Positions 1 to 64,000 of a stretch of DNA of 64,000 bases are shown piece after piece. The DNA comes from Alphaproteobacteria bacterium (GTDB lineage: Bacteria > Pseudomonadota > Alphaproteobacteria > Rs-D84), in contig JAWPOG010000045.1 of NCBI GenBank assembly GCA_033345155.1, forward strand, positions 5,795-69,794, given 5' to 3'. Numbering within the stretch: the stretch's first letter is position 1; the number at the start of each line of letters is the position of its first letter. The notes below the pieces were generated by a model that did not search any database, was not told the origin of the DNA, and worked only from the letters and a program-made list of their open reading frames with translations. The position numbers and the translations under genes are program-made.

Positions 1-4
1 AAAC

Positions 5-1993
5 ATGGCAAAAAAATATTTAATTACATCTGCATTACCATACGTGAACAATAATTTACATATTGGTCATTTGATTGGTTGTTTGCTGCCAAGTGATGTT
101 TATGCACGTTTTTGTCGTGCAATGGGGCGTGATGTGTTGGTTGTGGCGGGGTCTGACGAACATGGTACCGCCAGTGAAATTGGTGCGTACAAAGAAAATA
201 TGCCTGTGGAAGATTATGTTGAAAAATATCGTGCGTATCAGTTGCAATCTGTCAAAGATTTTAATTTGTCTTTTGATTTATACGGTCGCACACACACAAA
301 AACACATGAAAAATTGATTCAAAGTTTATTCTTGCGCCTGCAAGAACAAGGTATGCTGGTTGAAAAAGTATCCATGCAACCATATTCCGTCAAAGAAGAA
401 AAATTCTTGGCGGACAGATTTGTTATCGGTACTTGTCCAAAGTGTGGATATGATCACGCATACGGAAACGAATGCGACAAATGTTTTGCGAGCTTGGAAC
501 CAGCACAATTGATAAATCCACACAGTGCTGTTGTACCAGATTCACCTGTGGAAATGCGTGAAACAAAGCACTTGTACTTTAAATACAGCGAAATGCAAGA
601 CGCATTACGCAAATGGATTGATTCACGTGTGGGATGGTCTAAAACTGCGTTAGCGATTGCGAATAAATGGCTGGACGAAGGGTTGCATGATGGCCCAATC
701 ACACGTGACTTAAAATGGGGAATTCCTGTCAACAAGCCTGGTTATGAAAACAAGGTTTTTTATGTATGGTTTGACGCACCGTGGGGTTATGTTTCAATTT
801 CACAAGACGCAAATAAAAACTGGGCAGATTGGTGGCATGGTGGTGATGATGTTCACTATGCTCAATTTATGGCCAAGGATAATGTGTCTTTCCATTCTAT
901 ATTCTTTCCTGCCCAAGAATTGGCGATGAACGACAACTGGAAAACAGTTGATACATTAAAAGGTTTTAATTTCTTAAACTTTGAAGGCGGCAAGGTTTCT
1001 AAATCAACAGGAAATGGGATTTTCTTGAATGAAGCGATTACAATTGCGCCGGCGGACACATGGCGTTATGCGCTGTTGGCCAGTGCGCCTGAAACAGACG
1101 ATACAGACTTTACTGTTTCCCGTTTTGCAGAAATTGTAAACAAGGATCTGAACGGTATGTTGGGAAATTTTGTCAGCCGTGTATGTAAACTGACCCAGAA
1201 AAATTTTGGAAACAATGTACCAAAATCTGGCGGCAAAAATTCAGGACTGGAATCACAAATAAATGAAAAAATATCAGAATTGACAAGTGCACTGGATGCA
1301 TGCGAATTCCGCAAATCTATTGCGGCACTGCGTGGGCTGTACGCAATTGGAAACGAATATATGACTAAAATGGAACCATGGGCGTTGGTAAAAAATGGTG
1401 AAACGGAAAAAGCAGGTGCGGTATTAAACGAATGTTTTCAGATGATTGATTTGTTTGCGCGTGTGTCTGCGCCATTTATCCCAGACGCGGCTGAAAAAAT
1501 GAAAAATATTTTCAAGTCCACACATGATTTGTCATGGCCAAAATCATACGAACATCGCATAGATGATGGCGCAGAATTCATTGTTCCTGAAAACTTGTTC
1601 AATCGCATTGATGATGAAACTGTCACAATGCTGGTTGAAAAATATACGGCAAAAAAAGAGGACATTTCTCCAAAACCAATTATCGCAGAAATTGTCGCCC
1701 TAGAAAATCATCCAACACGTGAAGATTTGCATGTGTTAAATGTAAATTATGGTGGTGATAAAAATGTACAGATTGTATGCGGAGCACCAAATGTACGCGT
1801 TGGTCTGCGTGGCGTATTGGCACCGGTTGGGGCAAAGTTACCAACATCAAAAAAACCAATGGCACAAAGAACGGTTGCGGGTGTTGAATCATTCGGTATG
1901 ATGTGCAGCGCACCGGAACTGGGGCTGTCTGGGGACGGTAAAAATATTATTGAATTGGGTGACGAATATAAAATCGGCGAAGAATATAAATAA
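5..1993 (+). CDS. metG: Methionyl-tRNA synthetase with C-terminal tRNA-binding (EMAP/Trbp111-like) domain
   Basis: 662-aa ORF. N-terminal class I HIGH motif (PYVNNNLHIGHLIG), KMSKS-like (KVSKS), and C-terminal ...VAGVESFGMMCS tRNA-binding domain. Confidence 0.95.
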   Translation: MAKKYLITSALPYVNNNLHIGHLIGCLLPSDVYARFCRAMGRDVLVVAGSDEHGTASEIGAYKENMPVEDYVEKYRAYQLQSVKDFNLSFDLYGRTHTKTHEKLIQSLFLRLQEQGMLVEKVSMQPYSVKEEKFLADRFVIGTCPKCGYDHAYGNECDKCFASLEPAQLINPHSAVVPDSPVEMRETKHLYFKYSEMQDALRKWIDSRVGWSKTALAIANKWLDEGLHDGPITRDLKWGIPVNKPGYENKVFYVWFDAPWGYVSISQDANKNWADWWHGGDDVHYAQFMAKDNVSFHSIFFPAQELAMNDNWKTVDTLKGFNFLNFEGGKVSKSTGNGIFLNEAITIAPADTWRYALLASAPETDDTDFTVSRFAEIVNKDLNGMLGNFVSRVCKLTQKNFGNNVPKSGGKNSGLESQINEKISELTSALDACEFRKSIAALRGLYAIGNEYMTKMEPWALVKNGETEKAGAVLNECFQMIDLFARVSAPFIPDAAEKMKNIFKSTHDLSWPKSYEHRIDDGAEFIVPENLFNRIDDETVTMLVEKYTAKKEDISPKPIIAEIVALENHPTREDLHVLNVNYGGDKNVQIVCGAPNVRVGLRGVLAPVGAKLPTSKKPMAQRTVAGVESFGMMCSAPELGLSGDGKNIIELGDEYKIGEEYK

Positions 1994-1994
1994 T

Positions 1995-3041
1995 ATGTCA
2001 GATATGCGTGTTGTTTTATTGTCTTGTTGCGCGCCATGTTCGTCGGGTGCAATAAAACAATTGGCAGAACATAAAATAGACGGCGTGTCTGACTTTATTG
2101 TTTTGTTTTACAATCCAAATATTTTTCCAGAATCTGAATATACAAAACGTATGAACGAGCAAATAAAGTACTGTGAACAGTTGGGTGTAAAATATGCTGT
2201 TCTGGAATATGACCATGACGCATGGCGTGATGCCGTTCGTGGGTTTGAGAACGCACCCGAACGCGGGGCGCGTTGCAGTCTGTGTTTTGAATACAGATTT
2301 CGTCGCGCGGAAAAATTTGCACGTGAAAACGGTTATAACGCGATTGCATCTGTATTGGGTGTGTCGCGTCATAAAAGTCAAACTCAGGTTGATAACGCCG
2401 CACAAAATGTTTTAAGACAAGATGTAAACGCAAAAAATTATCACGCAAAAAGATATACAAATAGGGCGTTGGCACAATCAAAATATCTTAAAAAAAATAT
2501 GACAGAGGCCGAGCGCTTATTATGGCATTATTTACGTGCAAGAAAGGATTTTTCTTTTAGAAAGCAAGCGCCGATTGGAAATTATGTTGTTGATTTTTTG
2601 TGTGTTAAAAAGAAACTAGTGATAGAATTGGATGCTGCACAACACGGCGATAAAGATAATTTTTTGCATGATATAGAACGGGACGCGTATTTAGAAAAGA
2701 ATGGTTATCGTGTTTTAAGATTTTGGAATGACGAGGTTTGTCGAGATATAAAAAAAGTGTTGAATACAATTGATGTGTTTGTGAACGACAATTGTTCAAG
2801 CCACCCCCTGTCGTCACAGTGTGTGCCGACATCCCCCGCCAAGGGCGGTGGAAATTTTATTGGCGGCCTTTCAGAATGCCCACCGCCCTTGGCGGGGGGT
2901 GGCCACGACAGTGGTCGGGGGGTGGCTGTTGAATATATGCCAATTAAATGGGATGAAAATTTACGCATTCAGATAAATCGTGCGTCAGACTTTTATCGTC
3001 AGAATTATTGTGGCTGTGAATTCAGTATCAGAAAGATATAA
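1995..3041 (+). CDS. queH: Epoxyqueuosine reductase QueH (DUF208) interrupted in-frame by a DUF559 endonuclease-like domain and a palindromic element
   Basis: ATG at 1995 (MSDMRVVLLSCCAPCS = QueH CCxPC motif). C-terminus ...FYRQNYCGCEFS is the QueH C-terminal Cys motif. The central segment KYLKKNMTEAERLLWHYLR...PIGNYVVDFLC...LVIELDAAQH...GYRVLRFWNDEV is a complete DUF559/Vsr-like domain. The ORF tool started 45 nt upstream at 1950. Confidence 0.8.
   Translation: MSDMRVVLLSCCAPCSSGAIKQLAEHKIDGVSDFIVLFYNPNIFPESEYTKRMNEQIKYCEQLGVKYAVLEYDHDAWRDAVRGFENAPERGARCSLCFEYRFRRAEKFARENGYNAIASVLGVSRHKSQTQVDNAAQNVLRQDVNAKNYHAKRYTNRALAQSKYLKKNMTEAERLLWHYLRARKDFSFRKQAPIGNYVVDFLCVKKKLVIELDAAQHGDKDNFLHDIERDAYLEKNGYRVLRFWNDEVCRDIKKVLNTIDVFVNDNCSSHPLSSQCVPTSPAKGGGNFIGGLSECPPPLAGGGHDSGRGVAVEYMPIKWDENLRIQINRASDFYRQNYCGCEFSIRKI
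2801..2925. repeat. About 125-bp imperfect palindromic element (RPE/MITE-like) lying in-frame inside queH
   Basis: Left arm ccaccccctgtcgtcacagtgtgtgccgacatcccccgccaagggcggtgg; right arm ccaccgcccttggcggggggtggccacgacagtggtcggggggtgg. The reverse complement of the right arm ends in the identical cccccgccaagggcggtgg. GC-rich relative to the rest of the gene. Confidence 0.7.
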
Positions 3042-3070
3042 AAAAATCCGGCATTTGCCGGTATTTTTTA
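3041..3070. terminator. Bidirectional intrinsic terminator (A-tract, ccggcatttgccgg hairpin, T-tract)
   Basis: aaaaaaatccggcatttgccggtatttttta lies between convergent queH and the 3068..3502 gene. Confidence 0.7.
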
Positions 3071-3502
3071 TTTTGTTTTTTGATATACATCTGAGAATAA
3101 AACAGTCCCGACTGTCTCGCAAACCATTTTATCAAGACATTTTCCAGATTTTATATTTTCTGCACACAGTTCTTCTTTGCCACGCTGTGACATACCGGCT
3201 GTTTTTTTCTGGCATTTCATACATTTGCCAATTTCCAAATTTAATACCAGTTCATTTGTATAACTTTTTTCATTGAATTTTACCCATTGTGCCGCTTTTG
3301 AAGAATAAGATGCACTAAGAACCTTTGGACATGATTTTTGTGGTGTTGGATATTGTGCCACTAATTGAACCAGTTCTTGTGCTGTTTGTTGTGTGATATT
3401 TTCGCACAGTGATATTTTGCCCATCAGAAAAGAAAAATCGGCGTCCATAACAACCGTTACATTTTTTTGACGGTTTATATCTAATTCGTCATTATCAATC
3501 AT
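3068..3502 (-). CDS. Hypothetical Cys-containing protein (144 aa)
   Basis: Intact ORF with several CxxC-like pairs (CMKCQKK, CLDKMVC). No family recognised. Confidence 0.45.
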   Translation of the reverse strand: MIDNDELDINRQKNVTVVMDADFSFLMGKISLCENITQQTAQELVQLVAQYPTPQKSCPKVLSASYSSKAAQWVKFNEKSYTNELVLNLEIGKCMKCQKKTAGMSQRGKEELCAENIKSGKCLDKMVCETVGTVLFSDVYQKTK

Positions 3503-3579
3503 ACCTGACCCTTTTATTATTGTTGTAATAATAGTATATAGGCAAATAAAGTAAAGTCAAGGCCACCCCACTTCCCGCC

Positions 3580-3614
3580 AACCACTAACCACTAACCACT
3601 AACCACTAACCACT
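3580..3614. repeat. (AACCACT)x5 heptanucleotide tandem repeat
   Basis: aaccact repeated 5 times with a partial sixth unit upstream, directly 5' of a promoter-like ttgcga-17-tataat before fabD. Confidence 0.9.
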
Positions 3615-3622
3615 TTATTATT

Positions 3623-3651
3623 TGCGATTGGTTTTTTTAGGGTTTATAATA
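3623..3651 (+). promoter_or_regulatory. Putative sigma70-type promoter for fabD-fabG
   Basis: ttgcga, 17 nt, tataat, about 28 nt upstream of the fabD ATG. Confidence 0.4.
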
Positions 3652-3678
3652 TAACCAGCAAAATAAAAAAGGTTATAT

Positions 3679-4554
3679 ATGTCATCAATTTTTGTATTCC
3701 CAGGTCAAGGCGCACAAAGCGTCGGTATGGGTAAAGATTTATATGAAAATAACGCTGCCGCACGTGCCGTTTTTGATGAGGTTGATTCTGCACTGGGCGA
3801 AAAGTTATCGGATATCATTTTTAATGGCCCATCCGAAGAATTAACCCTGACCGCAAATGTTCAGCCGGCAATTATGGCGACATCGATTGCGATGTTGCGT
3901 GCCAGTGGTGTATCACTGCCAGAATTTGTCGCGGGTCATTCCCTGGGTGAATATACCGCGCTGTGTGCGGCTGGTGCGTTGTCGGTGGGTGACGCGGCAA
4001 GATTGTTGCGTGTGCGTGGTAATGCGATGCAATCTGCGGCGCCAGCGGGCACAGGTCTGACGGCTGTTGTTATGGGGCTGGATATTGATGTGGTGCGTGA
4101 AATCTGTGCGGCCACAGATTGTGATGTTGCCAACGACAATTGCCCAGGCCAGGTTGTTATTTCTGGGTTAAAAGAAACTGTCGAAAAAACAATGGATTTG
4201 GCAAAGTCTCGTGGGGCCAAACGTGCAATGCCATTGGCGCTGTCTGTTCCGGTTCATTGTCGGGTGCAATCGCCCGCAGCGGATGCGATGCGCGCCGCCC
4301 TGGATTCGGTTGAATTTAACACACCAATTGTACCAATCGTTTTAAATAAAACTTGTGCCCCAACAACCGATATTGATGAAATCAAAGACGCGCTGGTCTA
4401 TCAGATGACGCATGGTGTGCGTTGGCGCGAAAGTGTTTTAAATATGGCAAATTTAGGTGTAACAGAACAAATCGAAGTGGGCCCAGGTTCCGTTTTAACA
4501 GGCCTGTGTTCCCGTATCACAGATAAAATAACCGCTAAGAAATTGGAGATATAA
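3679..4554 (+). CDS. fabD: Malonyl-CoA:ACP transacylase
   Basis: FVFPGQGAQSVGMG and GHSLGEY active-site motifs. 291 aa. Confidence 0.95.
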   Translation: MSSIFVFPGQGAQSVGMGKDLYENNAAARAVFDEVDSALGEKLSDIIFNGPSEELTLTANVQPAIMATSIAMLRASGVSLPEFVAGHSLGEYTALCAAGALSVGDAARLLRVRGNAMQSAAPAGTGLTAVVMGLDIDVVREICAATDCDVANDNCPGQVVISGLKETVEKTMDLAKSRGAKRAMPLALSVPVHCRVQSPAADAMRAALDSVEFNTPIVPIVLNKTCAPTTDIDEIKDALVYQMTHGVRWRESVLNMANLGVTEQIEVGPGSVLTGLCSRITDKITAKKLEI

Positions 4555-4555
4555 G

Positions 4556-5284
4556 ATGTTTGATTTAACAGGCAAAGTTGCTTTGATTACAGGTGCAACT
4601 GGTGGTATCGGTGGTGCGATTGCGCACAAGATGAAACAGGCCGGTGCGACTGTTGTTGTGTCTGGCCGTAATGTCGCAAAAATGGACGCTGAATTTGGTG
4701 ATGAATACATTAAAATTCCATGCGACTTGGCGGCGGACGGCGGTGCGGTTGAATTGGTTATGAACACAATTGAACGGGCGGGCAAAATCGATATTCTGAT
4801 TAACAACGCGGGCATTACACGCGACACCTTGTTAATGCGCATGACCGACGATCAGTTTGACGAAGTTATCAACACCAACCTGCGTTCTTGTTTCAAGATG
4901 TGCCGTGTGGCAATTATGCCCATGATGAAGAATCGCTTTGGTCGTATTATCAACATGGCATCAATCATTGGCGCAATCGGTGGCCCAGGCCAGGCAAACT
5001 ATGCCGCATCCAAGGGTGGCATGATTGCAATGACAAAATCGATTGCGGCCGAGGTTGCATCTCGTGGCATTACCGCCAACGCGATTGCACCGGGTTTTAT
5101 CAAAACACCAATGACAGATGTCTTGCCAGACGAATTAAAAAAATCGTATTTGGCGCAGATTCCAGCAGGCCGTTTTGGCGAACCAGATGATATTGCGAAC
5201 GCATGTGTGTTTCTGGCATCCGACGAAGCGTCGTACATCAACGGCCAAACCCTGCATGTTAACGGGGGAATGGGAAGATTCTAA
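4556..5284 (+). CDS. fabG: 3-oxoacyl-ACP reductase (SDR)
   Basis: TGATGGIGGAIA Rossmann motif and the YxxxK catalytic pattern (YAASK). 242 aa. Begins 2 nt after the fabD stop. Confidence 0.95.
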   Translation: MFDLTGKVALITGATGGIGGAIAHKMKQAGATVVVSGRNVAKMDAEFGDEYIKIPCDLAADGGAVELVMNTIERAGKIDILINNAGITRDTLLMRMTDDQFDEVINTNLRSCFKMCRVAIMPMMKNRFGRIINMASIIGAIGGPGQANYAASKGGMIAMTKSIAAEVASRGITANAIAPGFIKTPMTDVLPDELKKSYLAQIPAGRFGEPDDIANACVFLASDEASYINGQTLHVNGGMGRF

Positions 5285-5466
5285 AACGCAACGCGTTTTA
5301 GAATCAAAATTGCCCTGGCAATTTTAAAGCCACGGATGAGCGGAACGCGAACGCAGTGGCGTGTCATTCCGACGCAGGTCGGAATCCAGGTAAATAGGTT
5401 GCGACGCAGTCGCCCAAAATGATATGTACCATAAGATAAAACGCAACGCGTTTTAGAATCAAAACG
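5281..5466. repeat. Two 29-bp direct copies of a hairpin (ctaaaacgcaacgcgttttagaatcaaaa) flanking a ~125-bp multi-hairpin insert
   Basis: Copies at 5281-5310 and 5437-5466. The insert carries a degenerate gtcattccgacgcaggtcggaatcc repeat at 5363-5387 and several GC hairpins. Confidence 0.75.
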
Positions 5467-5474
5467 AATAAAAA

Positions 5475-7118
5475 ATGAAACATTATGATGTGATTGTTAT
5501 TGGTGGTGGGCATGCAGGGGTTGAAGCCGCATCTGCATCTGCACGTCGTGGTGCGAAAACCCTGTTGATAACAATGGCGGAATCGGATTTAGGCGCATTG
5601 TCTTGTAACCCCAGTATCGGCGGTCCCGGCAAATCCCAGATGGTTGCTGAAATGGATGCGCTGGGCGGTGTTATGCCGCGTGCCGCTGACCGCGCAGGGA
5701 TTCATTGGCGTACATTGAACGCAACACATGGTGCGGCGACGCGCGCCCTGCGTGCGCAAATCGACCGCGATTTATATCATAATGCGATTGTTGGTATTTT
5801 GTCGGAATATAAAAATCTGGATGTCATTTTTGAACCTGTTGAATCTGTGGATTTAGAAAACGCAATCGTTAACAACAAATATCATGCGCGCGCAGTTATC
5901 CTGACAACGGGAACATTTTTAAATGGCACGGTCACGCGTGGCGTGGAAAAAATCCCATCGGGGCGATTGATGGACGACGGCACATACCAAGACGCCGACA
6001 AAAACATATCAAATATTTTAAAGAACGCGGGCTTCAAGATTTTGCGCCTGAAAACAGGCACGCCTGCGCGCATCAAACGCGATTCGATTGATTTTTCTGT
6101 ATGTGAAATTCAGCCCGGCGACACCCCCCACGATTGGTTTTCCGACGGTGATGAAAACAATAATTATGACGCGGTCTGCTATATCACACATACAACCAAA
6201 ATCACGCACCAGATAATTCGTGATAACATAAAAAACGCACCAATGTATAATGGAGACATTACCGGCACTGGCCCGCGCTATTGCCCGAGTTTAGAAGACA
6301 AGGTTATGCGATTTCCAGAACACACATCGCACCATGTCTTCTTGGAACCCGAAGGTTATAACAGTGATTTAATATATCCAAATGGTATATCAACCAGTTT
6401 TGGCAGCGATATCCAAGACATCTGGATTCGCTCAATCCCGGGCTTGGAAAATTGCGAAATTGTGCGCTATGGATACGCGATTGAATACGATGCGATTGAC
6501 GCGCGCGCCCTGAACGATAAATTGCAGGCCAAGGACCGCCCGCACCTGTTTTTTGCAGGTCAAATCAATGGCACATCCGGGTACGAAGAAGCAGCGGCCC
6601 AGGGTCTGGTTGCGGGCGCAAATGCCGCGGCGTATGCATTAAATACAGAACCACTGATTCTGGACCGAACAAATTCAATGATTGGTGTTTTGATTGACGA
6701 CATAACAACATTGGGTGTGGACGAACCGTATCGCATGTTCACATCGCGTGCAGAATATCGTCTGTCATTGCGTTGCGATAATGCGATTGCGCGATTGGGG
6801 AAAATCGGTGTGAAACTGGGGCTGACAACAAATGCGTGGTATGAAAAAATATTCAATTTGAAAAAAGAAATTATTGCCGAAAACGATAAATTCTATGCGG
6901 GCTATATCGCGCGCAATGAACGTGAAATCGCCGCGTATAAACGGGACGCGGCATTAAAGATACCGTCTGATTTTGTGTATTCGGGCCTGCCGGGGCTGAC
7001 AAATGAATTGGTTGAAAAATTAACGGCAACGCGCCCGGAAAACATTGCCGACCTGACGCGCATACCGGGCATGACCCCCGCCGGGATTATGGTGGTGCTG
7101 CGCAAAATCAAGGCATAA
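5475..7118 (+). CDS. mnmG: tRNA uridine-5-carboxymethylaminomethyl modification enzyme MnmG (GidA), short form
   Basis: N-terminal FAD motif YDVIVIGGGHAGVEAA, and PRYCPSLEDKV, FFAGQINGTSGYEEAAAQG. 547 aa, shorter than the typical ~620 aa. Confidence 0.9.
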   Translation: MKHYDVIVIGGGHAGVEAASASARRGAKTLLITMAESDLGALSCNPSIGGPGKSQMVAEMDALGGVMPRAADRAGIHWRTLNATHGAATRALRAQIDRDLYHNAIVGILSEYKNLDVIFEPVESVDLENAIVNNKYHARAVILTTGTFLNGTVTRGVEKIPSGRLMDDGTYQDADKNISNILKNAGFKILRLKTGTPARIKRDSIDFSVCEIQPGDTPHDWFSDGDENNNYDAVCYITHTTKITHQIIRDNIKNAPMYNGDITGTGPRYCPSLEDKVMRFPEHTSHHVFLEPEGYNSDLIYPNGISTSFGSDIQDIWIRSIPGLENCEIVRYGYAIEYDAIDARALNDKLQAKDRPHLFFAGQINGTSGYEEAAAQGLVAGANAAAYALNTEPLILDRTNSMIGVLIDDITTLGVDEPYRMFTSRAEYRLSLRCDNAIARLGKIGVKLGLTTNAWYEKIFNLKKEIIAENDKFYAGYIARNEREIAAYKRDAALKIPSDFVYSGLPGLTNELVEKLTATRPENIADLTRIPGMTPAGIMVVLRKIKA

Positions 7119-7134
7119 AAATCACAGCCCTTTT

Positions 7135-7207
7135 TGTCATTCCCGCGTTCGGGGTACGAAAATTTCTTTTGATTTTTTGTCATTCCCGCGCAGGCGGGAA
7201 TAGGGTC
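7135..7207. repeat. Two tandem copies (one degenerate) of the ATTCCC-N8-GGGAAT palindromic repeat tgtcattcccgcgcaggcgggaatagggtc
   Basis: ttgtcattcccgcgttcgggg at 7135-7160 and tgtcattcccgcgcaggcgggaatagggtc at 7178-7207. Confidence 0.85.
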
Positions 7208-7242
7208 TAAAAAATTTATCTATTGTTTTTTTACTGATAGTT

Positions 7243-8097
7243 TTATTCAAACCCCAACAATGTAAACACACCACCGACAGCCAGTATCATCAAAACCCAT
7301 ACAACAATCGGCCCCCATGGGTCGCGGAATAAAAAGCCAACAGTCTTGCCGACAACTTCGGATTCTGCAATCGTTTTTCCCGTATTCTTGGTGCCACGAC
7401 CAATTTTATAAAAAAATCTATCGATTGCGTTTTCTGGAATTTGTTTGTTATTTGTTATAGATTTTTTGATTTGCTTATCCGTATTTAAAACAAGGTCCAA
7501 CATATAAATCCGTTTTAACAATTCTGTTGTTTTTGTTTTATCTTCTTTGTTCTTGTTTTTTGATTTTAGAATTTTTACAAATTCTGATAACGCATCATCA
7601 GAAATTTGTTTTGGTATCGACTGCTTATTTGAATACTTATCACTTTTAACCAATTCGTCATCTGTCATACTGCGCATAAAATCTACAAATAATTTCAACG
7701 TGCGTTCTTGCTTCAATTCAATGCCCGGATGAAATTTTTGCCAACTTTTTGCCAATGTGTATCTAAATATTTTATAAATACTGTCATAATCCGTATCATC
7801 AACATGTGAGAAAATTGTATGATATTTCTCAAATAATTCTCTTACATCAAAATAAAAAGTTTTTTCTCCGGCATTTGTATTAACTCTTAATAAATCAACT
7901 GGCACAACCCTATCTCCAATATTTACTTTAATTAACCGTTGTTCCAATAGCTCAAATTCTGGGTATAATTTAGCGATATATATTTTCTCTTCTTTAACAC
8001 TTGATACTTTTATAAGTGGTTGATTTGGACCAAGTGTATACGTTGTGTTATCTTCTGTTAAATCAATTTTGTTTGTTTTGGGATTAAATGAAACCAT
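7243..8097 (-). CDS. Hypothetical C-tail-anchored protein (284 aa), third gene of a low-GC three-gene operon
   Basis: Long K/E/D-rich soluble region, then a single C-terminal TM helix PIVVWVLMILAVGGVFTLLGF. GC is far below that of flanking genes. No recognisable motif. Confidence 0.6.
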   Translation of the reverse strand: MVSFNPKTNKIDLTEDNTTYTLGPNQPLIKVSSVKEEKIYIAKLYPEFELLEQRLIKVNIGDRVVPVDLLRVNTNAGEKTFYFDVRELFEKYHTIFSHVDDTDYDSIYKIFRYTLAKSWQKFHPGIELKQERTLKLFVDFMRSMTDDELVKSDKYSNKQSIPKQISDDALSEFVKILKSKNKNKEDKTKTTELLKRIYMLDLVLNTDKQIKKSITNNKQIPENAIDRFFYKIGRGTKNTGKTIAESEVVGKTVGFLFRDPWGPIVVWVLMILAVGGVFTLLGFE

Positions 8098-8112
8098 TGT
8101 TTTGTCCTTGTG

Positions 8113-8367
8113 TTAAAAAATATGAATAATTACAGCAGTTATTAGAATATAAAAACCAAGTAATCGCCAAGTTAAATGGCCAAACGTTATTTGAATCAAA
8201 AAATAAGGCAGTATTATATCAAAAATTTTTGATACAGGCATATGCTTATAAGATTCTAATATCCCCCCAACACTAATAATCAACGTGCCTGTCAATCCAA
8301 CTAAAAAGAAGGTCCACGCAAACTCTGCATTTACAATTGCCCAAAATAAAAGCGCATAAATTATCAT
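8113..8367 (-). CDS. Small polytopic membrane protein (84 aa)
   Basis: Two to three predicted TM segments. Start overlaps the stop of the upstream gene (ATGA at 8364-8367). Confidence 0.5.
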   Translation of the reverse strand: MIIYALLFWAIVNAEFAWTFFLVGLTGTLIISVGGILESYKHMPVSKIFDIILPYFLIQITFGHLTWRLLGFYILITAVIIHIF

Positions 8368-8651
8368 TTTGTGTCCTTTATATTACAGATTAAGTGGTAT
8401 AAATAGATTGCAGTTAAAACATTAAGTATTTGCCAAATATCTTTACTAAAATATACAGGGAACAAAGGATTATATAGTAAAACTATCATACAGGATATTA
8501 TATTTATTTTACTGACTTGTAAGTATTCTTTTATTATGTAATACGCCATACTTCCACAGATTGCTAAACGTAAAAACTGATAAAACCCATAAGGCATTGG
8601 AAATATTGCCAGTCCCAGTAATATGCAGCAAGTTATCAATAGTTTTTTCAT
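8364..8651 (-). CDS. Small polytopic membrane protein (95 aa), first gene of the low-GC operon
   Basis: Three hydrophobic segments. Translationally coupled to the 84-aa ORF. Confidence 0.5.
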   Translation of the reverse strand: MKKLLITCCILLGLAIFPMPYGFYQFLRLAICGSMAYYIIKEYLQVSKINIISCMIVLLYNPLFPVYFSKDIWQILNVLTAIYLYHLICNIKDTK

Positions 8652-8935
8652 TATTATCTCCGAAAAAAATAACCGCCATGGAATTGGCGGTCGGGTGCTT
8701 TCAAAATCATACGATAAATGACCCTGCTGCTTTCGGGCAAGCCCTGTTATATAACAACAGACACCCGACCAACTTGGTCAGGCAATAACGGTGCGATGCA
8801 CCATAATGGAATCACGATGCAAACGCACCGTATCGTATGGGGTTTGAAAGCCCTGAATCCAATTCCCATCGGATTCATGTCTGATTATATCAGGAAAATA
8901 TACAAATGTAAAATTTTGTGTGTTGAATAAAAACT

Positions 8936-8968
8936 TTGTCATTCCCGCGCAGGCGGGAACAGGGTCTT
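8936..8968. repeat. ATTCCC-N8-GGGAAT palindromic repeat copy (ttgtcattcccgcgcaggcgggaacagggtcttgaaaaaattt)
   Basis: Same orientation as the 7178 copy. Inverted partner at 9331. Confidence 0.85.
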
Positions 8969-9001
8969 GAAAAAATTTGTGTGCCCTTGTACAATTTTGA
9001 T

Positions 9002-9331
9002 ATGAAAGATTATCACTTCTGGGTTTATATATTGTTTGATGAACGCGCCAAGGGAACTTATATTGGTGTGACGAATAATCTTGAACGGCGTATGTATGAA
9101 CACAAAATGGGATTAGATGACGGTTATACCAAAGAACATAATATTCATAAATTAGGATATTTTGAATACTACAAATATGTTAATAATGCGATTGCGCGTG
9201 AAAAACAATTAAAGAAATGGAAACGGGCATGGAAATATCGATTGATTGAAACAATGAATCCAAATTGGATTGATTTGGCCGACGATTTAGAGAAAAACAT
9301 AGAGTTTTGGAAAAACAAAGAAACTGTTTAG
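9002..9331 (+). CDS. GIY-YIG nuclease family protein (109 aa)
   Basis: HFWVYILFDERAKGTYIGVTNNLERRMYEH matches the GIY-YIG core (YIL..., YIG, R..EH). The 131-aa ORF-tool call from 8936 begins inside the repeat. ATG at 9002 is the likely start. Confidence 0.85.
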   Translation: MKDYHFWVYILFDERAKGTYIGVTNNLERRMYEHKMGLDDGYTKEHNIHKLGYFEYYKYVNNAIAREKQLKKWKRAWKYRLIETMNPNWIDLADDLEKNIEFWKNKETV

Positions 9332-9407
9332 ACCCTATTCCCGCCTGCGCGGGAATGACAAAGGGTATTATGCGTAAACAAACAAAAAACGCGCGGGAAT
9401 GACAAAA
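9331..9407. repeat. Inverted copy of the ATTCCC-N8-GGGAAT repeat (gaccctattcccgcctgcgcgggaatgacaaa) plus a partial extra copy (gcgcgggaatgacaaaa at 9391-9407)
   Basis: Begins at the last base of the GIY-YIG stop codon. Confidence 0.85.
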
Positions 9408-9488
9408 TTCAAGGAATCCAAGAATGGCAATTTATATAAAAAAACTACTGGAAATTATTCTGGGAATACATTATAGTCCTTTTCGCAC

Positions 9489-9564
9489 GCCGGTGTAGCT
9501 CAGCTGGTAGAGCATCTCATTCGTAATGAGGGGGTCGTAGGTTCAAGTCCTATCACCGGCACCA
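9489..9564 (+). tRNA. tRNA-Thr (anticodon CGT), CCA encoded
   Basis: Acceptor gccggtg/caccggc, D-arm gctcagctggtagagc, anticodon stem tctca/tgagg, loop ttCGTaa, T-arm gtagg-ttcaagt-cctat, 3' acca. Confidence 0.9.
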
Positions 9565-9570
9565 GATAAC

Positions 9571-9595
9571 AATCCCGCCCGCGGGATTTTTTTTG
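9571..9595 (+). terminator. Intrinsic terminator after tRNA-Thr
   Basis: aatcccgcccgcgggattttttttg. Confidence 0.75.
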
Positions 9596-9720
9596 TAAAT
9601 TTGCAAAGTGTTCAAGAAAATTTAATCGGATTGATGATTTTGATTATCAGATAATTTTCTGTTTTACTTTTTAATAATAATTGCTATAGTACACACATAC
9701 CAAAATCAAAGGATGGAAAA

Positions 9721-10389
9721 ATGGCTAAAAAAACTTCAGAAACCGTAGTTGTAAAAAACTATAAAAAAACCGGTATTATTGCGGCCCTTGTCGTTGTTGT
9801 TGCGGCTTTGGGTATTTGGGGTATCAGCGCACTTAAATCAGATTCACACACATCTTCTGTTGAGGACGCACTTGAGGTTGTGACCGAAGAAGCGGTCAGC
9901 GGCGCCGATATGCGAATCGCGGTTGTTCGTATGGATGCAATCCAGGGCGGTGCGGTTGCATTAAAAGATTTGCGTGCACAAAAAGAAAAATATGAAAATC
10001 AATTGCGTGATGAATTGACCAAAGAACAAAAAGAACTGGAAAAAGAAAAAACAGAAATCGAAAAATCTCAGGATGTTCTGTCCCGCGAAGCATTGCAGCG
10101 TCGCATTGTTGACTATCAAAACAGGGTCACAAAACTGCAACAGGAATTGACAGAACGTGCCCAGTCTGTTGAAAAGGCATATCAGCAGGCCTTGAATGAA
10201 ATCCAAGTTGAACATTTGGATCCATTAATCGAAGGCATTATCGCAAAAAAGAAATTGTCTTTGGTTGTCGATGGTCGTATGGCACGCACAGGTGCAGATA
10301 TTTCGAACCTGGACATCACAGAAGAGGTTATCAGAGCATTGGATAAAAAAGTATCCAAGATTGATATGGAAACACCAAAAGGTTTCTAA
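9721..10389 (+). CDS. OmpH/Skp-like periplasmic chaperone
   Basis: N-terminal signal anchor, long coiled-coil (QLRDELTKEQKELEKEKTEIEK...), and the OmpH-family C-terminal LDITEEVIRALDKK. Confidence 0.7.
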   Translation: MAKKTSETVVVKNYKKTGIIAALVVVVAALGIWGISALKSDSHTSSVEDALEVVTEEAVSGADMRIAVVRMDAIQGGAVALKDLRAQKEKYENQLRDELTKEQKELEKEKTEIEKSQDVLSREALQRRIVDYQNRVTKLQQELTERAQSVEKAYQQALNEIQVEHLDPLIEGIIAKKKLSLVVDGRMARTGADISNLDITEEVIRALDKKVSKIDMETPKGF

Positions 10390-10403
10390 AAGATTTAGCA
10401 ATA

Positions 10404-10434
10404 AAAAAGTCCCGCCATTGGCGGGATTTTTTTA
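10404..10434 (+). terminator. Intrinsic terminator after ompH
   Basis: aaaaaagtcccgccattggcgggatttttttat. Confidence 0.8.
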
Positions 10435-10537
10435 TATTGACTTGCTTTTTAGAAAAATCCATTGTAACCTGTATATTGATGAAACAAACAACAATAATTA
10501 TTATTAAATAAGGCTACACTGCGCTTCGCACGGTGGC

Positions 10538-10562
10538 TGGGGCGCATGGGCGCCTTTTTTTA
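10538..10562 (+). promoter_or_regulatory. Leader hairpin plus T7 (terminator/attenuator-like) 22 nt upstream of the ileS start
   Basis: ggcgcatgggcgcc followed by ttttttt. A promoter-like ttgact lies about 100 nt upstream. There is no room for a promoter between the hairpin and the ATG. Confidence 0.45.
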
Positions 10563-10583
10563 ATACAAAACACAGGAAAAAAC

Positions 10584-13500
10584 ATGACATATAAAAAGAC
10601 CGATGCACGCCCAGATTTTACCGCGCTGGAACAGCAAATGTTGTCAAAATGGGCAAATGAAAACACATTTCATAAATCGTTGGAAAATACTAAATCTGGT
10701 CGTCCATTTTCATTTTATGACGGTCCTCCGTTTGCGAATGGTACACCGCATTGGGGGCATTTGGGTGTATCGGTCGTCAAAGACATGATTGCGCGTTTCC
10801 AGACGATGAATGGACGCTTTGTTCAGCGTGAACTGGGGTGGGATTGTCATGGGCTGCCTGCGGAAAATTCTGTAGAAAAGAAACAGGGCAGGGCAGCCAA
10901 AGATATCGTTGCCAGCGATGGTATTTCGGCATTTTGCGATATGTGTCGCACAGATGTTATGACCTATGCGAACGAGTGGAATCGTTTCATCACTCGCATG
11001 GGGCGCTGGGTTGATATTGGCGATGGATATGGATATAAGACCATGGATAAAAATTATATGGAATCCATGCTGTGGACATTAAAAGAATTGTATAATCGTG
11101 GATTGTTATACAAAGATTACAGTGTAAATCCATTTGACTGGGTCAATGGTACGGTTGTATCGAATTCCGAAGCATCTCAGGACTATCGTGAAATTATTGA
11201 TGATGCGGTGACGGTTTGGTTTGAATTAGAAAATGGCGACCGTGTGATTGCTTGGACAACAACACCATGGACCTTGCCTGCAAATTCTGCGTTGGCGGTA
11301 AATCCAAATATGACATATTTGCGCATGCAGGATGCCGATGGCGCGGTTTATGTTATTGCGCAAAGCCGTCTAAAAGACTATGAAAAACAGTTTGCCAAAG
11401 CAATAGAAATCGGTCATGTATCAGGCGCAGACCTGGCGGGTATGCACTATACTCCACTGTTCCCATATTATGCGGGGGCGTCTGAATTATTATTCCGGAT
11501 TATTCCAGCAGACTATGTATCGGACAGCGACGGTACGGGCATTGTGCATATTGCACCGGCTTATGGCGCAGACGATTTTTGGGCGGCAAAAAATATCGAC
11601 CCAAAATTCCCAGTATTGTTAAATGTTGACAGTTATGGAAATTTTGATGAAACAGTCACAGATTTTGCAGGACAAAATATCTTTGAAGCAACACCTGCGA
11701 TAATGGATTGGTTAAAAACAAACGGTAAATTGGTTAAAAAAGAACAATACAAACATTCGTATCCATTTGGCGATCGCAGCAAAGAAAAATTGATTTATCG
11801 GGCAACCGATTCTTGGTATATCGATGTGCCGAAAATCAAAGATAAATTGTTGGCAAATAATGCAAAGGTAAATTGGACCAGTGCTGGCGAAAGATTCCGC
11901 AGTTGGATTGAAAACGCGCGTCCTTGGTCAATTTCCAGAAATCGTTTCTGGGGCATGCCGTTACCAATCTGGGAACGCGACGGCGAATACAAAGTATTTG
12001 GCTCAATTGCAGAATTGGAAGAATTCTTTGGCGTTGAAATAAACGACCTGCATCGTCCAACATTGGACAAATTGACCAAAGACGGTTGGACGCGTATTCC
12101 AGATGTCTTGGATTGCTGGGTCGAAAGTGGTTCTATGCCATGGGCATCCCTGCATTACCCATTTGAAAATGTTGAACGATTCAATGCAACATTTCCAGCT
12201 GACTATATTATCGAAGGTCAGGATCAAACGCGCGGTTGGTTCTATGCATTGATGGTGTTGGCGACTGCTTTGTTTGACAAGCCAGCTTTTATGGCAGTAT
12301 CAGCAAACGGTATGGTTGTGGACGAACACAAGAAAAAGTTTTCCAAATCACTGCGCAACTTTGTTGATCCGTCGGCACAAATCGAATTGTATGGCGCAGA
12401 TGCTGTGCGCTTGTATATTTTGGGCTCTAATTTTATGAAGGCTGAACCGGTCCCCGTTGACAAAGAAGGCAAGGTCTTTGCTGAATCAACAAAAACAATC
12501 CAGACACCATTGTGGAACGCATATCACTTTTTTACATTGTATGCGAACGCCGGCAATATTACTGCGTATGAAATGACGAATCCGACCAATCCGTTGGATA
12601 AATATATCTTGGCGGAATTGAATATGTTGACCGACATTGTGCGCGCAGCATTGACCGAATATAAACCGGATGTCGCCGTCAAAGAATTTGTACGATTCCT
12701 GGATATTTTGAACAATTGGTACATTCGTCGTGGTCGCGCCCGTTTCTGGGACGAAGAACAGGCTGCGTTTGACACATTATACACAGTGCTGACGCGTTTC
12801 TGTCGCGTATTGGCACCGTTTGCGCCGTTTATATCTGAATATATCTATACGAATCTGACGGGTGCAGAATCTGTGCATCTTACTTCGTTCCCAGAAACGG
12901 TTGCCACCGACACAAAAATTGTGGACGATATGCGTCGTGTACAAATGATTGTGTCAACAGGCAAGCAATTGCGTGAACAGTATAAATTGCGCAACCGTCT
13001 GCCGCTGAATTCTTTGATGGTTGCTGGTGTAAATATGCCCGAATACGCCGATATTATCCAGGACGAATTGAACGTCAAATCGGTTGTGTTCCGTGAAACA
13101 TTTGATGATGTGGCGGATTCTTTTGTGTACCTGATTACGCCAAAAATTGGCGCGCGTCTGGGTGGCGCATTACGGGAAATTATTCCTGCGGTAAAACGTG
13201 GCGATTATGAATTGGTGGGCGATAAATTATTGACTGCTGGCCATGAATTAAACGCGGACGAATTTGAAATGCGCCTGAATATGCGTGACGGTGTGACGGG
13301 CGCGGCGTTGCCAGATAACACCGCGGTTGTCGTTCTGGATACAGATGTTAATTCAGAATTAATTGCCGAAGGATTGGCAAATGATGCCCTGCGCTTTATC
13401 CAGGATACACGCAAGGCAGCAAACTTGGATGTGTCAGACCGCATTGTTTTGACATATTCGGCGGACCCGGCCCTGGCAAACGCGCTGGAAACCCATAAAA

Positions 13501-13607
13501 AGCGCATCATGCACGAAGCGTTGATTGTCAAAATGGTTGCGGGCGACGGCGAGTACGAAACCGAAATCGAGGGCTATAACCTGGCGATTTCTGTAAAACG
13601 GGCATAA
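10584..13607 (+). CDS. ileS: Isoleucyl-tRNA synthetase, type 2 (eukaryote-like)
   Basis: HIGH-type motif PFANGTPHWGHL, KMSKS as KKFSKSL, about 1008 aa. The ORF tool began at 10533, but the ATG at 10584 (MTYKKTD) is the likely start. Confidence 0.95.
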   Translation: MTYKKTDARPDFTALEQQMLSKWANENTFHKSLENTKSGRPFSFYDGPPFANGTPHWGHLGVSVVKDMIARFQTMNGRFVQRELGWDCHGLPAENSVEKKQGRAAKDIVASDGISAFCDMCRTDVMTYANEWNRFITRMGRWVDIGDGYGYKTMDKNYMESMLWTLKELYNRGLLYKDYSVNPFDWVNGTVVSNSEASQDYREIIDDAVTVWFELENGDRVIAWTTTPWTLPANSALAVNPNMTYLRMQDADGAVYVIAQSRLKDYEKQFAKAIEIGHVSGADLAGMHYTPLFPYYAGASELLFRIIPADYVSDSDGTGIVHIAPAYGADDFWAAKNIDPKFPVLLNVDSYGNFDETVTDFAGQNIFEATPAIMDWLKTNGKLVKKEQYKHSYPFGDRSKEKLIYRATDSWYIDVPKIKDKLLANNAKVNWTSAGERFRSWIENARPWSISRNRFWGMPLPIWERDGEYKVFGSIAELEEFFGVEINDLHRPTLDKLTKDGWTRIPDVLDCWVESGSMPWASLHYPFENVERFNATFPADYIIEGQDQTRGWFYALMVLATALFDKPAFMAVSANGMVVDEHKKKFSKSLRNFVDPSAQIELYGADAVRLYILGSNFMKAEPVPVDKEGKVFAESTKTIQTPLWNAYHFFTLYANAGNITAYEMTNPTNPLDKYILAELNMLTDIVRAALTEYKPDVAVKEFVRFLDILNNWYIRRGRARFWDEEQAAFDTLYTVLTRFCRVLAPFAPFISEYIYTNLTGAESVHLTSFPETVATDTKIVDDMRRVQMIVSTGKQLREQYKLRNRLPLNSLMVAGVNMPEYADIIQDELNVKSVVFRETFDDVADSFVYLITPKIGARLGGALREIIPAVKRGDYELVGDKLLTAGHELNADEFEMRLNMRDGVTGAALPDNTAVVVLDTDVNSELIAEGLANDALRFIQDTRKAANLDVSDRIVLTYSADPALANALETHKKRIMHEALIVKMVAGDGEYETEIEGYNLAISVKRA

Positions 13608-13608
13608 T

Positions 13609-14253
13609 ATGTTAACACCGCAAAGATATTTTGAATTGGTTCCCCCGACCATTGACATGACAATTCGGTCGGAACTGTATCATACAAATGAATTTAACTT
13701 TGCGGTGGCGGTGATTCTGTCTGCCCAGGCAACAGATAAAAAAGTAAACGAGGTTACGCCCGCTTTGTTTGCGGTTGCACCAACACCACAGAAAATGTTA
13801 GACCTGGGGGTTGATGGATTAAAAAATCATATCAAAGTGATTTCGTTCTTTAATAACAAGGCAAAAAATATCATCGCGTTGGCCGAACGTTTGGTTGCCG
13901 AAAATATGACAGATACATTTCCAGATAAATATCACAATCGTGATGAATTAATGCGCCTGCCCGGCATTGGACAAAAGACCGCAAATGTTATCTGTAATGT
14001 TTTGTGGCATGCGCCAAATATCGGTGTTGATACACATGTATTCCGTAATGCACACCGATATGGCTGGGTCGATGACGCGGACAATACGCCCGAAAAAGTA
14101 GAAACAAAATTACTGAAAAAAATTCCAAAAAAATATCACCCAATTGTAAATCATGTAATGGTTTTGCACGGTCGCTATGTGTGCAAAGCGCTGAGGCCTG
14201 AATGCAACAAGTGTCCAGTTGCCAGATGGTGTACATATGCCGCCAAAAAATAA
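13609..14253 (+). CDS. nth: Endonuclease III (DNA glycosylase/AP lyase)
   Basis: HhH-GPD motif LPGIGQKTANVI and 4Fe-4S cluster C-x6-C-x2-C-x5-C (CKALRPECNKCPVARWC). Start is 1 nt after the ileS stop. Confidence 0.95.
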   Translation: MLTPQRYFELVPPTIDMTIRSELYHTNEFNFAVAVILSAQATDKKVNEVTPALFAVAPTPQKMLDLGVDGLKNHIKVISFFNNKAKNIIALAERLVAENMTDTFPDKYHNRDELMRLPGIGQKTANVICNVLWHAPNIGVDTHVFRNAHRYGWVDDADNTPEKVETKLLKKIPKKYHPIVNHVMVLHGRYVCKALRPECNKCPVARWCTYAAKK

Positions 14254-14283
14254 TTTACAATAACAATAAAAGGTTAAAAAATA

Positions 14284-14739
14284 ATGACAAAGGAACAAAT
14301 AAAGAATTTTTTTATTAATGATGCTTGCAGCAGATGTAATCTAAGCGAGAAAGATATTTCGCAACAGGAAAACGTCCCCGGTTTTTTCAGAAATGTTATA
14401 GAGGTAGATTCATTAGATATTGTTGAAATATCTTTCTTACTATCATCAGAAATGAAAATTGACATATCAGACGAAGACGTTGATACAATTGCTAATTATT
14501 CACTAAAACAGATTGTTGATTTTATTCATGGTAAATATATTATTGGTAATTCTTCACCCTCGATTACGCCAAATTGTAATAACAGATTTTCTGGCTATCG
14601 TATTGAAAAAAGCGGTTCCCCTTATTGCAAAGTGTTAAAGGAAGCATGCAAACAGCCCGAGCGTTCAAACCACACAATTGAACCGTATTGCTATGTTATC
14701 GGCTGTCCTTTGTATAAATACCTTCAAAAGTCCCGCTAA
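14284..14739 (+). CDS. Acyl carrier protein paralogue with an 8-Cys C-terminal extension (151 aa)
   Basis: VIEVDSLDIVEISFLLSSEMKIDISDEDVDTIANYSLKQIVDFIHG aligns with the ACP phosphopantetheine-site DSLD..ELVM..EEEF motif. About 65 extra residues follow, with NCNN, YCKVLKEAC, YCYVIGC. Markedly lower GC than its neighbours. Confidence 0.65.
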   Translation: MTKEQIKNFFINDACSRCNLSEKDISQQENVPGFFRNVIEVDSLDIVEISFLLSSEMKIDISDEDVDTIANYSLKQIVDFIHGKYIIGNSSPSITPNCNNRFSGYRIEKSGSPYCKVLKEACKQPERSNHTIEPYCYVIGCPLYKYLQKSR

Positions 14740-14747
14740 AAAGATTT

Positions 14748-15188
14748 TTAATCTGTGGCTTTTTGCAACACTGCGGAAAATGTGGATTCTGCGACTTTTT
14801 TACCACCGACCAACGCAATTCCATGAAATTTGTACAAACTCATCTTAGAAGTTAACAGTTCCACATGCAGTTCCAGTTTATCACCAGGGCGCACCATATG
14901 CGAAAATCTAATTTTTTCCATTGTTGTAAAGTACCCCAGTGTACCTTGCCGTTCGTGTTCTGATAATCTGCTGAATGCAACAAAGCACGCGGTTTGGGCC
15001 AATGCCTCGACCTGTAAAACACCCGGCATAATTGGATTGCCTGGAAAATGCCCATCGCACCAAAATTCATCGTCTCGCACATATTTTACACCGACTGCGC
15101 TGGTATCGTTAAATTCACGAATCTCGTCAATCAGTCGCATATTACCCCGATGTGGAATAATCTTTTCGATTTCTTTTGCGTCTATCAT
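14748..15188 (-). CDS. fabZ: 3-hydroxyacyl-ACP dehydratase
   Basis: HFPGNPIMPGVL hot-dog motif. 146 aa. Confidence 0.95.
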   Translation of the reverse strand: MIDAKEIEKIIPHRGNMRLIDEIREFNDTSAVGVKYVRDDEFWCDGHFPGNPIMPGVLQVEALAQTACFVAFSRLSEHERQGTLGYFTTMEKIRFSHMVRPGDKLELHVELLTSKMSLYKFHGIALVGGKKVAESTFSAVLQKATD

Positions 15189-15210
15189 AATCCTGCCTTT
15201 TGGTTGTGTC

Positions 15211-16254
15211 TCAGTTTTTCATTTGCTTTTTTAACCACGCATAATGACGCATAAATTCTGTGCCAGGGCCCGCTGGATACCCCATATGTGATTCGCCGTC
15301 CGGAATATTGCGGAAAACGCCACTGTTTGCGCCAACGGACGCGTCGTTCCCAATTTTCACGCCGTTTGCGACCCCAACGTGTCCGCCCAGCAAAGCGCGG
15401 TCACCCACAACAACACCGCCTGCAATACCAACACCACTGGCCAAGAAACATTCGTCACCAATAACAACCCCATGTGCAATCTGGCACAGATTGTCAATTT
15501 TTGTGCCATTACCAATGCGGGTATCTGTCATCGCCCCCCGGTCTATGCATGTATTTGCACCAATTGACACGCGTTCACCGATTACCACGCGTCCAACATG
15601 TGGTATAAATATGTTTTTGTTTCCCTGACGGGTGTATCCAAACCCGTCTTTGCCAATAACTGCATTTGCGTTTATCACGCAATTTGCGCCAATTGTTGCG
15701 TTTTCGATATGTGCGCCACTTTGAACAATTGTTCCGCGCCCCAAAACAACATTTCGTCCGATAAATGCCCCAGGGTAAATTTTTACATCTGGTTCAATTA
15801 CCGCGCCCCGTTCAATTGTTACAAACTGACCAACATAGGTTGTTCTTTTTTTACGAAAGAATACCCCACGTTCAATAAAGGCGTGTTTACTGATGCCAAA
15901 TCGTGGTTTTTCCCGATAGATTTCGCCCAAAATTTTCACAATATTTCCGCGTGGGCTGTCTGTGACCAACAAGGTTGTGCCCTTGGGTGCATGCTTTGCC
16001 AATTCTGGCTGAACCAGAATCACGGTTGCACGTGTATTTTCCAATACAGATATCGGCAAAATTTTGAACGCATTACTGTTTTGTTCAGTCGAATAGAACG
16101 CCAGTTGTCCCGCCCGCGCATCGGCAATTGGTGCAACCCCACGCACAGGTTCATTCGCATTTCCACGCAGTTCCAAACCAAATTTGGCCGCCAACGCACC
16201 GGCTGTTGTTTTACTTGCCGCCGGCATAAACAAAGATCTAATTGCTTTCATCAT
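15211..16254 (-). CDS. lpxD: UDP-3-O-acylglucosamine N-acyltransferase
   Basis: Left-handed beta-helix hexapeptide repeats (IGxxxxIG...) and LpxD N-terminal domain. Likely start MMKAIRS. Confidence 0.9.
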
Positions 16255-16371
16255 AGTGCTTCGATTATAGATAAAAAAAATTCCACATTCCACATTTTTA
16301 TAAAAGTTTATATTTTTACTTGCGTTTTAATAATTACCCTATATAATGTATATTGTTCTTAAATAATAATT

Positions 16372-16402
16372 TAAGGGCGGGGTCGAAAGAAACCCCGCCC
16401 TT
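16372..16402 (+). promoter_or_regulatory. Stable hairpin in the nusA leader (agggcggggt cgaaagaa accccgccct), no T-tract
   Basis: 10-bp GC-rich stem, 36 nt upstream of the nusA ATG, downstream of tataat-like boxes. Confidence 0.3.
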
Positions 16403-16439
16403 TAACTAAGACATCTAATAACGCAAAGGAGTGTATCAA

Positions 16440-17978
16440 ATGTCTTTTGTATCAATGCCTCGTCAGGACTTGCTGTTAGCCATCGATTCTTTGGCCCAGG
16501 AAAAGCAAATTGATCGTGAAATTGTTTTTGAATCTTTGGAAATTGCAGTTGCCAAGATTGCGAAACACAAATATGGCGAAGAATTTAATATTATTGCTGA
16601 TATTGATCGTAAAAACGGGGCGATACATGTTAAACGTTTGTTTACAGTTATTGAATCACCAGAATCTGTCGGTGAAGAATACGATGCCAACACAATGTTG
16701 ACAGTGGGTCAGGCTAAAAAATACGCAAAAAATCCTGTGGTTGGCGATGTTGTCGAGGATGCATTACCTGAGCCAGAATTTGGTCGTATGGCATTCCAGA
16801 CGGCCAAGCAAATCATGACAACACGTGTTCGCGATGCAGAAAAAGGCCGCCAGTTTGAAGAATTCAAAGACGAAATCGGTGATATCGTCAGCGGTGTTGT
16901 AAAACGCATCGAATTTGGCAATGTTTATGTTGATATCAATGGCAAAGCCGAAGGCTATATCAAGGGCAGTGAATTAATCCCAGGCGAACGTTTAAGCACT
17001 GGCGACCGCGTTCGTGCGTTAATTATGGATGTTGTCCGTTCTAATACTGGGCCTCAGATTTTTATGACTCGCACACATCCATTGTTCATGGAAAAGCTGT
17101 TTGCCCAAGAAGTGCCAGAAATCTACGAAGGTGTTATCAAGATTAAATCTGTTGCGCGCGCACCTGGCTCGCATGCGAAAATTGCGGTTGAAACGGCCGA
17201 CCCATCTATTGATGCGGTTGGTATGACTGTTGGTATCAAGGGTACTCGTATCCAGCCGGTTATCAACGAATGTCATGGCGAAAAAATCGATGTTATTTTA
17301 TATTCAGAAGATCCTGCGGTGTTCATTGTGAATGCTATGCAACCGGCCAAGGTCGCAAAAATCATCGTTGACGAAGATACACGCAGTGCTGCCGTCGTTG
17401 TGAACGAAGATCAGCAGTCTTTGGCAATTGGGCGTCGCGGTCAAAATGTCCGCCTGGCAACCCAGTTGACGGGCTGGAACATCGATGTTATGAACGAAGC
17501 CGAAGAGCAAGAACGTCGTGCCAAAGAATTCAAAGAAAAGACAGAATTATTCATTGGTGGCCTTGATGTTGATGAAATGATTGCACAATTATTGATTACC
17601 GAGGGCTTCCGCACAATCGAAGAAATCGCATTTGTTGATATTGCTGAATTGGAAAGCATCGAAGGCTTTAATTCTGAATTGGCATCTGAATTGCAAAAAC
17701 GAGCCAAGACCTATCTGGATAAGGTTGAACATGATTATATGACTGCGGGACGCAACTTGGGTATGTCTGACGATTTGTTGGCATTTGACTTTATCAAGCG
17801 TCCAATAATTATGAAATTGGGTGAAGCTGGTATTAAATCTTTGGAGGATTTGGCGGATCTAGCAACCGATGAATTGGTTGAAATTCTGGGCGAAGACACA
17901 ATGTCCAGCCGCTTGGCAGGTCGCGTAATCATGAAAGCACGTGAACTGGCGTATGGCATAACCAAGGACAATAAATAA
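16440..17978 (+). CDS. nusA: Transcription termination/antitermination factor NusA
   Basis: N-terminal domain, S1, two KH domains and C-terminal acidic repeats. RBS aaggag 8 nt upstream of the ATG at 16440. Confidence 0.95.
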   Translation: MSFVSMPRQDLLLAIDSLAQEKQIDREIVFESLEIAVAKIAKHKYGEEFNIIADIDRKNGAIHVKRLFTVIESPESVGEEYDANTMLTVGQAKKYAKNPVVGDVVEDALPEPEFGRMAFQTAKQIMTTRVRDAEKGRQFEEFKDEIGDIVSGVVKRIEFGNVYVDINGKAEGYIKGSELIPGERLSTGDRVRALIMDVVRSNTGPQIFMTRTHPLFMEKLFAQEVPEIYEGVIKIKSVARAPGSHAKIAVETADPSIDAVGMTVGIKGTRIQPVINECHGEKIDVILYSEDPAVFIVNAMQPAKVAKIIVDEDTRSAAVVVNEDQQSLAIGRRGQNVRLATQLTGWNIDVMNEAEEQERRAKEFKEKTELFIGGLDVDEMIAQLLITEGFRTIEEIAFVDIAELESIEGFNSELASELQKRAKTYLDKVEHDYMTAGRNLGMSDDLLAFDFIKRPIIMKLGEAGIKSLEDLADLATDELVEILGEDTMSSRLAGRVIMKARELAYGITKDNK

Positions 17979-18013
17979 AAAACACACTGTTTGTGACCGA
18001 AGGAAGCAAAAAT

Positions 18014-20425
18014 ATGGCAACATTAACACTTGGAAAATCTGTAACAACTGATGCTGTGCGCAGCAAAAAGGGTGACGCGGTCTTTGTCGAACGTCGTCGT
18101 CGTGTTGTCGCACCAAACAGCAAAGAATTGCGGGACGAGCCTGTTGCGCCATCCGCACCAAAAAATGCAGCAGATGAAAAATTGCGTGCAGTATTGGCCG
18201 CAGCCAAGGCGCGTGAAGAAGAACGCAAACAACGCGAAGCAGACGAGGCCGCAGCCCGTGCTGCGCGTGCCGCTGAAATCGAACGCGAAAATCGCGAGTA
18301 CGAGCAGGTTCGTGAACAATTGGCTGCACGTGAAAATTCAAGTATTGCAGATGTGTCTGATGTCGCCGAAGGTGTGCTAGCACAAAAACAAAAAAATCAA
18401 TCATCTCAAAAGACCTTTACAAACAATTCCGCACCCGGCACCAATCGCAAGGGGCGCGACAACGATGACGAAGATGTGCGCCCAAATCGCTTTGGTAATG
18501 GCAAGAAAGATTTCAAAAAATCTGGCAAAATCCATTTGAATGATATTGTTATGGGTGGTGGCGATGATGACGATGATGAAATTGGTATTCGTGGTGCAAA
18601 TCGTCGCCGTTCCGAGGCTTCGTTAAAAAGATTTCGTGAAAAAGCGCGCGCAGTATTTTCTGCCCCTCAAAAGGTCGAGCATATCGTATCCTTGGGCGAT
18701 ACAATTACTGTCAAAGACCTGGCGGCCGCCATGGCAGAAAAGGTCAGCAATGTTATCAAAAAACTGATGGAAATGGGCATGATGGTGTCTGTGAATCAGT
18801 CGATTGATGCCGACACAGCGGAACTGATTGCTGGTGAATTTGGTGCAACGGTTAAACGCGTTGTTGTAAAACCATACGCAGAAATTTTGGAACGTGAACC
18901 AAACCCAGAAAATTTGACCCCACGTGCACCTGTTGTGACGGTTGTGGGCCATGTTGACCATGGTAAAACATCCCTGTTGGACGCATTCCGCAACGCAAAT
19001 GTCGCAGCTGGTGAAGCGGGTGGCATCACCCAGCATGTATCATCGTACGAGGTTAAAACAAAATCTGGTGCAATGATTACATTCCTGGATACACCGGGTC
19101 ACGAAACATTTACAGCCATGCGCGCCCGCGGCGCCCAAATGGCGGATATTGTTGTGTTGGTTGTGGCGGCAAATGATTCTATCATGCCCCAAACTATCGA
19201 GGCTATAAACCACATCCGCGCAGCCAATGTTCCGTTTATTGTTGCGATTAACAAAATCGATTTGCCCGAAGCAAACCCGACCCGAGTTAAAACCGACCTG
19301 CTGCAGCAAGAGGTCCAGGTTGAAGAAATGGGGGGCGATGTCCAATGTGTAGAAGTTTCTGCAACGAAAAAAATCGGGCTGGATAAACTGGAAGACGCAA
19401 TTTTATTACAGGCCGAAATGATGGAATTAAAGGCCGATGCGGACATGTCGGCGGTCGCCTATGTTGTCGAAGCTAAAATGGAAAAGGGGCTGGGGGCAGT
19501 TGCAACTGTGTTAATGCGCCAGGGTACATTAAAGATTGGCGATGTGTTCGTTGTTGGCGAAACATTTGGTCGTGTTCGTGGCTTAATAAATTCTGCGGGT
19601 GAACGTGTTAAATCTGTTCGTCCGGGCCAGCCTGCGGTGGTACTGGGGTTAAATACGGTGCCGGGTGCTGGTGATGAACTGCGCGTCATGGAGACCGAGG
19701 CCCAGACCCGTGAAGTCGCGGCTTATCGTGCCCAGGTAACCAAGGACAAGGCAAATGCTGTTAAACGTTCATCGCTGGAAGAATTATTCGCCAAACGCGA
19801 TGAATCCAAGAAATTAGTCCTGCCGATTATTTTGCGTGCCGATGTGCAAGGCTCTGTCGAAGCAATTACAGACATGGTCAAAGACATCAATACAGACAAG
19901 GTTGGAATAGAAATCTTGTCATCGGGTGTTGGCCAGATTACCGAGGGCGACATTCGCCTGGCAACGGCATCTGGTGCGGTTGTGATTGCGTTTAATGTGC
20001 GTGCAGATTCTGCTGTTCGTGATATGGCACGCAATAACGGTGTTGATATTCGCTATCACAGTGTTGTTTATCGCATCACAGACGAAATCAAAGAAATTCT
20101 GTCGGGTAAATTGGCCCCTGAAAAGCGTGAAACATTTATCGGCTATGCGGACGTTATTGCCTTGTTCACGGTCGGCAAAGGTGTCCGCGTTGCAGGGTGT
20201 CGCATGACCGAAGGCACGATTAAAAAAGATGCATTCGTTCGTCTGTTGCGCAACAACGTTGTAATATACGACGGTAAAATCGGGCAGCTTCGTCGTGAAA
20301 AGAACGAAGTCAAGGAAGTGTCTGGTGGCGTTGAATTTGGTATGTCCTTTGACAAGTACAATGACTTGAAAGAAGGCGACCGTGTCGAATGCTACGAGGT
20401 CGAAGAAGTTCGCGCCAAACTATAA
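18014..20425 (+). CDS. infB: Translation initiation factor IF-2
   Basis: G-domain [27 protein letters not shown]-terminal K/E/R/A-rich region. RBS aggaag before the ATG at 18014. Confidence 0.95.
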
Positions 20426-20427
20426 AA

Positions 20428-20458
20428 TTCCCCCGCAATCTGCGGGGGTGTTTTTTTG
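20428..20458 (+). terminator. Intrinsic terminator after infB
   Basis: aaaattcccccgcaatctgcgggggtgttttttt. Confidence 0.8.
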
Positions 20459-20596
20459 TTAAATTTTATTTATCGAATACTGTAAAAGAATCAGTTATAA
20501 TACCCAGGCACCAGAATAACTTTGGTGCGGGGTGATAATTCCGTCCACGATGCACTTGATACTGTTTATAGACGCAACACATAAATCATTAGATTT

Positions 20597-21697
20597 TTAG
20601 CGCTTTGCGTTATTCAGTCGCAACTGTCCGCACGCCGAACCAATATCTGTTCCTCGTTCGCGTCTGATGCGGGTGTGCACCCCGTTCTTTATCAGTGTAT
20701 CTTGGAATCGATGCACCGCATTGCCCGACGGCGATGCAAAGTCGCGTTCATCAACTGCATTCCAAGGAATTAAATTCACCATACAGTTTTTACCGTGCAA
20801 CAGTTCAGATAATTTTTCCGCATGTTCTGGTGTCGCATTATACAGCACTGTTTCACCATTTTCATCTTTCTTGCCTAACAAGATATATTCAATCATTAAC
20901 TGTCGATTGTGGTTATCTGTGAAACGCCATGCTGCATTCATAACATCGTTTAATTTATATTTATTATTAATCGGCATAATTTGTGACCGCAGTTCATCGG
21001 TTGGCGCATGCAAAGAAATCGCCAGATTTATTGGTCGTCCCCAATCAATCAGCCGTTCAATCCCTGGCACAATCCCACATGTAGATACAGTTATCCGTCG
21101 CCATCCAATCCCCATTTGTGAATTGGCGCGTTCAATAAAGTCAATTACATTTTCTGTGTTTTGTAAAGGCTCGCCCGTACCCATGACAACTATGTGTGAT
21201 ACATCGTCATTATTTGCATCTCCGTTTGGTCGAATCGATTTTTCTGAAAGTTTATCTTTGCGCAGTTCCCATTGTGCCACCAAAATTTGTGAAAAAATTT
21301 CATTTGCTGTCAAATTGCGTTTCAGTCCCAACAAAGTGCTGGCGCAGAATCTGCATCCCATTGCACATCCAGCCTGGGAACTGACACAAACGCTGTTGCC
21401 ATATGTTGTGCGCATAAGAACGCATTCAATCTGCTCGTGGTCATTTAATTCCAGCAAAAACTTGGTTGTTTCACCATCGGCCGAATCCAGTTTTTTTACA
21501 ATTTTTACAGGCAAAGTCTGTGCCATACTTTCCAATTGTTGACGCAAATTTTCTGGCACATTTTTCATAGACGCAAAATCTGGCGCTCCACGATTTAACC
21601 ATTCGCGAATTTGTTTCGCGCGAAACCGAGGTTGCCCCATTTCTGTAACAAACTTTTCCAGTTCTGCATCAGTCAGATTAAATAGGATTGTCTTCAT
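20597..21697 (-). CDS. rlmN: 23S rRNA (A2503-C2)/tRNA methyltransferase RlmN (radical SAM)
   Basis: Radical-SAM CxxxCxxC as SQAGCAMGCRFC, the GTGEPL SAM-binding motif and the conserved C-terminal catalytic Cys in GSDIGSACGQL. 366 aa. Confidence 0.9.
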   Translation of the reverse strand: MKTILFNLTDAELEKFVTEMGQPRFRAKQIREWLNRGAPDFASMKNVPENLRQQLESMAQTLPVKIVKKLDSADGETTKFLLELNDHEQIECVLMRTTYGNSVCVSSQAGCAMGCRFCASTLLGLKRNLTANEIFSQILVAQWELRKDKLSEKSIRPNGDANNDDVSHIVVMGTGEPLQNTENVIDFIERANSQMGIGWRRITVSTCGIVPGIERLIDWGRPINLAISLHAPTDELRSQIMPINNKYKLNDVMNAAWRFTDNHNRQLMIEYILLGKKDENGETVLYNATPEHAEKLSELLHGKNCMVNLIPWNAVDERDFASPSGNAVHRFQDTLIKNGVHTRIRRERGTDIGSACGQLRLNNAKR

Positions 21698-22527
21698 AAT
21701 TTATACCGTTCATCATTGATAACAATAACCGCCTTGCGCCGCAGTTGTTTTAACTGTTGATCGGCCATGAACATCGCCTGTTTATACATGGTGTTTTGCT
21801 TTATCATATTGTCCAGATTTTTATATTCGCTGGTCTTTTTCGTGCCGCACACCAACAACACAGAAGCGTCATCTGCACGTTTCGACCAAGTCAAAATGGG
21901 CAAATTAGCCACGCGTTCACGCATATCTTCGGCCAGTTCATATTGTTTTGCTGTAAATTTTTGTGGCACACCACCAAAAGATTCCGCCATTTTGACTGCA
22001 TCATCACATGATTTCGGTTTTGTTAATTTTTCGGCAATTTCCGATGGAACATCTGTCAGTCGTACAATTGTCATCTCGATTGGTAATCCGTGTTCTTGTG
22101 CTATGTTTGCGCGTTCATTGGCGATATCTTCATCTGTCACATCAACAGTTGGCATAACGGTACGCGCCACAATAATCTGCCATGCGATATCCGCCCGCAG
22201 TGCGTTGCGGGCCATCTCGCGTTCTGTTGCGCTTAAATCATCACCCAGGTTCATTTTTCTAAGTTCTGCATCAACTGTTTTATCGTCTGGGTCAACATTA
22301 AAATTCTTGGCATAAGCTAATTTTACATTGTCATCGATAATATTTTGCAAAGCCACCCGCCGATTATCAGTCGATGTGTGTCCCTGTCGCGCCATCAGTT
22401 TTGTTCGTGCGGTAACATCTGTATCCGTCACAGGTGTCCCATTAACCGATGCCACAACCGTTGCACCAAACACAGGACACGCAAACATCGTGCACAATGC
22501 TACAAAAACATTTTTTACCAAATTCAT
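21694..22527 (-). CDS. SurA N-terminal-domain-like periplasmic chaperone (no obvious PPIase domain)
   Basis: Signal peptide. Sits directly downstream of lptD, as surA does in many proteobacteria. Start overlaps the rlmN region by 4 nt. Confidence 0.55.
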   Translation of the reverse strand: MNLVKNVFVALCTMFACPVFGATVVASVNGTPVTDTDVTARTKLMARQGHTSTDNRRVALQNIIDDNVKLAYAKNFNVDPDDKTVDAELRKMNLGDDLSATEREMARNALRADIAWQIIVARTVMPTVDVTDEDIANERANIAQEHGLPIEMTIVRLTDVPSEIAEKLTKPKSCDDAVKMAESFGGVPQKFTAKQYELAEDMRERVANLPILTWSKRADDASVLLVCGTKKTSEYKNLDNMIKQNTMYKQAMFMADQQLKQLRRKAVIVINDERYKL

Positions 22528-22544
22528 TTTTTTCTTTCCTTTCC

Positions 22545-24560
22545 TTAGTATTGTTGACCATTAATAGCCATTCCAAATCTGAACTGGAATGTGGTTGTTC
22601 CAACATAGTCTTCTTTGATTGCATTATCATGACGATATTCCACCGACAAATAATAGCAGGGGTGATTATAAAAGAATCCGCCCGTGTGCCGCTGAAATTC
22701 CTCAAATTCCAGATTATATATTGCGTTCCAGCGCATTGACCAGCGATTTGTTAATTGGATACCCGCACCAATAACAGCCTCGTTAATATCGATATTTTCA
22801 AGCAGTTCGGTGTTCCAATGCTGTGACCAAATATGCCCAATGTTAAAGAAATTTCTGGCTGTTCCAATGTTTGCAGATGTTTCTATATGGCGCAGTTCAA
22901 AAGTGCTTTGATTCAATCTGAATCTTGATGCCAGATTCAGCCATTTCATATTGTTATAACTGAGCCGCCCGACATAGTCCGACAACCCTTTGCGAAAACC
23001 TGTATCCAAATCTGTATCGGGCCGTTGTGAAAAATCATATGATTGCCCAACAAAGATTTCAATGTTTTTCCCTTCTTCATCAAATGCCGCCCACCGCACA
23101 CCATAGTCCGCATAGGTTCCATTTTCCCACAAGTCTAACCCAGCAAACCTATTATCTGAAAATAATGTTGAATCGGTCAAAATTGTACCTGTGGAATCAT
23201 TGTTCAGCGCAAATGTTTCCTCGTCCATGTTGCGCATAAAAGTTATACGCGCGCGGGGTTCCAAAATCTGCGTCCAATTACTTGTGGGTTTAAACAAAGG
23301 CAACCCCCATTCCAAATATCCGCTGGGCAAGAATCTATTTTTTATCCCCGAAAAAACACCACCACCAACCAATTCTGTATTATCAAAGTGGTACAAATCA
23401 TATCGTGCAGATATGCTGGCGGTCAGTCGATTCCCACCCCACAGCGTCCATGGTGTGGTCAATCGTGCATCCCCAATCATACGCTGTGCAGATGTTCCGT
23501 CCCCTGATATTCCCAATATATCTGCGCCAAATGTCGCAAATGTTTCCCCAAATAATGGTGCTGTCTGATGTACAGCGCGAATGTTCGGCAAAATATTACC
23601 GTTTGGTGCTGACCATAATCCTGTACTGTCACGCAGTTCCTGGAATATATGAGCATCCGCAACCGCATAACCATTCTGTCCAAACAGTTCCAGTTTAGCC
23701 CCTGAATCCAAATACGGTTGGTCATCATAGAATCCGTATTTTTGCAAATATGTTTTGTCAGACGCGCGTTCCAAGAACACGGTTGCGCGCGCATATTCAC
23801 CCAGTTCAATTACATCATCGTTAAATATGTGCCATCGACTTTCACCTTCGCGGTTATGGGTGAACGAACCCTGGGTTCTGTATTCAGAATGGTCTGCATT
23901 TAATCTGTGTTCTAATTGAAACAGTGGGTTTTCCTGGGTCAGATATGAAAATGTAAATGTCATATCGTGCGTATCAGACAACGATATATACAGCGGAATA
24001 TTTATCTGGGTACCCATTTTATTTGTGGATTCAAAGTCGGGCATTAAAAATCCAGTCTTATATTTAACCCCCGGGTCTGGCATTTCAAAATAAGGCCACC
24101 ACAGCACAGGAACATCATATGTGCGCAACACAGGGCTGTAAAATTTCAGCATACGTGATTCCATATCATGAATAATTTTATAAGTAGAAATCTTCCACGC
24201 ATCCCCATACGCATCGCAATCGTCACACGCAGTAAATGTAGCGTGGCGTGCGATGGTCAAATCCCCCTTGCGCTTGACACTGTCTGATTCGACATACACG
24301 TGGTTGCCCAGCCACAGTTTTATATCGTTGCCGGATAATTCCACCCCCTGTTGCGAGATATAAGAATCGCCCAAAGTCATTCGTTGACCTGATTGATTAA
24401 CTATTTCTGTATTACCAACAGTTTTGATTGTCTCGGACTTGACATCGTATTCAATTTTGTCGGCAATAATCGTATGTGGCTGGTCTGTATCAATTGACAT
24501 CGCATCCGCGGTTGCAGACGCAAAAACAGACAATAAAAATGGCCACAACTTTCTTGTCAT
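22545..24560 (-). CDS. lptD: LPS-assembly outer-membrane protein LptD (OstA)
   Basis: 671 aa, signal peptide, OstA N-terminal domain, C-terminal beta-barrel ending ...FRFGMAINGQQY. Confidence 0.85.
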   Translation of the reverse strand: MTRKLWPFLLSVFASATADAMSIDTDQPHTIIADKIEYDVKSETIKTVGNTEIVNQSGQRMTLGDSYISQQGVELSGNDIKLWLGNHVYVESDSVKRKGDLTIARHATFTACDDCDAYGDAWKISTYKIIHDMESRMLKFYSPVLRTYDVPVLWWPYFEMPDPGVKYKTGFLMPDFESTNKMGTQINIPLYISLSDTHDMTFTFSYLTQENPLFQLEHRLNADHSEYRTQGSFTHNREGESRWHIFNDDVIELGEYARATVFLERASDKTYLQKYGFYDDQPYLDSGAKLELFGQNGYAVADAHIFQELRDSTGLWSAPNGNILPNIRAVHQTAPLFGETFATFGADILGISGDGTSAQRMIGDARLTTPWTLWGGNRLTASISARYDLYHFDNTELVGGGVFSGIKNRFLPSGYLEWGLPLFKPTSNWTQILEPRARITFMRNMDEETFALNNDSTGTILTDSTLFSDNRFAGLDLWENGTYADYGVRWAAFDEEGKNIEIFVGQSYDFSQRPDTDLDTGFRKGLSDYVGRLSYNNMKWLNLASRFRLNQSTFELRHIETSANIGTARNFFNIGHIWSQHWNTELLENIDINEAVIGAGIQLTNRWSMRWNAIYNLEFEEFQRHTGGFFYNHPCYYLSVEYRHDNAIKEDYVGTTTFQFRFGMAINGQQY

Positions 24561-25615
24561 TTTTTTATCAGTATTGCCAGTATCAAAGTTAAAAACATAC
24601 CTAATCCGACAGCCAGCAACCCCAGTTCAGTCAAACTGCCCACCATATTAGACAGCGACATATACAACCCCATCGTGCCCGCCATCGCAGCAACCGCAAT
24701 CATTGGCGCAAAACTGGCGCGCCGTCGCAATAACGAAGACCTTAACAATATCATCGTACACAAGGCCGCCAACATCAGATTCATTAACGGACTCAAAAAT
24801 CTGTTGCCCAGTTCAGTCAGTACAGTTTTTTGTTGTTTTTTTGATTCTGCATCAAACGCAACCCGTACCAAATCCCACGTTGGTATTCTGCGAACGCGGA
24901 AAGAGTTATTGCCACCCTTGTCTTCCAGGTTCAGATCCATACCAAATGTGTCAAATGTTCCCGTCACCATCATATCCCCTGATGTCTGCAACGCCCCATT
25001 TGTCATAATCAGCGATAATCCACGTACTGTTGATACCAGTTTACCTTTTTCTGCGAAAATCATAGAAGGCGAATTTTCATCACGCATATCAGATAACATC
25101 ACCTGGGCCAAATCATGCCCATTTACATGGTCGACATACACAACCAATCCATCTGATATTTCGGTAAACGCACTTTCTTGTAATTTCATATGCGCCAAAC
25201 CGTATTTCAGGTTCCATTGTGTGTCATAAAATTTAGCCTGGCTGTACGGCACAATCCAAATATTTATTATCAGATTTAATATCGTCAACACTGTTCCAAA
25301 AATCAAAGCAGGTCGTGCTATTTGTATTGGTGACAACCCAGATGCCACCATAACCGTAATTTCATTATCGCCAATCATTTTGTTGTATGTAAATATCACC
25401 GCAATAAAGCAAACAAACGGCACAATAATCGATGCGATAAATGGAATCATCAACGATGTCATTCCCAAAAAACTGCCGACATCAATGCCGTATTTCAGCA
25501 GAAATTTCATCATGGACATAATTTGCATCATCCATGCCAATCCTGTTAAAATCAGCAGCAACATAATAAAAATTGCAATCAATTGACGCAAAAAATACCG
25601 GTTCAAAATCTTCAT
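24557..25615 (-). CDS. LPS export ABC permease LptF/LptG family (YjgP/YjgQ)
   Basis: MKILNRYFLRQL... six-TM permease with a periplasmic beta-jellyroll region. Stop overlaps the lptD start (ATGA). Confidence 0.8.
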   Translation of the reverse strand: MKILNRYFLRQLIAIFIMLLLILTGLAWMMQIMSMMKFLLKYGIDVGSFLGMTSLMIPFIASIIVPFVCFIAVIFTYNKMIGDNEITVMVASGLSPIQIARPALIFGTVLTILNLIINIWIVPYSQAKFYDTQWNLKYGLAHMKLQESAFTEISDGLVVYVDHVNGHDLAQVMLSDMRDENSPSMIFAEKGKLVSTVRGLSLIMTNGALQTSGDMMVTGTFDTFGMDLNLEDKGGNNSFRVRRIPTWDLVRVAFDAESKKQQKTVLTELGNRFLSPLMNLMLAALCTMILLRSSLLRRRASFAPMIAVAAMAGTMGLYMSLSNMVGSLTELGLLAVGLGMFLTLILAILIKK

Positions 25616-25668
25616 GTTTCCCAGTATAAATTATTAATTCCCAGTTTTCAAGGCATAGATATGCATGC

Positions 25669-26886
25669 TTATTCGTATCTTAAACTGTCAATTGGGTTCA
25701 ATTTAGCAGCCTTCATTGCGGGCATAACCCCGGACGACAGTCCGACAATTATAGCCACCGACACCGACAGTACCACTGGCCAAATACTGAACGGCACATT
25801 ATACCCCAGTATAAAACGACCGACCCCCTGGGACAGACCAACACCAATTACCAGTCCAATCATAGACCCAATAAACGAAATCAGAACAGATTCAGACAGG
25901 AATTGAATAATAATCATGCGTTCACGCGCGCCAATTGCCTTGCGAATACCGATTTCGCGTGTTCGTTCTGCGACCGATACCAACATCATGTTCATAATTC
26001 CAATTGCGCCCACCAACAAAGACACAGCAGCAATTGCAATCAACAACAATTTCATATATCCTGTAACAGTTGTCATTGTTTCCATAACTTGTTTCATATC
26101 CATAATCTGGAAATCATCAACCACATCGTCTTTCAGTTTATGCCGTTGTCGCAACAGGGTGGTTATCTGTTCAATGGCCATATTGTTATCAGATTCTGCA
26201 AACAGTTTCAGCGCAATCATATTAACAGAATTTGGGAAGCGTGACCCCTGCAAACGCTTTTTCAGTGTTGTAATAGGAATTATAATCATATCATCCTGAC
26301 TGCCCATGGCAGAATCGCCTTTAGCACGGGTGACGCCTATGATAACAAATGGGGTGTTTTGTACACGAATAACCTCGCCCACAGGATTTTTCGGCAACCC
26401 CAATTCTTGTGCGGTTTCTGGCCCTATGACAGCATAGGTCGAAGCATTGCGCACCGCAGACATATCAAAGAAAGTTCCGTATTCAACCTCGATATTCTGG
26501 ACGGTTGTATAATCCGGATATACCCCCACCATAGAGGTGCCCCAGTTTTTATTTCCATAAATTACCTGGGCTGCGCCATTTTGCACAGGGCTGATTGCCA
26601 TAACATCCGGCAATTGACCGATAAATTCTGCATCTTGGATTGTCAGGGTTTGCCGATTTCCGGTTCGAACGCCCGCACTCTGCGCAGCGCCTGCGCGAAT
26701 CATAATTGTATTTGTCCCCAGTTCAGAAAACTGGTCTGTAATTTGCTTTTGCACAGTTTCACCAACGGCAACCATAATCACCACCGCCATAACCCCGATG
26801 ATAATGCCCAGAACTGTCAGAAATGAACGGATTTTATTTCCACTGATAGATAACCAAGATTCCTTCAAAATATCATTAATCGTCAT
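25669..26886 (-). CDS. ABC transporter permease, MacB/FtsX family
   Basis: N-terminal TM, large periplasmic domain, C-terminal FtsX 3-TM bundle. 405 aa. Confidence 0.8.
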   Translation of the reverse strand: MTINDILKESWLSISGNKIRSFLTVLGIIIGVMAVVIMVAVGETVQKQITDQFSELGTNTIMIRAGAAQSAGVRTGNRQTLTIQDAEFIGQLPDVMAISPVQNGAAQVIYGNKNWGTSMVGVYPDYTTVQNIEVEYGTFFDMSAVRNASTYAVIGPETAQELGLPKNPVGEVIRVQNTPFVIIGVTRAKGDSAMGSQDDMIIIPITTLKKRLQGSRFPNSVNMIALKLFAESDNNMAIEQITTLLRQRHKLKDDVVDDFQIMDMKQVMETMTTVTGYMKLLLIAIAAVSLLVGAIGIMNMMLVSVAERTREIGIRKAIGARERMIIIQFLSESVLISFIGSMIGLVIGVGLSQGVGRFILGYNVPFSIWPVVLSVSVAIIVGLSSGVMPAMKAAKLNPIDSLRYE

Positions 26887-26907
26887 TTTTTATTCCTTTT
26901 ATCCTGG

Positions 26908-27636
26908 TTATAAATTATCGTCGTTGCGTGGTATGCGTCCGTCATAGTTTATTTTCCCGTCACGAATGTGAATCAATCTGTCCGCATATCTAGCGATATC
27001 AAATTCATGGGTAATCATAACAACAGTAATCCCCAGATCTTTGTTCAGTTTTTTGAAGAACTGCAAAATTTCATTTCCCATTTTACTGTCCAGAGCGCCT
27101 GTTGGTTCATCTGCCAAAATCAGTTTTGGTTCGCCTGCCAACGCACGTGCAATTGCAACGCGTTGCTTCATTCCCCCCGACAGTTGTGTCGGTAAATAAG
27201 ATTCAAAGTTTACCAAACCCACGCGTTTCAGCATTTCGCGTGCGCGTCTTACCCGTTCATCCATGTGCATACCACGATACATCAGTGGCAACATCACATT
27301 GTCCAGTACACTTCGTTTTGGTAACAAATTAAACTGTTGAAAAACAAATCCAATATGCTCGTTTCTGACAATTGCCAGTTCGTCCGGGGTCAAGCCTGTC
27401 ACATCGCGTCCATATAACTCATACACACCTGATGTTGGTGTATCCAGTGCGCCAATTATATTCATGCAGGTTGATTTGCCGGACCCAGAAGGCCCCATGA
27501 TTGCAACAAATTCACCGCTTTTGACCGTAAAGTTTATGTCAAATAAAACCTGCTGCTCGCCCCCCATTTCTAATGGGAAACTTTTATTGATGTGCTTCAG
27601 CGATATAATAGCATCCTGTGCGGATTTTTTTTTCAT
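26908..27636 (-). CDS. ABC transporter ATP-binding protein (MacB/LolD-type)
   Basis: Walker A GPSGSGKST, signature LSGGMKQRVAIARAL, Walker B ILADEPTGALD. Confidence 0.9.
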   Translation of the reverse strand: MKKKSAQDAIISLKHINKSFPLEMGGEQQVLFDINFTVKSGEFVAIMGPSGSGKSTCMNIIGALDTPTSGVYELYGRDVTGLTPDELAIVRNEHIGFVFQQFNLLPKRSVLDNVMLPLMYRGMHMDERVRRAREMLKRVGLVNFESYLPTQLSGGMKQRVAIARALAGEPKLILADEPTGALDSKMGNEILQFFKKLNKDLGITVVMITHEFDIARYADRLIHIRDGKINYDGRIPRNDDNL

Positions 27637-27666
27637 TTTCTCTCTCTTCTTAAAATCGTCACAGAT

Positions 27667-28263
27667 TTATAACAAACAGGTCAAGGTTGCGCTGGTGTTT
27701 TTCAGCATAAACCACCCGATACGATAATCTGTCGCATAAACAGTAATCATAAACAGCGCCAACACACAAATAACCAACAATACATTTCCTTGTTTGCCAC
27801 GCATACAATACAGTGATATATTATAGAACAAGAACAGCACATAAATATCAACCATCATACTTATTGCCCAAATAGAAGCGCAATTAAAGGCCATTGCATT
27901 CAGCACCAGTATCATAGGATAAATAAAGAAAACCGATGCCAATCCTTTAATCGCAATTTCCCAGTCGCGTTCCCCGCCTGTGATTTCGGACACCAGCATC
28001 ATTATTCCGCCGAACACGAACAGCAAAACCACCGCCAAAACCGGCACAATAATTATCGCGGAAAAAATCGAACCCAATGTAATTGTTGCGCCCCCCAGCA
28101 AACGAATTAACAAAACCAAGCATCCCCCCAGTAAACCATACAAGAAAGCTTTTAACATTGCTTCTTCCATGTTCCCATCGGCGACAATTTTAGTAAAATA
28201 GCGTTTTGGATTTACTATCAGATTACGAATGTGTTTGAATGCATTTTTGAATTTCTTTTTCAT
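27667..28263 (-). CDS. Yip1-like polytopic membrane protein (198 aa)
   Basis: Five hydrophobic segments. Family assignment by topology only. Confidence 0.45.
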   Translation of the reverse strand: MKKKFKNAFKHIRNLIVNPKRYFTKIVADGNMEEAMLKAFLYGLLGGCLVLLIRLLGGATITLGSIFSAIIIVPVLAVVLLFVFGGIMMLVSEITGGERDWEIAIKGLASVFFIYPMILVLNAMAFNCASIWAISMMVDIYVLFLFYNISLYCMRGKQGNVLLVICVLALFMITVYATDYRIGWFMLKNTSATLTCLL

Positions 28264-28331
28264 ATTTACGCCCCTAATTTGATTATTTATATTTTTGCTT
28301 TATAATTACAAAAAATCAACGGAAAAAAACA

Positions 28332-29666
28332 ATGATAAAAATAACAATAGCAGGTCGTCCAAATACGGGCAAATCGACACTTTTCAATGCGCTGACGGGA
28401 ACGCGTGATGCGCTGGTTCATGACCGTCCTGGGGTCACGCGCGATACAATTTCGGGTGATTTTCGTGACCGCCCTTACAAGCTGTATGACACGGCTGGCT
28501 TGGAACGCGCCAATTCTGGTATTGCGCTGGATTCCACCAATATGGCGATTGATGCGGTATCGAACGCAGACGCTGTTTTGTTTGTGGTTGATGGTCGTGC
28601 TGGATTGACCAACGAAGACCTTGATTGGGCCAAACTGGTTCGCCGCAAAACACGCGCGCCAGTATTGTTGCTGGTAAACAAAAGCGAATCGGCAAAGCGC
28701 CTGGCTAATATCCATGATTTCTATAAATTGGGTTTTGGCGAACCTGTTTTGGTATCGGCCGAACACAAACGCGGTTTTGGCGAGATTTACGAATTTCTGG
28801 ATAAAATTGCAGGCGACGCCGCAAATGCGACTGTTCCTGAACGGTCGTCCGACAACCGCATTAAAATCGCAATCCTGGGCCAGCCAAATGTCGGCAAATC
28901 GACATTTGTAAATCGTGTTCTGGGCGAAAAGCGTCAAATCGTAATGGATGCGCCTGGTATTACCCGTGACACGGTAAAAATCCCGACCAAATTCTATGGA
29001 CGTGATATTGTTTTGATGGATACGGCGGGACTTCGTCGCAAGGCGGGGGTAACGGATGATGTTGAAACATTATCGGCATTAAAGTCGCTAGATGCGATTG
29101 ACAAAGCTGATGTTGTAATTTTAATGGTTGATGCCACCAGAAATATTGAAAATCAGGCCTTAGGAATCGCATCGCGCGTCTATAATGCGGGCAAGATTTT
29201 ATGCGTTGCTCTGAACAAATGGGATTTAGTGGAACCTGAAATTCGTGATGAAAAATTACTGAAATTAAAGCATCAATTTTCCAAATCTTTTCACCAGATT
29301 ATCAAGCCCATGATTTTGGCGGTATCTGCTGAAACGGGTACTGGTGTCCAGAATATGTTTCGTCGCATTTATGAACAGTGGGATATCTCAAATGCCCAGG
29401 CGCCAACCAGTTTGATAAATCGGATTGTTGAAAAATTGGTCGCAGACCGTCAGCCGCCTTTGTCGCGACTAAAGCGCCCAATGAAGATTAAGTTTGCCCG
29501 TCAAACAGGCCGTCATCCAATGCGTATCACAATAAATGTTGGTGGTGCGTCTGATATCCCAGAATCATATACTCGTTATTTGCGTCGTGGGTTGGCAACT
29601 GCACTGAAATGGGAACATTTGCCAATTGTGATTGAATACGAAAAATCTGAAAATCCATACGATTAA
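28332..29666 (+). CDS. der: Ribosome-associated GTPase Der (EngA), tandem G-domains
   Basis: Two GTPase domains (GRPNTGKSTLFN and GQPNVGKSTFVN) plus a KH-like C-terminus. Confidence 0.95.
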   Translation: MIKITIAGRPNTGKSTLFNALTGTRDALVHDRPGVTRDTISGDFRDRPYKLYDTAGLERANSGIALDSTNMAIDAVSNADAVLFVVDGRAGLTNEDLDWAKLVRRKTRAPVLLLVNKSESAKRLANIHDFYKLGFGEPVLVSAEHKRGFGEIYEFLDKIAGDAANATVPERSSDNRIKIAILGQPNVGKSTFVNRVLGEKRQIVMDAPGITRDTVKIPTKFYGRDIVLMDTAGLRRKAGVTDDVETLSALKSLDAIDKADVVILMVDATRNIENQALGIASRVYNAGKILCVALNKWDLVEPEIRDEKLLKLKHQFSKSFHQIIKPMILAVSAETGTGVQNMFRRIYEQWDISNAQAPTSLINRIVEKLVADRQPPLSRLKRPMKIKFARQTGRHPMRITINVGGASDIPESYTRYLRRGLATALKWEHLPIVIEYEKSENPYD

Positions 29667-29780
29667 TCCCCTTCGTCTGGCGAAGGGGTGGCGCGAATGC
29701 GCCGGGGTAGTGGTAAAATAAGGACGAATTATGAAATTACCTGTAAATAATCCCCTTCGCCAGCGAAGGGGATTTAGTTG
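29667..29780. repeat. Pair of palindromes atccccttcgYcWgcgaagggg about 85 bp apart
   Basis: tccccttcgtctggcgaagggg (29667-29688) and atccccttcgccagcgaaggggat (29751-29774). First copy abuts the der stop. Confidence 0.8.
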
Positions 29781-30184
29781 CACTATTGTATTTCTCTTTC
29801 TGCTCTTAAAAACTATAATTCTCCCCAATCCCCAGTCCCACGGCCACACCAAATGCCCCAGGTCCCCATGTCCAGTGCTTTGTGCAGCAAAGATTCCAAT
29901 ACTGTTGCGTGTATTTGGTGCGAACATTGGGTTTGCGTATGTTGTCAGTGGCGATATAATCAGGCAAAAACATCAGTACGTGTTTCATGTGAAAAATTAT
30001 GCCACTTAAATGCCCGCATATCTATTTGATAAAAATCTTAAATATAGCATAAAACACATGACTAAACTATTTACAGAGCGCCAAAAAATTGATATAATCA
30101 CAATAAACATACATGCGTTGTGCATGGTGTTTGTGTATAGAAAGGTTGGGTTTCTGGGTTGTCCAGAACACAAGGAGAGTTTTT

Positions 30185-32377
30185 ATGAGAAATCAAAAAG
30201 TTGCGAATTCTGTAAAAAATGCGATTGGGACGGTCTTTTTGTTGACTGGTGCTTTTTTTGTATGTTCGACAATGTTGTCAATTCGTTCGGTTTTTGCAGA
30301 TCCGGTTGCGCCGGCAGACCCTGTTGCATCGCAGACAGGCCCCAGGTCCGATGGGGTGGTGCGTTCTGGTCGTGCCAATGCGCGCGCCAACGCAACACGT
30401 ACAACATCATCAAATCCATCTCGCACAACCAGATCACGCAGCACTGTTCAGCCTCGTGCGGTTTCTTCCCGCGCGAATGCGACTGTGGCGGGACGCACAA
30501 ATGTCTCGCCATCTCGCAATGTTGTTTCTCGTGCGAATGTGGTTGCGAATCGTGCGAACGCTTCAAATGTACGTTCGGTTCGTGCACGAACTGCTACGAC
30601 GGATGCAACAAACGCTTCGCGTATTTCATTGCAGGGTAATGCTATTCGTGGGTCCAAGCTGTCCACTACGGGGGGTGTGACTTCCACTTATTCGTATCTC
30701 AGCAGCAAATTGCGCACAGGCAACTATTCAAACATCATTGATGCATCCACCGGATTGATTTCTGCGGACGCGTTCAACAATTGTATGGAATCTTATTATA
30801 CCTGTATGGATGAAATTTGTACTGCACGTAATGCGGCCCAGCGTCGTTGTGCGTGCGCCGGTCGTGTCAGGGCATTCGCCGATGCCGAAACCGCGCTAGA
30901 GACCGCTAACGAAGAATTGATTAAGGTTTCTGGTGAATTGGCTTTGTTGGTTGCGAACAAGGGCAAGGATATTTCCGATGCTTTCCAGTTAACGGACGCA
31001 GAAAAGGTTTTGAATTGTGTTTCATGGCAAGAAGTGACAGGTAAATATGGTCTGTCTTCTGAAGAGGCTGTAGACTGGTGCTATAATCACGGTTTTTATG
31101 GCAGTAATGGTGGCAAGGTTTCTTCGTGTGCAAAGCCATCATATTGTTCAGAATCCGGTAATAATTTTGGGTTTGATGTGACAAATCTTGATGGCAACAG
31201 TACTGATATCCTTGCGTCATTACAATCGTGGGCCGACGCCAAGGAACAGACAATAACCATCCTTGACCAAGATGAAGATGGTTTGTTGGCATCTTTTGAG
31301 AACCTGTCGTCTGTAATCAGCGGACTGGCCGGCATTGGCGGTACATTAGATTCATCAGACGATTTAAAGGACAGCCTGGCCGAGACCTGGGGCTATGAAT
31401 TGTTTGAATATGCGCATAATAATGTTTGCGCACGTGTTTTGGATTCTTGTTTTAACGGCATTTACGAGGCTTGTGGAACCCCGCCATCTGGCACCAAGTG
31501 CAGCAGTGGTACGGCCCAATGTCCATATAATTATAACAGCAAGATAAGCGTAAACAATTCTGGTACATACGAATTGAACTTTGTGACACCGTCCAGTGGT
31601 TATTCGGCAACAAATTCTGCAGCTTGTTTTGGTTATGCATCCACATCAGGTGACCCTTATTCAAGTTTGCGCGGTCCTGTTGCAGACGCTCGTCGCAGTA
31701 TTATGCAGAAATACGCATTGGATGCAAATGCAGATTGCGATGCTTATGGCGAACAGTTGCGTGCCACGGCCCAGAACATTGGTTATCAAAAGGTTGCAGC
31801 GCAACAGGCCCTGCAGCAAAAGCGTCTGGAATTTGCAAACGAAGAACGTGACACAATCCTGGCCAATGCGTTGCAGGCAGGAACAAATTTTGAAGCGTGT
31901 ATCAGTGAACTGTACGAATGTTATGATGCCCAGCTAGACAGTCACGGCCCAGGCAAGAATACTGTTTGGACGGTATCTCGTATCCGCACATATTGCGCCC
32001 AGGTTGCAAATGTTCCTTCTTGCTATGAAGAAATGATATGCACGCCATCTTCGGCTCAGTTCAAGGCGGTTGTCGATGTTGCTGACAAAAGCAATTGTTT
32101 CAGCAGTCAGGACTACACAACAAACACCTGTCGTAACATTGTAACCCTGAACGAGATTATCAATGGTACAGGTGCAATAGGTGACGAAGTCAATGATATC
32201 AACAATTTGATTTTGGCTGGCACATTATACAATAACAACAGCAATGTTAATTCCGCTGCTTTGCGTGAATATTGCTTGCGCGATGCAATCGGTCTTGACG
32301 AAAATGACGAGGTTGCAATCCGAACATGGCTAAAAACAGAATGGGATAATATGCAGGCCGCAGCAAATGAACAGTAA
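30185..32377 (+). CDS. Large secreted cysteine-rich protein with N-terminal (S/V)RAN-repeat low-complexity region (731 aa)
   Basis: RBS ggagag, ATG at 30185. Signal-anchor AIGTVFLLTGAFFVCSTMLSI. Residues about 60-170 are R/S/N/A/T/V-rich with reiterated SRANA/SRANV units. The remaining ~560 aa contain more than 30 Cys in CxC/CxxC patterns. GC-rich codon usage. Confidence 0.7.
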   Translation: MRNQKVANSVKNAIGTVFLLTGAFFVCSTMLSIRSVFADPVAPADPVASQTGPRSDGVVRSGRANARANATRTTSSNPSRTTRSRSTVQPRAVSSRANATVAGRTNVSPSRNVVSRANVVANRANASNVRSVRARTATTDATNASRISLQGNAIRGSKLSTTGGVTSTYSYLSSKLRTGNYSNIIDASTGLISADAFNNCMESYYTCMDEICTARNAAQRRCACAGRVRAFADAETALETANEELIKVSGELALLVANKGKDISDAFQLTDAEKVLNCVSWQEVTGKYGLSSEEAVDWCYNHGFYGSNGGKVSSCAKPSYCSESGNNFGFDVTNLDGNSTDILASLQSWADAKEQTITILDQDEDGLLASFENLSSVISGLAGIGGTLDSSDDLKDSLAETWGYELFEYAHNNVCARVLDSCFNGIYEACGTPPSGTKCSSGTAQCPYNYNSKISVNNSGTYELNFVTPSSGYSATNSAACFGYASTSGDPYSSLRGPVADARRSIMQKYALDANADCDAYGEQLRATAQNIGYQKVAAQQALQQKRLEFANEERDTILANALQAGTNFEACISELYECYDAQLDSHGPGKNTVWTVSRIRTYCAQVANVPSCYEEMICTPSSAQFKAVVDVADKSNCFSSQDYTTNTCRNIVTLNEIINGTGAIGDEVNDINNLILAGTLYNNNSNVNSAALREYCLRDAIGLDENDEVAIRTWLKTEWDNMQAAANEQ

Positions 32378-32378
32378 A

Positions 32379-32410
32379 ATAAAAATCCCGCATTTGCGGG
32401 ATTTTTTATT
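32379..32410. terminator. Bidirectional terminator shared by convergent genes
   Basis: aataaaaatcccgcatttgcgggattttttatttg. Confidence 0.8.
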
Positions 32411-32930
32411 TGATTATTATTGGTGACCACGAACTGGTGTCAATGTTTTTCAAATCTGTGGGCATGCTGGATGTAACCAGCAGATTCCAGTTCTGGGTGC
32501 GACCGAATGGTCCAAGTTTTCCGCGCACATTTAATACGCCTGGTTTGTCCTGCCAGATTACACAGGAATAAGCCTTGCCAGATGTCGGATCCATAACTTT
32601 TCCGTCATTGTATTCATTTTCATCTGCGTCCCATTTCATATCCCAAATAATGTCCAGCCCTGTCATTTTTGGGGCGCCTTTTACATTGTCGGCAATGTGG
32701 GTTGGATTGGCCAGTGTTTCGGAAATCTTGCCATCTGCCCCATACAGAGCGATAATGCGTCCTGCGATATTTTTATCCTTGCCATCGTTATATTCATACA
32801 GCGCAACAATCGATTTGGGTGTATTTGTCTGGTCGTCAATTGTCTGATATATACCAACAAATGGCGATGATGCATTTGCCAGTACTGGCATAAACACACA
32901 CGCGGCCACAGATAAAAGTCTTATATTCAT
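32406..32930 (-). CDS. DUF2147-family secreted protein
   Basis: Signal peptide, and the GKI..LYG..GK and DIIWDMKW...GKVMDPTSGKAYSC pattern typical of DUF2147. Confidence 0.65.
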   Translation of the reverse strand: MNIRLLSVAACVFMPVLANASSPFVGIYQTIDDQTNTPKSIVALYEYNDGKDKNIAGRIIALYGADGKISETLANPTHIADNVKGAPKMTGLDIIWDMKWDADENEYNDGKVMDPTSGKAYSCVIWQDKPGVLNVRGKLGPFGRTQNWNLLVTSSMPTDLKNIDTSSWSPIIIK

Positions 32931-33086
32931 ATTCCTTTCCTTTTTGATTTTATTCCTAGACGAACAGGGTATAATTTATCTTAAATAAAAAAGTTTTACA
33001 ACGGTTCTTATAGTAACTTGACAAACGGTTGGTTCGTGTTATTCTGATGGTAAAATTAAGAAGTAAGATTTATACGGTGTTATAAA

Positions 33087-33440
33087 ATGGATATGGAATT
33101 AATAGATTTTATTCGCGGTGTGTTGATATCCGGCGGTGTGTGTGTCTATTCTGACGAAACCGGAAATATAAAAGAATACACTGCGCCTATGTCTGAATCA
33201 CAATTTGTGAATTTGTCTCGAATGGTTTTATCATCAACGCCCCAAGAAACCAGGGCTAAATACACAGTTTGCGTTGGTGATATAGCGATGACAGAAATTG
33301 TTATTTCCAGCAAGAAAAGGATTTTTACACCCGAAGAACAGGCGATTTTAGGGCTGTTCAATTTATGTGCCAAGCAGGTTATCGCCCAGGAAATGCGCGC
33401 AATTATGAATATGGCCACAGGAAAGGTGTATCACTGTTAA
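33087..33440 (+). CDS. Hypothetical protein (117 aa)
   Basis: Intact ORF with good coding potential. No motif recognised. Confidence 0.4.
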   Translation: MDMELIDFIRGVLISGGVCVYSDETGNIKEYTAPMSESQFVNLSRMVLSSTPQETRAKYTVCVGDIAMTEIVISSKKRIFTPEEQAILGLFNLCAKQVIAQEMRAIMNMATGKVYHC

Positions 33441-33442
33441 GA

Positions 33443-34165
33443 CTAGATTGCGCGCGCCACACGACAAAATGTTACGCCGTAAACAGCTGTTGCGCCCGCC
33501 TGAATCAGCACTCGTCTCAGTTCGGAAAATGTTGCGCCAGTTGTCATAACATCATCGACCAGTAAAATCCGTTTACCTCGAATTTTATCAGGCCTGGTAA
33601 CCCAGAAGCATCCACGAATATTTTCTGCGCGTTCGCGTGCATTTTTATGTCCCATATCATCACGATATTTACGATGAACTGAATCCAAATCCATTTTTAT
33701 ACCTGTGGCCTTGGCGATTGGTCGTGCCAATAATGTGGCCTGGTTGTATCCACGTTTGAACAGCCTGCGATTTGCCAAAGGCACCGGCATAATAACATCT
33801 GCGTCTATTTGAATATCGTGCAAAGCCAATATCATTGCACGTGCCATAAAACGCGCATAGCGGATTTTTCCACCATGCTTAAACGGCAACATGGCCGCAC
33901 GTGACGCATCATCATACACGCACGCAGACCGTATCCAGTCCAATTCAGATTTTCCAGCCGCACAAACCGGACACAGTGGCATGCCACCCAAATCCAAATC
34001 TGCTGGGAACGGATATCCGCATTTGACGCATTTTGGGTTGTTAATCCAGTTCAACTTGGTCCAACATGTTGCGCATAATTCGCCGTGTGTTAAAACCGGC
34101 GTATCACACAAAGGACACGCCGGCGGAAATATAAAACTGGTTAAATCAGACAGTATTTTTACCAC
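33443..34165 (-). CDS. comF: ComF/GntX-family phosphoribosyltransferase-domain protein
   Basis: N-terminal Zn-finger CPLCDTP...CATCW...CVKCGYPF and C-terminal PRTase motif ILLVDDVMTTGATFSE. Confidence 0.8.
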   Translation of the reverse strand: MVKILSDLTSFIFPPACPLCDTPVLTHGELCATCWTKLNWINNPKCVKCGYPFPADLDLGGMPLCPVCAAGKSELDWIRSACVYDDASRAAMLPFKHGGKIRYARFMARAMILALHDIQIDADVIMPVPLANRRLFKRGYNQATLLARPIAKATGIKMDLDSVHRKYRDDMGHKNARERAENIRGCFWVTRPDKIRGKRILLVDDVMTTGATFSELRRVLIQAGATAVYGVTFCRVARAI

Positions 34166-35355
34166 GACATTCTGGACGCTTGGTTATCTGTGTCACCACC
34201 AAAGATATCACGTTGTTGTTGGGACAGTGTCTCGTACTGGTCGCTGGAAATAATACGCAGGGTCAAGCCAGAATCTGTATCATTCGATAACACAGGTATA
34301 ATATGTTGCTGGGAAACCCCGTTATCGATAAGTGCCTGTTCCACAATTGCCAAACGGCGGGCTGCTAATTTGCGTCCATTTTTTGTTTTGGTCATTCTTT
34401 TTGGAATCCCCAGCTGAATCGCGCGTGTTGGTTTTCTGACCACGATACCTGCGTACTCCATCAACAGATTGTAATTGTCACGTGACAATGCAGAATCATC
34501 GTTACGAAATTTGATTTTTATTTCCAGTGGACGAATTCTGTTTTCTTCGGACAGATCGCGTTGCGATGAAAAACGAGCAACCGTTGCAGACATATTGCTG
34601 GCCACATCAAATTCATCATCTGGATAGGTTGACAAGTGTTTGTTTTCTGACAAGAAAGTCTTTCTGAATGCCTGACGCAGTTCTGCTGGATTCATATTTG
34701 TCATATCGTCACGCGCCATGATGATTCGCGGTGTGTTTTTCTTTTTAACATCGCGCACAATAACATCCTTGTTTTTAATTGATGCTGTGCGTTGAGTGGA
34801 TTTGCCTTGTGTTTTTGTCTTTGTTGCGGCGACAATCTCGCCAGATGCGTTTCGTGCGCTTGTGCGTTTTTGCAATTGTTTTGGCGATTCGACCTGGTTG
34901 TTATTTTTCGCCATTGGCGTCAAGACCGGCGCAGGTACAGGTGCTGTGACAATTTTTTTACCAATGCTTTCTTCGGGCAACAGACTGTCTGAACGAATCA
35001 CCGAAAATTCATTTGCTGTTGGCATACGCAAAGCAAAATCATTTGTTGTACTGGTGCTGTTTTTTGCCCACAAATCATCGCTTGGTCGTTGTGGCAACAG
35101 CACATCATTAACCGTCAACAATTGTTCCCCAGTATCAACAGGTGTCGCCGTCATTGGCTTTTGTGCGGTTCGCGCAACCACAGTTCTTGTTCGTGTAGAT
35201 TCGGCGACCTTTGTATTTGTTTTTGCGACTTCTTCTCCGAATGCGCTGCGCGCAGAAACACCAGCGGATGCAATATTTACAACCGGCAAACGCGCCATCG
35301 CCACAGTTGGCATTACGACCAGAACTGATAATATACTAACTGTAATAAAACGCAT
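34159..35355 (-). CDS. Secreted hypothetical protein, possible OmpA-C-like C-terminal domain
   Basis: Start chosen at MRFITVSILSVLVVMPTVAMA (signal peptide) with a GGAAGG RBS. C-terminus ...KLAARRLAIVEQALIDNGV resembles the OmpA_C fold pattern. Weak. Confidence 0.45.
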   Translation of the reverse strand: MRFITVSILSVLVVMPTVAMARLPVVNIASAGVSARSAFGEEVAKTNTKVAESTRTRTVVARTAQKPMTATPVDTGEQLLTVNDVLLPQRPSDDLWAKNSTSTTNDFALRMPTANEFSVIRSDSLLPEESIGKKIVTAPVPAPVLTPMAKNNNQVESPKQLQKRTSARNASGEIVAATKTKTQGKSTQRTASIKNKDVIVRDVKKKNTPRIIMARDDMTNMNPAELRQAFRKTFLSENKHLSTYPDDEFDVASNMSATVARFSSQRDLSEENRIRPLEIKIKFRNDDSALSRDNYNLLMEYAGIVVRKPTRAIQLGIPKRMTKTKNGRKLAARRLAIVEQALIDNGVSQQHIIPVLSNDTDSGLTLRIISSDQYETLSQQQRDIFGGDTDNQASRMSW

Positions 35356-35497
35356 GGTTTCCTTTCCTTCCATCCTTATCATATAACAAATGTCGAATCG
35401 CACGCAAGTGGAAAATGTTGTTTTAACGACAATACCTTGCATAAAAATAAATGACTGTTATAATTCAGGCGAACAATGAACCAAAGGACAAGTTTAT

Positions 35498-36094
35498 ATG
35501 TTGAAAAAAACGGATGTAGTCTTATTTGATTTTGATGGCACTTTATCGGGCCAGGATTCCAATGTTGCGTTTGCCCGTTATTGCTTTCGTCGCAGTATTC
35601 GTCCGTGGTTTTATTTGCCGTTGATTGGTGTTTGTGGGATTGTTCGTTGTTTTTGTCCAGATGGAATATGGTGGCGCGAAAATATTCGTCGTTTTATTAC
35701 ACCGCAAATGATTAAGAGATTTGCGCCTGGTTTTATCAAACAACACAAACGTGAACGATTTGGTTGGGCGCGCGACAGGGTTCGGGCCGAGCGTGACGCA
35801 GGCCGCAGGGTTTTACTGATTTCTGCCAGCCCAGATTATTTATTGCCTGCCTTGGTAAGGGATATGAAATTTGACGCGGTTTTTTGTTCAGTGACCAACA
35901 AGAAAAAGCCATGGAAATATGAATTTTTATGCTGGGGCAAAAACAAGGTCTTGGCGATGGATGAATGGGCATGCGAAAACAAAATGATTCCGCATGTGGT
36001 GCGTGCGTATTCGGACAGCAAATCGGATATGCCAATGATGGAAATCGCCGCCGAGCAGGTTTGGATTGATAAAAAAACGGGGCTAAGAAAATAG
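35498..36094 (+). CDS. HAD-superfamily hydrolase (subfamily IB-like)
   Basis: Motif I FDFDGTL near the N-terminus, and a later ...YSDSKSDMPMM Asp motif. Confidence 0.75.
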   Translation: MLKKTDVVLFDFDGTLSGQDSNVAFARYCFRRSIRPWFYLPLIGVCGIVRCFCPDGIWWRENIRRFITPQMIKRFAPGFIKQHKRERFGWARDRVRAERDAGRRVLLISASPDYLLPALVRDMKFDAVFCSVTNKKKPWKYEFLCWGKNKVLAMDEWACENKMIPHVVRAYSDSKSDMPMMEIAAEQVWIDKKTGLRK

Positions 36095-36134
36095 TCCTGG
36101 TGCATTTTTTGTTCGACAATGTTAAAGTGTTTCT

Positions 36135-36407
36135 GTGATGTTACTAGAAACACTTTTTGATTTATTCAGTGCGTCTACCGGTGCTATATGTGGTGCCTTG
36201 TTTGCATTTTTTTTGAATCACAGACGTAACAAATCAATGTCTTCCCAGTTGTTGGTCAGTCGTCAGACACTAGAAAAAATCAAACTGGAAAATGAATTTT
36301 TGTTAAAGCAAATTCATGACAAAGAAAATTTAATTTTGCGGATGCAGATGGAAATTCTGGGTAAAAAAGGTTCGGCAAAGACTAAAACAAAAAAATCTAA
36401 AAACTAA
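36135..36407 (+). CDS. Small bitopic protein: N-terminal TM then coiled coil (FtsL/FtsB-like topology), 90 aa
   Basis: TM GAICGALFAFFL, then heptad-like LEKIKLENEFLLKQIHDKENLILRMQMEIL. Sits immediately upstream of the PBP-mraY-ftsW-murG cluster. Confidence 0.4.
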   Translation: MMLLETLFDLFSASTGAICGALFAFFLNHRRNKSMSSQLLVSRQTLEKIKLENEFLLKQIHDKENLILRMQMEILGKKGSAKTKTKKSKN

Positions 36408-36449
36408 ATATTTGCAAACGGCTTTTTTTTATCCTAGAATTTACCTGTT

Positions 36450-38489
36450 ATGAAATTTAAAAAGTTTTTGCGCATATTATTGAATATCTTTTTTTGGATT
36501 TTCGTCGCATGTATCGCGACACTGGCGATATTGATTTTGATTTATGGTAATGATTTGCCAGACTATAAAAAGTTGGCGACATATGCGCCGCCTGTTGCAA
36601 CCCGACTGTATGCATCTGATGGTTCTTTGTTGCAAGAATACGCCGAAGAGCGTCGTGTGTTCATTGATTATGATGATATGCCACCAATGCTGGTAAACGC
36701 CTTCATTGCGGCCGAGGATCAAAATTTCTGGACTCATCCAGGTATTGATGTTCAGGGCATAACCCGCGCGTTGGCGAACAACGCATTGCGTGTATTTGGA
36801 TACGACACAACGTTGTCTGGCGCATCAACCATAACCCAACAGGTTGCCAAGAATTTCTTTTTGACATCCGAACGCACGATTTCCAGAAAAATAAAAGAAG
36901 CTATACTGGCTTTGCGGCTGGAACGCAGTTTTTCCAAGCAACATATTTTAACCTTGTATATGAATCAGATATTTTTGGGTGCGCGTGCTTATGGTGTTGG
37001 ATCGGCGGCATTGATGTATTTTAACAAACCGGTATCAGATTTAACATTGGCGGAATGTGCATTTTTGGCCTCTTTGCCCAAGAGTCCAAATGACAGCGCC
37101 CGTGCTATGGATCGTCGCAACTATGTGTTGCGCCGCATGGTCGAAGAAGGCTATATAACCCAAGCCCAGGCTGATGCCACCGTCACCGAAGAATTAAATA
37201 TCAACAGTGGTTTTACCGCCCAAATGGAAGAAGATTTCCAATATTTTGCCGAAGATGTTCGCCGTCAGTTACTGGGTGTGTTGGGACGCGAAACCTTGTA
37301 TAACCAAGGATTGTACATAAAAACAACAATTGTTCCCGAATTGCAACGCGCCGCCGCCGCCGCCCTGAAAAAAGAATTGGACGCATATAATGCCGGTCGT
37401 AGCGAAAAATTACAGGGCGCAATCATTGCTATGAATCCACACACAGGTCGCATTGTTGCGATGACCGGGGGTTACTCTTTTAGCGACAGTTCTTTTAACC
37501 GCGCAACCCAGGCGTATCGTCAAATTGGATCTACCATTAAACCATTTGTGTATCTTGCCGCATTGGAGCGCGGTTTCAGCCCCCAGACAATGATTCTGGA
37601 TGCGCCGATTGTTGGGTGGCGTGAAAACGACATGTTGTGGAAGCCTGAAAATTACGACAAAAAATTCCTGGGCGATGTTCCGTTGCGTCTGTCATTGGAA
37701 ACATCTCGCAATGTGCCAACGGTTCGTTTGGTGGAACAAATTGGCACGCAGAATGCGATTGAGGTTGCCCAACGTTTTGGTGTTTATCCGTCTGATATGC
37801 CCAATATAAATTTATCTATGGCATTGGGGTCCGGCGAGACGACGCTGGAAAAATTGGTATTGGGTTATTCTGCATTTGTAAATGGCGGTCATGCGATACA
37901 GCCTCGCTTGGTCGATTATGTCGAGGACAGATACGGACGCCTGATTGATGGCGCGCCGACCCAGATTATTCAATGGTCTGACGATTTGTTGCCACCCCAG
38001 AAAGAAAACGAATCTGAATTATTGTCAGATCCGCAAAGTTTATATCAAATCGTATCTATTTTACAGGGGGTGGTTGAACGTGGTACCGGCAAACAGGCGC
38101 GTGTTCCCGGTCATACAATTGCAGGTAAAACAGGCACATCTAACGATGTCAAAGATGTATGGTTTATCGGTTTTTCCAAGAATCTGATTGCCGGTGTCTA
38201 TTTGGGCTTTGATACACCAAAATCGTTGGGGGCAGGGGCGGGTTCTCATATGGCGTCGCGTGTTTTTTCTGATTTTATGAGTGTTGCCCTGGCCAATGAA
38301 AAGAATCAGCCTTTTGCGGTCCCTGATGGCATGACATTTATGCGTGTCAACCGTCGCAGTGGTGCATCTGCCACGGCCGATCCAAATGGCACAATTATTC
38401 AAGAGGTTTTCAAACCCGGGCAATTCCCAAATCCTGCACCACAGCAAAACACAATGAAATCCAGCGCGGTTGTTGGGGGTGTTTTCTAA
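36450..38489 (+). CDS. Class A penicillin-binding protein (bifunctional transglycosylase/transpeptidase, PBP1A family), short form
   Basis: GT motif AAEDQNFWTHPGID, TP motifs STIKPF (SxxK) and KTGT. 679 aa. Confidence 0.85.
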   Translation: MKFKKFLRILLNIFFWIFVACIATLAILILIYGNDLPDYKKLATYAPPVATRLYASDGSLLQEYAEERRVFIDYDDMPPMLVNAFIAAEDQNFWTHPGIDVQGITRALANNALRVFGYDTTLSGASTITQQVAKNFFLTSERTISRKIKEAILALRLERSFSKQHILTLYMNQIFLGARAYGVGSAALMYFNKPVSDLTLAECAFLASLPKSPNDSARAMDRRNYVLRRMVEEGYITQAQADATVTEELNINSGFTAQMEEDFQYFAEDVRRQLLGVLGRETLYNQGLYIKTTIVPELQRAAAAALKKELDAYNAGRSEKLQGAIIAMNPHTGRIVAMTGGYSFSDSSFNRATQAYRQIGSTIKPFVYLAALERGFSPQTMILDAPIVGWRENDMLWKPENYDKKFLGDVPLRLSLETSRNVPTVRLVEQIGTQNAIEVAQRFGVYPSDMPNINLSMALGSGETTLEKLVLGYSAFVNGGHAIQPRLVDYVEDRYGRLIDGAPTQIIQWSDDLLPPQKENESELLSDPQSLYQIVSILQGVVERGTGKQARVPGHTIAGKTGTSNDVKDVWFIGFSKNLIAGVYLGFDTPKSLGAGAGSHMASRVFSDFMSVALANEKNQPFAVPDGMTFMRVNRRSGASATADPNGTIIQEVFKPGQFPNPAPQQNTMKSSAVVGGVF

Positions 38490-38557
38490 ATTGTATAATA
38501 ACATTTGTATATCGCGTCTTTTGTGATAAAATGGCAGTATAAGGAAAGGATTTTTTT

Positions 38558-39646
38558 ATGCTGACTGAATACTTTTTGAATCATGGTTTTTCATTCTTTG
38601 CCAGTGGTTGGACTCAATTTGCGGGCGGTTTTTTTGTTGCATTTATGATTATGTTGTTATTTGGCCGTTCGTTTGTTCGTGCTATGCGAAATTTTCAGAA
38701 AAAGGGCCAACCTATCAGTGAAAACGTTCCCGAAACACATCGGGCCAAGGCCGGCACGCCAACGATGGGCGGAATATTGGTCATAGTTGCGATTTTGGTT
38801 TCAGCATTGTTGTTTATGCCAATGTCAAATCCGACAGGTTGGATTGCGCTGTCCTCGCTTGTTATGTTCGGTGCGTTGGGTTTTGTCGATGATTATAAAA
38901 AGGTCACATCACAATCTAAAAAGGCATCTAATGGTCTGTCTCCATTGACTCGTCTGGTAATCGAAGGTTTATTTGTTGTAATTCTGGCGTATTTGATTAA
39001 CAAAACAATTCCGCCTTATATTCCAGAATATTCAGTGTCAGTTGGTGCAGGTGTTATTTTACAGTTTGGATTTTGGTATTATGTATTCGCATATTTTGTG
39101 ATTTGTGGTGGTGCGAATGCGACAAACATCACAGACGGTCTGGATGGTATGTTAGCCAAGTTGTACATGCCGGTTTTGGTTGTGTTGGTTGTTGCGCTGT
39201 ACGGTGCGACCCGTATAGGCTTTATGGACACAGTTATGTTTTTGCCTATGGCCAGCGGGCTGTATGCAGTGCTGGGGGCGGCGTTTGGCGCGGTTTTGGG
39301 TTTTCTGTGGTATAATTCCAAGCCTGCATCAATCTTTATGGGTGATGTTGGGTCGCTGGCATTGGGTGGATTTATGGGTACGGTTGCCATGTTGTTAAAG
39401 TCTGAAATTATCATGGGAATTGCGGCTGGTATGATGGTTTTGATACTGTTGTCATCGTTTATTCAGACCATGTATTTCAAGGTCATGCGTCGCATTTCTG
39501 GTACCGGGCGCCGTTTATTTTTGCGCGCACCCTTGCATCATCATTTTGAAGAATTGGGTTGGACAGAAACAAAAATTGTTGATCGTTTTTTTATCTTGTC
39601 GATAATGTTTTCTGGCCTGGCGTTGGTGCTGTTAAAATTCGCATAA
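38558..39646 (+). CDS. mraY: Phospho-N-acetylmuramoyl-pentapeptide transferase
   Basis: Ten-TM polyprenyl-phosphate transferase with NATNITDGLDG and the DVGS motifs. Confidence 0.95.
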   Translation: MLTEYFLNHGFSFFASGWTQFAGGFFVAFMIMLLFGRSFVRAMRNFQKKGQPISENVPETHRAKAGTPTMGGILVIVAILVSALLFMPMSNPTGWIALSSLVMFGALGFVDDYKKVTSQSKKASNGLSPLTRLVIEGLFVVILAYLINKTIPPYIPEYSVSVGAGVILQFGFWYYVFAYFVICGGANATNITDGLDGMLAKLYMPVLVVLVVALYGATRIGFMDTVMFLPMASGLYAVLGAAFGAVLGFLWYNSKPASIFMGDVGSLALGGFMGTVAMLLKSEIIMGIAAGMMVLILLSSFIQTMYFKVMRRISGTGRRLFLRAPLHHHFEELGWTETKIVDRFFILSIMFSGLALVLLKFA

Positions 39647-39663
39647 AAATATGATGGGGTGGG

Positions 39664-40821
39664 GTGTCAATGTTTTGGATTACGCATAATGATGACAGCA
39701 AATTAACCAGTTGGTATTTCGAGGTTGATCGTCGTCTGTTGGGCTGTGTTTTATTATTGATTGCCTTGTCAGCGATATTTGTTGTGTCGGCTGGGTCTGT
39801 TGCAGCTGAACGCATTGGCATGCCTTGGTATTTTTATTTACTCAAGGCCATACCGTTTTATTGCATTGGTTTGATATTTTTATTTGTGTCCAGTTTTTTA
39901 GATACAAAATGGGTTTTGCGTATATCGGCGGCAAATTTATTGTTTGGTTTGGCGCTGTTACCATTGACGGTTATTGCGCCAGATATTATAAATAATTCTG
40001 CGCGTTTTGTTGATTTGGGGCCATTTAATGTTATGCCTGCGGATATTATGAAGCCTGGTTTTATAATAATGACGGCGTATTTCTTGGCACGAATGAAGGA
40101 CAGGTATGGTGCAAATATTTTCTTTAACAAAGATGCGTGGCGTTTTGATACATGGCTCAGCTGGGTGTATTATCTGGCCTTGTTTGGTTTGACGGTTTTT
40201 ATTATATTTAATCATCCCGACTTTGGTACGGCTGTCTTGTATTTATTGGTATTTTGTGCCATGGTTTTTATTGCTGGATTGCCATTGATATTAGTGCCGG
40301 TGTTCATAGGCATAGGTCTGTTGATGTTGGCGGCGGCGTTTTTTACACTTGGACATGTTCAGCGTCGAATTATTGCGCACTTTACTGGCCAGGGCGACAC
40401 ATACCAGGTTGATAATTCCATTGATTCCATTCGTCATGGTGGGTTGCTGGGGTCGGGCGACGACGCATTTGTAAAGCAATATCTGCCCGATGTTCACACA
40501 GACTTTATTTTTGCGGCAATCGCCGAAGACTTGGGTGCGATTATGGCGTGCGGTTTATTGGTGTTATTGTTCTTTGTATTCAGGCGCTTGATAACTAATG
40601 CGGCCAATGCGCGTGATTTGTTTGTGTTGTATGCGACTGGTGGTACGGCGGCATTATTTGGCACTCAGATTTGTTTTAATATGTTAACTACATTGAACCT
40701 TTTTGCGCCCAAGGGTATGACTTTGCCGTTCATATCATACGGGGGCAGTTCGCTGTTGGCATATTGCCTGTTGTTTGGTATGATACTGGCAATTTTACGT
40801 GAAGATAAATGGAAACAATAA
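39664..40821 (+). CDS. ftsW: SEDS-family peptidoglycan polymerase FtsW
   Basis: Ten-TM SEDS protein sitting between mraY and murG. Alternative ATG at 39670. Confidence 0.85.
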   Translation: MSMFWITHNDDSKLTSWYFEVDRRLLGCVLLLIALSAIFVVSAGSVAAERIGMPWYFYLLKAIPFYCIGLIFLFVSSFLDTKWVLRISAANLLFGLALLPLTVIAPDIINNSARFVDLGPFNVMPADIMKPGFIIMTAYFLARMKDRYGANIFFNKDAWRFDTWLSWVYYLALFGLTVFIIFNHPDFGTAVLYLLVFCAMVFIAGLPLILVPVFIGIGLLMLAAAFFTLGHVQRRIIAHFTGQGDTYQVDNSIDSIRHGGLLGSGDDAFVKQYLPDVHTDFIFAAIAEDLGAIMACGLLVLLFFVFRRLITNAANARDLFVLYATGGTAALFGTQICFNMLTTLNLFAPKGMTLPFISYGGSSLLAYCLLFGMILAILREDKWKQ

Positions 40822-40836
40822 TTCGGGGGTGTGATT

Positions 40837-41880
40837 ATGAAAATATGGATTGCGACCGGTGGAACGGGCGGACATGTTTATCCAGCGCTAAGTGTTGCTG
40901 ATTGTTTGGTTGCGCGCGGACACAAAGTGACAATTTCTTGTGATGGTCGTGTTCGGGCTATGGTTCGTCGAGGTGCGCCATCGGGTGCGCGTTTTGCACA
41001 TGTTTGGGCTTCGGGTGTTGGTGCAAAAAGCCGTATCAAACAAATCTGGGCATTGTTCAAGATTGGTGTATCTGCAGCCATATTGACGGTGCGTTTTATG
41101 ATATTCAGACCTGATCGTGTTGTGGCGTTTGGGGGATATGCATCTGTGCCTGCGGTGTTTGCGGCACATATATGGCATATACCAACATTTCTGCATGAAC
41201 AAAACGCAGCAATTGGGCGTGCAAATAAATTTGCCATGCGTTGGGTTGAAACATTAATGATCAGTTTTCCAACCGTATCCGGTATACCAAATTCCACAAC
41301 ACGTGTTGTGTACACAGGTTTGCCAGTGCGTCGTGATTTTATAAATTACGCGGGCGCGCCCCTGCCAGGCGAATTGAAATTATTGGTGACGGGCGGTTCT
41401 TTGGGGGCGCAGATTTTGGACGAAGTTGTCCCAGGAGCAATCGTTGCCATGAAAAATAAAAAGATATTTGTCACACATCAAACCCGCCCTGAAAATGTCG
41501 AAAAGTTACAGAAATTTTACGCAGAAAACAAAGTTCGTGCGAATGTATTATCGTTTATTCACGATATGGCGGGCGCAATTGCGGGTGCAGATTTAATCAT
41601 TGGTCGCAGTGGTGCCAGCACAGTTGTTGAAATTCAAACCATTGGTCGTCCTGCAATTTTTGTTCCACTAAACATCAATCCAGACCAGGCTGCTAACGCC
41701 GCATCATTTGCTAAAACGGGCGGGGGTTTTTCTGTTGAACAGTCCAAGTTTACACCTCGCTGGCTGTCGTCAACATTATCAGAATTGTTTGACAACCCGT
41801 CCAGATTGGAAAAAATGGCGACGAAATCTCGGGTTGAAAATAATGCGGTAAATTTAATCTGTGAAGAAGTTACAAAATAA
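40837..41880 (+). CDS. murG: UDP-GlcNAc:lipid I GlcNAc transferase MurG
   Basis: MKIWIATGGTGGHVYPALSVA N-terminal G-loop and C-terminal GT-B domain. Confidence 0.9.
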   Translation: MKIWIATGGTGGHVYPALSVADCLVARGHKVTISCDGRVRAMVRRGAPSGARFAHVWASGVGAKSRIKQIWALFKIGVSAAILTVRFMIFRPDRVVAFGGYASVPAVFAAHIWHIPTFLHEQNAAIGRANKFAMRWVETLMISFPTVSGIPNSTTRVVYTGLPVRRDFINYAGAPLPGELKLLVTGGSLGAQILDEVVPGAIVAMKNKKIFVTHQTRPENVEKLQKFYAENKVRANVLSFIHDMAGAIAGADLIIGRSGASTVVEIQTIGRPAIFVPLNINPDQAANAASFAKTGGGFSVEQSKFTPRWLSSTLSELFDNPSRLEKMATKSRVENNAVNLICEEVTK

Positions 41881-41903
41881 AGAAACCGCCAATCGGCGGT
41901 TTT

Positions 41904-42521
41904 TTATCTGATTTTATTTGAAAAATTAGTGCCGCGGGAATAGTACAGGGCATTTTGCATTTGTTCAAATTCAATTTGATCGCGTGTCTTGATTTGGTTG
42001 CGAATCAAAAAAGCATTCTGTGCATTGATGTATCTTTTTTGGTTTTCCGGACTCATAGATGCGATTTTGTGACCACGTGCAGTATTGAAAAATTCAGGTC
42101 TAAACGTATTTTCCCATGACAGACGAATTCTGTCACCATCCCACAGGCATGCCGACACCCCATCAGGTGCAGTGCGACCAATTGTGTGATTTTCAATAGC
42201 GAACAAGATTTTACGCACAGTTTCCCTGGACATATTTGGATAGTATTTATTCAACAAATTCCATGCCACCAAGGCTGCTTGTGGCCCGTGTTCGATACAC
42301 CATTCATCGTTTGTTCGCGCACAATCGTGCAATCCCGCCGCCAGCAATACAGGCAAAACTTCTTGGTTGATACTGTATGCCAAATCGATTCCAAACATTG
42401 CGACCTGGTTTGTGTGGCTCAGCCCATGATATCCAAATTCAGATTGGTTTGTAACCTCGGTTACTTGTGGTAAGACCTGGTTGAAATATAATTTATAGTA
42501 ATACACTTTATTATGCTTCAT
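41904..42521 (-). CDS. HD-domain phosphohydrolase-like protein
   Basis: H...HD pattern (HGLSH ... GLHDCAR). 205 aa. Confidence 0.55.
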   Translation of the reverse strand: MKHNKVYYYKLYFNQVLPQVTEVTNQSEFGYHGLSHTNQVAMFGIDLAYSINQEVLPVLLAAGLHDCARTNDEWCIEHGPQAALVAWNLLNKYYPNMSRETVRKILFAIENHTIGRTAPDGVSACLWDGDRIRLSWENTFRPEFFNTARGHKIASMSPENQKRYINAQNAFLIRNQIKTRDQIEFEQMQNALYYSRGTNFSNKIR

Positions 42522-42704
42522 GATTTCCTTCTTGTTAAACCGCTCAGGAAATAAAGTTTACATACAAATCATATTAGGTCAAACAAAAAACATAACATTT
42601 TTATATTTTTTTTCACAAAAGACTTGAAATAAAAATATTAAAATATATAATAATTAAGTTTTTTAATAAATGGTTAAACCAACCTTATTATATACGAGGT
42701 AGAA

Positions 42705-43154
42705 ATGGCGCGCAAGGAATTTGTTCGTTTAATGGAAGATAATATTTGGACATTGGATAAAATCGCAGAAAAACTGCGACTTGATCGTGTTGAAGCAACC
42801 GGTTATCCGCGTCAAATAATGTCAATTTTGGTACGTTTGCACAGGGGCGGACGCGCAAAGTTAAAGGATATCGCACGTCGAGAACACGTGTCTGCACCAA
42901 ACTTGTGTGCGGTGTTTCGTCGGCTAGAAGCGGACAATCTGGTCATTCGTACTGTTGACGAAGAAGATCGTCGTAATACCTGGTATTGTGTATCGGATGC
43001 GGGTGCGGAATTGGCAACGGTTGCGATGGGGTTGTTTCGTGACGGGGTCGAACGCGTTTTTGCGAACATCACCCGCGAAGACGAATTGCGTCTGACCGAT
43101 GCTTTGCGTACTATGCACAACATTCTTAAAAAGGTGGAGTTAGGTAATGAATAA
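42705..43154 (+). CDS. MarR-family transcriptional regulator
   Basis: Winged-HTH LKDIARREHVSAPNLCAVFRRLEADNLVIRTVDEEDRR. First gene of the efflux operon, preceded by about 180 bp of AT-rich DNA. Confidence 0.8.
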   Translation: MARKEFVRLMEDNIWTLDKIAEKLRLDRVEATGYPRQIMSILVRLHRGGRAKLKDIARREHVSAPNLCAVFRRLEADNLVIRTVDEEDRRNTWYCVSDAGAELATVAMGLFRDGVERVFANITREDELRLTDALRTMHNILKKVELGNE

Positions 43155-44478
43155 AATTAAATTGATATCAGTGGCTGCGTCTTTATGTGCTGGTTTTTGT
43201 GTTTTGCCGGCATATTCATTGGATTTGTCATTAAGCGAGGCTGTTGAAAAAATTGAACAAGAATCGCATGATTTGAAAAAGGCCCAGACAAATTTATCCA
43301 AGGCCGAAGCATCTCTGGATGCCACCAACGCTAATCGTTGGTTTTCTATTGACGCAACTGCATCATATATGAATATGGTGAATATTGAAAATCCGTCAAA
43401 ATCGATGGGGATTGAATTACCACCTGCAATGGGTGGATTGATATCGGAATCGTTAAAGGACCAGTCTGTTTTTGTTGAAATACCTGATAACATTTTCCAG
43501 GCGGGGCTTACTTTTACCCAGCCGATTTATACTTTCGGCAAAATCGGTAATGCTGTTAAATCGGTAAAATCTGCAATTGAAATGGCAGAAACGTCCAAGG
43601 ATTTAACGCGTCGAGAAGTGCGTTATGCCGCCACAGACCTGTACTGGACAGCGAAAATGACGGATGAAATGGTAAAATTAGCCCAGCAAGATTTAGAAAA
43701 CACCCAAGCGGCAAAAAACAAACTTACATCTGCTGGTCGTGCAAATCGCAGCAATCTGTTAAAAATTGAATCAGACATTATTTCCAAACAGGTTAATCTG
43801 TCCCAGGTAAAATTCAACCGTGACGCAGCGCATCGCATGTTAAAAATTATGGCTGGCATCGACATTAACGAAGATTTGGTTTTGACGGATGAGTTTCCGA
43901 ACGAATTTTCTCCATTAAATGCGCCTGCGCTGACCACGACACCGCAATGGGAAATCTTGGACCAGCAGGCAAATATGTACGAACGTCTGGCTCGTTCTAA
44001 ACGCGCGAACAATTATCCGACATTGGCGGCCACGGCGTCTTATACATATTCATCAATGTCAGACGACATTGGTCACATGTTTGATTCTGGCGGTTCTCAG
44101 TCTGCATATTGGGGTCTGGCATTACAGATGCCTATATTCAACGGTGGTTTAAATCGTGCCAATGCTACAGTCGAGGCGATGAATGCCGAAGCTGCTCGTG
44201 AAGATTTGGCAAAGTCCAAAAAAATGACAACAGAACAGTACAACACCGCAATCAATCAGTATGATATGTTGCGTACTAATCTGGCGTCTTTGGAACAGGC
44301 ACGTGATTTGGCCGCAAAAACATATGATTTATCCCAGAAACGTTTTGCGTCCGGTCAAACATCTGCGGTTGAATTGGCGGATGTATCAGCGGGTTTGTAT
44401 TCGTTGGATATATCTGTCTTGCAAATGAAGTACAATATTTTAATGTCGGCAGAAACGGTAAAAAAATTAGGTGAGTAA
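43147..44478 (+). CDS. TolC-family outer-membrane efflux channel
   Basis: Signal peptide and two OEP repeats with long coiled-coil helices. Overlaps the marR stop. Confidence 0.85.
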   Translation: MNKIKLISVAASLCAGFCVLPAYSLDLSLSEAVEKIEQESHDLKKAQTNLSKAEASLDATNANRWFSIDATASYMNMVNIENPSKSMGIELPPAMGGLISESLKDQSVFVEIPDNIFQAGLTFTQPIYTFGKIGNAVKSVKSAIEMAETSKDLTRREVRYAATDLYWTAKMTDEMVKLAQQDLENTQAAKNKLTSAGRANRSNLLKIESDIISKQVNLSQVKFNRDAAHRMLKIMAGIDINEDLVLTDEFPNEFSPLNAPALTTTPQWEILDQQANMYERLARSKRANNYPTLAATASYTYSSMSDDIGHMFDSGGSQSAYWGLALQMPIFNGGLNRANATVEAMNAEAAREDLAKSKKMTTEQYNTAINQYDMLRTNLASLEQARDLAAKTYDLSQKRFASGQTSAVELADVSAGLYSLDISVLQMKYNILMSAETVKKLGE

Positions 44479-44479
44479 A

Positions 44480-45079
44480 ATGGAAAAAATACAAAGAACA
44501 ATGGCAACCAAGAAATTCAAAAAAATCGCTGTAATTGCGCTGGTTGCGTTAATGGTGGGCTGGGTGATATTCCGCTTTGCGGCTGTGGCATCAGAAAATG
44601 CGCGCAATGTGTTTAATGCGTCGCGTGTTGCGGCTGATGTTGGGATGCCGGTTATGGCCCAAGAAATGACTGCTAAATCTGGCACATTGTACGAGCCTTT
44701 ATCAGTTAAAAACAATCGAGCCTATGTATCTGCATCGCGTGCGGATAAATTGCGTGTTGGTCAAAAAATAGGCAAAGGTAAAATTGTTTCTGTTTCATCA
44801 CAACTGGACTATGACACAGGCATGTATGTTGTCCGCACATCGGGTGTGTCGGATGGTTTGCAGATGGCGGAATATACTGCACGTGGTTATTTTGTGCCGC
44901 TGTACGCGATTTCCGATGGCATGGTGTATGTAATGCAAGACGGCATCGCCGTTGCGCGCAACATTGAAATTGCACGTCAAGATTCTGAAAATGCATACAT
45001 TAAATCTGGTTTGCACGATGGTGATATTGTTATTTTGTCATCTGTTCGCGCAGGCGACAAAGTTCAAATTAAAGAATAA
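44480..45079 (+). CDS. Truncated-looking efflux periplasmic adaptor (membrane-fusion protein), 199 aa
   Basis: N-terminal TM anchor, then beta-barrel and membrane-proximal-like segments (VGQKIGKGKIVSV..., GDIVILSSVRAGDKVQIKE). No long alpha-hairpin region. Confidence 0.65.
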   Translation: MEKIQRTMATKKFKKIAVIALVALMVGWVIFRFAAVASENARNVFNASRVAADVGMPVMAQEMTAKSGTLYEPLSVKNNRAYVSASRADKLRVGQKIGKGKIVSVSSQLDYDTGMYVVRTSGVSDGLQMAEYTARGYFVPLYAISDGMVYVMQDGIAVARNIEIARQDSENAYIKSGLHDGDIVILSSVRAGDKVQIKE

Positions 45080-45099
45080 TCAGGGCAGGAGGTGTTGAA

Positions 45100-48000
45100 A
45101 TGTTAAAATTTTTCGTTCGCAGACCTATTACCACATTAATGTTTGTTTTAGTATGGGTTGTCTTAGGATTGGTATCTTTTCCAAATATGAATATTGAACG
45201 CACACCTGCGCTGGATTTTCCTATGGTGACGGCAACATTCATTTATCCAGGCGCAGCACCATCTGAACTGGAATCCCAGGTTATAAAACGCGCCGAAGAC
45301 GCAATGAGCGAGGTTTCAGAACTTAAAAAGATAACCTCTTATGTCTATGAAAACAGTGCCATGGTAATGGCGGAATTTAATCTGGGCGTAAATGTTAATG
45401 ACAAAGCGAACGAGGTTAAAACAAAACTGGATTCGTTAATTTCCGAATTCCCATCCGACATGGAAAATCCAGTTGTTGAAAAATTAAACCCCTTGCAACA
45501 GTCTGTGGTTGACATTGTTATTCGTGGCGCAGATGCGCGTGCAATCGAAGAATATGTAGATAATGTTTTATCAACCAAGATTACAGGTATCCATGGTGTG
45601 GCCAGTGTGTCCGTATTTGGTGGTCGTGAACGTGCAATCCGTATTGCGATAAATCCAGATTCCATGGCGGCCAAAGGTGTGACTGTAATGGATGTAGTAT
45701 CCGCATTGGGGGCGCACAACTTGAATGTCCCCGGCGGGAAAATAGAAACATCTTCTAACTCGTCAAATGTTCGTTTTATTGGTGAATTTGCGTCGGTTGA
45801 AGATATTTCGAATCTGCGTTTGACAACGGTCGAAGGTGGCAATTTTAAATTGTCTGATATTGCCCAAATCACAGACGCGGCTCGTGATATTGAAAACGGC
45901 GCGCGCTATAATGGCCAGCCGGTTGTGGTCGCATCTGTGGTCAAGGCATCAGATGGTAATGCTGTAAATATTTCAAATGCATTGCGTGAACGCATGCCAG
46001 AATTTCAGGCAGATTTACAATCCCGTTTCCCCGGTGCAGAAATGTTGATTTCGTCGGATTCTTCTGTTGCTGTTTCGGACGAAACCAACAGCACTATTAA
46101 CGGCATTATCTTGGGTGTTTTATTGACGGTATTGGTATTGTTGGCATTTACACGCAACTGGCGTTCAACGGTTATTGCGGGTGTTGTGATACCTGCATCA
46201 TTGTTTGCTGGCTTCTTCTTTATGGATAACAGTAATTTTACAGTTAACGCATTGACCCTGTTGGCATATTCATCTGCATTGGGTACATTGGTGTCGAATG
46301 CGATTATTCTGATTGAATCCGCCTTGCAAGAAATGCGTGCCGGCAAAAAACCAGAAGATGCCGCCATTGATGGTACTAAAAAGGTTGCGGTATCTGTTTT
46401 GGCGGGTGTTGGAACAAATGTTGTGGTGTTCTTGCCATTGGCATTTATGGGTGGTATCGTTGGACAGTTCATGGTCCAGTTTGGTATGACGGTTGTATAT
46501 TTGACATTGTTGTCATTGATGTTCTCGTTCACATTGACACCAATGATGATTGCAAAGTTCTTGCGTCTGACAAACAAAAACAACAAAGCGGCCCAGAAAA
46601 AACAAGTGGCATATCCAAAGCCAACCAGCACAGGTTTAATGCGTCGCATATTTGATTATCAAATTGCTCATCCTTGGCGTGTTATCGGCATTGCATTTGC
46701 TATATTCATTGGCTCAACAATGCTAATGAGATTTGTGGGTAACGAATTCTCGCCGACAACGGACGCAAATGAAATCACAATTACGGCCCGTGCACCAATG
46801 GGTTCAACCTATGAAAAATCTGAATCGATTGCAATTCAAATTGAAGAGCGTCTGAAACAGTTCCCCCAAGTTGCGGCTACAACAGTAAAAATTGGCGACC
46901 AAGGCTTGCAAAATATCAGCATTACAGTTGAATTGGTTGACGCATCTGAACGCAACATATCTGACAAAATGTTGGCCCAGAAAATATTGCCAACAATCGC
47001 AGATATCGCAGATGCGGAAATCCAAATCCGTGCAGGCGAATCTCACTCGGCGGGTGTGTCTTCTGACTTGGTTTTGAATGTTTTTGGTCCAGATGATGCT
47101 AAACGCGAAGCATATGCTGCCCAGATTATGGAAACCATCAACCAAATACCCGAGGTTCAATCAGCTATTCGCGCGCAACAGTTGCCAGCATTGGAAACCC
47201 AATTCATCCCAGACCAGGAAAAAATGAATTTCTGGGGTGTGCAAAATTCCTATGCGGGCGCAACATTGCGTACAGCATTGTACGGTAATGACGATTACAA
47301 ATACAAAGAAAATGGCGAAGAATATCCAATTATTTTGGAATTCGCGCGCCCATTCAAAAATGCCACCTTGTTTGATAATGTTTATGTGAACTCTCAAAAG
47401 GGTATGGTTCCTTTGTCGGAATTGGGTGAAATTAAAACAGAGCGCGCAACCCCCGATATCCGTCGCCAGAATAAAAATCGTCTGACTGAAATCGACATCA
47501 ATATCGGTAAATCCACAATGGGCCCAGTTCAGGCAAAAATTCAATCTGAATTGGACAAAATAGATTGGGAATACGGATATTACATTGAATTTGGTGGTAT
47601 GTCAGAATACCAGGCCGAAGCAGCATCGGAAATTGGTCGTGCGTTTATGTTGGCTACGATACTGACATTTATGTTGCTGGCCGCTATTTTAAATTCTTTG
47701 GCGCATCCATTTACAATTGCGACATCTATCTTTACCAGTTTTGCGGGTGTGTTTGCCCTGATGTTCCTGTCGGGCGCAACATTGAACATTGGCGCAATGT
47801 TGGCATTTGTTATGTTGGTAGGATTGGTGGTTAACAATAATATTCTGGTTTTGGAACCAGCAATCAACCGTATAAATCGTGGTGAAGACATGCATACAGC
47901 TTTGTGGGCGGAATTGATGGAACGCAAGAATATGATTTTGATGACATCTATTGCGGTTATGGCAGGTATGGTGCCTCAGTTATGGTCGATTGACGGTATG

Positions 48001-48129
48001 AAGGTCGCCATGGGTGCCGTTATGATAGGTGGTATGTTCGCCAGTCTTGTGTTCACATTCACATTGACGCCCGCTCTGTTCTTTTTAATAGAACGTGCCC
48101 GTCGGTGGCGTCCACGTTGGCGTAAATAA
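45100..48129 (+). CDS. RND-family efflux permease (AcrB/HAE1-like)
   Basis: 1009 aa, 12 TM and two large periplasmic loops. N-terminus MLKFFVRRPITTLMFVL. Confidence 0.9.
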   Translation: MLKFFVRRPITTLMFVLVWVVLGLVSFPNMNIERTPALDFPMVTATFIYPGAAPSELESQVIKRAEDAMSEVSELKKITSYVYENSAMVMAEFNLGVNVNDKANEVKTKLDSLISEFPSDMENPVVEKLNPLQQSVVDIVIRGADARAIEEYVDNVLSTKITGIHGVASVSVFGGRERAIRIAINPDSMAAKGVTVMDVVSALGAHNLNVPGGKIETSSNSSNVRFIGEFASVEDISNLRLTTVEGGNFKLSDIAQITDAARDIENGARYNGQPVVVASVVKASDGNAVNISNALRERMPEFQADLQSRFPGAEMLISSDSSVAVSDETNSTINGIILGVLLTVLVLLAFTRNWRSTVIAGVVIPASLFAGFFFMDNSNFTVNALTLLAYSSALGTLVSNAIILIESALQEMRAGKKPEDAAIDGTKKVAVSVLAGVGTNVVVFLPLAFMGGIVGQFMVQFGMTVVYLTLLSLMFSFTLTPMMIAKFLRLTNKNNKAAQKKQVAYPKPTSTGLMRRIFDYQIAHPWRVIGIAFAIFIGSTMLMRFVGNEFSPTTDANEITITARAPMGSTYEKSESIAIQIEERLKQFPQVAATTVKIGDQGLQNISITVELVDASERNISDKMLAQKILPTIADIADAEIQIRAGESHSAGVSSDLVLNVFGPDDAKREAYAAQIMETINQIPEVQSAIRAQQLPALETQFIPDQEKMNFWGVQNSYAGATLRTALYGNDDYKYKENGEEYPIILEFARPFKNATLFDNVYVNSQKGMVPLSELGEIKTERATPDIRRQNKNRLTEIDINIGKSTMGPVQAKIQSELDKIDWEYGYYIEFGGMSEYQAEAASEIGRAFMLATILTFMLLAAILNSLAHPFTIATSIFTSFAGVFALMFLSGATLNIGAMLAFVMLVGLVVNNNILVLEPAINRINRGEDMHTALWAELMERKNMILMTSIAVMAGMVPQLWSIDGMKVAMGAVMIGGMFASLVFTFTLTPALFFLIERARRWRPRWRK

Positions 48130-48158
48130 TAAAATCCCCCAATCGGGGGATTTTATTT
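48129..48158 (+). terminator. Intrinsic terminator after the RND gene
   Basis: aataaaatcccccaatcgggggattttatttt. Confidence 0.8.
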
Positions 48159-48292
48159 TATTGTATCTGTACCTATTGTTGTTATTATTCTTTCGGTTTT
48201 TCGGGGGGTGCCCCCCGGCAAATAAAATATTATATCTAAAAACAGATAGCCCAGGGCATAGACCATAGCAAAAACCCCCAAACGGGGGCAAG

Positions 48293-48667
48293 TTATTGCA
48301 AAATCTGCTTTGCCGATTCCAGTAAACCGATTACCAAGTCCAGTTCATTGTTATTATTTTCAGGGGTACAAACAAAGTTTGGTTCCCCATTGTTGCTCAT
48401 CAACACTTCGTCCACATTGCTCGGCAAGTTTCCGTCACGCAGCAATTTTTTCACGCCCGCAATCGTCAATCCGTGTTTATACAGTAAATCGCGAATAACA
48501 ATCAACTTGTCCACTGTTTCAGCGCGATAATATCTGCGCCCCCCTGCGCCGGTCGTAGGACGAATAGCAACTGGAAACTGTTTTTCCCAATATCGCAGGG
48601 TATGCGCCGGCACTTCCAAACGTTTTGATACATCATTAATTGATGAGAAGTATTCATTGTTTTCCAT
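48293..48667 (-). CDS. MerR-family transcriptional regulator
   Basis: HTH INDVSKRLEVPAHTLRYWEKQF. Start taken at MENNEYF. Followed on the minus strand by a cccccgtttggggg-T5 terminator (48272-48292). Confidence 0.75.
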   Translation of the reverse strand: MENNEYFSSINDVSKRLEVPAHTLRYWEKQFPVAIRPTTGAGGRRYYRAETVDKLIVIRDLLYKHGLTIAGVKKLLRDGNLPSNVDEVLMSNNGEPNFVCTPENNNNELDLVIGLLESAKQILQ

Positions 48668-48683
48668 GCCGATGCCCCCCAGA

Positions 48684-51413
48684 TTATTCAGATGCAACCG
48701 CGTCTGCGGATTCAGATTCTTCGTCGGATGCGCGTTCAATTGAAATTGCCGAAACAACTTTTTCGTTATCGGCGGTGCGGAACAAAGTCACACCAGCCGT
48801 CGAACGTCCCGCTATACGAACATCGGACACAGGTGTGCGGATGATTTTTCCACCGTCTGTAACCATGATAATATCCTGGTCATCAATAACAGGGAACGAT
48901 CCCGCAACGGCTGTATTTTTTCCGCCCAGTTTAATGTTTGCAAATCCGCCACCACCACGATGTGTTAAACGATATTCGTACGAACTGGTGCGTTTACCAA
49001 ATCCGTTTTCAGAAATGGTCAATATAAATTCTTCGTTCGCCGCCAACTCCGCCATTTTGGCATCATCCAGAACCAGTGTTGTCACTTCTTCTTCTGCATC
49101 TGCTTCTTCTTCTATGCCTGTTTCTGCACGACGTGCCGCGCGTGATTGTTTGATATAAGCCGCACGCACTGCCGAATCGGATTCACCACGGTTCAACATT
49201 GCCATATCTATAATGCGGTCATCCGCCCCCAGTGTGATACCACGAACACCCGTCGAATTGCGGCCCGCAAATACACGAATTTCCGGCACAGGGAATCGAA
49301 TCGCACGACCACGATATGTCGCCAAGAACACATCTTGGTCTTCATTACATGGCAGAACGGAAATCAAACTGTCACCCTCATCCAATTTCATGGCGATTTT
49401 ACCGTTTGCACGAATCGAATCAAAATCACTCATACGATTGCGGCGCACCGTTCCAGATGCGGTCGCGAACATCAAGAAATGTTCTTTGCCTGATTCTGCA
49501 ACACGTGCCACATCTTCTTCTGGTACTGGTAAAATAGCAGTAATCGTTTCGCCATTTTCCAATGGCAACAGATTTACCAGTGGACGTCCCTTGGCGGCGG
49601 CCGCTGCCTCGGGCAGTTTATATGTTTTCAGTTTGTAACACATGCCACGTGAACTAAAGAACAGCAAAGGTGTATGTGTGTTTGCCACGAACACCTGAAC
49701 AACATAGTCATCATCCTTGGTGGTCATGGCATTACGTCCTTTGCCCCCACGTTTTTGCGCACGATAAGTATCCAATGCAACCCGTTTAATATATCCTGTG
49801 TTTGATACAGTGATAACCATATCTTCGCGTGCAATCAAATCCTCGATATCAATGTCGATTTCAGCATCTGAAATTTCCGTACGACGTGGGGATGCCCAAT
49901 TGTCGCGTACAGATGCGGTTTCTTCACGAATAATTTGAATAATGCGTTCGTGACTGCCCAGAATTTCCAACAGGTCGCGAATCGTTGCACCCAATGTCGT
50001 CAAATCATTATGGATTTTGTCGCGTTCCAACCCGGTCAGACGATGCAACTGTAATTCCAGAATTGCACGAGCCTGATCTTCGGACATGTAAAACATGCCG
50101 TCTTTGTATTCAGTATTTGGGTCATCAATTAATTGAATATAAGATTCAATATCAGATGCGCGCCAACCGCGAGAAACCAGGGCTTCGCGGGCAACTTCGG
50201 GATTTGGGCTGGATTTAATCAGTTCAATAACCTCGTCCAGATTTCCGACCGCCACAGACAACCCCAACAAAGTATGGGCACGATTTCGCGCCTTGTTCAA
50301 ATCGAATATTGTACGACGACGAATAACCTCGGCACGGAAATCGATAAATGCGTCCAGCACACCACGCACATTGAACAACATCGGGCGACCACGGTTCAGT
50401 GCCATCATATTAACGGGGAAACTGGTCTGCATTTCTGTGTACTGGAACAGATGATTCAAGACCACATCTGCAATTGCGTCACGTTTTAATTCGATAACGA
50501 TACGCAAACCTTCCTTGGATGATTCGTCACGAATTTCAGAAATGCCTTCGATTCTTTTATCCTTAATCAGTTCGGCGATTTTGATAATCATTTGAGCCTT
50601 GTTCACTTGATAAGGAATCTCGTCAACGATAATCGCCTGATGGTCACGAAAATCTTCGATATGGGTTTTCGAGCGAATAATGATAGAACCACGACCTGTG
50701 GTATGCGCCTTGTACGCGCCCGCGCGTCCCATAATCATTGCGCCGGTCGGAAAGTCAGGCCCAGGAATAATGCCGAACAGTTCGTCATCGGTCAGATTCT
50801 TGTTATCCAAAATCGCCAAAATACCGTTGCAAATTTCACCCAGATTATAGGTCGGAACATTTGTCGCCATACCAACTGCAATACCGGAACCGCCATTTAC
50901 CAGGAAATTTGGGAATTTTGCGGGCAAAACAATCGGTTCCTGCAATGAGCCGTCAAAGTTTGGCTGCCAATCAACAGTGTCTTTGTCCATGTCGTCCATT
51001 AACGACGCACCCAATTTTGAAAGTCGTGCCTCGGTATAACGCATGGCGGCCGCCTTGTCCCCGTCGCGCGAACCAAAGTTACCCTGGCCCTGGACCAGCA
51101 TTTCGCCCATGGAAAAGTCCTGACCCATACGAACCATTGCTTCGTAAATAGAACTGTCACCATGTGGGTGATATTTACCCATAACATCACCAACGATACG
51201 CGCAGACTTTACAGTCGGCTTGGTCGCAGGCGCAACATCATTCATAACATACAGAATTCTGCGGTGCACAGGTTTACAACCGTCACGAACATCAGGCAAC
51301 GCGCGGTCAACAATAACCGACATTGCATAGTCCAAAAAACTGGTCCGCATTTCATGTTCCAAAGAAGACTGTGGAACACGGGTTTCAATTACTTCATTAA
51401 TGTTTTCTGACAT
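48684..51413 (-). CDS. gyrA: DNA gyrase subunit A
   Basis: [31 protein letters not shown] with the active-site Tyr region, six C-terminal GyrA-box/beta-pinwheel repeats and an acidic tail. Start taken at MSENINEV. Confidence 0.95.
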
Positions 51414-51495
51414 ACTTACCTTTCCTATGTTTATAACATATGCAACATAGCAGATTTTTGGGCTTTTCGTCAAGAAATAAAGGTTAAAAAAACAA

Positions 51496-51523
51496 TTGAC
51501 AAAACCTAGGTTTGTGATATATT
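51496..51523 (+). promoter_or_regulatory. Near-consensus sigma70 promoter (ttgaca-16-tatatt) in the gyrA/rpmH divergent region
   Basis: Seen directly in the sequence. Reads toward a 36-codon hydrophobic ORF (51612-51722) and rpmH. Confidence 0.45.
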
Positions 51524-51849
51524 TTGTATATCAATAAAAACGCATCTAAAAATATACATGTGGTGTTTGTATGTAAAATTTGGGTGCAAAACAGGAATCC
51601 AAGGATAAAAAATGAAGCAGGCAGATATGTTTTTACCGTTTTATAAATTATTTGTGGCGCTGTTTATCTTTTATTTGGCCAAAGAAGCATTGGCAAAACT
51701 GGGTCTGATAAAATCTAAATAAAAAGGTTGCGTTTTTATAAATCGTATGATTAAATAAGGGCACAAACGGATTTTTCCGGGTGTACGAATGATGCTGCTC
51801 GGGTGCACTTGGAACAGAAAAAGAATAAAAAAACTAAGGGTTAAAAGTC

Positions 51850-52002
51850 ATGGCAACAAAACGTACATATCAACCATCGAAAACACGTCGCGTTCGCACA
51901 CACGGTTTTCGTGCGCGTATGGCAACCGCTGGTGGTCGCGATGTTCTTAATCGTCGTCGCGCATCGGGTCGTAAAAGATTGGCCGTAAGTGCAGCAAATT
52001 AA
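51850..52002 (+). CDS. rpmH: 50S ribosomal protein L34
   Basis: [50 protein letters not shown]. Below the 60-aa cut-off of the ORF track, found by reading the sequence. Confidence 0.9.
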
Positions 52003-52030
52003 AACAAGACCGCCGATTGGCGGTTTTTTA
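52003..52030 (+). terminator. Intrinsic terminator after rpmH
   Basis: aacaagaccgccgattggcggtttttta. Confidence 0.8.
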
Positions 52031-52101
52031 TTGGCTGGATTTTTTTCGGGGGGGCTAGAAATCGTTTTTATTAGGTTGTGGTTTGTGGTATAATACAACA
52101 T

Positions 52102-53064
52102 ATGAGAAAAAGAACTTCGTCTGTTTTAACGATTTTGTCGTGCTTGGTGGCTGTGCCGGCATTTGCTGGCTGGCAATATTCAGGGGAATATCTGGGGGGC
52201 GGTTGGTATGTTGATGATGGAACGCGTTTTGTAATTTCTGCGCGTGGGGGTGCGGCCTTTGGCGGTGGCGGTATCAATAATGACATAGGCGGGGTGGTTG
52301 TCGGTTATTATTTGTTGCCTGGGGGCGAACCTGTGACTGCTGAATACTGTTATTTAACTGGCGGTTGTGACAGCCTTGTTTTTGCAGGATATGGTACCTT
52401 GGGCGATTTGCCTGCATCAAAAGATTTTGAAAGTTTCTCGTTCGCTGCCGGTGCAAGTATTGGTTGGACAATTCCGCACAAGCCACAGTGGCGTATCGAG
52501 GGTGGCTGGGATCATATTTCAGAAACTGATTATAATTCGTCGCCTATGTTCCAGGGGGATTTATCCTTGGTCGAAGGCGCTATATCATCTGCCTATATAC
52601 AAAGTTCGTCTATTCAATCCAAGGTGACAACAGATGTTATAAGCGTCATGGCGTTTTATGACTTTTTCGATGGGCTGTATAAACCGATACAACAAATAAT
52701 TCCTTATGTTGGTTTGGGGGTTGGTTATGCTGATTCACAAACGGTTTTGAATTTATCTGATCCATGGGTTGATATTTCCGCACAGAACGAGTTCAAGATT
52801 TACGGTGTGGCGGACGAAGACTATGGGCTAACTGTATTCTATAAATCTGAATACAACACAACAAATGTGGCGGGCCTGCTAGCGGCTGGTGTATCCTATG
52901 GCATAAACGAAACCATGTTCTTGGATTTTGGTGTTCGTGCCATGTATTTGCCGCGCATCAAATGGGAATTGTCGAACGAAGACAGCAGCAAACATCGTGA
53001 ATTTTTCAGTGCCGAAAATGTTTTCTATGTTAATGCTATGTTGGGTTTGCGGTTCGAGTTTTAA
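52102..53064 (+). CDS. Outer-membrane beta-barrel protein (C-terminal ...LRFEF)
   Basis: Signal peptide SVLTILSCLVAVPAFA, Gly/aromatic-rich alternating strands, terminal Phe. Confidence 0.6.
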   Translation: MRKRTSSVLTILSCLVAVPAFAGWQYSGEYLGGGWYVDDGTRFVISARGGAAFGGGGINNDIGGVVVGYYLLPGGEPVTAEYCYLTGGCDSLVFAGYGTLGDLPASKDFESFSFAAGASIGWTIPHKPQWRIEGGWDHISETDYNSSPMFQGDLSLVEGAISSAYIQSSSIQSKVTTDVISVMAFYDFFDGLYKPIQQIIPYVGLGVGYADSQTVLNLSDPWVDISAQNEFKIYGVADEDYGLTVFYKSEYNTTNVAGLLAAGVSYGINETMFLDFGVRAMYLPRIKWELSNEDSSKHREFFSAENVFYVNAMLGLRFEF

Positions 53065-53089
53065 AAAAATCCCCCAGATGGGGGATTTT

Positions 53090-54463
53090 TTAATCCAGTG
53101 TCCTCAGACTAATCTTTTCCTCGTCCACTATGACCAGTTTACCAGTCCTGATATCAAATCTGCGTGCCGCATTAAATGCATCGCGTGTGCCAAACAGTTC
53201 CGGGCAGTAAATAGGGAATATCCCACGTGCCAGACACAATTGATTTGCAATAATAGATTCGTTGCAAACTGCAATCACAGGAATATCAGGTTTGCGACAT
53301 GAAATCTGAGTTGCAGCGATTGTATCACGTGCAAACACAATAATCGCGGCAGCGCGATTCAGGTACGCCATAGACGCAACAGAACGCGACCAGTCATTAT
53401 CAGGAATATTTTCAACGCGCGACCAATCAAACGGATTTGCAATCGCATCGCAATCGGCATGTGTTAGAATATTAGACATTGTTTCAATCACATTCACGGG
53501 GTTGATGCCAATTGTAGTTTCTTCGGAAGTCATTGTCGAATCTGCGCGCAAATAGGCAGTGCTTGCCACATCAGTAATTTCTGCACGTGTTGGAAATTCA
53601 CTGTTTGTCATGGACCCCAGCATTTGGGTTGCGACAATCACAGGTTTATTCATTTTGCGGCATTCGCGTATAATATGGCGCGATATTGCTGGCACTTCAG
53701 CATAAGGCATTTCGACCGCCAAGTCACCGCGTGCAATCATGATACCGTCAGCCACAGCTGCTATATCTGTGATATGAGCCACCGCGTTTGGTCGTTCGAT
53801 TTTTGCAATAATTTTAATAGGGCTTGCGCTTCGTTGAGAGATAAAGTCGCGCACCTCTGCTATGTCTTCTGGTTTTTGTACAAAAGAAATTGCGACATAG
53901 TCTGGATTTTTTGTAATTGCGTATCCCAAATCTGCGCGGTCTTTTTTTGTCAGAACAGATGTATTAATTTCTGTATCGGGCAAATTAAACCCGCGGCGTG
54001 ACCATATTTCATCGCCACGAACAACGGTTGTATCAACCCGATCCGGGGATGCGAAATCGACACGCATTTCAATTTTTCCATCGTTCAGCAAAATACGGTC
54101 ACCAACCTCTAAAGATTCTAAAACATCTGCATCTGGTAAGTTCACGCGTGTTGCATCGCCTGGTGTTGGATCGGCATCAAATGTAAATTTTTGTCCGATG
54201 GTCAGTGGATATTTATCTTCGGTTTCAAAATTGCCGATACGATGTTTAGGGCCCTGCAAATCAATCATAATTGCAACAGGTGTATTCAGTTCAGCTGATA
54301 TTTCACGGATCATATCAACTTTGCGTCCTTGGGTGTCGTCTGTATCGTGGCTAAAATTCAATCTGCACATATTGACCCCCGCTGAAATCATACGAGTCAA
54401 TGTTTCGCGGTCTTCACACTTTGGTCCGATAGAAGCAGTTATTTTTGTAAATCTGGTCATCAT
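53090..54463 (-). CDS. pyk: Pyruvate kinase
   Basis: TKITASIGPKCEDRETLTRMISAGVNMCRLNFSH N-terminal motif and the conserved MIARGDLAVE loop. 457 aa. Confidence 0.9.
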   Translation of the reverse strand: MMTRFTKITASIGPKCEDRETLTRMISAGVNMCRLNFSHDTDDTQGRKVDMIREISAELNTPVAIMIDLQGPKHRIGNFETEDKYPLTIGQKFTFDADPTPGDATRVNLPDADVLESLEVGDRILLNDGKIEMRVDFASPDRVDTTVVRGDEIWSRRGFNLPDTEINTSVLTKKDRADLGYAITKNPDYVAISFVQKPEDIAEVRDFISQRSASPIKIIAKIERPNAVAHITDIAAVADGIMIARGDLAVEMPYAEVPAISRHIIRECRKMNKPVIVATQMLGSMTNSEFPTRAEITDVASTAYLRADSTMTSEETTIGINPVNVIETMSNILTHADCDAIANPFDWSRVENIPDNDWSRSVASMAYLNRAAAIIVFARDTIAATQISCRKPDIPVIAVCNESIIANQLCLARGIFPIYCPELFGTRDAFNAARRFDIRTGKLVIVDEEKISLRTLD

Positions 54464-54553
54464 ATTTCCTTGTCATATATCAAATTTGTTTTCTTGATTT
54501 TTACGATTAATGGTATATCATAAAAGCCATAAATAAACAAGGGGAAAACAGAA

Positions 54554-54802
54554 ATGAAACAGGCAAACCATGGCGCAATTGACAACCAGCAGTTGTTAAG
54601 CATTATCGAACGCATAGAAAAGTTAAACGAAGATACCGCCGCAATCGCTGCCGATATCAAAGAAATTTATTCCGAGGCTAAATCTGCCGGTTTTGACCCA
54701 AAATATATCCGCCAAATGATACGGCTGCGCAAACTGGACCCAGACGAATTGGACGAGGCGGACGAACTAACACAAATGTACCGCAATGCATTGGGTATAT
54801 AA
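54554..54802 (+). CDS. gapR: DUF2312 / GapR-like nucleoid-associated protein
   Basis: LLSIIERIEKLNEDTAAIAADIKEIYSEAKSAGFDPKYIRQMIRLRKLD matches the alphaproteobacterial GapR/DUF2312 signature. Confidence 0.8.
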   Translation: MKQANHGAIDNQQLLSIIERIEKLNEDTAAIAADIKEIYSEAKSAGFDPKYIRQMIRLRKLDPDELDEADELTQMYRNALGI

Positions 54803-55116
54803 TGAAGGGATTCACAAAAACGGTCGAAGACTTTAACTGCGCCCATTGCGGCGCAGTTGTGCATGGCAACGGATACACCAACCATTGCCCAGTATGTCTG
54901 TGGTCGCGCCATGTGGATAATAACCCAGGCGACCGTGCCGCAACATGTGGTGGCATGATGGCCCCAATCGCCGTTGAAACAGATGGTGATAAATTTATTA
55001 TCACGCATAAATGCCAAATTTGTGGCAAAATCAAACGTCAGCGCACATCAGATGCTGACAATATGGACGAAATTATTCGCATCTCGCACAACAGTACATT
55101 TATTTTTGGGAAATAA
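54802..55116 (+). CDS. RNHCP-domain zinc-ribbon protein
   Basis: CAHCG...TNHCPVCLWSRH...CQICG motifs. The ATG overlaps the gapR stop. Confidence 0.65.
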   Translation: MKGFTKTVEDFNCAHCGAVVHGNGYTNHCPVCLWSRHVDNNPGDRAATCGGMMAPIAVETDGDKFIITHKCQICGKIKRQRTSDADNMDEIIRISHNSTFIFGK

Positions 55117-56068
55117 TTCCTTGGTTTATCATATTTTCGGAACCCATAATATCACGAATTTCATCGATACAGATTTGCGTCATAGTTGTACGCGCCTCAG
55201 ATAAAAATGCACGCGGGTTAAAGTTTTCCGGATTTTGCGCCAATTCGCGTCGTGTTGCGGCAACAAAGCCCAACCTCAGGTCGCTGTCCACATTTATTTT
55301 GCAAACATTCATTTTTGTTGCGCGCCTCAGTTGCGCTATGTCCAGGCCACGTGCCCCAGAAATTTCACCGCCAAAATCATTTATGGTTGTCACCAGTTTT
55401 TGAGGAATATTTGATGCGCCATGCATAACCAGCGGAAATTCAGGCATGCGCGCCGCTATGTCTGCCAGTATATCGAACCGAAGTTCTTCGTCCTGGTGGC
55501 GCCGTTTATGTGCGCCATGACTGGTGCCTATGGCAATCGCTAAAGAATCAATACCCGTTTGTGTGGCAAATCTTTCCACATCTGCCGGATTGGTATAACT
55601 GGATTTATCGCTGAAAGTATTTTCATCTTCTATGCCGGCCAGCACCCCCAACTCGGCTTCGACCGAAACATTATGTTTATGTGCGGCTACCACGACGCGT
55701 TTCGTGATTTTCACATTTTCATCAAATGGTAATTTACTGGCGTCAATCATAACCGACGAGAATCCCAGTTTAATCGCTTGTACGCATGATTCCAGGCTGG
55801 AACCATGGTCCAAATGCAGTGCTATTTTATCATCTGGTGAAATTTTTGCCCCCAAAATCATTCCCTGCAGCATATCTGGCCCCATATATTTCAACGCGGA
55901 TTCAGACACTGCCAAAATTACAGGACTGCGTGTCATTCGTGCCGCGTTCAAGACCGCAGACAACGTCTCCATATTGAAAAAATTAAAAGCTGGCACAGCA
56001 TATTTGCGTGCGATTGCATCTGCGAACATTTCATTGGTGTTAATCAACCCCAGTTTTGTATATTTCAT
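55100..56068 (-). CDS. fba: Class II fructose-bisphosphate aldolase
   Basis: N-terminal YAVPAFNFFNMETL, Zn-binding His residues (LHLDHG, GTSHG). 322 aa. Confidence 0.85.
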   Translation of the reverse strand: MKYTKLGLINTNEMFADAIARKYAVPAFNFFNMETLSAVLNAARMTRSPVILAVSESALKYMGPDMLQGMILGAKISPDDKIALHLDHGSSLESCVQAIKLGFSSVMIDASKLPFDENVKITKRVVVAAHKHNVSVEAELGVLAGIEDENTFSDKSSYTNPADVERFATQTGIDSLAIAIGTSHGAHKRRHQDEELRFDILADIAARMPEFPLVMHGASNIPQKLVTTINDFGGEISGARGLDIAQLRRATKMNVCKINVDSDLRLGFVAATRRELAQNPENFNPRAFLSEARTTMTQICIDEIRDIMGSENMINQGIISQK

Positions 56069-56221
56069 GATAAAATCCCTTTATGTGCCAATTATAACAT
56101 ATTTTTACGGGAAATAGATTGTTTTTTTGGTTTTTTATTGACGACAGAAAAATTTGTGTCACAATTATTTCGAATCGGGGGCTGGACAGAGATAACAGTT
56201 TTTTACACAAAAGGTAAAGAA

Positions 56222-56554
56222 ATGAAACAGTCTTTGTTTGCGTTTTTTGGTTTGGCTATGTTAACAGGTTGTGCATACGATTATTACAACGGCGATGTGC
56301 GTTATACCCAGGATGGTAAAGATTGCATCTTTTATTCCGAAGAAAGCGGTCGCCATTATTCCGAAGATATCCGTTCATTGGACTTGGATAAAAAGATTGT
56401 ATATCGCAATACAAAATGTCGTGATTTGTATATGCGCGATAACTTTGATTCTGTTCAGCGCACAGAACGTCAGATTTTGATTCCAGCTACAAATCATTCA
56501 GAATGTGGCTGTTCCAAAAGATGTTCAAAAAGAACATATGTTTATGTGAAATAA
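56222..56554 (+). CDS. Hypothetical lipoprotein (110 aa)
   Basis: MKQSLFAFFGLAMLTGCAY lipobox. Followed by a bidirectional terminator aaaaaaccgccaattggcggtttttt. Confidence 0.5.
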   Translation: MKQSLFAFFGLAMLTGCAYDYYNGDVRYTQDGKDCIFYSEESGRHYSEDIRSLDLDKKIVYRNTKCRDLYMRDNFDSVQRTERQILIPATNHSECGCSKRCSKRTYVYVK

Positions 56555-56578
56555 AAAAAACCGCCAATTGGCGGTTTT

Positions 56579-57637
56579 TTAGTTGTTTTCAGATTCTTCT
56601 ACGACTGGGGCTTCCTGTGCCTGTGTCGTTTCAGTCTGCGTTGTGCTATTCAACTCGGCTATCAAAGATTGCATTCTGTCCGCTGTTTCCGCATCATTCA
56701 ACGCAACGGCAATTGTATATGCCGATTCTAAATCCGTACGAGCGGCAACAACATTTCCCAGATTCAAATTTAATGCGGCAGACTTTTCGAAATAGCTCAT
56801 CGCATAACTGGACAAAGTCTCGCGTTCTTCCATTGTTGTGGTGCCTTGAATCTGTTCCGAGATTACACGAATCGCAGAAGAATAATCATCAATTGCTTTT
56901 GCATAATCGGCCAATGCGGTGTATGCCTCGGCGCGTCCCGCATATACTGTCGGATTAACCATGCCTTCTGGTCTGGCCAACGAGTTTGTATAATCAGCAA
57001 CCGCCCCCTGCCAGTTTTTCATCCACAAATTCAGCTGACCACGTTTTGCATACAAATCACGCATTTGCAAAGTATTGCTTGGGTTCAAGGCATTTGCCGC
57101 CAACGCATTATTAATATCATTCAGTGCCGCGTTGAAATCTTCCAGGCGCATATGCAACAAAGCACGTGCATAGTATGCGGTTGCATTGGCAGGGTCTTGG
57201 GTCAAAGCAGCATTAAAATCGTCGATTGCCTTTTGATAGTCGCCGGCTTGCATATACGCTTCGCCACGCAGGGTATAAACATCTGCTGATACGATACCCG
57301 CATCAATTGCGGCAACCAAATCTGCGATTGCTGCATCGATTTCACCGGCCATCAGTTTTGTTTTTCCATTATTATAATAATCAGCCGCCTGCAACAAAGT
57401 CTCTTCGGTAATTGTTGTGGATTGTGTTGTTGACTGAGCATTATGCGCGCGTCCCAATATATAAAAAGTTGCCGCAATAAAGAACAAAATAATAAACCAA
57501 TAAACATAAATCGACAACGACCATGGATTAAAGCATGGTTTTGCTTTCTTGTCTGTGATTGTAGGTTTGCTTGTCACAGGTCGCACTTTTGCGCGCGTCT
57601 TTTTGTCGACAATTTTTTTTGCAGGTGTTCTTTTCAT
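56579..57637 (-). CDS. Membrane-anchored TPR-repeat protein
   Basis: N-terminal basic region, one TM, then six or more TPR-like A/Y-rich repeats and an acidic C-terminal tail. Confidence 0.7.
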   Translation of the reverse strand: MKRTPAKKIVDKKTRAKVRPVTSKPTITDKKAKPCFNPWSLSIYVYWFIILFFIAATFYILGRAHNAQSTTQSTTITEETLLQAADYYNNGKTKLMAGEIDAAIADLVAAIDAGIVSADVYTLRGEAYMQAGDYQKAIDDFNAALTQDPANATAYYARALLHMRLEDFNAALNDINNALAANALNPSNTLQMRDLYAKRGQLNLWMKNWQGAVADYTNSLARPEGMVNPTVYAGRAEAYTALADYAKAIDDYSSAIRVISEQIQGTTTMEERETLSSYAMSYFEKSAALNLNLGNVVAARTDLESAYTIAVALNDAETADRMQSLIAELNSTTQTETTQAQEAPVVEESENN

Positions 57638-57672
57638 GGTAAGTTTCCCCCCTCTCTATTTTTAATAAAATC

Positions 57673-58371
57673 TTAGAAAGATTTTTTCATCAGGTCAATT
57701 GTTTTCTGCGAAATTTTTTGAATACATCCAGCAGGCAGTTTTCCCAGCGATATTTTACCGTATGAAATGCGATGTAATTTACGTACAGGACATCCACATG
57801 CACGCAAAACGATTCGCACTTCGTTTTTTTTTCCTTCGGTAATTGTGACACGTAAATCGTTTCCACCCATTTCATCTATTTTCATTGGCGCATATTTTAC
57901 ACCATCCACCACCATCCCGCGTCTTGCGTTATCCAGGTGTGAAAAATCAATATTGTTAACCGTTGCAATATATGTGCGTTCAATATTTGACGCAGGCAGA
58001 GTTAATTTGCGCACCAGCTCGCCATCATTGGTCAGCAACAACAATCCCGTTGTCTTGTAATCTAAACGCCCGACATATTTCAGATTTTTATATTCTGCAT
58101 CCAGACAATCATAAATTGTTTTACGACCACGTGTATCTCGCAGGGTTGTCATTGTGTTAATAGGCTTGTGAAATGCGTACAATTCTGTTGTTGTGCGTGC
58201 AAATATTTTTTTTCCGTCAATTTCAACAATATCATTATCTTTTACAAAACTGACAGGGCTGGTAATTTTTTCTCCGTTTATGCTTACACGACCGTTTGCA
58301 ATCAGTTCTTCGGCTCCGCGTCTTGACGCGACCCCCGAATCAGCTATAAATTTTGCAACACGTACTGTCAT
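57673..58371 (-). CDS. S4-domain pseudouridine synthase (RsuA/RluB family)
   Basis: N-terminal S4 (SRRGAEELIANGRVSING) and catalytic GRLDYKTTGLLLLTNDG. Confidence 0.85.
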   Translation of the reverse strand: MTVRVAKFIADSGVASRRGAEELIANGRVSINGEKITSPVSFVKDNDIVEIDGKKIFARTTTELYAFHKPINTMTTLRDTRGRKTIYDCLDAEYKNLKYVGRLDYKTTGLLLLTNDGELVRKLTLPASNIERTYIATVNNIDFSHLDNARRGMVVDGVKYAPMKIDEMGGNDLRVTITEGKKNEVRIVLRACGCPVRKLHRISYGKISLGKLPAGCIQKISQKTIDLMKKSF

Positions 58372-58373
58372 TT

Positions 58374-59027
58374 TTATCCTGTTATTTTCGCAATTGCGAT
58401 TGCTGTGGCCAGTTCTGCCCGCAATATTGTTTTACCCAGTGAAATCCCACATGCGCCCGCTGCGTCCAGCGCGGCAAATTCCGCATCAGAAAATCCACCC
58501 TCGGGCCCAACTAATATAGTTGTAATATTTTGTTTGTTGCAATTTGATTCTTTTCCGTATGCTGCACGTTCATCAGCAAACACAACATTTGATAAATCTA
58601 AATCGGCAAATTTTATTGGGGATAAAATCTCTGGCACAGTATTACGATTTGATTGCTCGGACGCCTCGACCACGATTTTTTTCATTCGTTCCCAGTTGAT
58701 ATGATGTGCGGTTGTACGATTTGTTATGACAGGTTGAATTTTTGCCACACCCATTTGTGTTGCCATGTTCAGCAAATCGTCCGTCCGTTTAATAGGAGCA
58801 AACATCAGGGTTATGTTGTTTGACGGGTCTGTATGCGCTGTTTTTTCACCGATGTACAAACAGTTATTATCAGCCAGTGTTGCAAAATATTCGTTTCCAT
58901 TGCCAAATACCAAACATTCATGTGTTCGCATTACGCGTGACAGATAGTGTGTTACATCCCGTTCCACAGGTATAATTTGCCCTGATTGAATATCTTGGCC
59001 GACGAAGATTCGTGGAATATTTTTCAT
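58374..59027 (-). CDS. rsmE: 16S rRNA (uracil1498-N3)-methyltransferase RsmE
   Basis: PUA-like N-terminus and SPOUT knot (ILVGPEGGFSDAE). ATG chosen at 59027. The ORF tool extended to a TTG at 59054. Confidence 0.8.
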   Translation of the reverse strand: MKNIPRIFVGQDIQSGQIIPVERDVTHYLSRVMRTHECLVFGNGNEYFATLADNNCLYIGEKTAHTDPSNNITLMFAPIKRTDDLLNMATQMGVAKIQPVITNRTTAHHINWERMKKIVVEASEQSNRNTVPEILSPIKFADLDLSNVVFADERAAYGKESNCNKQNITTILVGPEGGFSDAEFAALDAAGACGISLGKTILRAELATAIAIAKITG

Positions 59028-59083
59028 ATTTTTTTTATTTCCGTATTTTTTCAATGTCTTTTTTCTGATATAATATTAACACC

Positions 59084-61342
59084 ATGTCAGCAAAATTCAA
59101 CTTTTTATCAGCGTCGGGTAAGGGCAAGGGATTAAATATATTCCGGTCGTCTGCGTACAAAGAACACGAGCAAACGCCACTGGCGCGTGAATTTTGGTCG
59201 ATACGCTGGTCGATTATCATATGGATTATTGCTGCGATAATGGTTGCGGCATCTTTTCCGATTGAACACATTTGGCGGTATGGTTGGTCGCCGGCATCGA
59301 AACATTGGTTGATGATATATTTGCAAAATTTGTTTGCGTCGGGTGGGCTGTCTGTGTTGGCGGAATTACCGGCATGGATTGGACGATCTGTGATGCGCCC
59401 CGATATTGAATGCATTACACCACTGTTGCCAATTATTGGGTACTATTTTCTGTCTGATGCAACAATGACAGATGAATTTAACCCCCACAGCAAGGATAAG
59501 TTCGACGAAAAAACCGCACGTGTCGCAACCGCAGATGATATTAAGAAAATGGGCCAGGATTACAAGAACAAAGAAGGTTTGTTCAAGGGTTTTATGATGG
59601 TTCTGGGATTCTTCAAGGGCAAACCATTAATGTTTGATGAATGTCTGTCTACATTATGCGTTGCGCCCCCCGGGACCGGTAAAACCAAGGGTGTTGTGGA
59701 ACCGACAATTTTGGAATGCGATACGGTTTCCATGATTATTAACGACCCAAAACCTGAATTAAAGCAGACAACATCCGGATATCGTTCAACAATTGGCCCC
59801 GTATTTATTCTGAACTGGGCGGGTCAGGACGACCCTGCGCGTGGTGTTTACTATCCGTCATGGAATCCTTTGTCGCCGGGGCATGTGCCTTTTAATACCG
59901 AAGAACGCGACCTGTACGTAGATTCGATTGTGAATACATTAATTCCGGACCGTTCATCGTCTTCGGCGGACCCGCACTGGACAATTACGGGGCGCGCAGC
60001 ACTGACGGGATACATTCAATTCATTATTTCCAAGGTTGAACGTGCCAAGGCTGACGACTATTTCTATGCCCGTATATCAAACGGCACATTTAATGCCGAA
60101 GATGCAGCTGTGTTGTCTGATTATTATTTATCAATGAATTCGGACCCGAACGCCTATGCGGCGCATGCCTTGTTGCAACGGGGGGAACTAAATGCGATGA
60201 ATTATGTTCATGTCGGAACATGGGAACACATTCCTGATGCATGGCGTGGACGCGAGGCATCTTTTTCCATGATTCTGGATTGGCTGAATGCATCACAAAT
60301 TGCCATCGCCGAAGATATCGAAAACCGTCGCCGCCAGGGTGACCAGATGGTCATGATGGCAGACCCTGCCAAAGATATGTTTATGAAAGCTGTGGACGAA
60401 GCGCGCAGATACGCCTATTCTCATCGTGCAATCCAGGAATTAACCCAATTGGCCAGTACCCCCGACAAAGAACGCGGTTCTATTATGTCAACGGCGCAGT
60501 CGGGGCTGAATATATTCCGTAATGCCGCCGTGCGCAATCGTACAAGTCATTCAGACTTTCACTTTTCTGACCTGCGCGGTATGGTCGATCCGCGCGACGG
60601 CAAGATTAAACCAATTACAGTTTATTTGTCTATTAACATGGTTGATGCCCAGGCGTTGAATCCGATAACGGCAATATTCATTGAATTAATGTCGAATTTC
60701 TTGTTGGCGCACAAGCCCGGCGACATGCATCATGGACAAAAGCTTGGGCCGTGTCCAGTCTTGTTTGCGATTGACGAAATGCCAAAAATGCAAAAGCTGC
60801 GTGCGATTATCGAAGGGCCAGATCTTGGGCGTGGACAGAAAATTTCATACCTAATTATCGGCCAGGACCTGCACCAGATTCAGGAAAAATATGGTGCCGA
60901 TGCAGCCGCGACCATTATTTCAACAACAGCCGCGAAAATTGTTATGCGTCAAAATGACCCAGATACCGCAGACCGTTTTTCAAAAATGATGGGGTATAAA
61001 ATGAAAAAGAAAACCGTCAAAGGACCAGACGGCAAAGACAAAGAAGAAACCACCGAGGAATTACTGTTCACGCCAATGGATATCATGAAAATGAATCCCG
61101 AAGAACAATTGGTGATTATCCAGGGACACTATAACCGTCCGATTAAGGCAGACCAAGAACGGTGGTATAAAAACACAACTGCAATCCAGAAAAAAATGTA
61201 TGCCAAGGTTCAAATGGGTGAATGTGCGCCACTGCCTGAATTCTTGGTGCCGGCACATCACAGGGCGTTGGGGTATTCTGGTACGCCACGTATATATGAC
61301 CCCATGACCCAGCAAATCAAAGAATTGGTTTCAGCACAATAA
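59084..61342 (+). CDS. virD4: Type IV secretion coupling protein VirD4/TraG family (T4CP)
   Basis: N-terminal TM pair, Walker A VAPPGTGKTKGVV, Walker B-like LFAIDEMP, TraG/VirD4 all-alpha domain. tataat immediately upstream. Confidence 0.85.
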   Translation: MSAKFNFLSASGKGKGLNIFRSSAYKEHEQTPLAREFWSIRWSIIIWIIAAIMVAASFPIEHIWRYGWSPASKHWLMIYLQNLFASGGLSVLAELPAWIGRSVMRPDIECITPLLPIIGYYFLSDATMTDEFNPHSKDKFDEKTARVATADDIKKMGQDYKNKEGLFKGFMMVLGFFKGKPLMFDECLSTLCVAPPGTGKTKGVVEPTILECDTVSMIINDPKPELKQTTSGYRSTIGPVFILNWAGQDDPARGVYYPSWNPLSPGHVPFNTEERDLYVDSIVNTLIPDRSSSSADPHWTITGRAALTGYIQFIISKVERAKADDYFYARISNGTFNAEDAAVLSDYYLSMNSDPNAYAAHALLQRGELNAMNYVHVGTWEHIPDAWRGREASFSMILDWLNASQIAIAEDIENRRRQGDQMVMMADPAKDMFMKAVDEARRYAYSHRAIQELTQLASTPDKERGSIMSTAQSGLNIFRNAAVRNRTSHSDFHFSDLRGMVDPRDGKIKPITVYLSINMVDAQALNPITAIFIELMSNFLLAHKPGDMHHGQKLGPCPVLFAIDEMPKMQKLRAIIEGPDLGRGQKISYLIIGQDLHQIQEKYGADAAATIISTTAAKIVMRQNDPDTADRFSKMMGYKMKKKTVKGPDGKDKEETTEELLFTPMDIMKMNPEEQLVIIQGHYNRPIKADQERWYKNTTAIQKKMYAKVQMGECAPLPEFLVPAHHRALGYSGTPRIYDPMTQQIKELVSAQ

Positions 61343-61403
61343 TAAAATATAAATACAATTCAAGGTGCGTCAATTTATTAACCCCCGCAATTGCGGGGGA
61401 TTT

Positions 61404-62249
61404 TTATGGACACAAAGCCAATTGTTTTAATACATTCTGCACGTCATTATTCACAGAAACGGTTATCTTGCGCCGCAATCCATCTATGTATGTATAGTTG
61501 AATTTTGTATTCTTAAATTCTGGATATGCCTGGTACATTTGTTGAAATGGCGCCAACATAGCCCGGAACCATTGCCGACTTCGACACAGGCAACCGTTGC
61601 GCACATCTGCCACCACCACAGAAGTAGCTGTATTTGGATACATTGCGTCCAAATCATGGTCAGACATCATCAGACAGCGTGCCCCAAATTCGTAAAAATT
61701 CGCATCGTCAGACAAGAATTTATAAACTAAACCATCGCTGGCCCCTGCCTGCTTCAAAGCGTATGTCATACCGTCTGTACAGCATGCCTGGGCGGAACGC
61801 ATTAACATCTTGTACCGTTCTAATAATGGTGCGGCCTCGGGCATGTTTGCGTTAAAACCCTCGTTGTAATCGGCGGCATACAAAAATTCTGAAACCGACA
61901 CATCATTCAGTCGTGCGCTGCGTGGCGACACTGTTTCCCGAATAATTGGTTTTTTACGCCAAATATCACATTCTGCTGTGGTTTCAAATGGACACCAATA
62001 ATCAGCAATTGTAGTGTCAATCATCATATCGTATGCCCCGGTTGTAGTTCCAGTCATATCGCTGATGACATAATTTTGGTTCATCATATCTTGCTGATAA
62101 AATCCCGCATCGGTTTGTGTCCATTCGGTATCCATCCCAATTTCCATCGAATTGACATCACAGTCCGTACCGACACAATCAGACGCATGTGAATTTTGCA
62201 GCCCGTAAAGACACAACAAAGACGACAAAATAAATATCTTGGCTTTCAT
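61404..62249 (-). CDS. Secreted cysteine-rich hypothetical protein (281 aa)
   Basis: Signal peptide IFILSSLLCLYGLQNSHA and about 13 Cys, including CVGTDC, ACCTDG, GCLCRSRQWF. Confidence 0.5.
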   Translation of the reverse strand: MKAKIFILSSLLCLYGLQNSHASDCVGTDCDVNSMEIGMDTEWTQTDAGFYQQDMMNQNYVISDMTGTTTGAYDMMIDTTIADYWCPFETTAECDIWRKKPIIRETVSPRSARLNDVSVSEFLYAADYNEGFNANMPEAAPLLERYKMLMRSAQACCTDGMTYALKQAGASDGLVYKFLSDDANFYEFGARCLMMSDHDLDAMYPNTATSVVVADVRNGCLCRSRQWFRAMLAPFQQMYQAYPEFKNTKFNYTYIDGLRRKITVSVNNDVQNVLKQLALCP

Positions 62250-62363
62250 ACCTGTTATTATATCACAAAAATATAATGGATTAAAGTGCGTTTTTTATTG
62301 TTCAAAGCATATAAAAACCTTTATAATAATACTGTCTTTATAACTATAACCCAGGGGGAACTG

Positions 62364-63218
62364 ATGAAAAAAATATCAATACTGGCTTTATTGTCTGTGT
62401 TTGCTATACCTGCGTATGCGACTGATTCCAATGTTGCGCCGACCCAACACCAGGAAACGGCACAAACCGAACATGGTTTTTTACATGGGGTTCAGGTTGG
62501 GGTTGGCTTGTCCGCCACATCTGGCTTGAATGGTTTTGTTGGCTATGCTAACAAAGATTTTGATTCTTTTTGGGCCAAACGCTTGGGGTTAAGATTTGAT
62601 TTTGCCACTACCAAGCCGATTAAATCATTGATTAATGACGGCATAGATTCTGTGTTGGGCGATGACGGAATTGATTTAGGCGATTCTTTGACCATTAACA
62701 AGGGCAAAGCTGATGCGCATCACTATGCAGCGATGGTAGATTTTTATCCATTTGGCGACGCATGGTTTTTTGGTGGATGGCGCATAAGCGGTGGTTATTA
62801 TATGGGTGAAATGAATATGGTTGCGGATATCGCGGGTACAGTTGACGGCAGTACAGGCTATTATGAATTTGAACTGAACGGCAATAAATATGCCTATGCG
62901 GGTAATTCTGTCCATGGCACAGCGCAGTTGGATTGGGAATATCGTGGCCCATACCTTGGCACAGGTTTTGATTTGGGCTTGTTTGGTGGGGTTAAGATTT
63001 ATCTTGATGCTGGTGTTGTATTTACGAACAAGGCAGCCCAGTTGTCATTGGATGTTCCAACGGATAATTTGCAACAGTGGGATGGTTCTGCATGGGTTGC
63101 ATTTGATGCTGTGGATTTGGAAACAGTTATATCAGAAACATTATCAGACGCCCAGTCTGAATTGGATGATTTCAAATTTTATCCTGTGGTCAAGATGGGG
63201 TTCATGTATCGTTTTTGA
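62364..63218 (+). CDS. Outer-membrane beta-barrel protein (C-terminal ...MGFMYRF)
   Basis: RBS aggggga, signal peptide ISILALLSVFAIPAYA, terminal Phe. Same architecture as the 52102-53064 protein. Confidence 0.6.
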   Translation: MKKISILALLSVFAIPAYATDSNVAPTQHQETAQTEHGFLHGVQVGVGLSATSGLNGFVGYANKDFDSFWAKRLGLRFDFATTKPIKSLINDGIDSVLGDDGIDLGDSLTINKGKADAHHYAAMVDFYPFGDAWFFGGWRISGGYYMGEMNMVADIAGTVDGSTGYYEFELNGNKYAYAGNSVHGTAQLDWEYRGPYLGTGFDLGLFGGVKIYLDAGVVFTNKAAQLSLDVPTDNLQQWDGSAWVAFDAVDLETVISETLSDAQSELDDFKFYPVVKMGFMYRF

Positions 63219-63262
63219 TTGCAACAACCATAATAAAAGACCCGCAATTGCGGGTCTTTTAT

Positions 63263-64000
63263 TTATCTCATTCCGCCTGGTCCACCACGCATCGGGTTCA
63301 TTTGTTTTTTCGAGCCAGATGTCGTCATCCCAGTGCGTCCGACAATAACCTTGTCCCCCATCTGAATTTCATCTGATATAATTTCAGTTTCGGTTGCGGT
63401 TGTCAGCCCCTTTGAGTAAGGAATCATAATAACATTATCATCACGCAATATCGCCAAATGAGATACTGGTGTTGCGCCATTTGTAATCTCTGGATCCAAA
63501 AAGCTTGCGAAACTGCGCACCAAAAATGCCGAATTTGCGGCACGCCACACATTGCTTTTTTCGGAAATTATAATCGTTACAAACGCAGTCATTCCCGGCA
63601 TCAATCTTAAATTGCTGTTATCTACATCAATTACAACGGTATAAACAACAACATTAGAAGTGGTTGTTGGCGACAAACGAATCTGGCGCACGATGCCATC
63701 AAAAGTTTCTGCAGGATACGCATCAACGGTAAATGTGACAGGTTGTCCTTCTTGGATAACCCCGATATCTGCTTCGGACACAGCGGTTTCGATTTGCATT
63801 TTGGTCAAATCTTCGGCAATTTCGAACAGGTCGGGTGTCTGGAACGAAGCTGCCACAGTCTGTCCTACATCAACTTTGCGCGAAATAACGGTGCCATCAA
63901 CCGGCGACACAATTGTTGCATACCCTAAATTTGTTGTTGCACGGTCATATGTGGACTGTGCGCGTTTGACGGATTGTTCTGCTTGTTCGTATTGTGTTTG
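63263..64000 (-). CDS. Efflux periplasmic adaptor subunit (HlyD/MacA family), 3' two-thirds only
   Basis: The ORF is open through the window end (continues past the first M at 63910: ...QYEQAEQSVKRAQSTYDRATTNLGYATIVSPVDGTVISRKVDVGQTV... beta-barrel/MP motifs). The start lies beyond 64000. Confidence 0.75.
   Translation of the reverse strand, partial: QTQYEQAEQSVKRAQSTYDRATTNLGYATIVSPVDGTVISRKVDVGQTVAASFQTPDLFEIAEDLTKMQIETAVSEADIGVIQEGQPVTFTVDAYPAETFDGIVRQIRLSPTTTSNVVVYTVVIDVDNSNLRLMPGMTAFVTIIISEKSNVWRAANSAFLVRSFASFLDPEITNGATPVSHLAILRDDNVIMIPYSKGLTTATETEIISDEIQMGDKVIVGRTGMTTSGSKKQMNPMRGGPGGMR

Follow-up and report, generated by a model that had tools for sequence, protein, structure and literature searches.

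DUF559 is a very large protein family to which, to our knowledge, no function has been assigned. Nor do we know of any origin or mobility function for the BoxC/PIT/triplex-motif repeats, catalogued since the 1990s, or of anything encoded by, or any nuclease associated with, the Rickettsia palindromic elements. Those BoxC/PIT/'TM_ECO' sequences have been described as intrastrand-triplex motifs, present in E. coli and more than 260 genomes (Holder et al. 2015, PMC4666352); in that survey they were always intergenic, with no associated mobility gene (a transposase or integrase was never found among their neighbours) and an origin called unclear, and they were reported to show inverted pairs, local clustering and genomic instability. 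On the nuclease side, the Vsr fold is already known from a proven homing endonuclease, I-Bth0305I (PMC3239194). Across the literature on DUF559, ycjD, COG2852, PF04480 and Vsr-like mobile repeats we found no paper that connects DUF559 with repeats or with mobility; a candidate paper on 7-deazaguanine in phage concerns DUF5591, a domain unrelated to DUF559.

Within the window—the whole 64-kb stretch of DNA analysed here—the queH gene carries about 169 extra in-frame residues (nt 2406–2927), consisting of a complete DUF559 domain and then a 128-nt GC-rich palindrome. The locus is laid out as follows:

1995–3041, plus strand: chimeric queH open reading frame (ORF), 348 amino acids (aa) plus stop, uninterrupted, with QueH, DUF559 and the palindrome sharing one frame
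1995–2405, plus strand: N-terminal part of QueH (aa 1–137), including CCAPC and the C94/C97 cysteines, as placed by Pfam, 7LC5 and Foldseek
2406–2435, plus strand: 5' linker of the insert, NVLRQDVNAK, from alignment to an insert-free orthologue
2436–2798, plus strand: DUF559 / Vsr-fold PD-(D/E)xK nuclease domain (aa 148–268), with its Pfam core at 2469–2780
2799–2855, plus strand: repeat unit 'L', the downstream terminal repeat of the DUF559 module
2856–2875, no strand: AT-rich spacer, the loop of the palindrome
2876–2927, minus strand: repeat unit 'R', a ~52-nt unit inverted relative to L
2928–3038, plus strand: C-terminal part of QueH (aa 312–348), with the invariant FYRQNYCGCEFS motif
2403–2953, no strand: tract near-identical to locus L107, with 2 differences in 551 nt

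The uninterrupted ORF confirms the original prediction that the two halves of QueH lie in one frame around some 170 additional residues. The span given there, 2416–2935, was correct as to location and is here refined: in the closest orthologue lacking the insert (179 aa; L105/L106), the 169 residues are replaced by 'SECCD' alone, which puts the insertion at about nt 2406–2927. Pfam recognises QueH (PF02677) in two stretches, the first at aa 7–156 (E = 9.5e-44; cut-off 23.5 bits), and a search of PDB sequences matches aa 30–139 and 325–345 to the QueH structure 7LC5, the N-terminal part aligning with its residues 20–132. In alignment A1, five cysteines (C12, C94, C97, C339 and C341) show little or no variation, and the motifs CCAPC, CxxC and CGC are all present. 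For the nuclease, the Pfam match (PF04480; E = 1e-33; aa 159–262) spans profile positions 4–107 of 109; the domain is therefore complete, as had been proposed, and its HMM score highly significant. Structure 3HRL is matched both by sequence (PDB search, E = 2e-21) and by fold (Foldseek, TM 0.79), and all 13 of the invariant columns of alignment A3 are present, among them the family's E, W, D-F, E-x-D, H, D and R residues. PADLOC gives the domain a weak 'HEase' match (E = 2e-4); a neighbouring ORF of 144 aa falls into no family in Pfam or PADLOC.

The predicted chimera is identical to NCBI protein MDW3024844.1 and has relatives in independent NCBI, ENA, JGI and Logan assemblies, and is thus not an assembly artefact. 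Besides QueH and DUF559, Pfam finds only MTES_1575 in the ORF, with no intein / Hint splicing domain; as there is neither an intron nor a Hint domain, the insert remains in the mature protein. A long insert between metal-ligand motifs, with a very stable hairpin inside the ORF, could be taken for a queH pseudogene disrupted by insertion, or for a chimera made in assembly, but we consider either extremely improbable: the frame is open in every lineage, the arrangement recurs in many independent assemblies from four sources, and the C-terminal part of QueH, downstream of the insert, is under strong purifying selection (pN 0.110 / pS 0.786, the latter saturated), its motif FYRQ.YCGCEFS being unchanged across all chimeras. 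These last two results also speak against an inactivated queH, one of the two outcomes envisaged at the outset. Comparable values are obtained for the N-terminal part (pN 0.134 / pS 0.733) and for DUF559 itself (pN 0.197 / pS 0.827, again saturated); substitution patterns show purifying selection on QueH at both sides of the insert and on the nuclease, and the enzyme has apparently not been killed by the insert that is read through.

In an AlphaFold2 model, QueH and DUF559 form separate confident domains (pLDDT >90 over most of DUF559), the QueH part superimposing on 7LC5 in Foldseek with an rmsd of 1.6 Å over 140 columns. The residues encoded by the palindrome, aa 269–307, are disordered (pLDDT about 30), and pTM for the chimera is low (0.62); given this linker and this score there is no fixed domain interface in the model, in which the nuclease folds on its own and the peptide encoded by the repeats serves as a disordered linker. 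Such an arrangement sits poorly with a functional fusion, in which a bifunctional QueH-nuclease, or DUF559 as a tRNA nucleic-acid-binding module, would be kept for the benefit of the cell. Although retention of the architecture in ~18 clusters, down to 50% identity and with DUF559 under purifying selection, is in its favour, we regard this explanation as improbable: the nearest relatives do without the insert and one species is polymorphic for it, the module also occurs at a second QueH loop and in many unrelated enzymes (see below), and DUF559 is seen to evolve faster than QueH when the chimeras are compared.

The insertion is neither unique nor recent. The same QueH loop is occupied in ~18 protein clusters, all Candidatus Enterousia-like and all of one clade, with whole-protein identities of 50–71% to the window's protein. 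The closest relatives of QueH (79–86% identity) lack the insert or have one arm only, and the DUF559 segment was not found in unrelated QueH lineages; we are therefore dealing with an insertion within one clade rather than an ancestral fusion, settling a check that the original prediction had set itself. The element entered a short surface loop of QueH in the ancestor of these gut Alphaproteobacteria. At a second, different loop of QueH the module has been inserted independently, there with inverted repeats of 37 nt (92% complementary) and 65 nt (91%) of different sequence.

Two comparisons bear upon whether the module has moved since. Loci L001 and L002, with a flank identity of 99.2%, are distinguished by an in-frame indel of 501 nt, bounded by a ~60-nt direct repeat. 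Between the window and L107, the insert tract is 99.6% identical with flanking DNA only about 69–75% so, and the 5' breakpoint falls no more than 3 nt from the insertion boundary. An element present or absent at a single site among close relatives, and one more alike than its surroundings, are both features expected of a homing endonuclease gene. The 99% tract shared with L107 does, however, start again downstream, over the neighbouring ORF (3015–3511), and may therefore reflect ordinary recombination rather than transfer driven by the element. Likewise, the documented empty alleles (L002 and L006, each with an arm and no DUF559) carry arm footprints and so represent deletions, not naive targets. 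Among 16 chimeras the identities of QueH and DUF559 co-vary (r 0.67), with sister pairs in agreement, indicating that inheritance is mostly vertical and that the patchiness could be due to loss only; in a strict test of tree incongruence for horizontal transfer, identities were saturated and co-divergence again mostly vertical.

Turning to the palindrome (2799–2927), its folding energy is −98.9 kcal/mol (z = −8.2 against shuffles), and it is built as an inverted doublet (L + R) of a ~52-nt hairpin unit, an 18-nt core occurring twice, once per arm, where 0.05 occurrences are expected by chance. Unit L runs from a C-rich tail (AGCCACCCCC) through a small variable hairpin to a terminal hairpin (CCCCCGCC-AAG-GGCGGTGG). 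Pairing in the small hairpin is kept by compensatory changes—7 and 9 double-sided changes at two pairs—and G-U is almost absent; the arms also combine a low pS (0.09–0.25) with a dN/dS of about 1, and are hence conserved as DNA and not as peptide. With stems that covary and synonymous sites that are frozen, the sequences show the repeats to be kept as nucleic-acid structures. They are also recombinogenic, and the source of the arrangement variants observed: D-L-R in the window (D being DUF559), and L-R-D-L, L-D-R, L-only and R-only in relatives. No upstream repeat unit remains in the window's genome, a degenerate remnant being found there in a relative (L005). This loss, together with two substitutions at conserved residues of the nuclease—A214, where the family has a Gly conserved at ≥90% and cluster-mates also have Gly, and C249, where cluster-mates P0241–P0243 have F—suggests that the window's own copy may be decaying.

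Related genomes also carry the unit, without its gene, in intergenic gaps, and two loci (L011 and L019) have repeat-spacer-repeat copies without the gene. The one Verrucomicrobiia match of a genome scan (L014) is probably due to chance, as the rest of the unit is missing. Within the 64-kb window and the ~20-kb related queH loci there is no second full copy of DUF559 or of the palindrome, and across those ~20-kb loci the palindrome core does not occur outside queH. Rfam at a permissive threshold returned nothing relevant for window positions 1900–3200, the whole insert had no match in plasmid and phage collections by distant blastn, and no target-site duplication was seen at the repeat borders of 14 inspected elements.

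Is the pairing of DUF559 with hairpin repeats particular to this gene? The family is large, with 22,798 clusters (50% identity) matching the window's domain at E ≤ 1e-3. When 50 unrelated DUF559 loci were sampled blind, on protein similarity alone, inverted repeats spanning the gene were found at 23 loci (46%) at a score of at least 16 and at 17 loci at a score of at least 20, with none among 156 shifted controls at either threshold (Fisher p 3e-12); the length from repeat to repeat was mostly 390–530 bp. Many free-standing DUF559 proteins finish in peptides such as 'PNPSPQGGGAF', similar to the 'PTSPAKGGGNF' of the window, and the downstream unit adjoins the 3' end of DUF559 in the same way in the window as in free-standing genes of other phyla. 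DUF559 and palindrome are one module and not two accidents: what had been read as a palindrome added separately to DUF559 is made up of the repeat units that terminate the nuclease module itself. A permissive loop hit by two unrelated events, with a palindromic MITE arriving first and DUF559 captured separately, might account for the arm-only alleles and for members of the arm family at other loci without any DUF559; the generality and significance of the association, and the way in which the downstream unit abuts the gene, make such a history very improbable, the arm-only alleles being best explained by deletion between repeats.

Nor is queH the only host. A word-indexed protein search with the DUF559 domain, which listed no other host-gene chimeras, had suggested a queH-specific lineage of the nuclease; this was overturned by an exhaustive search of representatives and by metagenome loci, which gave many embedded copies. 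In 36 of the best 150 cluster representatives the DUF559 match has at least 80 aa on both sides, and in-frame copies of the module are seen in genes for an M14 peptidase, the HrpA helicase, TaqI-type and N6/N4 methylases, Mur ligase, RecO and HsdS. The sole DUF559 gene of E. coli K-12, ycjD, adjoins copy no. 9 of the published triplex motif (1,351,204–1,351,239; PMC4666352), and E. coli genomes contain a median of 16 places that match the repeat region next to this gene. The repeats at unrelated DUF559 genes also have the sequence of that motif (CCCTCTCCC-loop-GGGAGAGGG-(TTA or CCG)-GGGTGAGGG).

On balance, we think it likely that the insert is a tolerated, still-mobile selfish nuclease element, of which nt 2406–2927 represent a stranded copy. 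The tolerated mobile-element insertion envisaged as one outcome at the start is supported by the separate domains of the model, by the polymorphism between near-identical strains and by the near-identical insert in diverged genomes. In its canonical form the element consists of [terminal hairpin + G-rich tail] - DUF559 nuclease ORF - [C-rich tail + terminal hairpin], some 0.4–0.5 kb in all, and the ORF often continues unbroken into both repeats; with no break in frame across the repeats, the host gene is read through. The nuclease, made as part of QueH, would cut DNA at or near the repeat units or the empty site, and the element would then be copied in via recombinational repair in a homing-like manner; alternatively, the nuclease might act in trans upon gene-less, MITE-like pairs of repeats. 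Cutting and copying of this sort would explain the patchy presence of the insert, its filled/empty polymorphism, its near-identity across diverged genomes and the dispersal of gene-less repeats.

A different account would have DUF559 as a domesticated nuclease that services repeats, analogous to the REP/RAYT system: a single-copy gene retained by the host would process or disperse hairpin repeats in trans, the master copy having come to lie in queH by chance, with vertical inheritance and no homing. There is one DUF559 per locus or region, while the same metagenome-assembled genomes carry arms elsewhere, between genes; the single ycjD and its many matching places in E. coli fit this account, as does the mostly vertical inheritance, and covarying hairpins are what a structure-specific enzyme would be expected to require. 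We nonetheless judge it unlikely, since free-standing copies are tightly bracketed by inverted repeats and so look like whole transposable units, copies reside inside many unrelated genes, the L001/L002 polymorphism and the near-identity with L107 point to movement of the gene itself, and the enzyme is not a Y1/HUH transposase.

If the preferred reading of a selfish element can be extended beyond queH, DUF559 nucleases and BoxC/PIT/triplex-motif hairpin repeats would together make up a class of mobile elements, ~0.45 kb long and widespread, that had gone unrecognised; this broader proposal has some force, but we hold it tentatively. Under it, the BoxC/TM repeats that stand as orphans in E. coli and in hundreds of further genomes would represent terminal repeats of such elements and derivatives without the gene; moving or cutting these repeats would fall to DUF559 proteins of the YcjD type, and the new kind of transposable or homing element so defined would have a small Vsr-fold nuclease as its only protein. 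Where no stop interrupts the frame between the two repeats, such elements would be able to colonise genes in frame without splicing (queH, Mur ligase, recO, hrpA and hsdS). The queH insert gives a selfish nuclease a third way of residing inside an essential gene, beyond introns and inteins, as a tolerated extra domain; annotations of the form 'X fused to DUF559' should be re-read as host genes carrying an insertion. The window has in this way led to a statistical link between DUF559 and the BoxC/triplex motif and, through ycjD of E. coli K-12, to a handle in a model organism, making the old question of the repeats' origin directly testable.

How, then, does the module compare with systems already described? 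Like homing endonuclease genes and inteins, the queH insert is a selfish nuclease ORF within a conserved host gene that is not destroyed; with homing endonuclease genes it further shares a patchy distribution, a site that is filled or empty among close relatives, copies almost identical in diverged hosts and others that show signs of decay (P0098 and, possibly, the window's own), and the EDxHD homing family, represented by I-Bth0305I, has a nuclease of the same Vsr-type fold as DUF559. Homing endonuclease genes differ in being without the hairpin inverted repeats that bracket the insert in its canonical form, and in having one cognate site where the DUF559 module occupies many different sites and genes. 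Inteins differ in that a Hint domain removes the insert, whereas the nuclease in queH is flanked by a repeat-encoded peptide, disordered in our model.

The palindrome resembles the Rickettsia palindromic elements in being GC-rich, in frame within alphaproteobacterial genes, and translated into a tolerated surface peptide. The analogy drawn with them in the original prediction thus holds for read-through behaviour but probably not for membership: the queH palindrome represents the end-repeats of a gene-carrying element, and is set apart by that gene content and by arms that, on inspection, are laid out like the BoxC/triplex motif. REP/REPIN-RAYT systems have in common with the module one nuclease gene between hairpin repeats that are dispersed in the genome, inverted repeat doublets and largely vertical inheritance. 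RAYT, though, is a Y1/HUH transposase, while DUF559 is a ~110-aa PD-(D/E)xK Vsr-fold nuclease with no Y1_Tnp domain in Pfam, and it is the DUF559 module that inserts gene plus repeats in frame within coding sequences. To an autonomous transposon with MITE derivatives the module is alike in its terminal inverted repeats of 22–65 nt, its single internal ORF and its gene-less repeat-spacer-repeat derivatives at other loci; it differs in having no target-site duplication, in containing no known transposase fold, whether DDE, HUH or serine/tyrosine recombinase, and in measuring only about 0.45 kb. Terminal inverted repeats are present in the canonical relatives, the window copy having the downstream unit and an extra inverted unit only.

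Compared with the published triplex motif, the window's lineage differs in the sequence of its blocks (CCACCGCC / GGCGGGGG / GGGGGTGG) and in the second loop, which has become an expanded, covarying hairpin. By inspection, its arms nevertheless follow the same layout of C-block / G-block / mirrored G-block, and inverted pairs, local clustering and instability are common to the published motifs and to the repeats of DUF559.

The chimeric queH gene follows metG directly and precedes fabD, a further small ORF separating it from the latter:

1995–3041, plus strand: chimeric queH ORF, 348 aa
2799–2927: GC-rich palindrome, the last 128 nt of the insert (fold –98.9 kcal/mol, z –8.2)
3068–3502, minus strand: 144-aa ORF between queH and fabD, with no Pfam or PADLOC family

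In the product Pfam finds QueH (E 9.5e-44), split into two stretches, and a complete DUF559 domain of the Vsr nuclease fold (aa 159–262, E 1e-33, profile positions 4–107 of 109); the third family is the related MTES_1575 nuclease model, and a PADLOC ‘homing endonuclease’ profile matches the DUF559 part weakly (E 2e-4). An identical protein from an alphaproteobacterial metagenome-assembled genome (NCBI MDW3024844.1) is annotated just as QueH. Because the nearest insert-free orthologue (179 aa) has only five residues, SECCD, in place of the 169 extra residues seen here, the insertion can be placed at about nt 2406–2927. The AlphaFold2 model (mean pLDDT 84.8) presents the QueH core and DUF559 as separate, mostly confident domains, with residues 269–307, coded by most of the palindrome, at a pLDDT of about 30; Foldseek matches it to Thermotoga maritima QueH (7LC5; rmsd 1.6 Å across 140 columns) and to the DUF559 structure 3HRL (TM 0.79). 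The original prediction, coordinates included, of a complete DUF559 domain plus palindrome in frame within queH is borne out; the observation is real and significant.

A DUF559 domain occupies the same QueH loop in about 18 protein clusters (50–71% identity) from Candidatus Enterousia and related gut Alphaproteobacteria, the chimera-bearing loci sharing the order metG-queH-fabD-fabG-mnmG; an artefactual join is among the less likely explanations. The nuclease is absent from the QueH proteins nearest to ours in their N-terminal part (79–86% identity). The arms of the palindrome, L and R, are one ~52-nt unit in opposite orientations, built from a tail (AGCCACCCCC), a small hairpin whose stem sequence varies by lineage with its pairing always kept, and a terminal hairpin (CCCCCGCC-AAG-GGCGGTGG). 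Across 15 units, RNAalifold records compensatory changes on both sides at two pairs of the small hairpin (7 and 9 such changes), where G-U is almost absent; the base of the terminal hairpin switches between UA and CG. Units and nuclease domain (D) are arranged differently between the loci of different genomes:

D-L-spacer-R: window, L005
L-spacer-R-D-L: L001, L007
L-D-R: L003
L only: L002
R only: L006

We infer L-spacer-R-D-L-spacer-R, a canonical R-D-L element inside an L-R palindrome, as a form from which deletions between the repeats could yield every arrangement. In two lineages with chimeras of about 450 aa (P0008, P0010) the insert is much longer, several further GC-rich, repeat-encoded segments separating QueH from DUF559; here the arms appear to have been amplified within the ORF, the frame still being open.

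Substitution rates across six lineages separate the coding segments from the arms.

Nei-Gojobori pN and pS by segment
QueH N-terminal part: pN 0.134, pS 0.733
DUF559: pN 0.197, pS 0.827
QueH C-terminal part, 3′ of the insert: pN 0.110, pS 0.786
Palindrome arms: pN about equal to pS (pS 0.09–0.25 where homologous arms align)

Purifying selection acts on both parts of QueH and on DUF559, synonymous sites being saturated; the arms are kept as nucleotides, not as peptide, and are constrained in structure as well as in sequence. An inactivated queH, one of two readings offered by the original prediction, is not supported, given this selection and the C-terminal FYRQ.YCGCEFS motif, which shows no variation across all chimeras; a pseudogene is correspondingly less likely. 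Among 16 chimeras QueH identity tracks DUF559 identity (r 0.67) and the sister pairs agree, so that long-term inheritance has been mostly vertical, DUF559 being the faster-evolving part. Such a pattern accords with the main rival explanation, a vertically inherited, REP/RAYT-like domesticated nuclease. Recent changes are seen at two pairs of loci.

In the first pair, L001 and L002 are 99.2% identical across 3.6 kb + 0.54 kb of flank and differ by a 501-nt in-frame indel between ~60-nt direct repeats of the L unit, an instance of deletion dynamics. The second pairs the window with L107, a genome in the same 90% protein cluster.

Identity to L107 by window coordinates
1501–2280: 75%
2403–2953 (insert): 99.6%, 2 differences in 551 nt
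2954–3014: about 87%, 8 differences
3015–3511 (neighbouring ORF): 99.2%, 4 differences
3461–4300: 69%

The 5′ breakpoint of the identity tract falls at most 3 nt from the insertion boundary, and each of the two differences within the insert is non-synonymous and takes the protein further from the family consensus (G to A, where Gly is at least 90% conserved; F to C). The insert has thus been exchanged recently between diverged genomes, which does not prove the nuclease to be the driver. The region 3015–3511, around which the two genomes are only about 70–80% identical, looks like a second variable cassette, recently exchanged, beside the queH insert; relatives have a different ORF at the position of the 144-aa ORF (161 aa in L007, 67 aa in L001) or none (L003). 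Stand-alone small GIY-YIG nuclease ORFs within a few kb of queH (L003, 5679–6077; L107, 14249–14578) may be further selfish nuclease genes of the same neighbourhood.

Nuclease and repeats also form one module elsewhere. Two chimeras carry DUF559 in another QueH loop, after the CCAPC helix, flanked by inverted repeats (37 nt, 92% complementary; 65 nt, 91%) of other sequence than the window's. One second-site domain (P0098, locus L020) reads NLEIIHIPAS instead of GYRVLRFWN with E-x-D...H kept, a sequence that suggests a copy in decay. In an unrelated metagenome, a free-standing DUF559 gene is preceded by a full palindrome and overlaps a third unit at its 3′ end, and many free-standing DUF559 proteins bear repeat-encoded C-terminal tails (e.g. 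HPxPLPxGEGE, PNPSPQGGGAF). From a blind sample of 80 metagenome loci fetched by DUF559 protein patterns alone, we scored the 50 with at least 400 nt on each side: inverted-repeat scores of at least 16 were reached by 23/50 (shifted controls, 0/156) and of at least 20 by 17/50 (0/156; Fisher p 3e-12), an association at the level of the module which leaves two unrelated events a less likely account. These elements mostly measure 390–530 bp from repeat to repeat, show no target-site duplication, and have extra solo units close by in 7 of the 17 best loci. The Enterousia-type unit also occupies intergenic gaps of related genomes, and in L011 and L019 a repeat-spacer-repeat without gene is MITE-like. 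In Enterousia-like genomes, gene-less arm pairs (L011, 7119–7339; L013; L016) are nested in a longer element whose outer inverted repeats are AT-rich (TAAACTTTTATTTAT...); this motif recurs next to arms at other loci.

Within the window, another dispersed short repeat, which includes a GC hairpin (TTTGTCATTCCCGCGCAGGCGGGAATAGGGTCT), occurs in three copies, one inverted (7176–7227, 8934–8973, 9311–9363), surrounding a 131-aa ORF (8936–9331); the motif also flanks an arm copy in L009. Five other short stretches reach at least 70% GC against 43% overall (7024–7085, 30302–30393, 30833–30896, 35750–35810, 51040–51099), none matching the palindrome core.

Other host genes carry the module too. In the blind sample it lies in frame within four real ones, encoding an M14 peptidase, an HrpA-type helicase (between the DEAD and Helicase_C domains), a TaqI-type enzyme and an N6/N4 methylase. 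Of 1.84 billion cluster representatives, searched exhaustively, 22,798 matched DUF559 at E ≤ 1e-3 and 8,016 at E ≤ 1e-10; among the best 150, 55 are at least 250 aa and 36 have at least 80 aa either side of the match. Pfam scans of ten of these identified a Mur ligase (insert between N-terminal and middle domains), RecO, a pyridine-nucleotide oxidoreductase, a 1214-aa Eco57I-type methylase (P0290) with two DUF559 domains in one ORF (about aa 560–643 and 1072–1177), and six proteins with type I restriction-modification specificity (HsdS) domains. In all three sequences inspected (Mur ligase, RecO, oxidoreductase), DUF559 has repeat-encoded peptides on either side. In-frame insertion is general, beyond queH; some restriction-modification cases could be true fusions. 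For queH itself a functional fusion is a less likely reading.

Overall, the evidence best supports a compact selfish element in which hairpin/triplex-type terminal repeats enclose the ORF of a Vsr-fold nuclease. Of the two readings in the original prediction, the ‘tolerated mobile element’ is supported. On this view the element got into a permissive loop of QueH, where it is translated along with the enzyme and has persisted; tolerance by the host gene is established. The nuclease may cut at its own repeats or at empty sites, and cutting might drive homing-like copying or mobilise gene-less repeat pairs in trans. A proven homing endonuclease, I-Bth0305I, has the Vsr fold (PMC3239194).

The queH insert belongs to a broad class, of which we found no description; nor did our literature search find a paper tying DUF559 or ycjD to BoxC/triplex-motif repeats. 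At unrelated DUF559 genes the repeats read CCCTCTCCC-loop-GGGAGAGGG-(TTA or CCG)-GGGTGAGGG, the pattern of the BoxC/PIT/TM_ECO ‘intrastrand triplex motif’ (Holder et al. 2015, PMC4666352). That motif, found in more than 260 genomes and listed in 23 copies for E. coli K-12, forms inverted pairs of types A and B at loci prone to rearrangement, and is reported to have no associated transposase or integrase and to be of unclear origin (PMC4666352). A distance of 168 nt separates published copy no. 9 (1,351,204–1,351,239; PMC4666352) from ycjD, the only DUF559 gene seen within the E. coli stretch examined, whose ORF end falls inside another triplex-type hairpin; the 231-nt repeat region adjacent to it has a median of 16 matching places per E. 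coli genome. ycjD sits where the eefRABCD operon is missing (PMC12817139). Downstream, between two units (NC_000913.3, 1,351,200–1,351,420), a partial duplicate of its 3′ end (...ggagacggtgctggagaatattc...) suggests the remnant of a second, tandem DUF559 copy. The queH case ties together two long-standing orphans, the DUF559 family and the BoxC/triplex-motif repeats.

Follow-up and report, generated by a model that had tools for sequence, protein, structure and literature searches.

A translated palindrome in the queH gene of an alphaproteobacterium as one end of a probable in-frame DUF559 nuclease cassette

The queH gene of an alphaproteobacterium contains a palindrome that is translated, which raises the question of what the palindrome is and how it came to stand in the reading frame of a housekeeping enzyme. 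The locus lies in a window of 64 kb, the whole stretch of DNA that was analysed. An earlier note on this DNA had taken the palindrome for an RPE-like, MITE-like element of about 125 bp. The palindrome was confirmed at the place described. It is imperfect and GC-rich, spans 129 bp (positions 2799-2927) and is translated through in the queH frame, and the peptide quoted in the note was correct. It consists of two inverted units of about 55 nt, each ordered as a C-tract, a variable hairpin and a C-arm/loop/G-arm hairpin. Its inner arms, each of 27 nt (2830-2856 and 2875-2901), are 89% complementary. The outer arms (2799-2808 and 2918-2927) are complementary at 10/10 positions. The features of the locus and of a second repeat in the window are as follows.

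1995..3041, plus strand: queH (epoxyqueuosine reductase) carrying the insertion; Pfam places QueH in two stretches, and DUF559
2412..2918, plus strand: in-frame insertion of 507 nt (169 codons), DUF559 cassette and palindrome; boundaries approximate, within a few codons
2469..2780, plus strand: DUF559 (PF04480), a Vsr-like PD-(D/E)XK endonuclease domain (Pfam, 1e-33)
2799..2856, plus strand: left repeat unit (a-h-b), the cassette's own 3' unit, with tract a adjoining the gene
2800-2808, plus strand: C-tract a of the left unit, GCCACCCCC
2809-2831, plus strand: variable hairpin h of the left unit; the segment folds as a hairpin
2833-2851, plus strand: hairpin b of the left unit, CCCCCGCC-AAG-GGCGGTGG, then AAATT
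2857..2874, no strand: AT-rich spacer of 18 nt, the loop of the long hairpin between the two units
2875..2927, minus strand: right repeat unit, an inverted copy (b'-h'-a')
2880-2898, minus strand: CCACCGCC-CTT-GGCGGGGG of the right unit
2900-2917, minus strand: weak hairpin h' of the right unit
2918-2926, minus strand: GGGGGTGGC of the right unit
2919..3041, plus strand: C-terminal QueH segment VEYMPIKWDEN...YRQNYCGCEFS, resuming past the insertion
29664..29776, no strand: second repeat, of the same layout as the queH unit and unrelated sequence; intergenic, directly past a stop codon
The same repeat read on the minus strand: CCACTACCCC - hairpin GGCGCATTCGCGCC - CCCCTTCG-loop-CGAAGGGG - ATTAA
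29750-29773: lone b-type hairpin within the second repeat

The 16-mer CCGCCAAGGGCGGTGG occurs once per strand, at 2836 and 2880 (0.29 expected), with no further copies in the 64 kb. The tract GCCACCCCC occurs three times compared to 0.28 expected, every time within the element. The arm cores are shared as the earlier note had described, though they lie beside the AT-rich centre and are not terminal. The GC content is 65% in 2800-2899 compared to 31-36% in the queH sequence on either side, in line with the note. The folding that the arms suggested was borne out by prediction: the RNA of 2790-2935 gave -97.3 kcal/mol compared to -57.9 ± 4.4 for shuffles (z = -9; 0/200 shuffles as good). The absence of stops had been treated as a hallmark. 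The stretch is indeed free of stops, but this is little evidence because 3/3 forward frames and one reverse frame are all open in this GC-rich stretch. The informative point on frame is that the complete insertion of 507 nt is a multiple of three. Tract a (CCACCCCC) matches the mirror of the 5' arm of b (CCGCCCCC) at 7/8 positions compared to 6/8 in direct comparison, and the G arm of b has two pyrimidine interruptions. No copies of the queH unit family were found in the 64-kb window beyond the palindrome itself. An Rfam scan of 2300-3700 gave sub-threshold miRNA-like hairpin noise and no RNA family, intron or riboswitch.

The queH ORF spans 1950/2004-3041 and its product is 100% identical to P0001 (348 aa), a protein of an NCBI Alphaproteobacteria MAG. 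The product belongs to QueH (PF02677; Pfam 9e-44, 150 bits against a curated cut-off of 23.5) and retains the invariant C/CGC columns of QueH in the alignment. The QueH structure PDB 7lc5 aligns with residues 27-136 and 322-342 (Foldseek TMt 0.66). The insertion site is a linker of QueH. The distance from QVD to PIKW is 182 residues in the window compared to 13 in the empty allele of a relative (L129), and protein alignment agrees. In an AF2 model residues 269-308 (nt 2799-2918) were predicted to be disordered, with confidence returning from residue 309. The pTM of 0.59 was low and gave no confident relative placement of the QueH and DUF559 domains. The 40 residues encoded by the palindrome are predicted to be a disordered tether and a seemingly tolerated linker, as proposed for the peptides of RPEs. 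An intein or intron was considered and rejected, as there was no Hint domain in Pfam and no intron in Rfam, and the reading frame is continuous.

The palindrome lies directly 3' of the DUF559 domain. This domain matches PDB 3hrl (2e-21; Foldseek TM 0.84) and is placed by NCBIfam in the YcjD family. The conserved D, E-x-D and H residues of DUF559 are retained in an alignment of the family's invariant residues. The 3hrl matches and these residues agree with a Vsr-like nuclease fold with catalytic residues, as in EDxHD/Vsr-like homing endonucleases. Pfam found QueH, DUF559 and REase_MTES_1575 alone in the protein, with no transposase, no Hint/intein and no extra DNA-binding module. PADLOC gave a weak 'HEase' match (3e-5). 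The DUF559 domain had been overlooked in the earlier note. The pN of DUF559 was about 0.2 compared to a pS of 0.66-0.97, indicating purifying selection; pN and pS are given in place of dN/dS because synonymous sites are saturated and dN/dS was mostly not computable. QueH is also under purifying selection. The QueH and DUF559 trees agree in broad outline (Spearman 0.56), and from this likeness together with the synonymous saturation it follows that inheritance was mostly vertical. The congruence and the conserved position are consistent with what may be a long residence in queH.

DUF559 and units are present at the same site in at least 17 homologues of QueH (50-71% identity). The layouts around DUF559, written as L and R peptide motifs, were LR-DUF-LR, LR-DUF-L, L-DUF-R and DUF-LR. 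A whole clade of gut Alphaproteobacteria carries the cassette at one site, and its layouts vary as units have been lost or gained. Among relatives that have a name, the closest are MAGs of gut Alphaproteobacteria (Candidatus Enterousia and its kin) and not Rickettsia. The insertion was in frame at all examined loci with DNA sequence, supporting the earlier view that a palindrome was inserted in frame into a housekeeping ORF. A search of relatives for queH alleles free of the insertion found them (L129). Single-unit alleles without DUF559 were found in L007 and L128, that of L128 being the right unit alone at the same site. Between two strains of 99.2% identity there is an exact 501-bp indel, with 64-bp direct repeats of the unit at its borders. 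These repeats account for the solo-unit allele in L007, and the indel could be plain recombination between repeats, with no nuclease needed. Empty and solo alleles are nested within insertion-bearing clades on the tree and interleaved with filled ones. No target-site duplication was definable because filled and empty alleles had either diverged too far or had the 64-bp unit repeat at their borders. A gene call in P0121 that hinted at a disrupted queH was rejected, as its translation is a single intact 392-aa ORF.

A left-type unit was found in L003, L006, L007, L127, L027, L049, L089 and L091, with h sequences that differ and are compensated. The linker h has a different sequence in each genome yet forms a hairpin, and in 8/16 cases 0/200 shuffles were as good. 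The arms co-vary within a genome (AAG/CTT in the window compared to AAT/ATT in L006). L089 has, beside a tRNA gene, a free-standing DUF559 of a second family, which has a cognate unit of its own. The canonical order b'-h-a' / DUF559 / a-h-b also occurs in this second family. DUF559 domains of its type are inserted elsewhere in QueH, at a different site, in P0116 and P0028.

Genomes were scanned with a 19-mer core, giving at least 119 loci; copy numbers are lower bounds. Among the matches listed, about half were a repeat unrelated to the unit (AGTCAGACA-CCCCCGCCAAAGGCGGTGG-CTTGATGAG...), located mainly at the ends of contigs from Patescibacteria and other MAGs, about a third had arisen by chance in genomes of high GC content (Streptomyces and others), and at least about 12 loci were true relatives of the unit. 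The search for the core that the earlier note had proposed thus recovered related copies dispersed in related genomes. Related units were present on at least three contigs each of MAG RGIG4037 (L027, L073, L089) and Mgla_MAG_35 (L077, L125, L130). Among the matches listed, the copies of related MAGs outside queH were intergenic, contrary to the habit of insertion into ORFs that had been supposed. L027 and L089 show b'-h-a' / 20-nt spacer / a-h-b, which is the cassette minus its ORF. In RGIG4037 and Mgla_MAG_35 the DUF559 gene of the queH family found so far is the queH copy. The second repeat of the window showed a mirror match at 6/7 positions (29664-29712). No DUF559 gene was found near it, and tblastn of the 64-kb window gave no second DUF559.

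DUF559 is among the commonest unexplained small nuclease families. A sample of 80 metagenomic DUF559 loci was surveyed, of which 76 were scored for hairpins, 70 for the triplex motif and 69 for flank inversion. The flanks were inverted repeats of each other in 51/69 loci (z > 5). A C/G hairpin was present at the 3' end in 68/76 and, inverted, at the 5' end in 69/76 (expected 0.03). Among the tracts adjoining the hairpin, mirror copies outnumbered direct ones by 41 to 5, with 22 ties. About 90% of the 76 free-standing DUF559 genes stood between inverted C/G hairpins that have a mirror tract. The triplex motif was defined as a C stem, a complementary G stem and a mirror G stem in succession, each of 6-15 nt with at most 1 mismatch and with 1-6 nt between blocks; the strict TMECO pattern was CCCTCNCCC N3-6 GGGNGAGGG N3 GGGNGAGGG. 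The generic motif was found in 47/70 and 53/70 compared to 0.006 expected. Neither the strict nor the generic motif was found anywhere in the 64-kb window, and the window unit fails the published criteria. Rfam was also run on 12 DUF559 loci of the canonical kind and on 6 of 'class A'; these scans and that of 2300-3700 yielded, taken together, sub-threshold miRNA-like noise and one tRNA.

The BoxC/PIT/TMECO repeats were first described in the 1990s and occur in thousands of copies in hundreds of genomes. They form triplexes in vitro and mark unstable loci. To our knowledge they have so far been linked neither to an enzyme nor to a mechanism of spread, and we know of no function assigned to E. 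coli YcjD. In E. coli a BoxC unit adjoins ycjD, a DUF559 gene. In a spread sample of E. coli the median number of other BoxC places was 18 in genomes with ycjD (n = 37) compared to 3 in those without (n = 23; p = 2e-10, kinship ignored), a correlation confounded by phylogeny (A/B1/C compared to the rest). Genomes without ycjD retain 1-14 BoxC copies. Published counts agree with this contrast (PMC4666352 Table S7 combined with PMC12817139). In E. coli, eefRABCD at fabI-sapF has given way to ycjD at least two times (PMC12817139). A 2015 survey reported no mobility gene near BoxC/PIT/TMECO repeats (Holder et al. 2015, PMC4666352). A Caulobacter DUF559 protein was treated as a Vsr-like mismatch-repair nuclease (PMC12907096), the sole functional study in the DUF559 literature searched, in which nothing was found on repeats or mobility. 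The link between DUF559 and the BoxC/PIT/TMECO repeats is made in the present analysis and did not turn up in the literature searched.

The unit layout fits BoxC/PIT-type repeats rather than RPEs. BoxC/PIT/TMECO repeats are likewise short, GC-rich, dispersed and mostly intergenic (PMC4666352; earlier BoxC and Maher-group PIT studies cited therein). The C-arm/loop/G-arm hairpin, the frequent palindromic pairs and the local rearrangement are also shared, the third block mirroring one arm would be a further likeness, and canonical versions bracket most free-standing DUF559 genes and adjoin E. coli ycjD. The window unit differs in having a self-folding hairpin of 17-37 nt (23 nt in the window) in place of the second loop of 1-6 nt, in stems that are not purely purine or pyrimidine, and in being translated inside a gene. 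RPEs share with the queH element a palindrome of about 100-150 bp in frame in a housekeeping ORF, coding for a peptide that is seemingly tolerated (PMC10969869); the present one has 129 bp. RPEs occur in many copies with a large share in unrelated ORFs, whereas one copy was found in the 64 kb and the relatives' copies outside queH are intergenic. The palindrome is also tied physically and evolutionarily to an endonuclease gene here, and the host is not Rickettsia. As in a MITE there are inverted units, and Pfam found no encoded transposase.

REPIN-RAYT systems combine REP doublets with a domesticated IS200/IS605-like Y1 (HUH) transposase. The likeness lies in inverted doublets of a structured unit that form a long hairpin and are dispersed between genes, the dispersal being seen in relatives only. 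The DUF559 gene also passes vertically, evolves under purifying selection and has inverted units on either side, and repeats are few where the gene is absent (compare E. coli ycjD). The flanked gene is however a PD-(D/E)XK Vsr-like nuclease and not an HUH/Y1 transposase, and the unit is unlike REP in layout and sequence. We know of no transposition chemistry for the PD-(D/E)XK Vsr-like fold. Vsr-fold homing endonucleases (EDxHD, I-Bth0305I) belong to the same VSR/DUF559/DUF2726 superfamily group (PMC3424549). They also share a selfish-looking gene interrupting a conserved host gene that stays intact, with presence/absence polymorphism. They differ in that no intron or intein was found here by Pfam or Rfam, Pfam sees a nuclease domain only, and the continuity of the host protein comes from translation straight through the element.

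On these grounds the palindrome is probably a head-to-head doublet of a DUF559-flanking unit which, together with the DUF559 frame, forms a 507-bp in-frame cassette in a permissive QueH linker, a nuclease-repeat partnership of the REPIN/RAYT kind. The mechanism would run as follows. The nuclease would recognize the folded unit, either a hairpin or a hairpin with a third strand, in DNA that is single-stranded or supercoiled, and would introduce a nick or cut at that place, and repair or recombination would then copy, delete or rearrange units. In the window lineage the nuclease would lack its own start codon and ribosome-binding site and be produced within QueH. Selection on QueH would tolerate translation of the palindrome as a by-product. 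A broader proposal is held more tentatively, with the chances a little below even: DUF559 (YcjD-type, Vsr-fold) nucleases may be the cognate partners of BoxC/PIT/TMECO triplex-capable repeats across bacteria, resembling RAYT-REPIN but with a PD-(D/E)XK nuclease, each DUF559 subfamily having its own unit family. The window would then hold a nuclease long resident in queH with a hairpin-bearing variant of the unit.

An active homing cassette lacking both intron and intein is unlikely, though several observations would suit it. DUF559 would cut empty queH or single units, break repair would copy the cassette in, and the flanking units would be recognition or landing sites or repair scars. The one-site polymorphism between the 99.2%-identical strains, the intermingling of filled, solo-unit and empty alleles on the QueH tree, the independent insertion of another DUF559 family at a second QueH site and the PADLOC match all point this way. 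So do the existence of Vsr-fold homing endonucleases such as I-Bth0305I (PMC3239194) and the repeated replacement of eefRABCD by ycjD (PMC12817139). The DUF559 tree however broadly tracks QueH, with synonymous saturation indicating mostly vertical inheritance, and the insert shows DUF559 and REase_MTES_1575 only, with no added DNA-binding module. Homing also leaves unexplained the intergenic units without an ORF and the bracketing layout that about 90% of free-standing DUF559 genes share although their contexts are unrelated. The stand-alone MITE of the earlier note, with the palindrome entering queH alone and DUF559 a coincidental neighbour, is improbable and disfavoured: the palindrome is one end of the 507-bp cassette, and the units of 17 or more homologues are always at the DUF559 borders, on both sides of the domain, at one site. 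The same unit order recurs in the other DUF559 family and at about 90% of 76 unrelated loci. The single-unit alleles (L007, L128), the dispersed ORF-less copies in related genomes and the in-frame, structurally tolerated palindromes of Rickettsia (PMC10969869) would favour it, but the solo unit of L007 is accounted for by the repeats at the 501-bp indel.

More improbable still is a benefit to the host, in which DUF559 was recruited as a nucleic-acid-binding domain of QueH, or the hairpin regulates translation or stability of the queH mRNA, or both, the repeats being incidental. Points in its favour are that the substrate of QueH is tRNA, that the RNA fold is highly stable and that DUF559 has been long retained under purifying selection with QueH intact. 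Near-identical strains and close relatives nevertheless lack the cassette, its layouts are highly variable, and the nuclease-plus-unit module is also found free-standing and at another QueH site. The predicted disorder of the linker and the low-confidence domain placement also argue against such a role. Palindromic repeats often break or mis-join metagenome assemblies, so a chimeric join or binning artefact was considered. It is extremely improbable, as independent NCBI, ENA, JGI and Logan assemblies show the same architecture and conserved synteny (metG-queH-fabD-fabG-mnmG).

The cassette reading, and with it the proposed partnership of DUF559 and repeats, bears on both families. The bracketing of DUF559 genes is statistically very strong, at about 90% of loci compared to about 3% (hairpin) and 0.6% (three-block motif) expected, and the copy-number contrast in E. 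coli points in the same direction. Both the spread of BoxC and the function of DUF559 are testable in E. coli by standard genetics and biochemistry. In queH, a nuclease gene and structured repeats would have persisted for a long time within an enzyme of an essential pathway through read-through translation. Such translation of a nuclease cassette would be a route distinct from introns and inteins.

An imperfect palindrome was located at 2799-2927 within queH. Its inner arms (2830-2856 and 2875-2901, 27 nt) were 89% complementary and its outer arms, AGCCACCCCC and GGGGGTGGCT, paired perfectly. The 16-mer core was present once per strand in the whole 64 kb compared to 0.29 expected, with no further copies outside the palindrome. 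The RNA fold of the region was -97.3 kcal/mol (z = -9 against dinucleotide shuffles). Arm pairing, fold and core copies show the palindrome to be real and non-random. Its GC content reached 65% compared to 31-36% for the rest of queH there, as the earlier note had observed, and that note quoted the peptide correctly, in the frame of queH. The absence of stop codons, offered as a hallmark of inserted palindromic elements, was uninformative because every forward frame and one of the reverse frames run uninterrupted through the palindrome.

The palindrome forms the end of a larger insertion in the following ORF:
2004-3041, queH ORF, with the QueH match in two pieces split by DUF559
A complete DUF559 (PF04480) domain of the YcjD family was identified at residues 156-259 of the product and matched PDB 3hrl, a Vsr-like endonuclease fold (2e-21). 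Thermotoga maritima QueH aligned with residues 27-136 and then residues 322-342. QVD and PIKW are 182 residues apart here and 13 in an empty allele, which gives an insertion of 169 codons (approximately nt 2412-2918). This spacing and the empty sites in the alignment confirm that insertion-free queH alleles exist in relatives. The palindrome is the final 120 nt of the insertion and starts 19 nt past the DUF559 domain end. With 40 sequences as input, AlphaFold modelled both the QueH and DUF559 domains confidently, and residues 269-308 (exactly nt 2799-2918) with very low confidence (pLDDT ~37). Foldseek matched the model to QueH 7lc5 (TMt 0.66) and 3hrl (TMt 0.84). The earlier view of a selfish, palindromic element tolerated in frame was right in general nature but missed its membership in an endonuclease cassette.

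Alignment of all arms gave a single unit type of ~55-70 nt, comprising:
Tract a, GCCACCCCC
Linker h, 17-37 nt
Hairpin b, CCCCCGCC-NNN-GGCGGKGG
Tail, (A/C)ATT
In the window palindrome two such units are opposed, b end towards b end. Linker h differed in sequence in nearly every genome while its hairpin fold was kept (TGTCGGT-GTT-ACCGACA; TGTCGGC-AAT-GCCGACA; TGTCGTCAC-AA-GTGACGACA), and 8 of 16 L-type linkers beat all 200 shuffles in fold. The b loop co-varied between the two arms of a genome, being AAG/CTT in the window and AAT/ATT in L006, a Candidatus Enterousia contig.

The insertion is conserved across the clade. In protein searches, an Alphaproteobacteria MAG at NCBI encoded the identical protein, and DUF559 occupied the same position in no fewer than 17 additional QueH proteins (50-71% identity). 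Alignment of the homologues showed DUF559 flanked by two peptide motifs which are the translated arms, L (SHPLS..PTSPAKGGGN) and R (CPPPLAGGGH..SGRGVA). Layouts varied between LR-DUF-LR, LR-DUF-L and L-DUF-R, with DUF-LR in the window; the remaining QueH proteins carried a single L, a single R or nothing at this site. All eight loci for which DNA was obtained were in frame, and metG-queH-fabD-fabG-mnmG synteny was kept. Two Candidatus Enterousia-like contigs, 99.2% identical over 4 kb, differed by a single 501-bp indel containing R, DUF559 and L; at its borders the L unit is directly repeated over 64 bp. The canonical order around the gene was b'-h-a' / DUF559 / a-h-b (primes denoting inverted copies), the a tracts adjoining the gene, and every observed layout can be derived from doublet-DUF559-doublet through unit loss. 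Two JGI QueH homologues (P0116 and P0028) carried another DUF559 subfamily in frame at a different QueH site, after CCAPCSAGAIRQL, with flank peptides GGVPRSGG and AGTPPTEGN. L006 had a small island upstream of metG (1100-5100) that encodes a pair of resolvases together with an EcoRI-type methylase and a GmrSD/HNH protein. Locus L003 contained a GIY-YIG ORF of 132 aa (5679-6077).

Between five loci synonymous sites were saturated in QueH and DUF559 (pS 0.6-1.0) while pN was ~0.1-0.19 and ~0.2, respectively, so the nuclease domain has been maintained as a protein. This domain has kept the conserved D, E-x-D and H residues. Neighbor-joining trees of the QueH and DUF559 parts had their main clades in common (Spearman 0.56 for pairwise distances), and empty and solo-unit alleles were nested among insertion-bearing ones. 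The simplest history is an old queH insertion, inherited mostly vertically and repeatedly lost via recombination between its repeats; alternatively, the cassette may have been gained repeatedly. It may also be a homing-endonuclease cassette, a less likely reading.

A genome collection was scanned with a 19-mer core, giving lower-bound counts; matches to an unrelated repeat, and those arising by chance in high-GC genomes, were removed. Among the matches listed, true relatives of the unit came from gut Alphaproteobacteria MAGs and one Muribaculaceae contig, and copies outside queH in related MAGs were intergenic. MAGs RGIG4037 and Mgla_MAG_35 each had at least three unit-bearing contigs. Two contigs, L027 and L089, contained b'-h-a' / conserved 20-nt spacer / a-h-b, which is the cassette minus its ORF. 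L089 (MAG RGIG4037) also carried a DUF559 gene from another subfamily (2028-2355, minus strand), which is free-standing, adjoins a tRNA gene and has a unit of its own on either side, CCCTCCCC - hairpin - CCCCTCC-GAC-GGAGGGG. It shares the flank peptides EFPSVGGV and TPPTEGN with the DUF559 of P0116.

Other repeats were observed. At 29664-29776 in the window a second GC-rich composite repeat of unrelated sequence directly follows a stop codon, with the layout of the queH unit (C-tract, hairpin, C/G hairpin, ATTAA); a single b-type hairpin lies 40 nt beyond and no DUF559 gene was found nearby. The spacer upstream of fabD (3561-3612) contains GCCACCCC-ACTT-CCCGCCAA and then five tandem CCACTAA heptamers, and may be a decayed unit as its start resembles tract a and the 5' arm of b. 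An inverted repeat at 5277-5460 has 24-nt arms (GATTCTAAAACGCAACGCGTTTTA), each palindromic, 136 nt apart. A further repeat, unrelated and of high conservation, AGTCAGACA-CCCCCGCCAAAGGCGGTGG-CTTGATGAGTGGGGTCGCCTCAAAGGCGAT...TTAATTAATT, was present at at least ~60 loci within L008-L126 (e.g. L014:109-127, L025, L034, L058). Among the matches listed, most lay at the ends of contigs from Patescibacteria, Bdellovibrionales, Pyrinomonadaceae and a Bathyarchaeia bin. Rfam gave no match, and the repeat may be a mobile-element end or an undescribed RNA. An additional short family, ..TTTCTGGATTGCCAC..GC..CGCAATGACA.., read as LDCFA.LAMT / WIATLRS in the ORF list, co-occurred with units in gut MAGs and a Muribaculaceae contig (L060:120-170 and 270-300, L077:7110-7140, L089:7300-7345, L026:2150-2360).

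Free-standing DUF559 proteins of many phyla ended in C-terminal tails like HPPLNPLPSREG and SLTLPHKGGGN. These suggested the same arrangement, so 80 metagenomic DUF559 loci were examined. In most the flanks were mutually inverted repeats (z > 5 in 51 of 69). A C-arm/loop/G-arm hairpin was present at the ORF 3' end in 68 of 76 loci and its inverse upstream in 69 of 76, compared to 0.03 expected per window from distal sequence of the same contigs. DUF559 genes are thus generally bracketed by such units. The pyrimidine tract immediately 5' of the hairpin mirrored the hairpin 5' arm in 41 cases, copied it directly in 5 and was tied in 22; CACCCTCCCC-TAA-CCCCTCCC-ATCAA-GGGAGGGG is a typical example. 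Intrastrand triplex motifs are characterized by mirror-symmetric homopyrimidine blocks beside a purine partner. Of 70 DUF559 genes, 47 had such a motif upstream and 53 had one downstream in a generic three-block search (0.006 expected).

The layout bracketing DUF559 genes is that of the triplex-capable BoxC/PIT/TMECO element. TMECO has the pattern CCCTCNCCC N3-6 GGGNGAGGG N3 GGGNGAGGG and occurs 3610 times across 262 proteobacterial genomes; in vitro it folds into a triplex, and instability of the genome in its vicinity has been linked to it; its authors never found mobility functions nearby (PMC4666352). Within the library covered, full-text searches found no paper linking the DUF559/ycjD nuclease to triplex repeats. 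Unlike these elements, the window unit has a long, hairpin-forming second loop and impure stems. It therefore falls outside the published triplex definition and is classed as a variant of this kind and not a member.

In E. coli K-12 a partial unit is present at the end of ycjD and a TMECO unit ~170 nt downstream; the latter occurred at a median of 18 places per genome (5426 genomes). Between the two, ~90 nt past the stop codon, ~45 nt encoding the YcjD C-terminus (ETVLENI..LN) are imperfectly duplicated (L211:7290-7370, minus strand), which looks like a footprint of past recombination. ycjD was present in 3377 of the 5426 genomes. In CFT073 eefRABCD replaces it, in agreement with the reported distribution of ycjD in phylogroups A, B1 and C (and ST69, ST182) and eef in B2, D, E, F and G (PMC12817139). 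Among 60 evenly spread genomes, those with ycjD had 12-26 other BoxC-like places (median 18, n = 37) and those lacking it 1-14 (median 3, n = 23; Mann-Whitney p = 2e-10, uncorrected for phylogeny). Per-strain TMECO counts in PMC4666352 split likewise. With the strains assigned here to phylogroups, A/B1/C had 13-30 copies, B2 had 0-2, and D, E and F had 6-13. Shared ancestry alone could produce this contrast. A dependence of the repeats on the nuclease, like that of REPINs on RAYTs, their partner transposases, would also be expected to give it. We infer that the DUF559 nuclease acts on the units, and nuclease and repeats may work together in the manner of REPIN/RAYT.

Follow-up and report, generated by a model that had tools for sequence, protein, structure and literature searches.

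A narrow protein family of gut Alphaproteobacteria joins a divergent acyl carrier protein fold to a conserved four-cysteine mini-domain

Introduction

The acyl carrier protein (ACP) of type II fatty acid synthesis (FAS), AcpP, is a helical bundle with an acidic surface and a DSLD motif at the N-terminus of helix II. Specialised ACPs, which include AcpXL, NodF and RkpF of rhizobia, AcpM of mycobacteria and an anammox-specific ACP, are encoded in operons with dedicated enzymes, and the serine of the motif is strictly kept in them. Some carry extensions, none of which, to our knowledge, is a Cys4 domain. Mitochondrial ACP is found together with small partner proteins of the LYR type, and small proteins with four cysteines in two pairs are familiar as zinc ribbons and treble clefs.

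Here we describe a gene encoding a divergent ACP fold that is followed by a basic four-cysteine (Cys4) mini-domain. It lies in a 64-kb stretch of DNA, referred to below as the window, from a Ca. Enterousia-like bacterium of the order Rs-D84. Genomes of this order mostly fall below 1 Mbp and are without most biosynthesis, and the bacteria are thought to be dependent on partner organisms (PMC12306168). An mSphere paper on Rs-D84 makes no mention of acyl carrier proteins, and no description of an ACP-Cys4 or ACP-zinc-ribbon fusion was found in the titles and abstracts of part of the matching literature.

Results

The gene is intact and belongs to a narrow family

The ACP-like/Cys4 gene is a complete open reading frame (14284..14739, forward strand) encoding 151 amino acids plus a stop codon, as supported by the list of open reading frames, an independent contig and homologues. 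It is preceded by a 30-nt gap after nth, within which an AAGG motif resembling a ribosome-binding site can be read (14270..14273, forward strand), 10 nt before the ATG. Small gaps between the family gene and a co-directional upstream gene recur in orthologues. A scan for promoters and terminators around the gene gave counts no higher than those for shuffled sequence.

An earlier sequence-only reading of the locus had raised the concern that a sequencing error might have fused two open reading frames. This does not apply, since a Logan contig of independent origin with 99.3% nucleotide identity has the same frame, differing by one amino acid change and one synonymous change, the two-domain layout is kept in orthologues at 26-46% identity, and approximately 90 homologue clusters have the same architecture. 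The same reading had rightly picked out a low GC content, which is 33.8% for the gene against 43.2% across the window and 41-49% in neighbouring genes. It had also called the gene foreign-looking, a description that has to be given up. In 11 of 11 family genes examined, the window's included, GC lies 2.5-10 points below that of the gene's own locus, and because all of them show it, low GC is no sign of foreign origin. Together with the synteny with nth in relatives, this rules out horizontal acquisition.

An exhaustive phmmer search of 1.84 billion representatives returned 16 matches, 13 of which are family members, and a profile search extended the family to approximately 90 clusters. The few that have a name at source are each a 'hypothetical protein' of Alphaproteobacteria MAGs. 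Homologues of the Cys-rich tail, for which a search had been proposed, were therefore found, and they have the same ACP and Cys4 layout. When the tail alone was used as a profile to look for other architectures, just two short family members were recovered, and a search of JGI metagenomes for more family loci gave just one contig, already known. The architecture is as unusual as had been supposed, being without a Pfam model. These results show a narrow, previously unannotated family consisting of an acidic ACP-fold domain, a linker and a basic Cys4 mini-domain, which is found only in gut Alphaproteobacteria MAGs (Rs-D84 / Ca. Enterousia); those that are characterised have reduced genomes. Retention of the gene in genomes mostly under 1 Mbp implies that it is used.

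A phage or defence origin was also considered. PADLOC gave no significant match to the family protein, the only PHROGs matches were to ACP families and fell on the N-terminal domain, and a scan of viral contigs gave no match, which together rule this origin out.

The N-terminal domain has an ACP fold but scores below curated cut-offs

Residues 1-88 (14284..14547, forward strand; net charge -8) match ACPs both in sequence and in structure. The AF2 model of this region has a pLDDT above 90 and contains four main helices and two short ones. All Foldseek matches to it were ACPs, with a probability of 0.99-1.0, a target TM of 0.6-0.8 and an rmsd of mostly 2.1-3 Å, the top match being the anammox-specific ACP (PDB 7auf). 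A PDB sequence search gave the same picture (87/87 matches are ACPs), and the top ones include mitochondrial ACPs. The DSLD motif (residues 42-45; 14407..14418, forward strand) aligns with those of mitochondrial and bacterial ACPs. Its Ser43 (codon TCA, 14410-14412), the candidate phosphopantetheine site, falls in alignments with solved ACPs on their phosphopantetheine serine; loss of this serine from an alignment had been named beforehand as evidence that would count against an ACP.

Scores against curated models are nevertheless low. The window protein reaches 15.8 bits with Pfam PF00550 (PP-binding), for which the cut-off is 20.8, and 29.5 bits (E = 5e-7) with TIGR00517, for which it is 70.45. 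Other family members tested against TIGR00517 score 23-46 bits, all under 70.45, unlike FabD and FabG, which pass their own curated cut-offs. The domain therefore has the helical-bundle fold and, in the window protein, the D-S-L serine of the ACP superfamily, but to call it an unmistakable ACP, as had been done, is too strong.

The net charge of the ACP domain is between -2 and -20 in full-length members, with two at +1. The value is +1 in the closest orthologue (P0002), in which helix II reads LLRKKMK where the canonical sequence is ALEEEF. In a clade with long linkers, helix II is 60-64% identical to that of E. coli AcpP over 33 residues. As DSLD is intact, the window copy is predicted probably still to be phosphopantetheinylated. 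Since DSLD is also the best-conserved motif of an ACP domain that evolves fast, most members, the window protein included, are likely to be real carriers, and this function could be central, not accessory.

The tail is a basic Cys4 mini-domain without a recognised fold

The two domains are joined by a linker (residues 89-104; 14548..14595, forward strand) of low model confidence, where the AF2 pLDDT falls to 59 and, over residues 97-100, to less than 50. It contains a non-conserved cysteine, Cys98. The linker has 16 residues in the window protein and 7-232 across full-length members, and the long forms consist of repeats rich in Q, E, K and P.

The Cys4 mini-domain itself (residues 105-151; 14596..14736, forward strand) has approximately 47 residues, carries a net charge of +2 to +9 across the family and is always found at the extreme C-terminus. 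Cysteines C115 (14626-14628), C122 (14647-14649), C136 (14689-14691) and C141 (14704-14706; all forward strand), Tyr144 and the C-terminal Arg151 are invariant in both family alignments (A1 and A4). The spacing of the cysteines is C-x6-C-x13-C-x4-C, and as a regular expression the Cys4 pattern matches 86 sequences. The sequence-only reading was correct in seeing a real C-terminal extension, although its eight-cysteine tail in fact has five, from a total of seven in the protein (positions 15, 18, 98, 115, 122, 136 and 141). The cysteines of the CSRC and NCNN motifs, to which it had drawn attention, are not conserved in the family alignment; only C115, C122, C136 and C141 are.

In the AF2 model residues 106-115 of the tail form a beta-hairpin, and residues 135-138 and 142-150 are helical; the mean pLDDT over 10-residue blocks is 75-88. 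Modelled together with the ACP domain it has a pLDDT of 76-88, and modelled alone one of 54; Foldseek with the latter model gave no match. Neither a Pfam search of the tail at E values of up to 10, which covered Complex1_LYR, nor a PDB profile search found a related family. The tail shares four invariant cysteines with zinc ribbons and treble clefs, but has neither CxxC knuckles nor a fold match to them. A local YxCKxLxxxC resemblance to the Fe-S loop encoded by the neighbouring nth raised the possibility that the tail had arisen from it, which was ruled out by profile comparison (hhalign probability 0.5%).

The tail is conserved while the ACP domain evolves rapidly and can be lost

Comparison of two family loci (L015 and L016) gave a dN of 0.53 in the ACP domain and 0.13 in the tail, so that the mini-domain changes approximately four times more slowly. 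Mean column identity is likewise 59% for the tail alignment vs 34% for the full-length alignment. The neighbouring nth and ileS genes of the same two loci have a dS of ~0.95 and a dN of ~0.05. Overall, dN is 0.38-0.51 for the whole family protein, whose omega is ~0.4-0.55, vs 0.05-0.10 for nth and ileS, a rate 5-8 times faster. Enterousia relatives share with the window 91% identity in FabG, 81-83% in FabD, 88% in Nth and 83-85% in IleS, but only 26-46% in the family protein.

The ACP serine is kept in most members but has disappeared on at least three and possibly five occasions: in a clade that has GAGV/ILS, in P0005 and in P0084, with further cases in the single clusters P0064 and P0081. 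One locus (L022) carries two paralogues, one of them Ser-less and the other with DSLD. In another (L025) only the tail is present, as a 64-aa gene (P0012). A full-length mnmG lies 3 nt upstream of its start, and a terminator hairpin comes after it. Because it changes more slowly, survives repeated loss of the serine and stands alone in one lineage, the Cys4 mini-domain is shown by these comparisons of sequence to be the conserved functional core. A dedicated carrier, one of two roles first suggested for the protein, is not what defines the family, given at least three losses of serine and a lineage with the tail only.

These rates also bear on whether the protein is simply the housekeeping AcpP of the lineage, drifted under genome reduction and having gained a C-terminal extension. 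A tblastn search of the 64-kb window and of ~200 kb of related loci found no canonical acpP, fabD-fabG is without a following acpP in the window and two relatives, and in several lineages the gene order is fabD-fabG, mnmG, family gene. The absence of acpP after fabD-fabG places the identity of the FAS carrier in these organisms in question, and both the genome sizes under 1 Mbp (PMC12306168) and the E. coli-like helix II of the long-linker clade would suit a drifted AcpP. However, a housekeeping AcpP is expected to evolve very slowly and to have an acidic helix II, whereas here dN is 5-8 times that of nth and ileS while FabD and FabG, its presumed partners, keep 81-91% identity, and the closest orthologue (P0002) has RKK instead of the acidic patch. 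Ser-less and tail-only members exist, and every member tested falls far under the AcpP equivalog cut-off. The rate in particular argues against a FAS ACP, and we consider this role unlikely. The family could still descend from acpP itself, because mnmG fills the usual acpP slot after fabG and the family gene follows mnmG in several lineages. One sequence considered as the canonical ACP of the lineage (P0093) was uninformative, as it is closely similar to P0094, a canonical ACP that is source-named Acidobacteria.

Rapid protein evolution (omega ~0.4-0.55) might instead indicate an interaction or effector protein directed at a partner or a host cell, for example a type IV secretion substrate whose basic C-terminal module serves as the recognition signal. 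The conserved positive domain at the extreme C-terminus with its invariant terminal Arg, the long repeat linkers of some members, a gene for a VirD4-type coupling protein within the window (59084-61342) and the presumed dependence of the hosts on partners (PMC12306168) are consistent with this idea. Folded metal-binding domains are, however, atypical as secretion signals, the gene is found in a context of housekeeping and not T4SS genes, and no signal peptide was noticed by eye. We therefore find an effector role doubtful.

We attach similarly little weight to the proposal of an Fe-S-binding or redox-active Cys4 module, through which the ACP or its acyl state would be linked with Fe-S or redox metabolism, much as ACP associates with the cysteine desulfurase complex in mitochondria and E. 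coli. It would account for four invariant cysteines in a strictly anaerobic, cytoplasmic setting, for the position next to nth, which encodes a [4Fe-4S] enzyme, in the window lineage, and for the mitochondrial ACPs among the top sequence matches. Against it, we know of no Fe-S motif with the C-x6-C-x13-C-x4-C spacing, profile comparison with the Fe-S loop of EndoIII was negative, as described above, and linkage to nth is not family-wide.

Neighbouring genes vary and do not support a link to lipid A

The co-directional upstream neighbour of the gene is nth (endonuclease III; 13609..14253, forward strand; Pfam HhH-GPD), which is also immediately upstream of the family gene in L002, L005, L006 and L015-L017. 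Linkage to nth is thus conserved in the closest orthologues, and the family gene is vertically inherited there. The upstream gene in other members is mnmG, alaS or the gene for RNase J. Downstream, as the sequence-only reading had described, the gene converges on fabZ (14748-15188, reverse strand; Pfam FabA), from which it is separated by 8 nt, with lpxD (15211-16293, reverse strand; Pfam LpxD and Hexapep) next. This adjacency is found only in the window species (the window and L001); it is absent from L002, L005, L007, L009, L010, L012, L015-L018, L019-L022 and L025, and neither fabZ nor lpxD is present anywhere in the available loci of the relatives L002, L005, L015, L016 and L018. The downstream gene of the 46%-identical orthologue (L002) differs from the window's, and that of Ca. 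Enterousia orthologues is mreB.

The adjacency had suggested a dedicated acyl carrier that feeds lipid A acyltransferases, LpxD or a substitute for LpxA, as AcpXL does. An intact DSLD serine, convergence on fabZ-lpxD in the window species and the absence of lpxA from the 64-kb window are in its favour; a phosphopantetheinyl transferase gene is likewise absent from the 64-kb window. Such a carrier is improbable, however, since the adjacency is missing in the available loci of all other lineages, convergent genes are not co-transcribed, and the companion genes of AcpXL-type systems (dedicated fabF/fabZ paralogues, lpxXL) are not found near the family gene. The family thus shows no conserved linkage with lipid A acyl-chain genes, and repeated loss of the serine and a tail-only form also speak against a carrier of this kind. 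We conclude that the ACP-like/Cys4 protein is not a lipid-A-dedicated carrier.

It is hardly credible that the gene encodes a precursor of a ribosomally synthesised Cys-rich peptide with the ACP-like domain as a large leader: the conserved Cys-rich ~45 residues at the C-terminus and the 64-aa stand-alone form would suit a core peptide, but none of ~15 distinct loci has a maturase, radical SAM enzyme, protease or dedicated exporter next to the gene, conservation is higher in the 'core' than in the 'leader', which is the reverse of the usual pattern, and these genomes of under 1 Mbp are without most biosynthesis (PMC12306168).

Discussion

The explanation that we favour, with moderate confidence in the whole, is that the Cys4 core is a metal-stabilised binding module to which an acidic ACP-like domain is tethered as an accessory, the protein being neither a lipid A carrier nor, in all likelihood, the FAS ACP. 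Judging from their invariance, the four cysteines most likely hold a putative structural metal, with zinc as the default and an Fe-S cluster as a possibility, and the metal-held domain would be a small module that binds some partner. The ACP-like domain, probably phosphopantetheinylated in the window copy, might either present its prosthetic or acyl group near the ligand of the Cys4 module or mask the basic module with its acidic face. The charges of the two parts are asymmetric, being mostly negative for ACP domains (-2 to -20, with two at +1) and positive for tails (+2 to +9). A metal-binding regulator, the other role first suggested for the protein, appears plausible.

A bolder and rather improbable version casts the family as an ACP-based, self-contained switch of bacteria related to the mitochondrial lineage, in which the Cys4 module would dock on the holo/acyl-ACP-like domain or be released from it according to acylation or redox state and then bind a cellular target. 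The protein would then be a fused bacterial counterpart of mitochondrial ACP, which controls small partner proteins, and members that are Ser-less or tail-only would be versions of the switch that are always on duty, that is constitutive.

Whichever of these applies, the family is new, and so is the strongly conserved four-cysteine mini-domain that marks it. It also presents the ACP fold in an unusual regime, with fast evolution, repeated loss of the prosthetic-group serine and, in one lineage, dispensability of the whole domain. As the gene is kept, and sometimes duplicated, in partner-dependent hosts with genomes mostly below 1 Mbp, it likely matters for their biology. The tempting link to lipid A synthesis is removed as unsupported.

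Compared with known systems, the N-terminal domain resembles AcpP of type II FAS in its helical-bundle fold, in the DSLD motif at the N-terminus of helix II with its aligned serine, in its acidic surface and in the patterns of helices I and IV (SLKQIVDFI in the window protein, TVQAAIDYI in E. coli). It differs from AcpP in scoring 29.5 bits against a cut-off of 70.45, in evolving 5-8 times faster than neighbouring housekeeping genes, in having a 63-residue extension made up of linker and Cys4 mini-domain, and in that some members are without the serine or without any ACP domain. With the specialised ACPs (AcpXL, NodF, RkpF, AcpM and the anammox ACP 7auf) it shares extra or divergent, lineage-specific features, and with AcpM a C-terminal extension. 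Unlike them, it is encoded in a variable housekeeping context to which no dedicated enzyme is linked.

The tail is similar to zinc ribbons and treble clefs in being small and basic, with four invariant cysteines in two pairs, the first of which would be supplied by a beta-hairpin region and the last by the start of a helix in the predicted model. It departs from them in its C-x6-C ... C-x4-C spacing in place of CxxC knuckles, and it is without a match in Pfam or among PDB sequences and without a confident one at the level of fold. Nor does it form the three-helix bundle of LYR proteins, and Complex1_LYR is unmatched at E values of up to 10. The resemblance to mitochondrial ACP and its LYR partners is one of idea only, namely an ACP of alphaproteobacterial lineage paired with a small basic partner. 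The tail does contain an L-Y-K ... F segment (C-x-LYKNFQKLR in most members; in the window protein, C-P-LYKYLQKSR), and it is modelled with a pLDDT of 76-88 in the company of the ACP domain vs 54 alone.

An ACP-like domain joined to a cysteine-rich tail

The family gene occupies 14284-14739 on the forward strand, exactly where the sequence-only reading had placed it, and encodes 151 aa from an ATG start, with an AAGG motif 10 nt upstream inside the 30-nt gap that follows nth. The ORF recurs, altered only by S93L and a single synonymous substitution, in an independently sampled Logan contig that is 99.3% identical at the DNA level, which rules out a sequencing artefact of the frame. The protein has seven cysteines (positions 15, 18, 98, 115, 122, 136 and 141) and not the eight originally announced; the motifs named at that time also sum to seven. 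The GC content of the gene is 33.8% (GC3 29.6%), compared with 43.2% for the whole window and 41-49% for the adjoining genes. This had been taken as foreign-looking; however, every family gene examined lies 2.5-10 GC points below its own locus, indicating that low GC is a family property rather than a trace of recent transfer.

The N-terminal part had been called an unmistakable ACP. The Pfam PP-binding model (PF00550) scores 15.8 bits on the window protein (cut-off 20.8), and the AcpP equivalog model TIGR00517 reaches E = 5e-7 at 29.5 bits (cut-off 70.45), with 23-46 bits for all ten further family members scored; FabD and FabG of the window exceed their own equivalog cut-offs. All 87 PDB sequence matches are ACPs, and residues 42-45 (DSLD) align on the DSLD of these proteins, which places Ser43 at the phosphopantetheine position. 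Judged by sequence, the ACP match is genuine, yet under curated thresholds. An AlphaFold2 model built from a 12-sequence family alignment has a mean pLDDT of 86.5 (above 90 for residues 1-88), and Foldseek against the PDB retrieved only ACPs (probability 0.99-1.0, target TM 0.6-0.8, rmsd mostly 2.1-3 Å). These comparisons bear out both the ACP fold and the serine; it is the sequence scores that fall short of "unmistakable".

A family defined by four invariant cysteines

A word-index search found the near-identical copy only. Exhaustive phmmer against 1.84 billion representatives gave 16 matches, of which 13 are true relatives: nine of 147-164 aa whose alignment spans all or most of the query length (the near-identical protein included), three of 217-315 aa with two matching stretches, the better being the last ~45 residues, and one 64-aa tail-only protein. 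A profile search extended the family to about 90 clusters (90% identity), the few with source names being a 'hypothetical protein' from Alphaproteobacteria MAGs.

In the alignment the ACP-like domain comes first, at the N-terminus, followed by a linker of 7 to 232 residues (Q/E/K/P-rich repeats where long) and then by roughly 47 C-terminal residues, with which the protein ends in every aligned member. The consensus of this last segment is G-x-P-Y-C-K-L-L-G-x-x-C-x-x-P-x-x-x-N-x-T-x-K-P-Y-C-E-F-I-x-C-x-L-Y-K-N-F-Q-K-L-R, and C115, C122, C136, C141, Y144 and R151 are invariant. Of the cysteines first noticed in the window, these four are a family feature; those of CSRC and NCNN are not conserved across the alignment. 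Searches with the tail gave no match in Pfam (E up to 10) or by profile in the PDB, and no match or relative in PADLOC, PHROGs or viral contigs.

In a scan of GTDB species genomes, orthologues turned up in three MAGs, two of Candidatus Enterousia sp. and one of Alphaproteobacteria from sheep rectum. Window housekeeping proteins are 75-91% identical to theirs (FabG 91%, Nth 88%, IleS 83-85%, FabD 81-83%, MnmG 76-84%, MetG 75-81%), which makes the source of the window a near relative of Enterousia. The family protein is only 26-46% identical overall (ACP domain 29-47%, tail 37-55%). Ca. Enterousia belongs to the order Rs-D84, gut bacteria of farm animals that do not respire, have a very restricted biosynthesis and mostly carry genomes below 1 Mbp (PMC12306168). 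In the genome pairs where nth and ileS were compared alongside it, Nei-Gojobori dN is 0.38-0.51 for the family gene and 0.05-0.11 for nth and ileS. Between two nth-linked relatives (L015 and L016), dN is 0.53 for the ACP domain and 0.13 for the tail, with neighbours' dS about 0.95; omega is roughly 0.55, 0.14 and, for nth, 0.05.

The Cys4 domain as the conserved core

The serine is lost in an entire clade reading GAGV/ILS, in P0005 (LKKQD) and P0084 (LDDLD), and in the single clusters P0064 (DYLD) and P0081 (DFWE). The 64-aa tail-only member (1760-1954 of its contig) begins 3 nt downstream of an mnmG of full length, and a strong terminator hairpin comes behind it; a truncation artefact is thereby excluded. 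Net charge is +2 to +9 for the tails and -2 to -20 for the ACP domains of full-length members, with two exceptions at +1, and in helix II of the closest orthologue LLRKKMK stands in place of the ALEEEF of canonical ACP. Together with the TIGR00517 scores, these features point to the Cys4 mini-domain as the family's conserved core and speak against the ACP-like domain being the FAS carrier of the cell. Within this otherwise fast-drifting domain DSLD is the best-conserved motif, so that most members, the window protein included, probably do become phosphopantetheinylated.

One contig (L022) carries two paralogues, a Ser-less protein of 160 aa after alaS (7250-7732) and one of 256 aa with a long linker after an RNase J gene (10839-11609), the latter with weak PP-binding and PF25533 matches; from other long-linker members we infer that it keeps the DSLD serine.

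The protein might instead be the sole housekeeping ACP, as acpP is missing after fabG and the gene is linked to mnmG. It directly follows mnmG in three other lineages, and one locus (L018) reads fabD-fabG-mnmG-(115-aa ORF)-family gene-ileS-x-nth. The evolutionary rates, the helix II changes and the Ser-less or tail-only forms make this unlikely. In the window (3679-7118), L016 (18011-20441) and L018 (6171-9419), fabD-fabG is followed by mnmG and not by the usual acpP-fabF, and tblastn found no canonical acpP in the 64-kb window or related loci.

A putative metal-stabilised module

In the full-length model the tail forms a beta-hairpin (106-115) and short helices (135-138 and 142-150), with the cysteines at the hairpin end, in a loop and at helix starts. 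Tail pLDDT is 76-88 in this model and 54 when modelled alone, a weak hint that the tail may pack on the ACP domain. In a small, basic domain, four invariant cysteines would most simply form a structural metal site, with zinc as the default guess, or perhaps an Fe-S cluster in these anaerobes. The tail would then be a metal-stabilised module that binds some partner and is tethered to an acidic ACP-like accessory domain, which would either bring its prosthetic or acyl group to the spot or cover the module's basic face.

Fast evolution, the basic C-terminal module and a VirD4 gene in the window would also suit a secreted or translocated interaction protein, a reading that we consider improbable. 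Fe-S or redox coupling by the Cys4 module is similarly doubtful; no motif match was found.

Genomic context

In the window, the locus of the 46%-identical orthologue and the Enterousia loci, nth lies directly upstream on the same strand, with gaps of 10-30 nt. The convergence on fabZ-lpxD noted earlier is real: fabZ (14748-15188, reverse strand) leaves 8 nt between stop codons, with lpxD beyond. However, fabZ is downstream in the window species only; the orthologue's locus has another gene there and Enterousia has mreB. Elsewhere the family gene lies between efflux genes and pheT (one lineage) or after alaS or the RNase J gene (the long-linker clade). Pfam annotation of all large window ORFs showed no lpxA, acpS, acpP or fabF. 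The fabZ-lpxD link is confined to one species, and genes that converge do not share a transcript; the proposal of a carrier dedicated to lipid A is thus without comparative support, and with its context unconserved we regard it as very unlikely. A RiPP precursor is the least credible reading, a maturase being absent from every locus examined.

Other features of the window

A perfect 27-bp direct repeat, AAAACGCAACGCGTTTTAGAATCAAAA (5283-5309 and 5438-5464; none expected by chance), flanks an insert of 128 bp that separates the stop codon of fabG from the start of mnmG. These genes abut in relatives L016 and L018, and the insert looks like a small insertion with a hairpin-containing target duplicated. 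A 363-aa ORF (1950-3041) joins QueH (residues 22-171), only 179-180 aa long in relatives, to a DUF559/restriction-endonuclease-like domain (174-277). A small GIY-YIG nuclease-domain protein of 131 aa (8936-9331) adjoins the sole tRNA gene of the window, tRNA-Thr(CGU) (9489-9564), and the isoleucyl-tRNA synthetase (10533-13607; 589 bits on the MupA-type model) we take to be type-2 (eukaryote-like). A VirD4/TraG-type type IV secretion coupling protein is encoded at 59084-61342; the ORFs beside it (61404-62249, reverse; 62286-63218, forward) have no Pfam match. Nor do several sizeable ORFs of up to 754 aa (7243-8097, 21694-22527, 30113-32377, 34159-35442 and 52078-53064 among others), presumably lineage-specific proteins of this reduced-genome bacterium.

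Relation to known systems

We hold the overall reading, a metal-stabilised binding module with a tethered acidic ACP-like domain, with moderate confidence; its descriptive part is well supported and its mechanistic part weak. Pfam, NCBIfam and the PDB hold no description of the C-terminal domain or of the fusion, and no published one was noted among the titles and abstracts listed in literature searches. The N-terminal domain is an outlying member of a superfamily that is itself well known, and this narrow family, which very small genomes have nevertheless kept, shows the ACP fold on an unusual evolutionary course.
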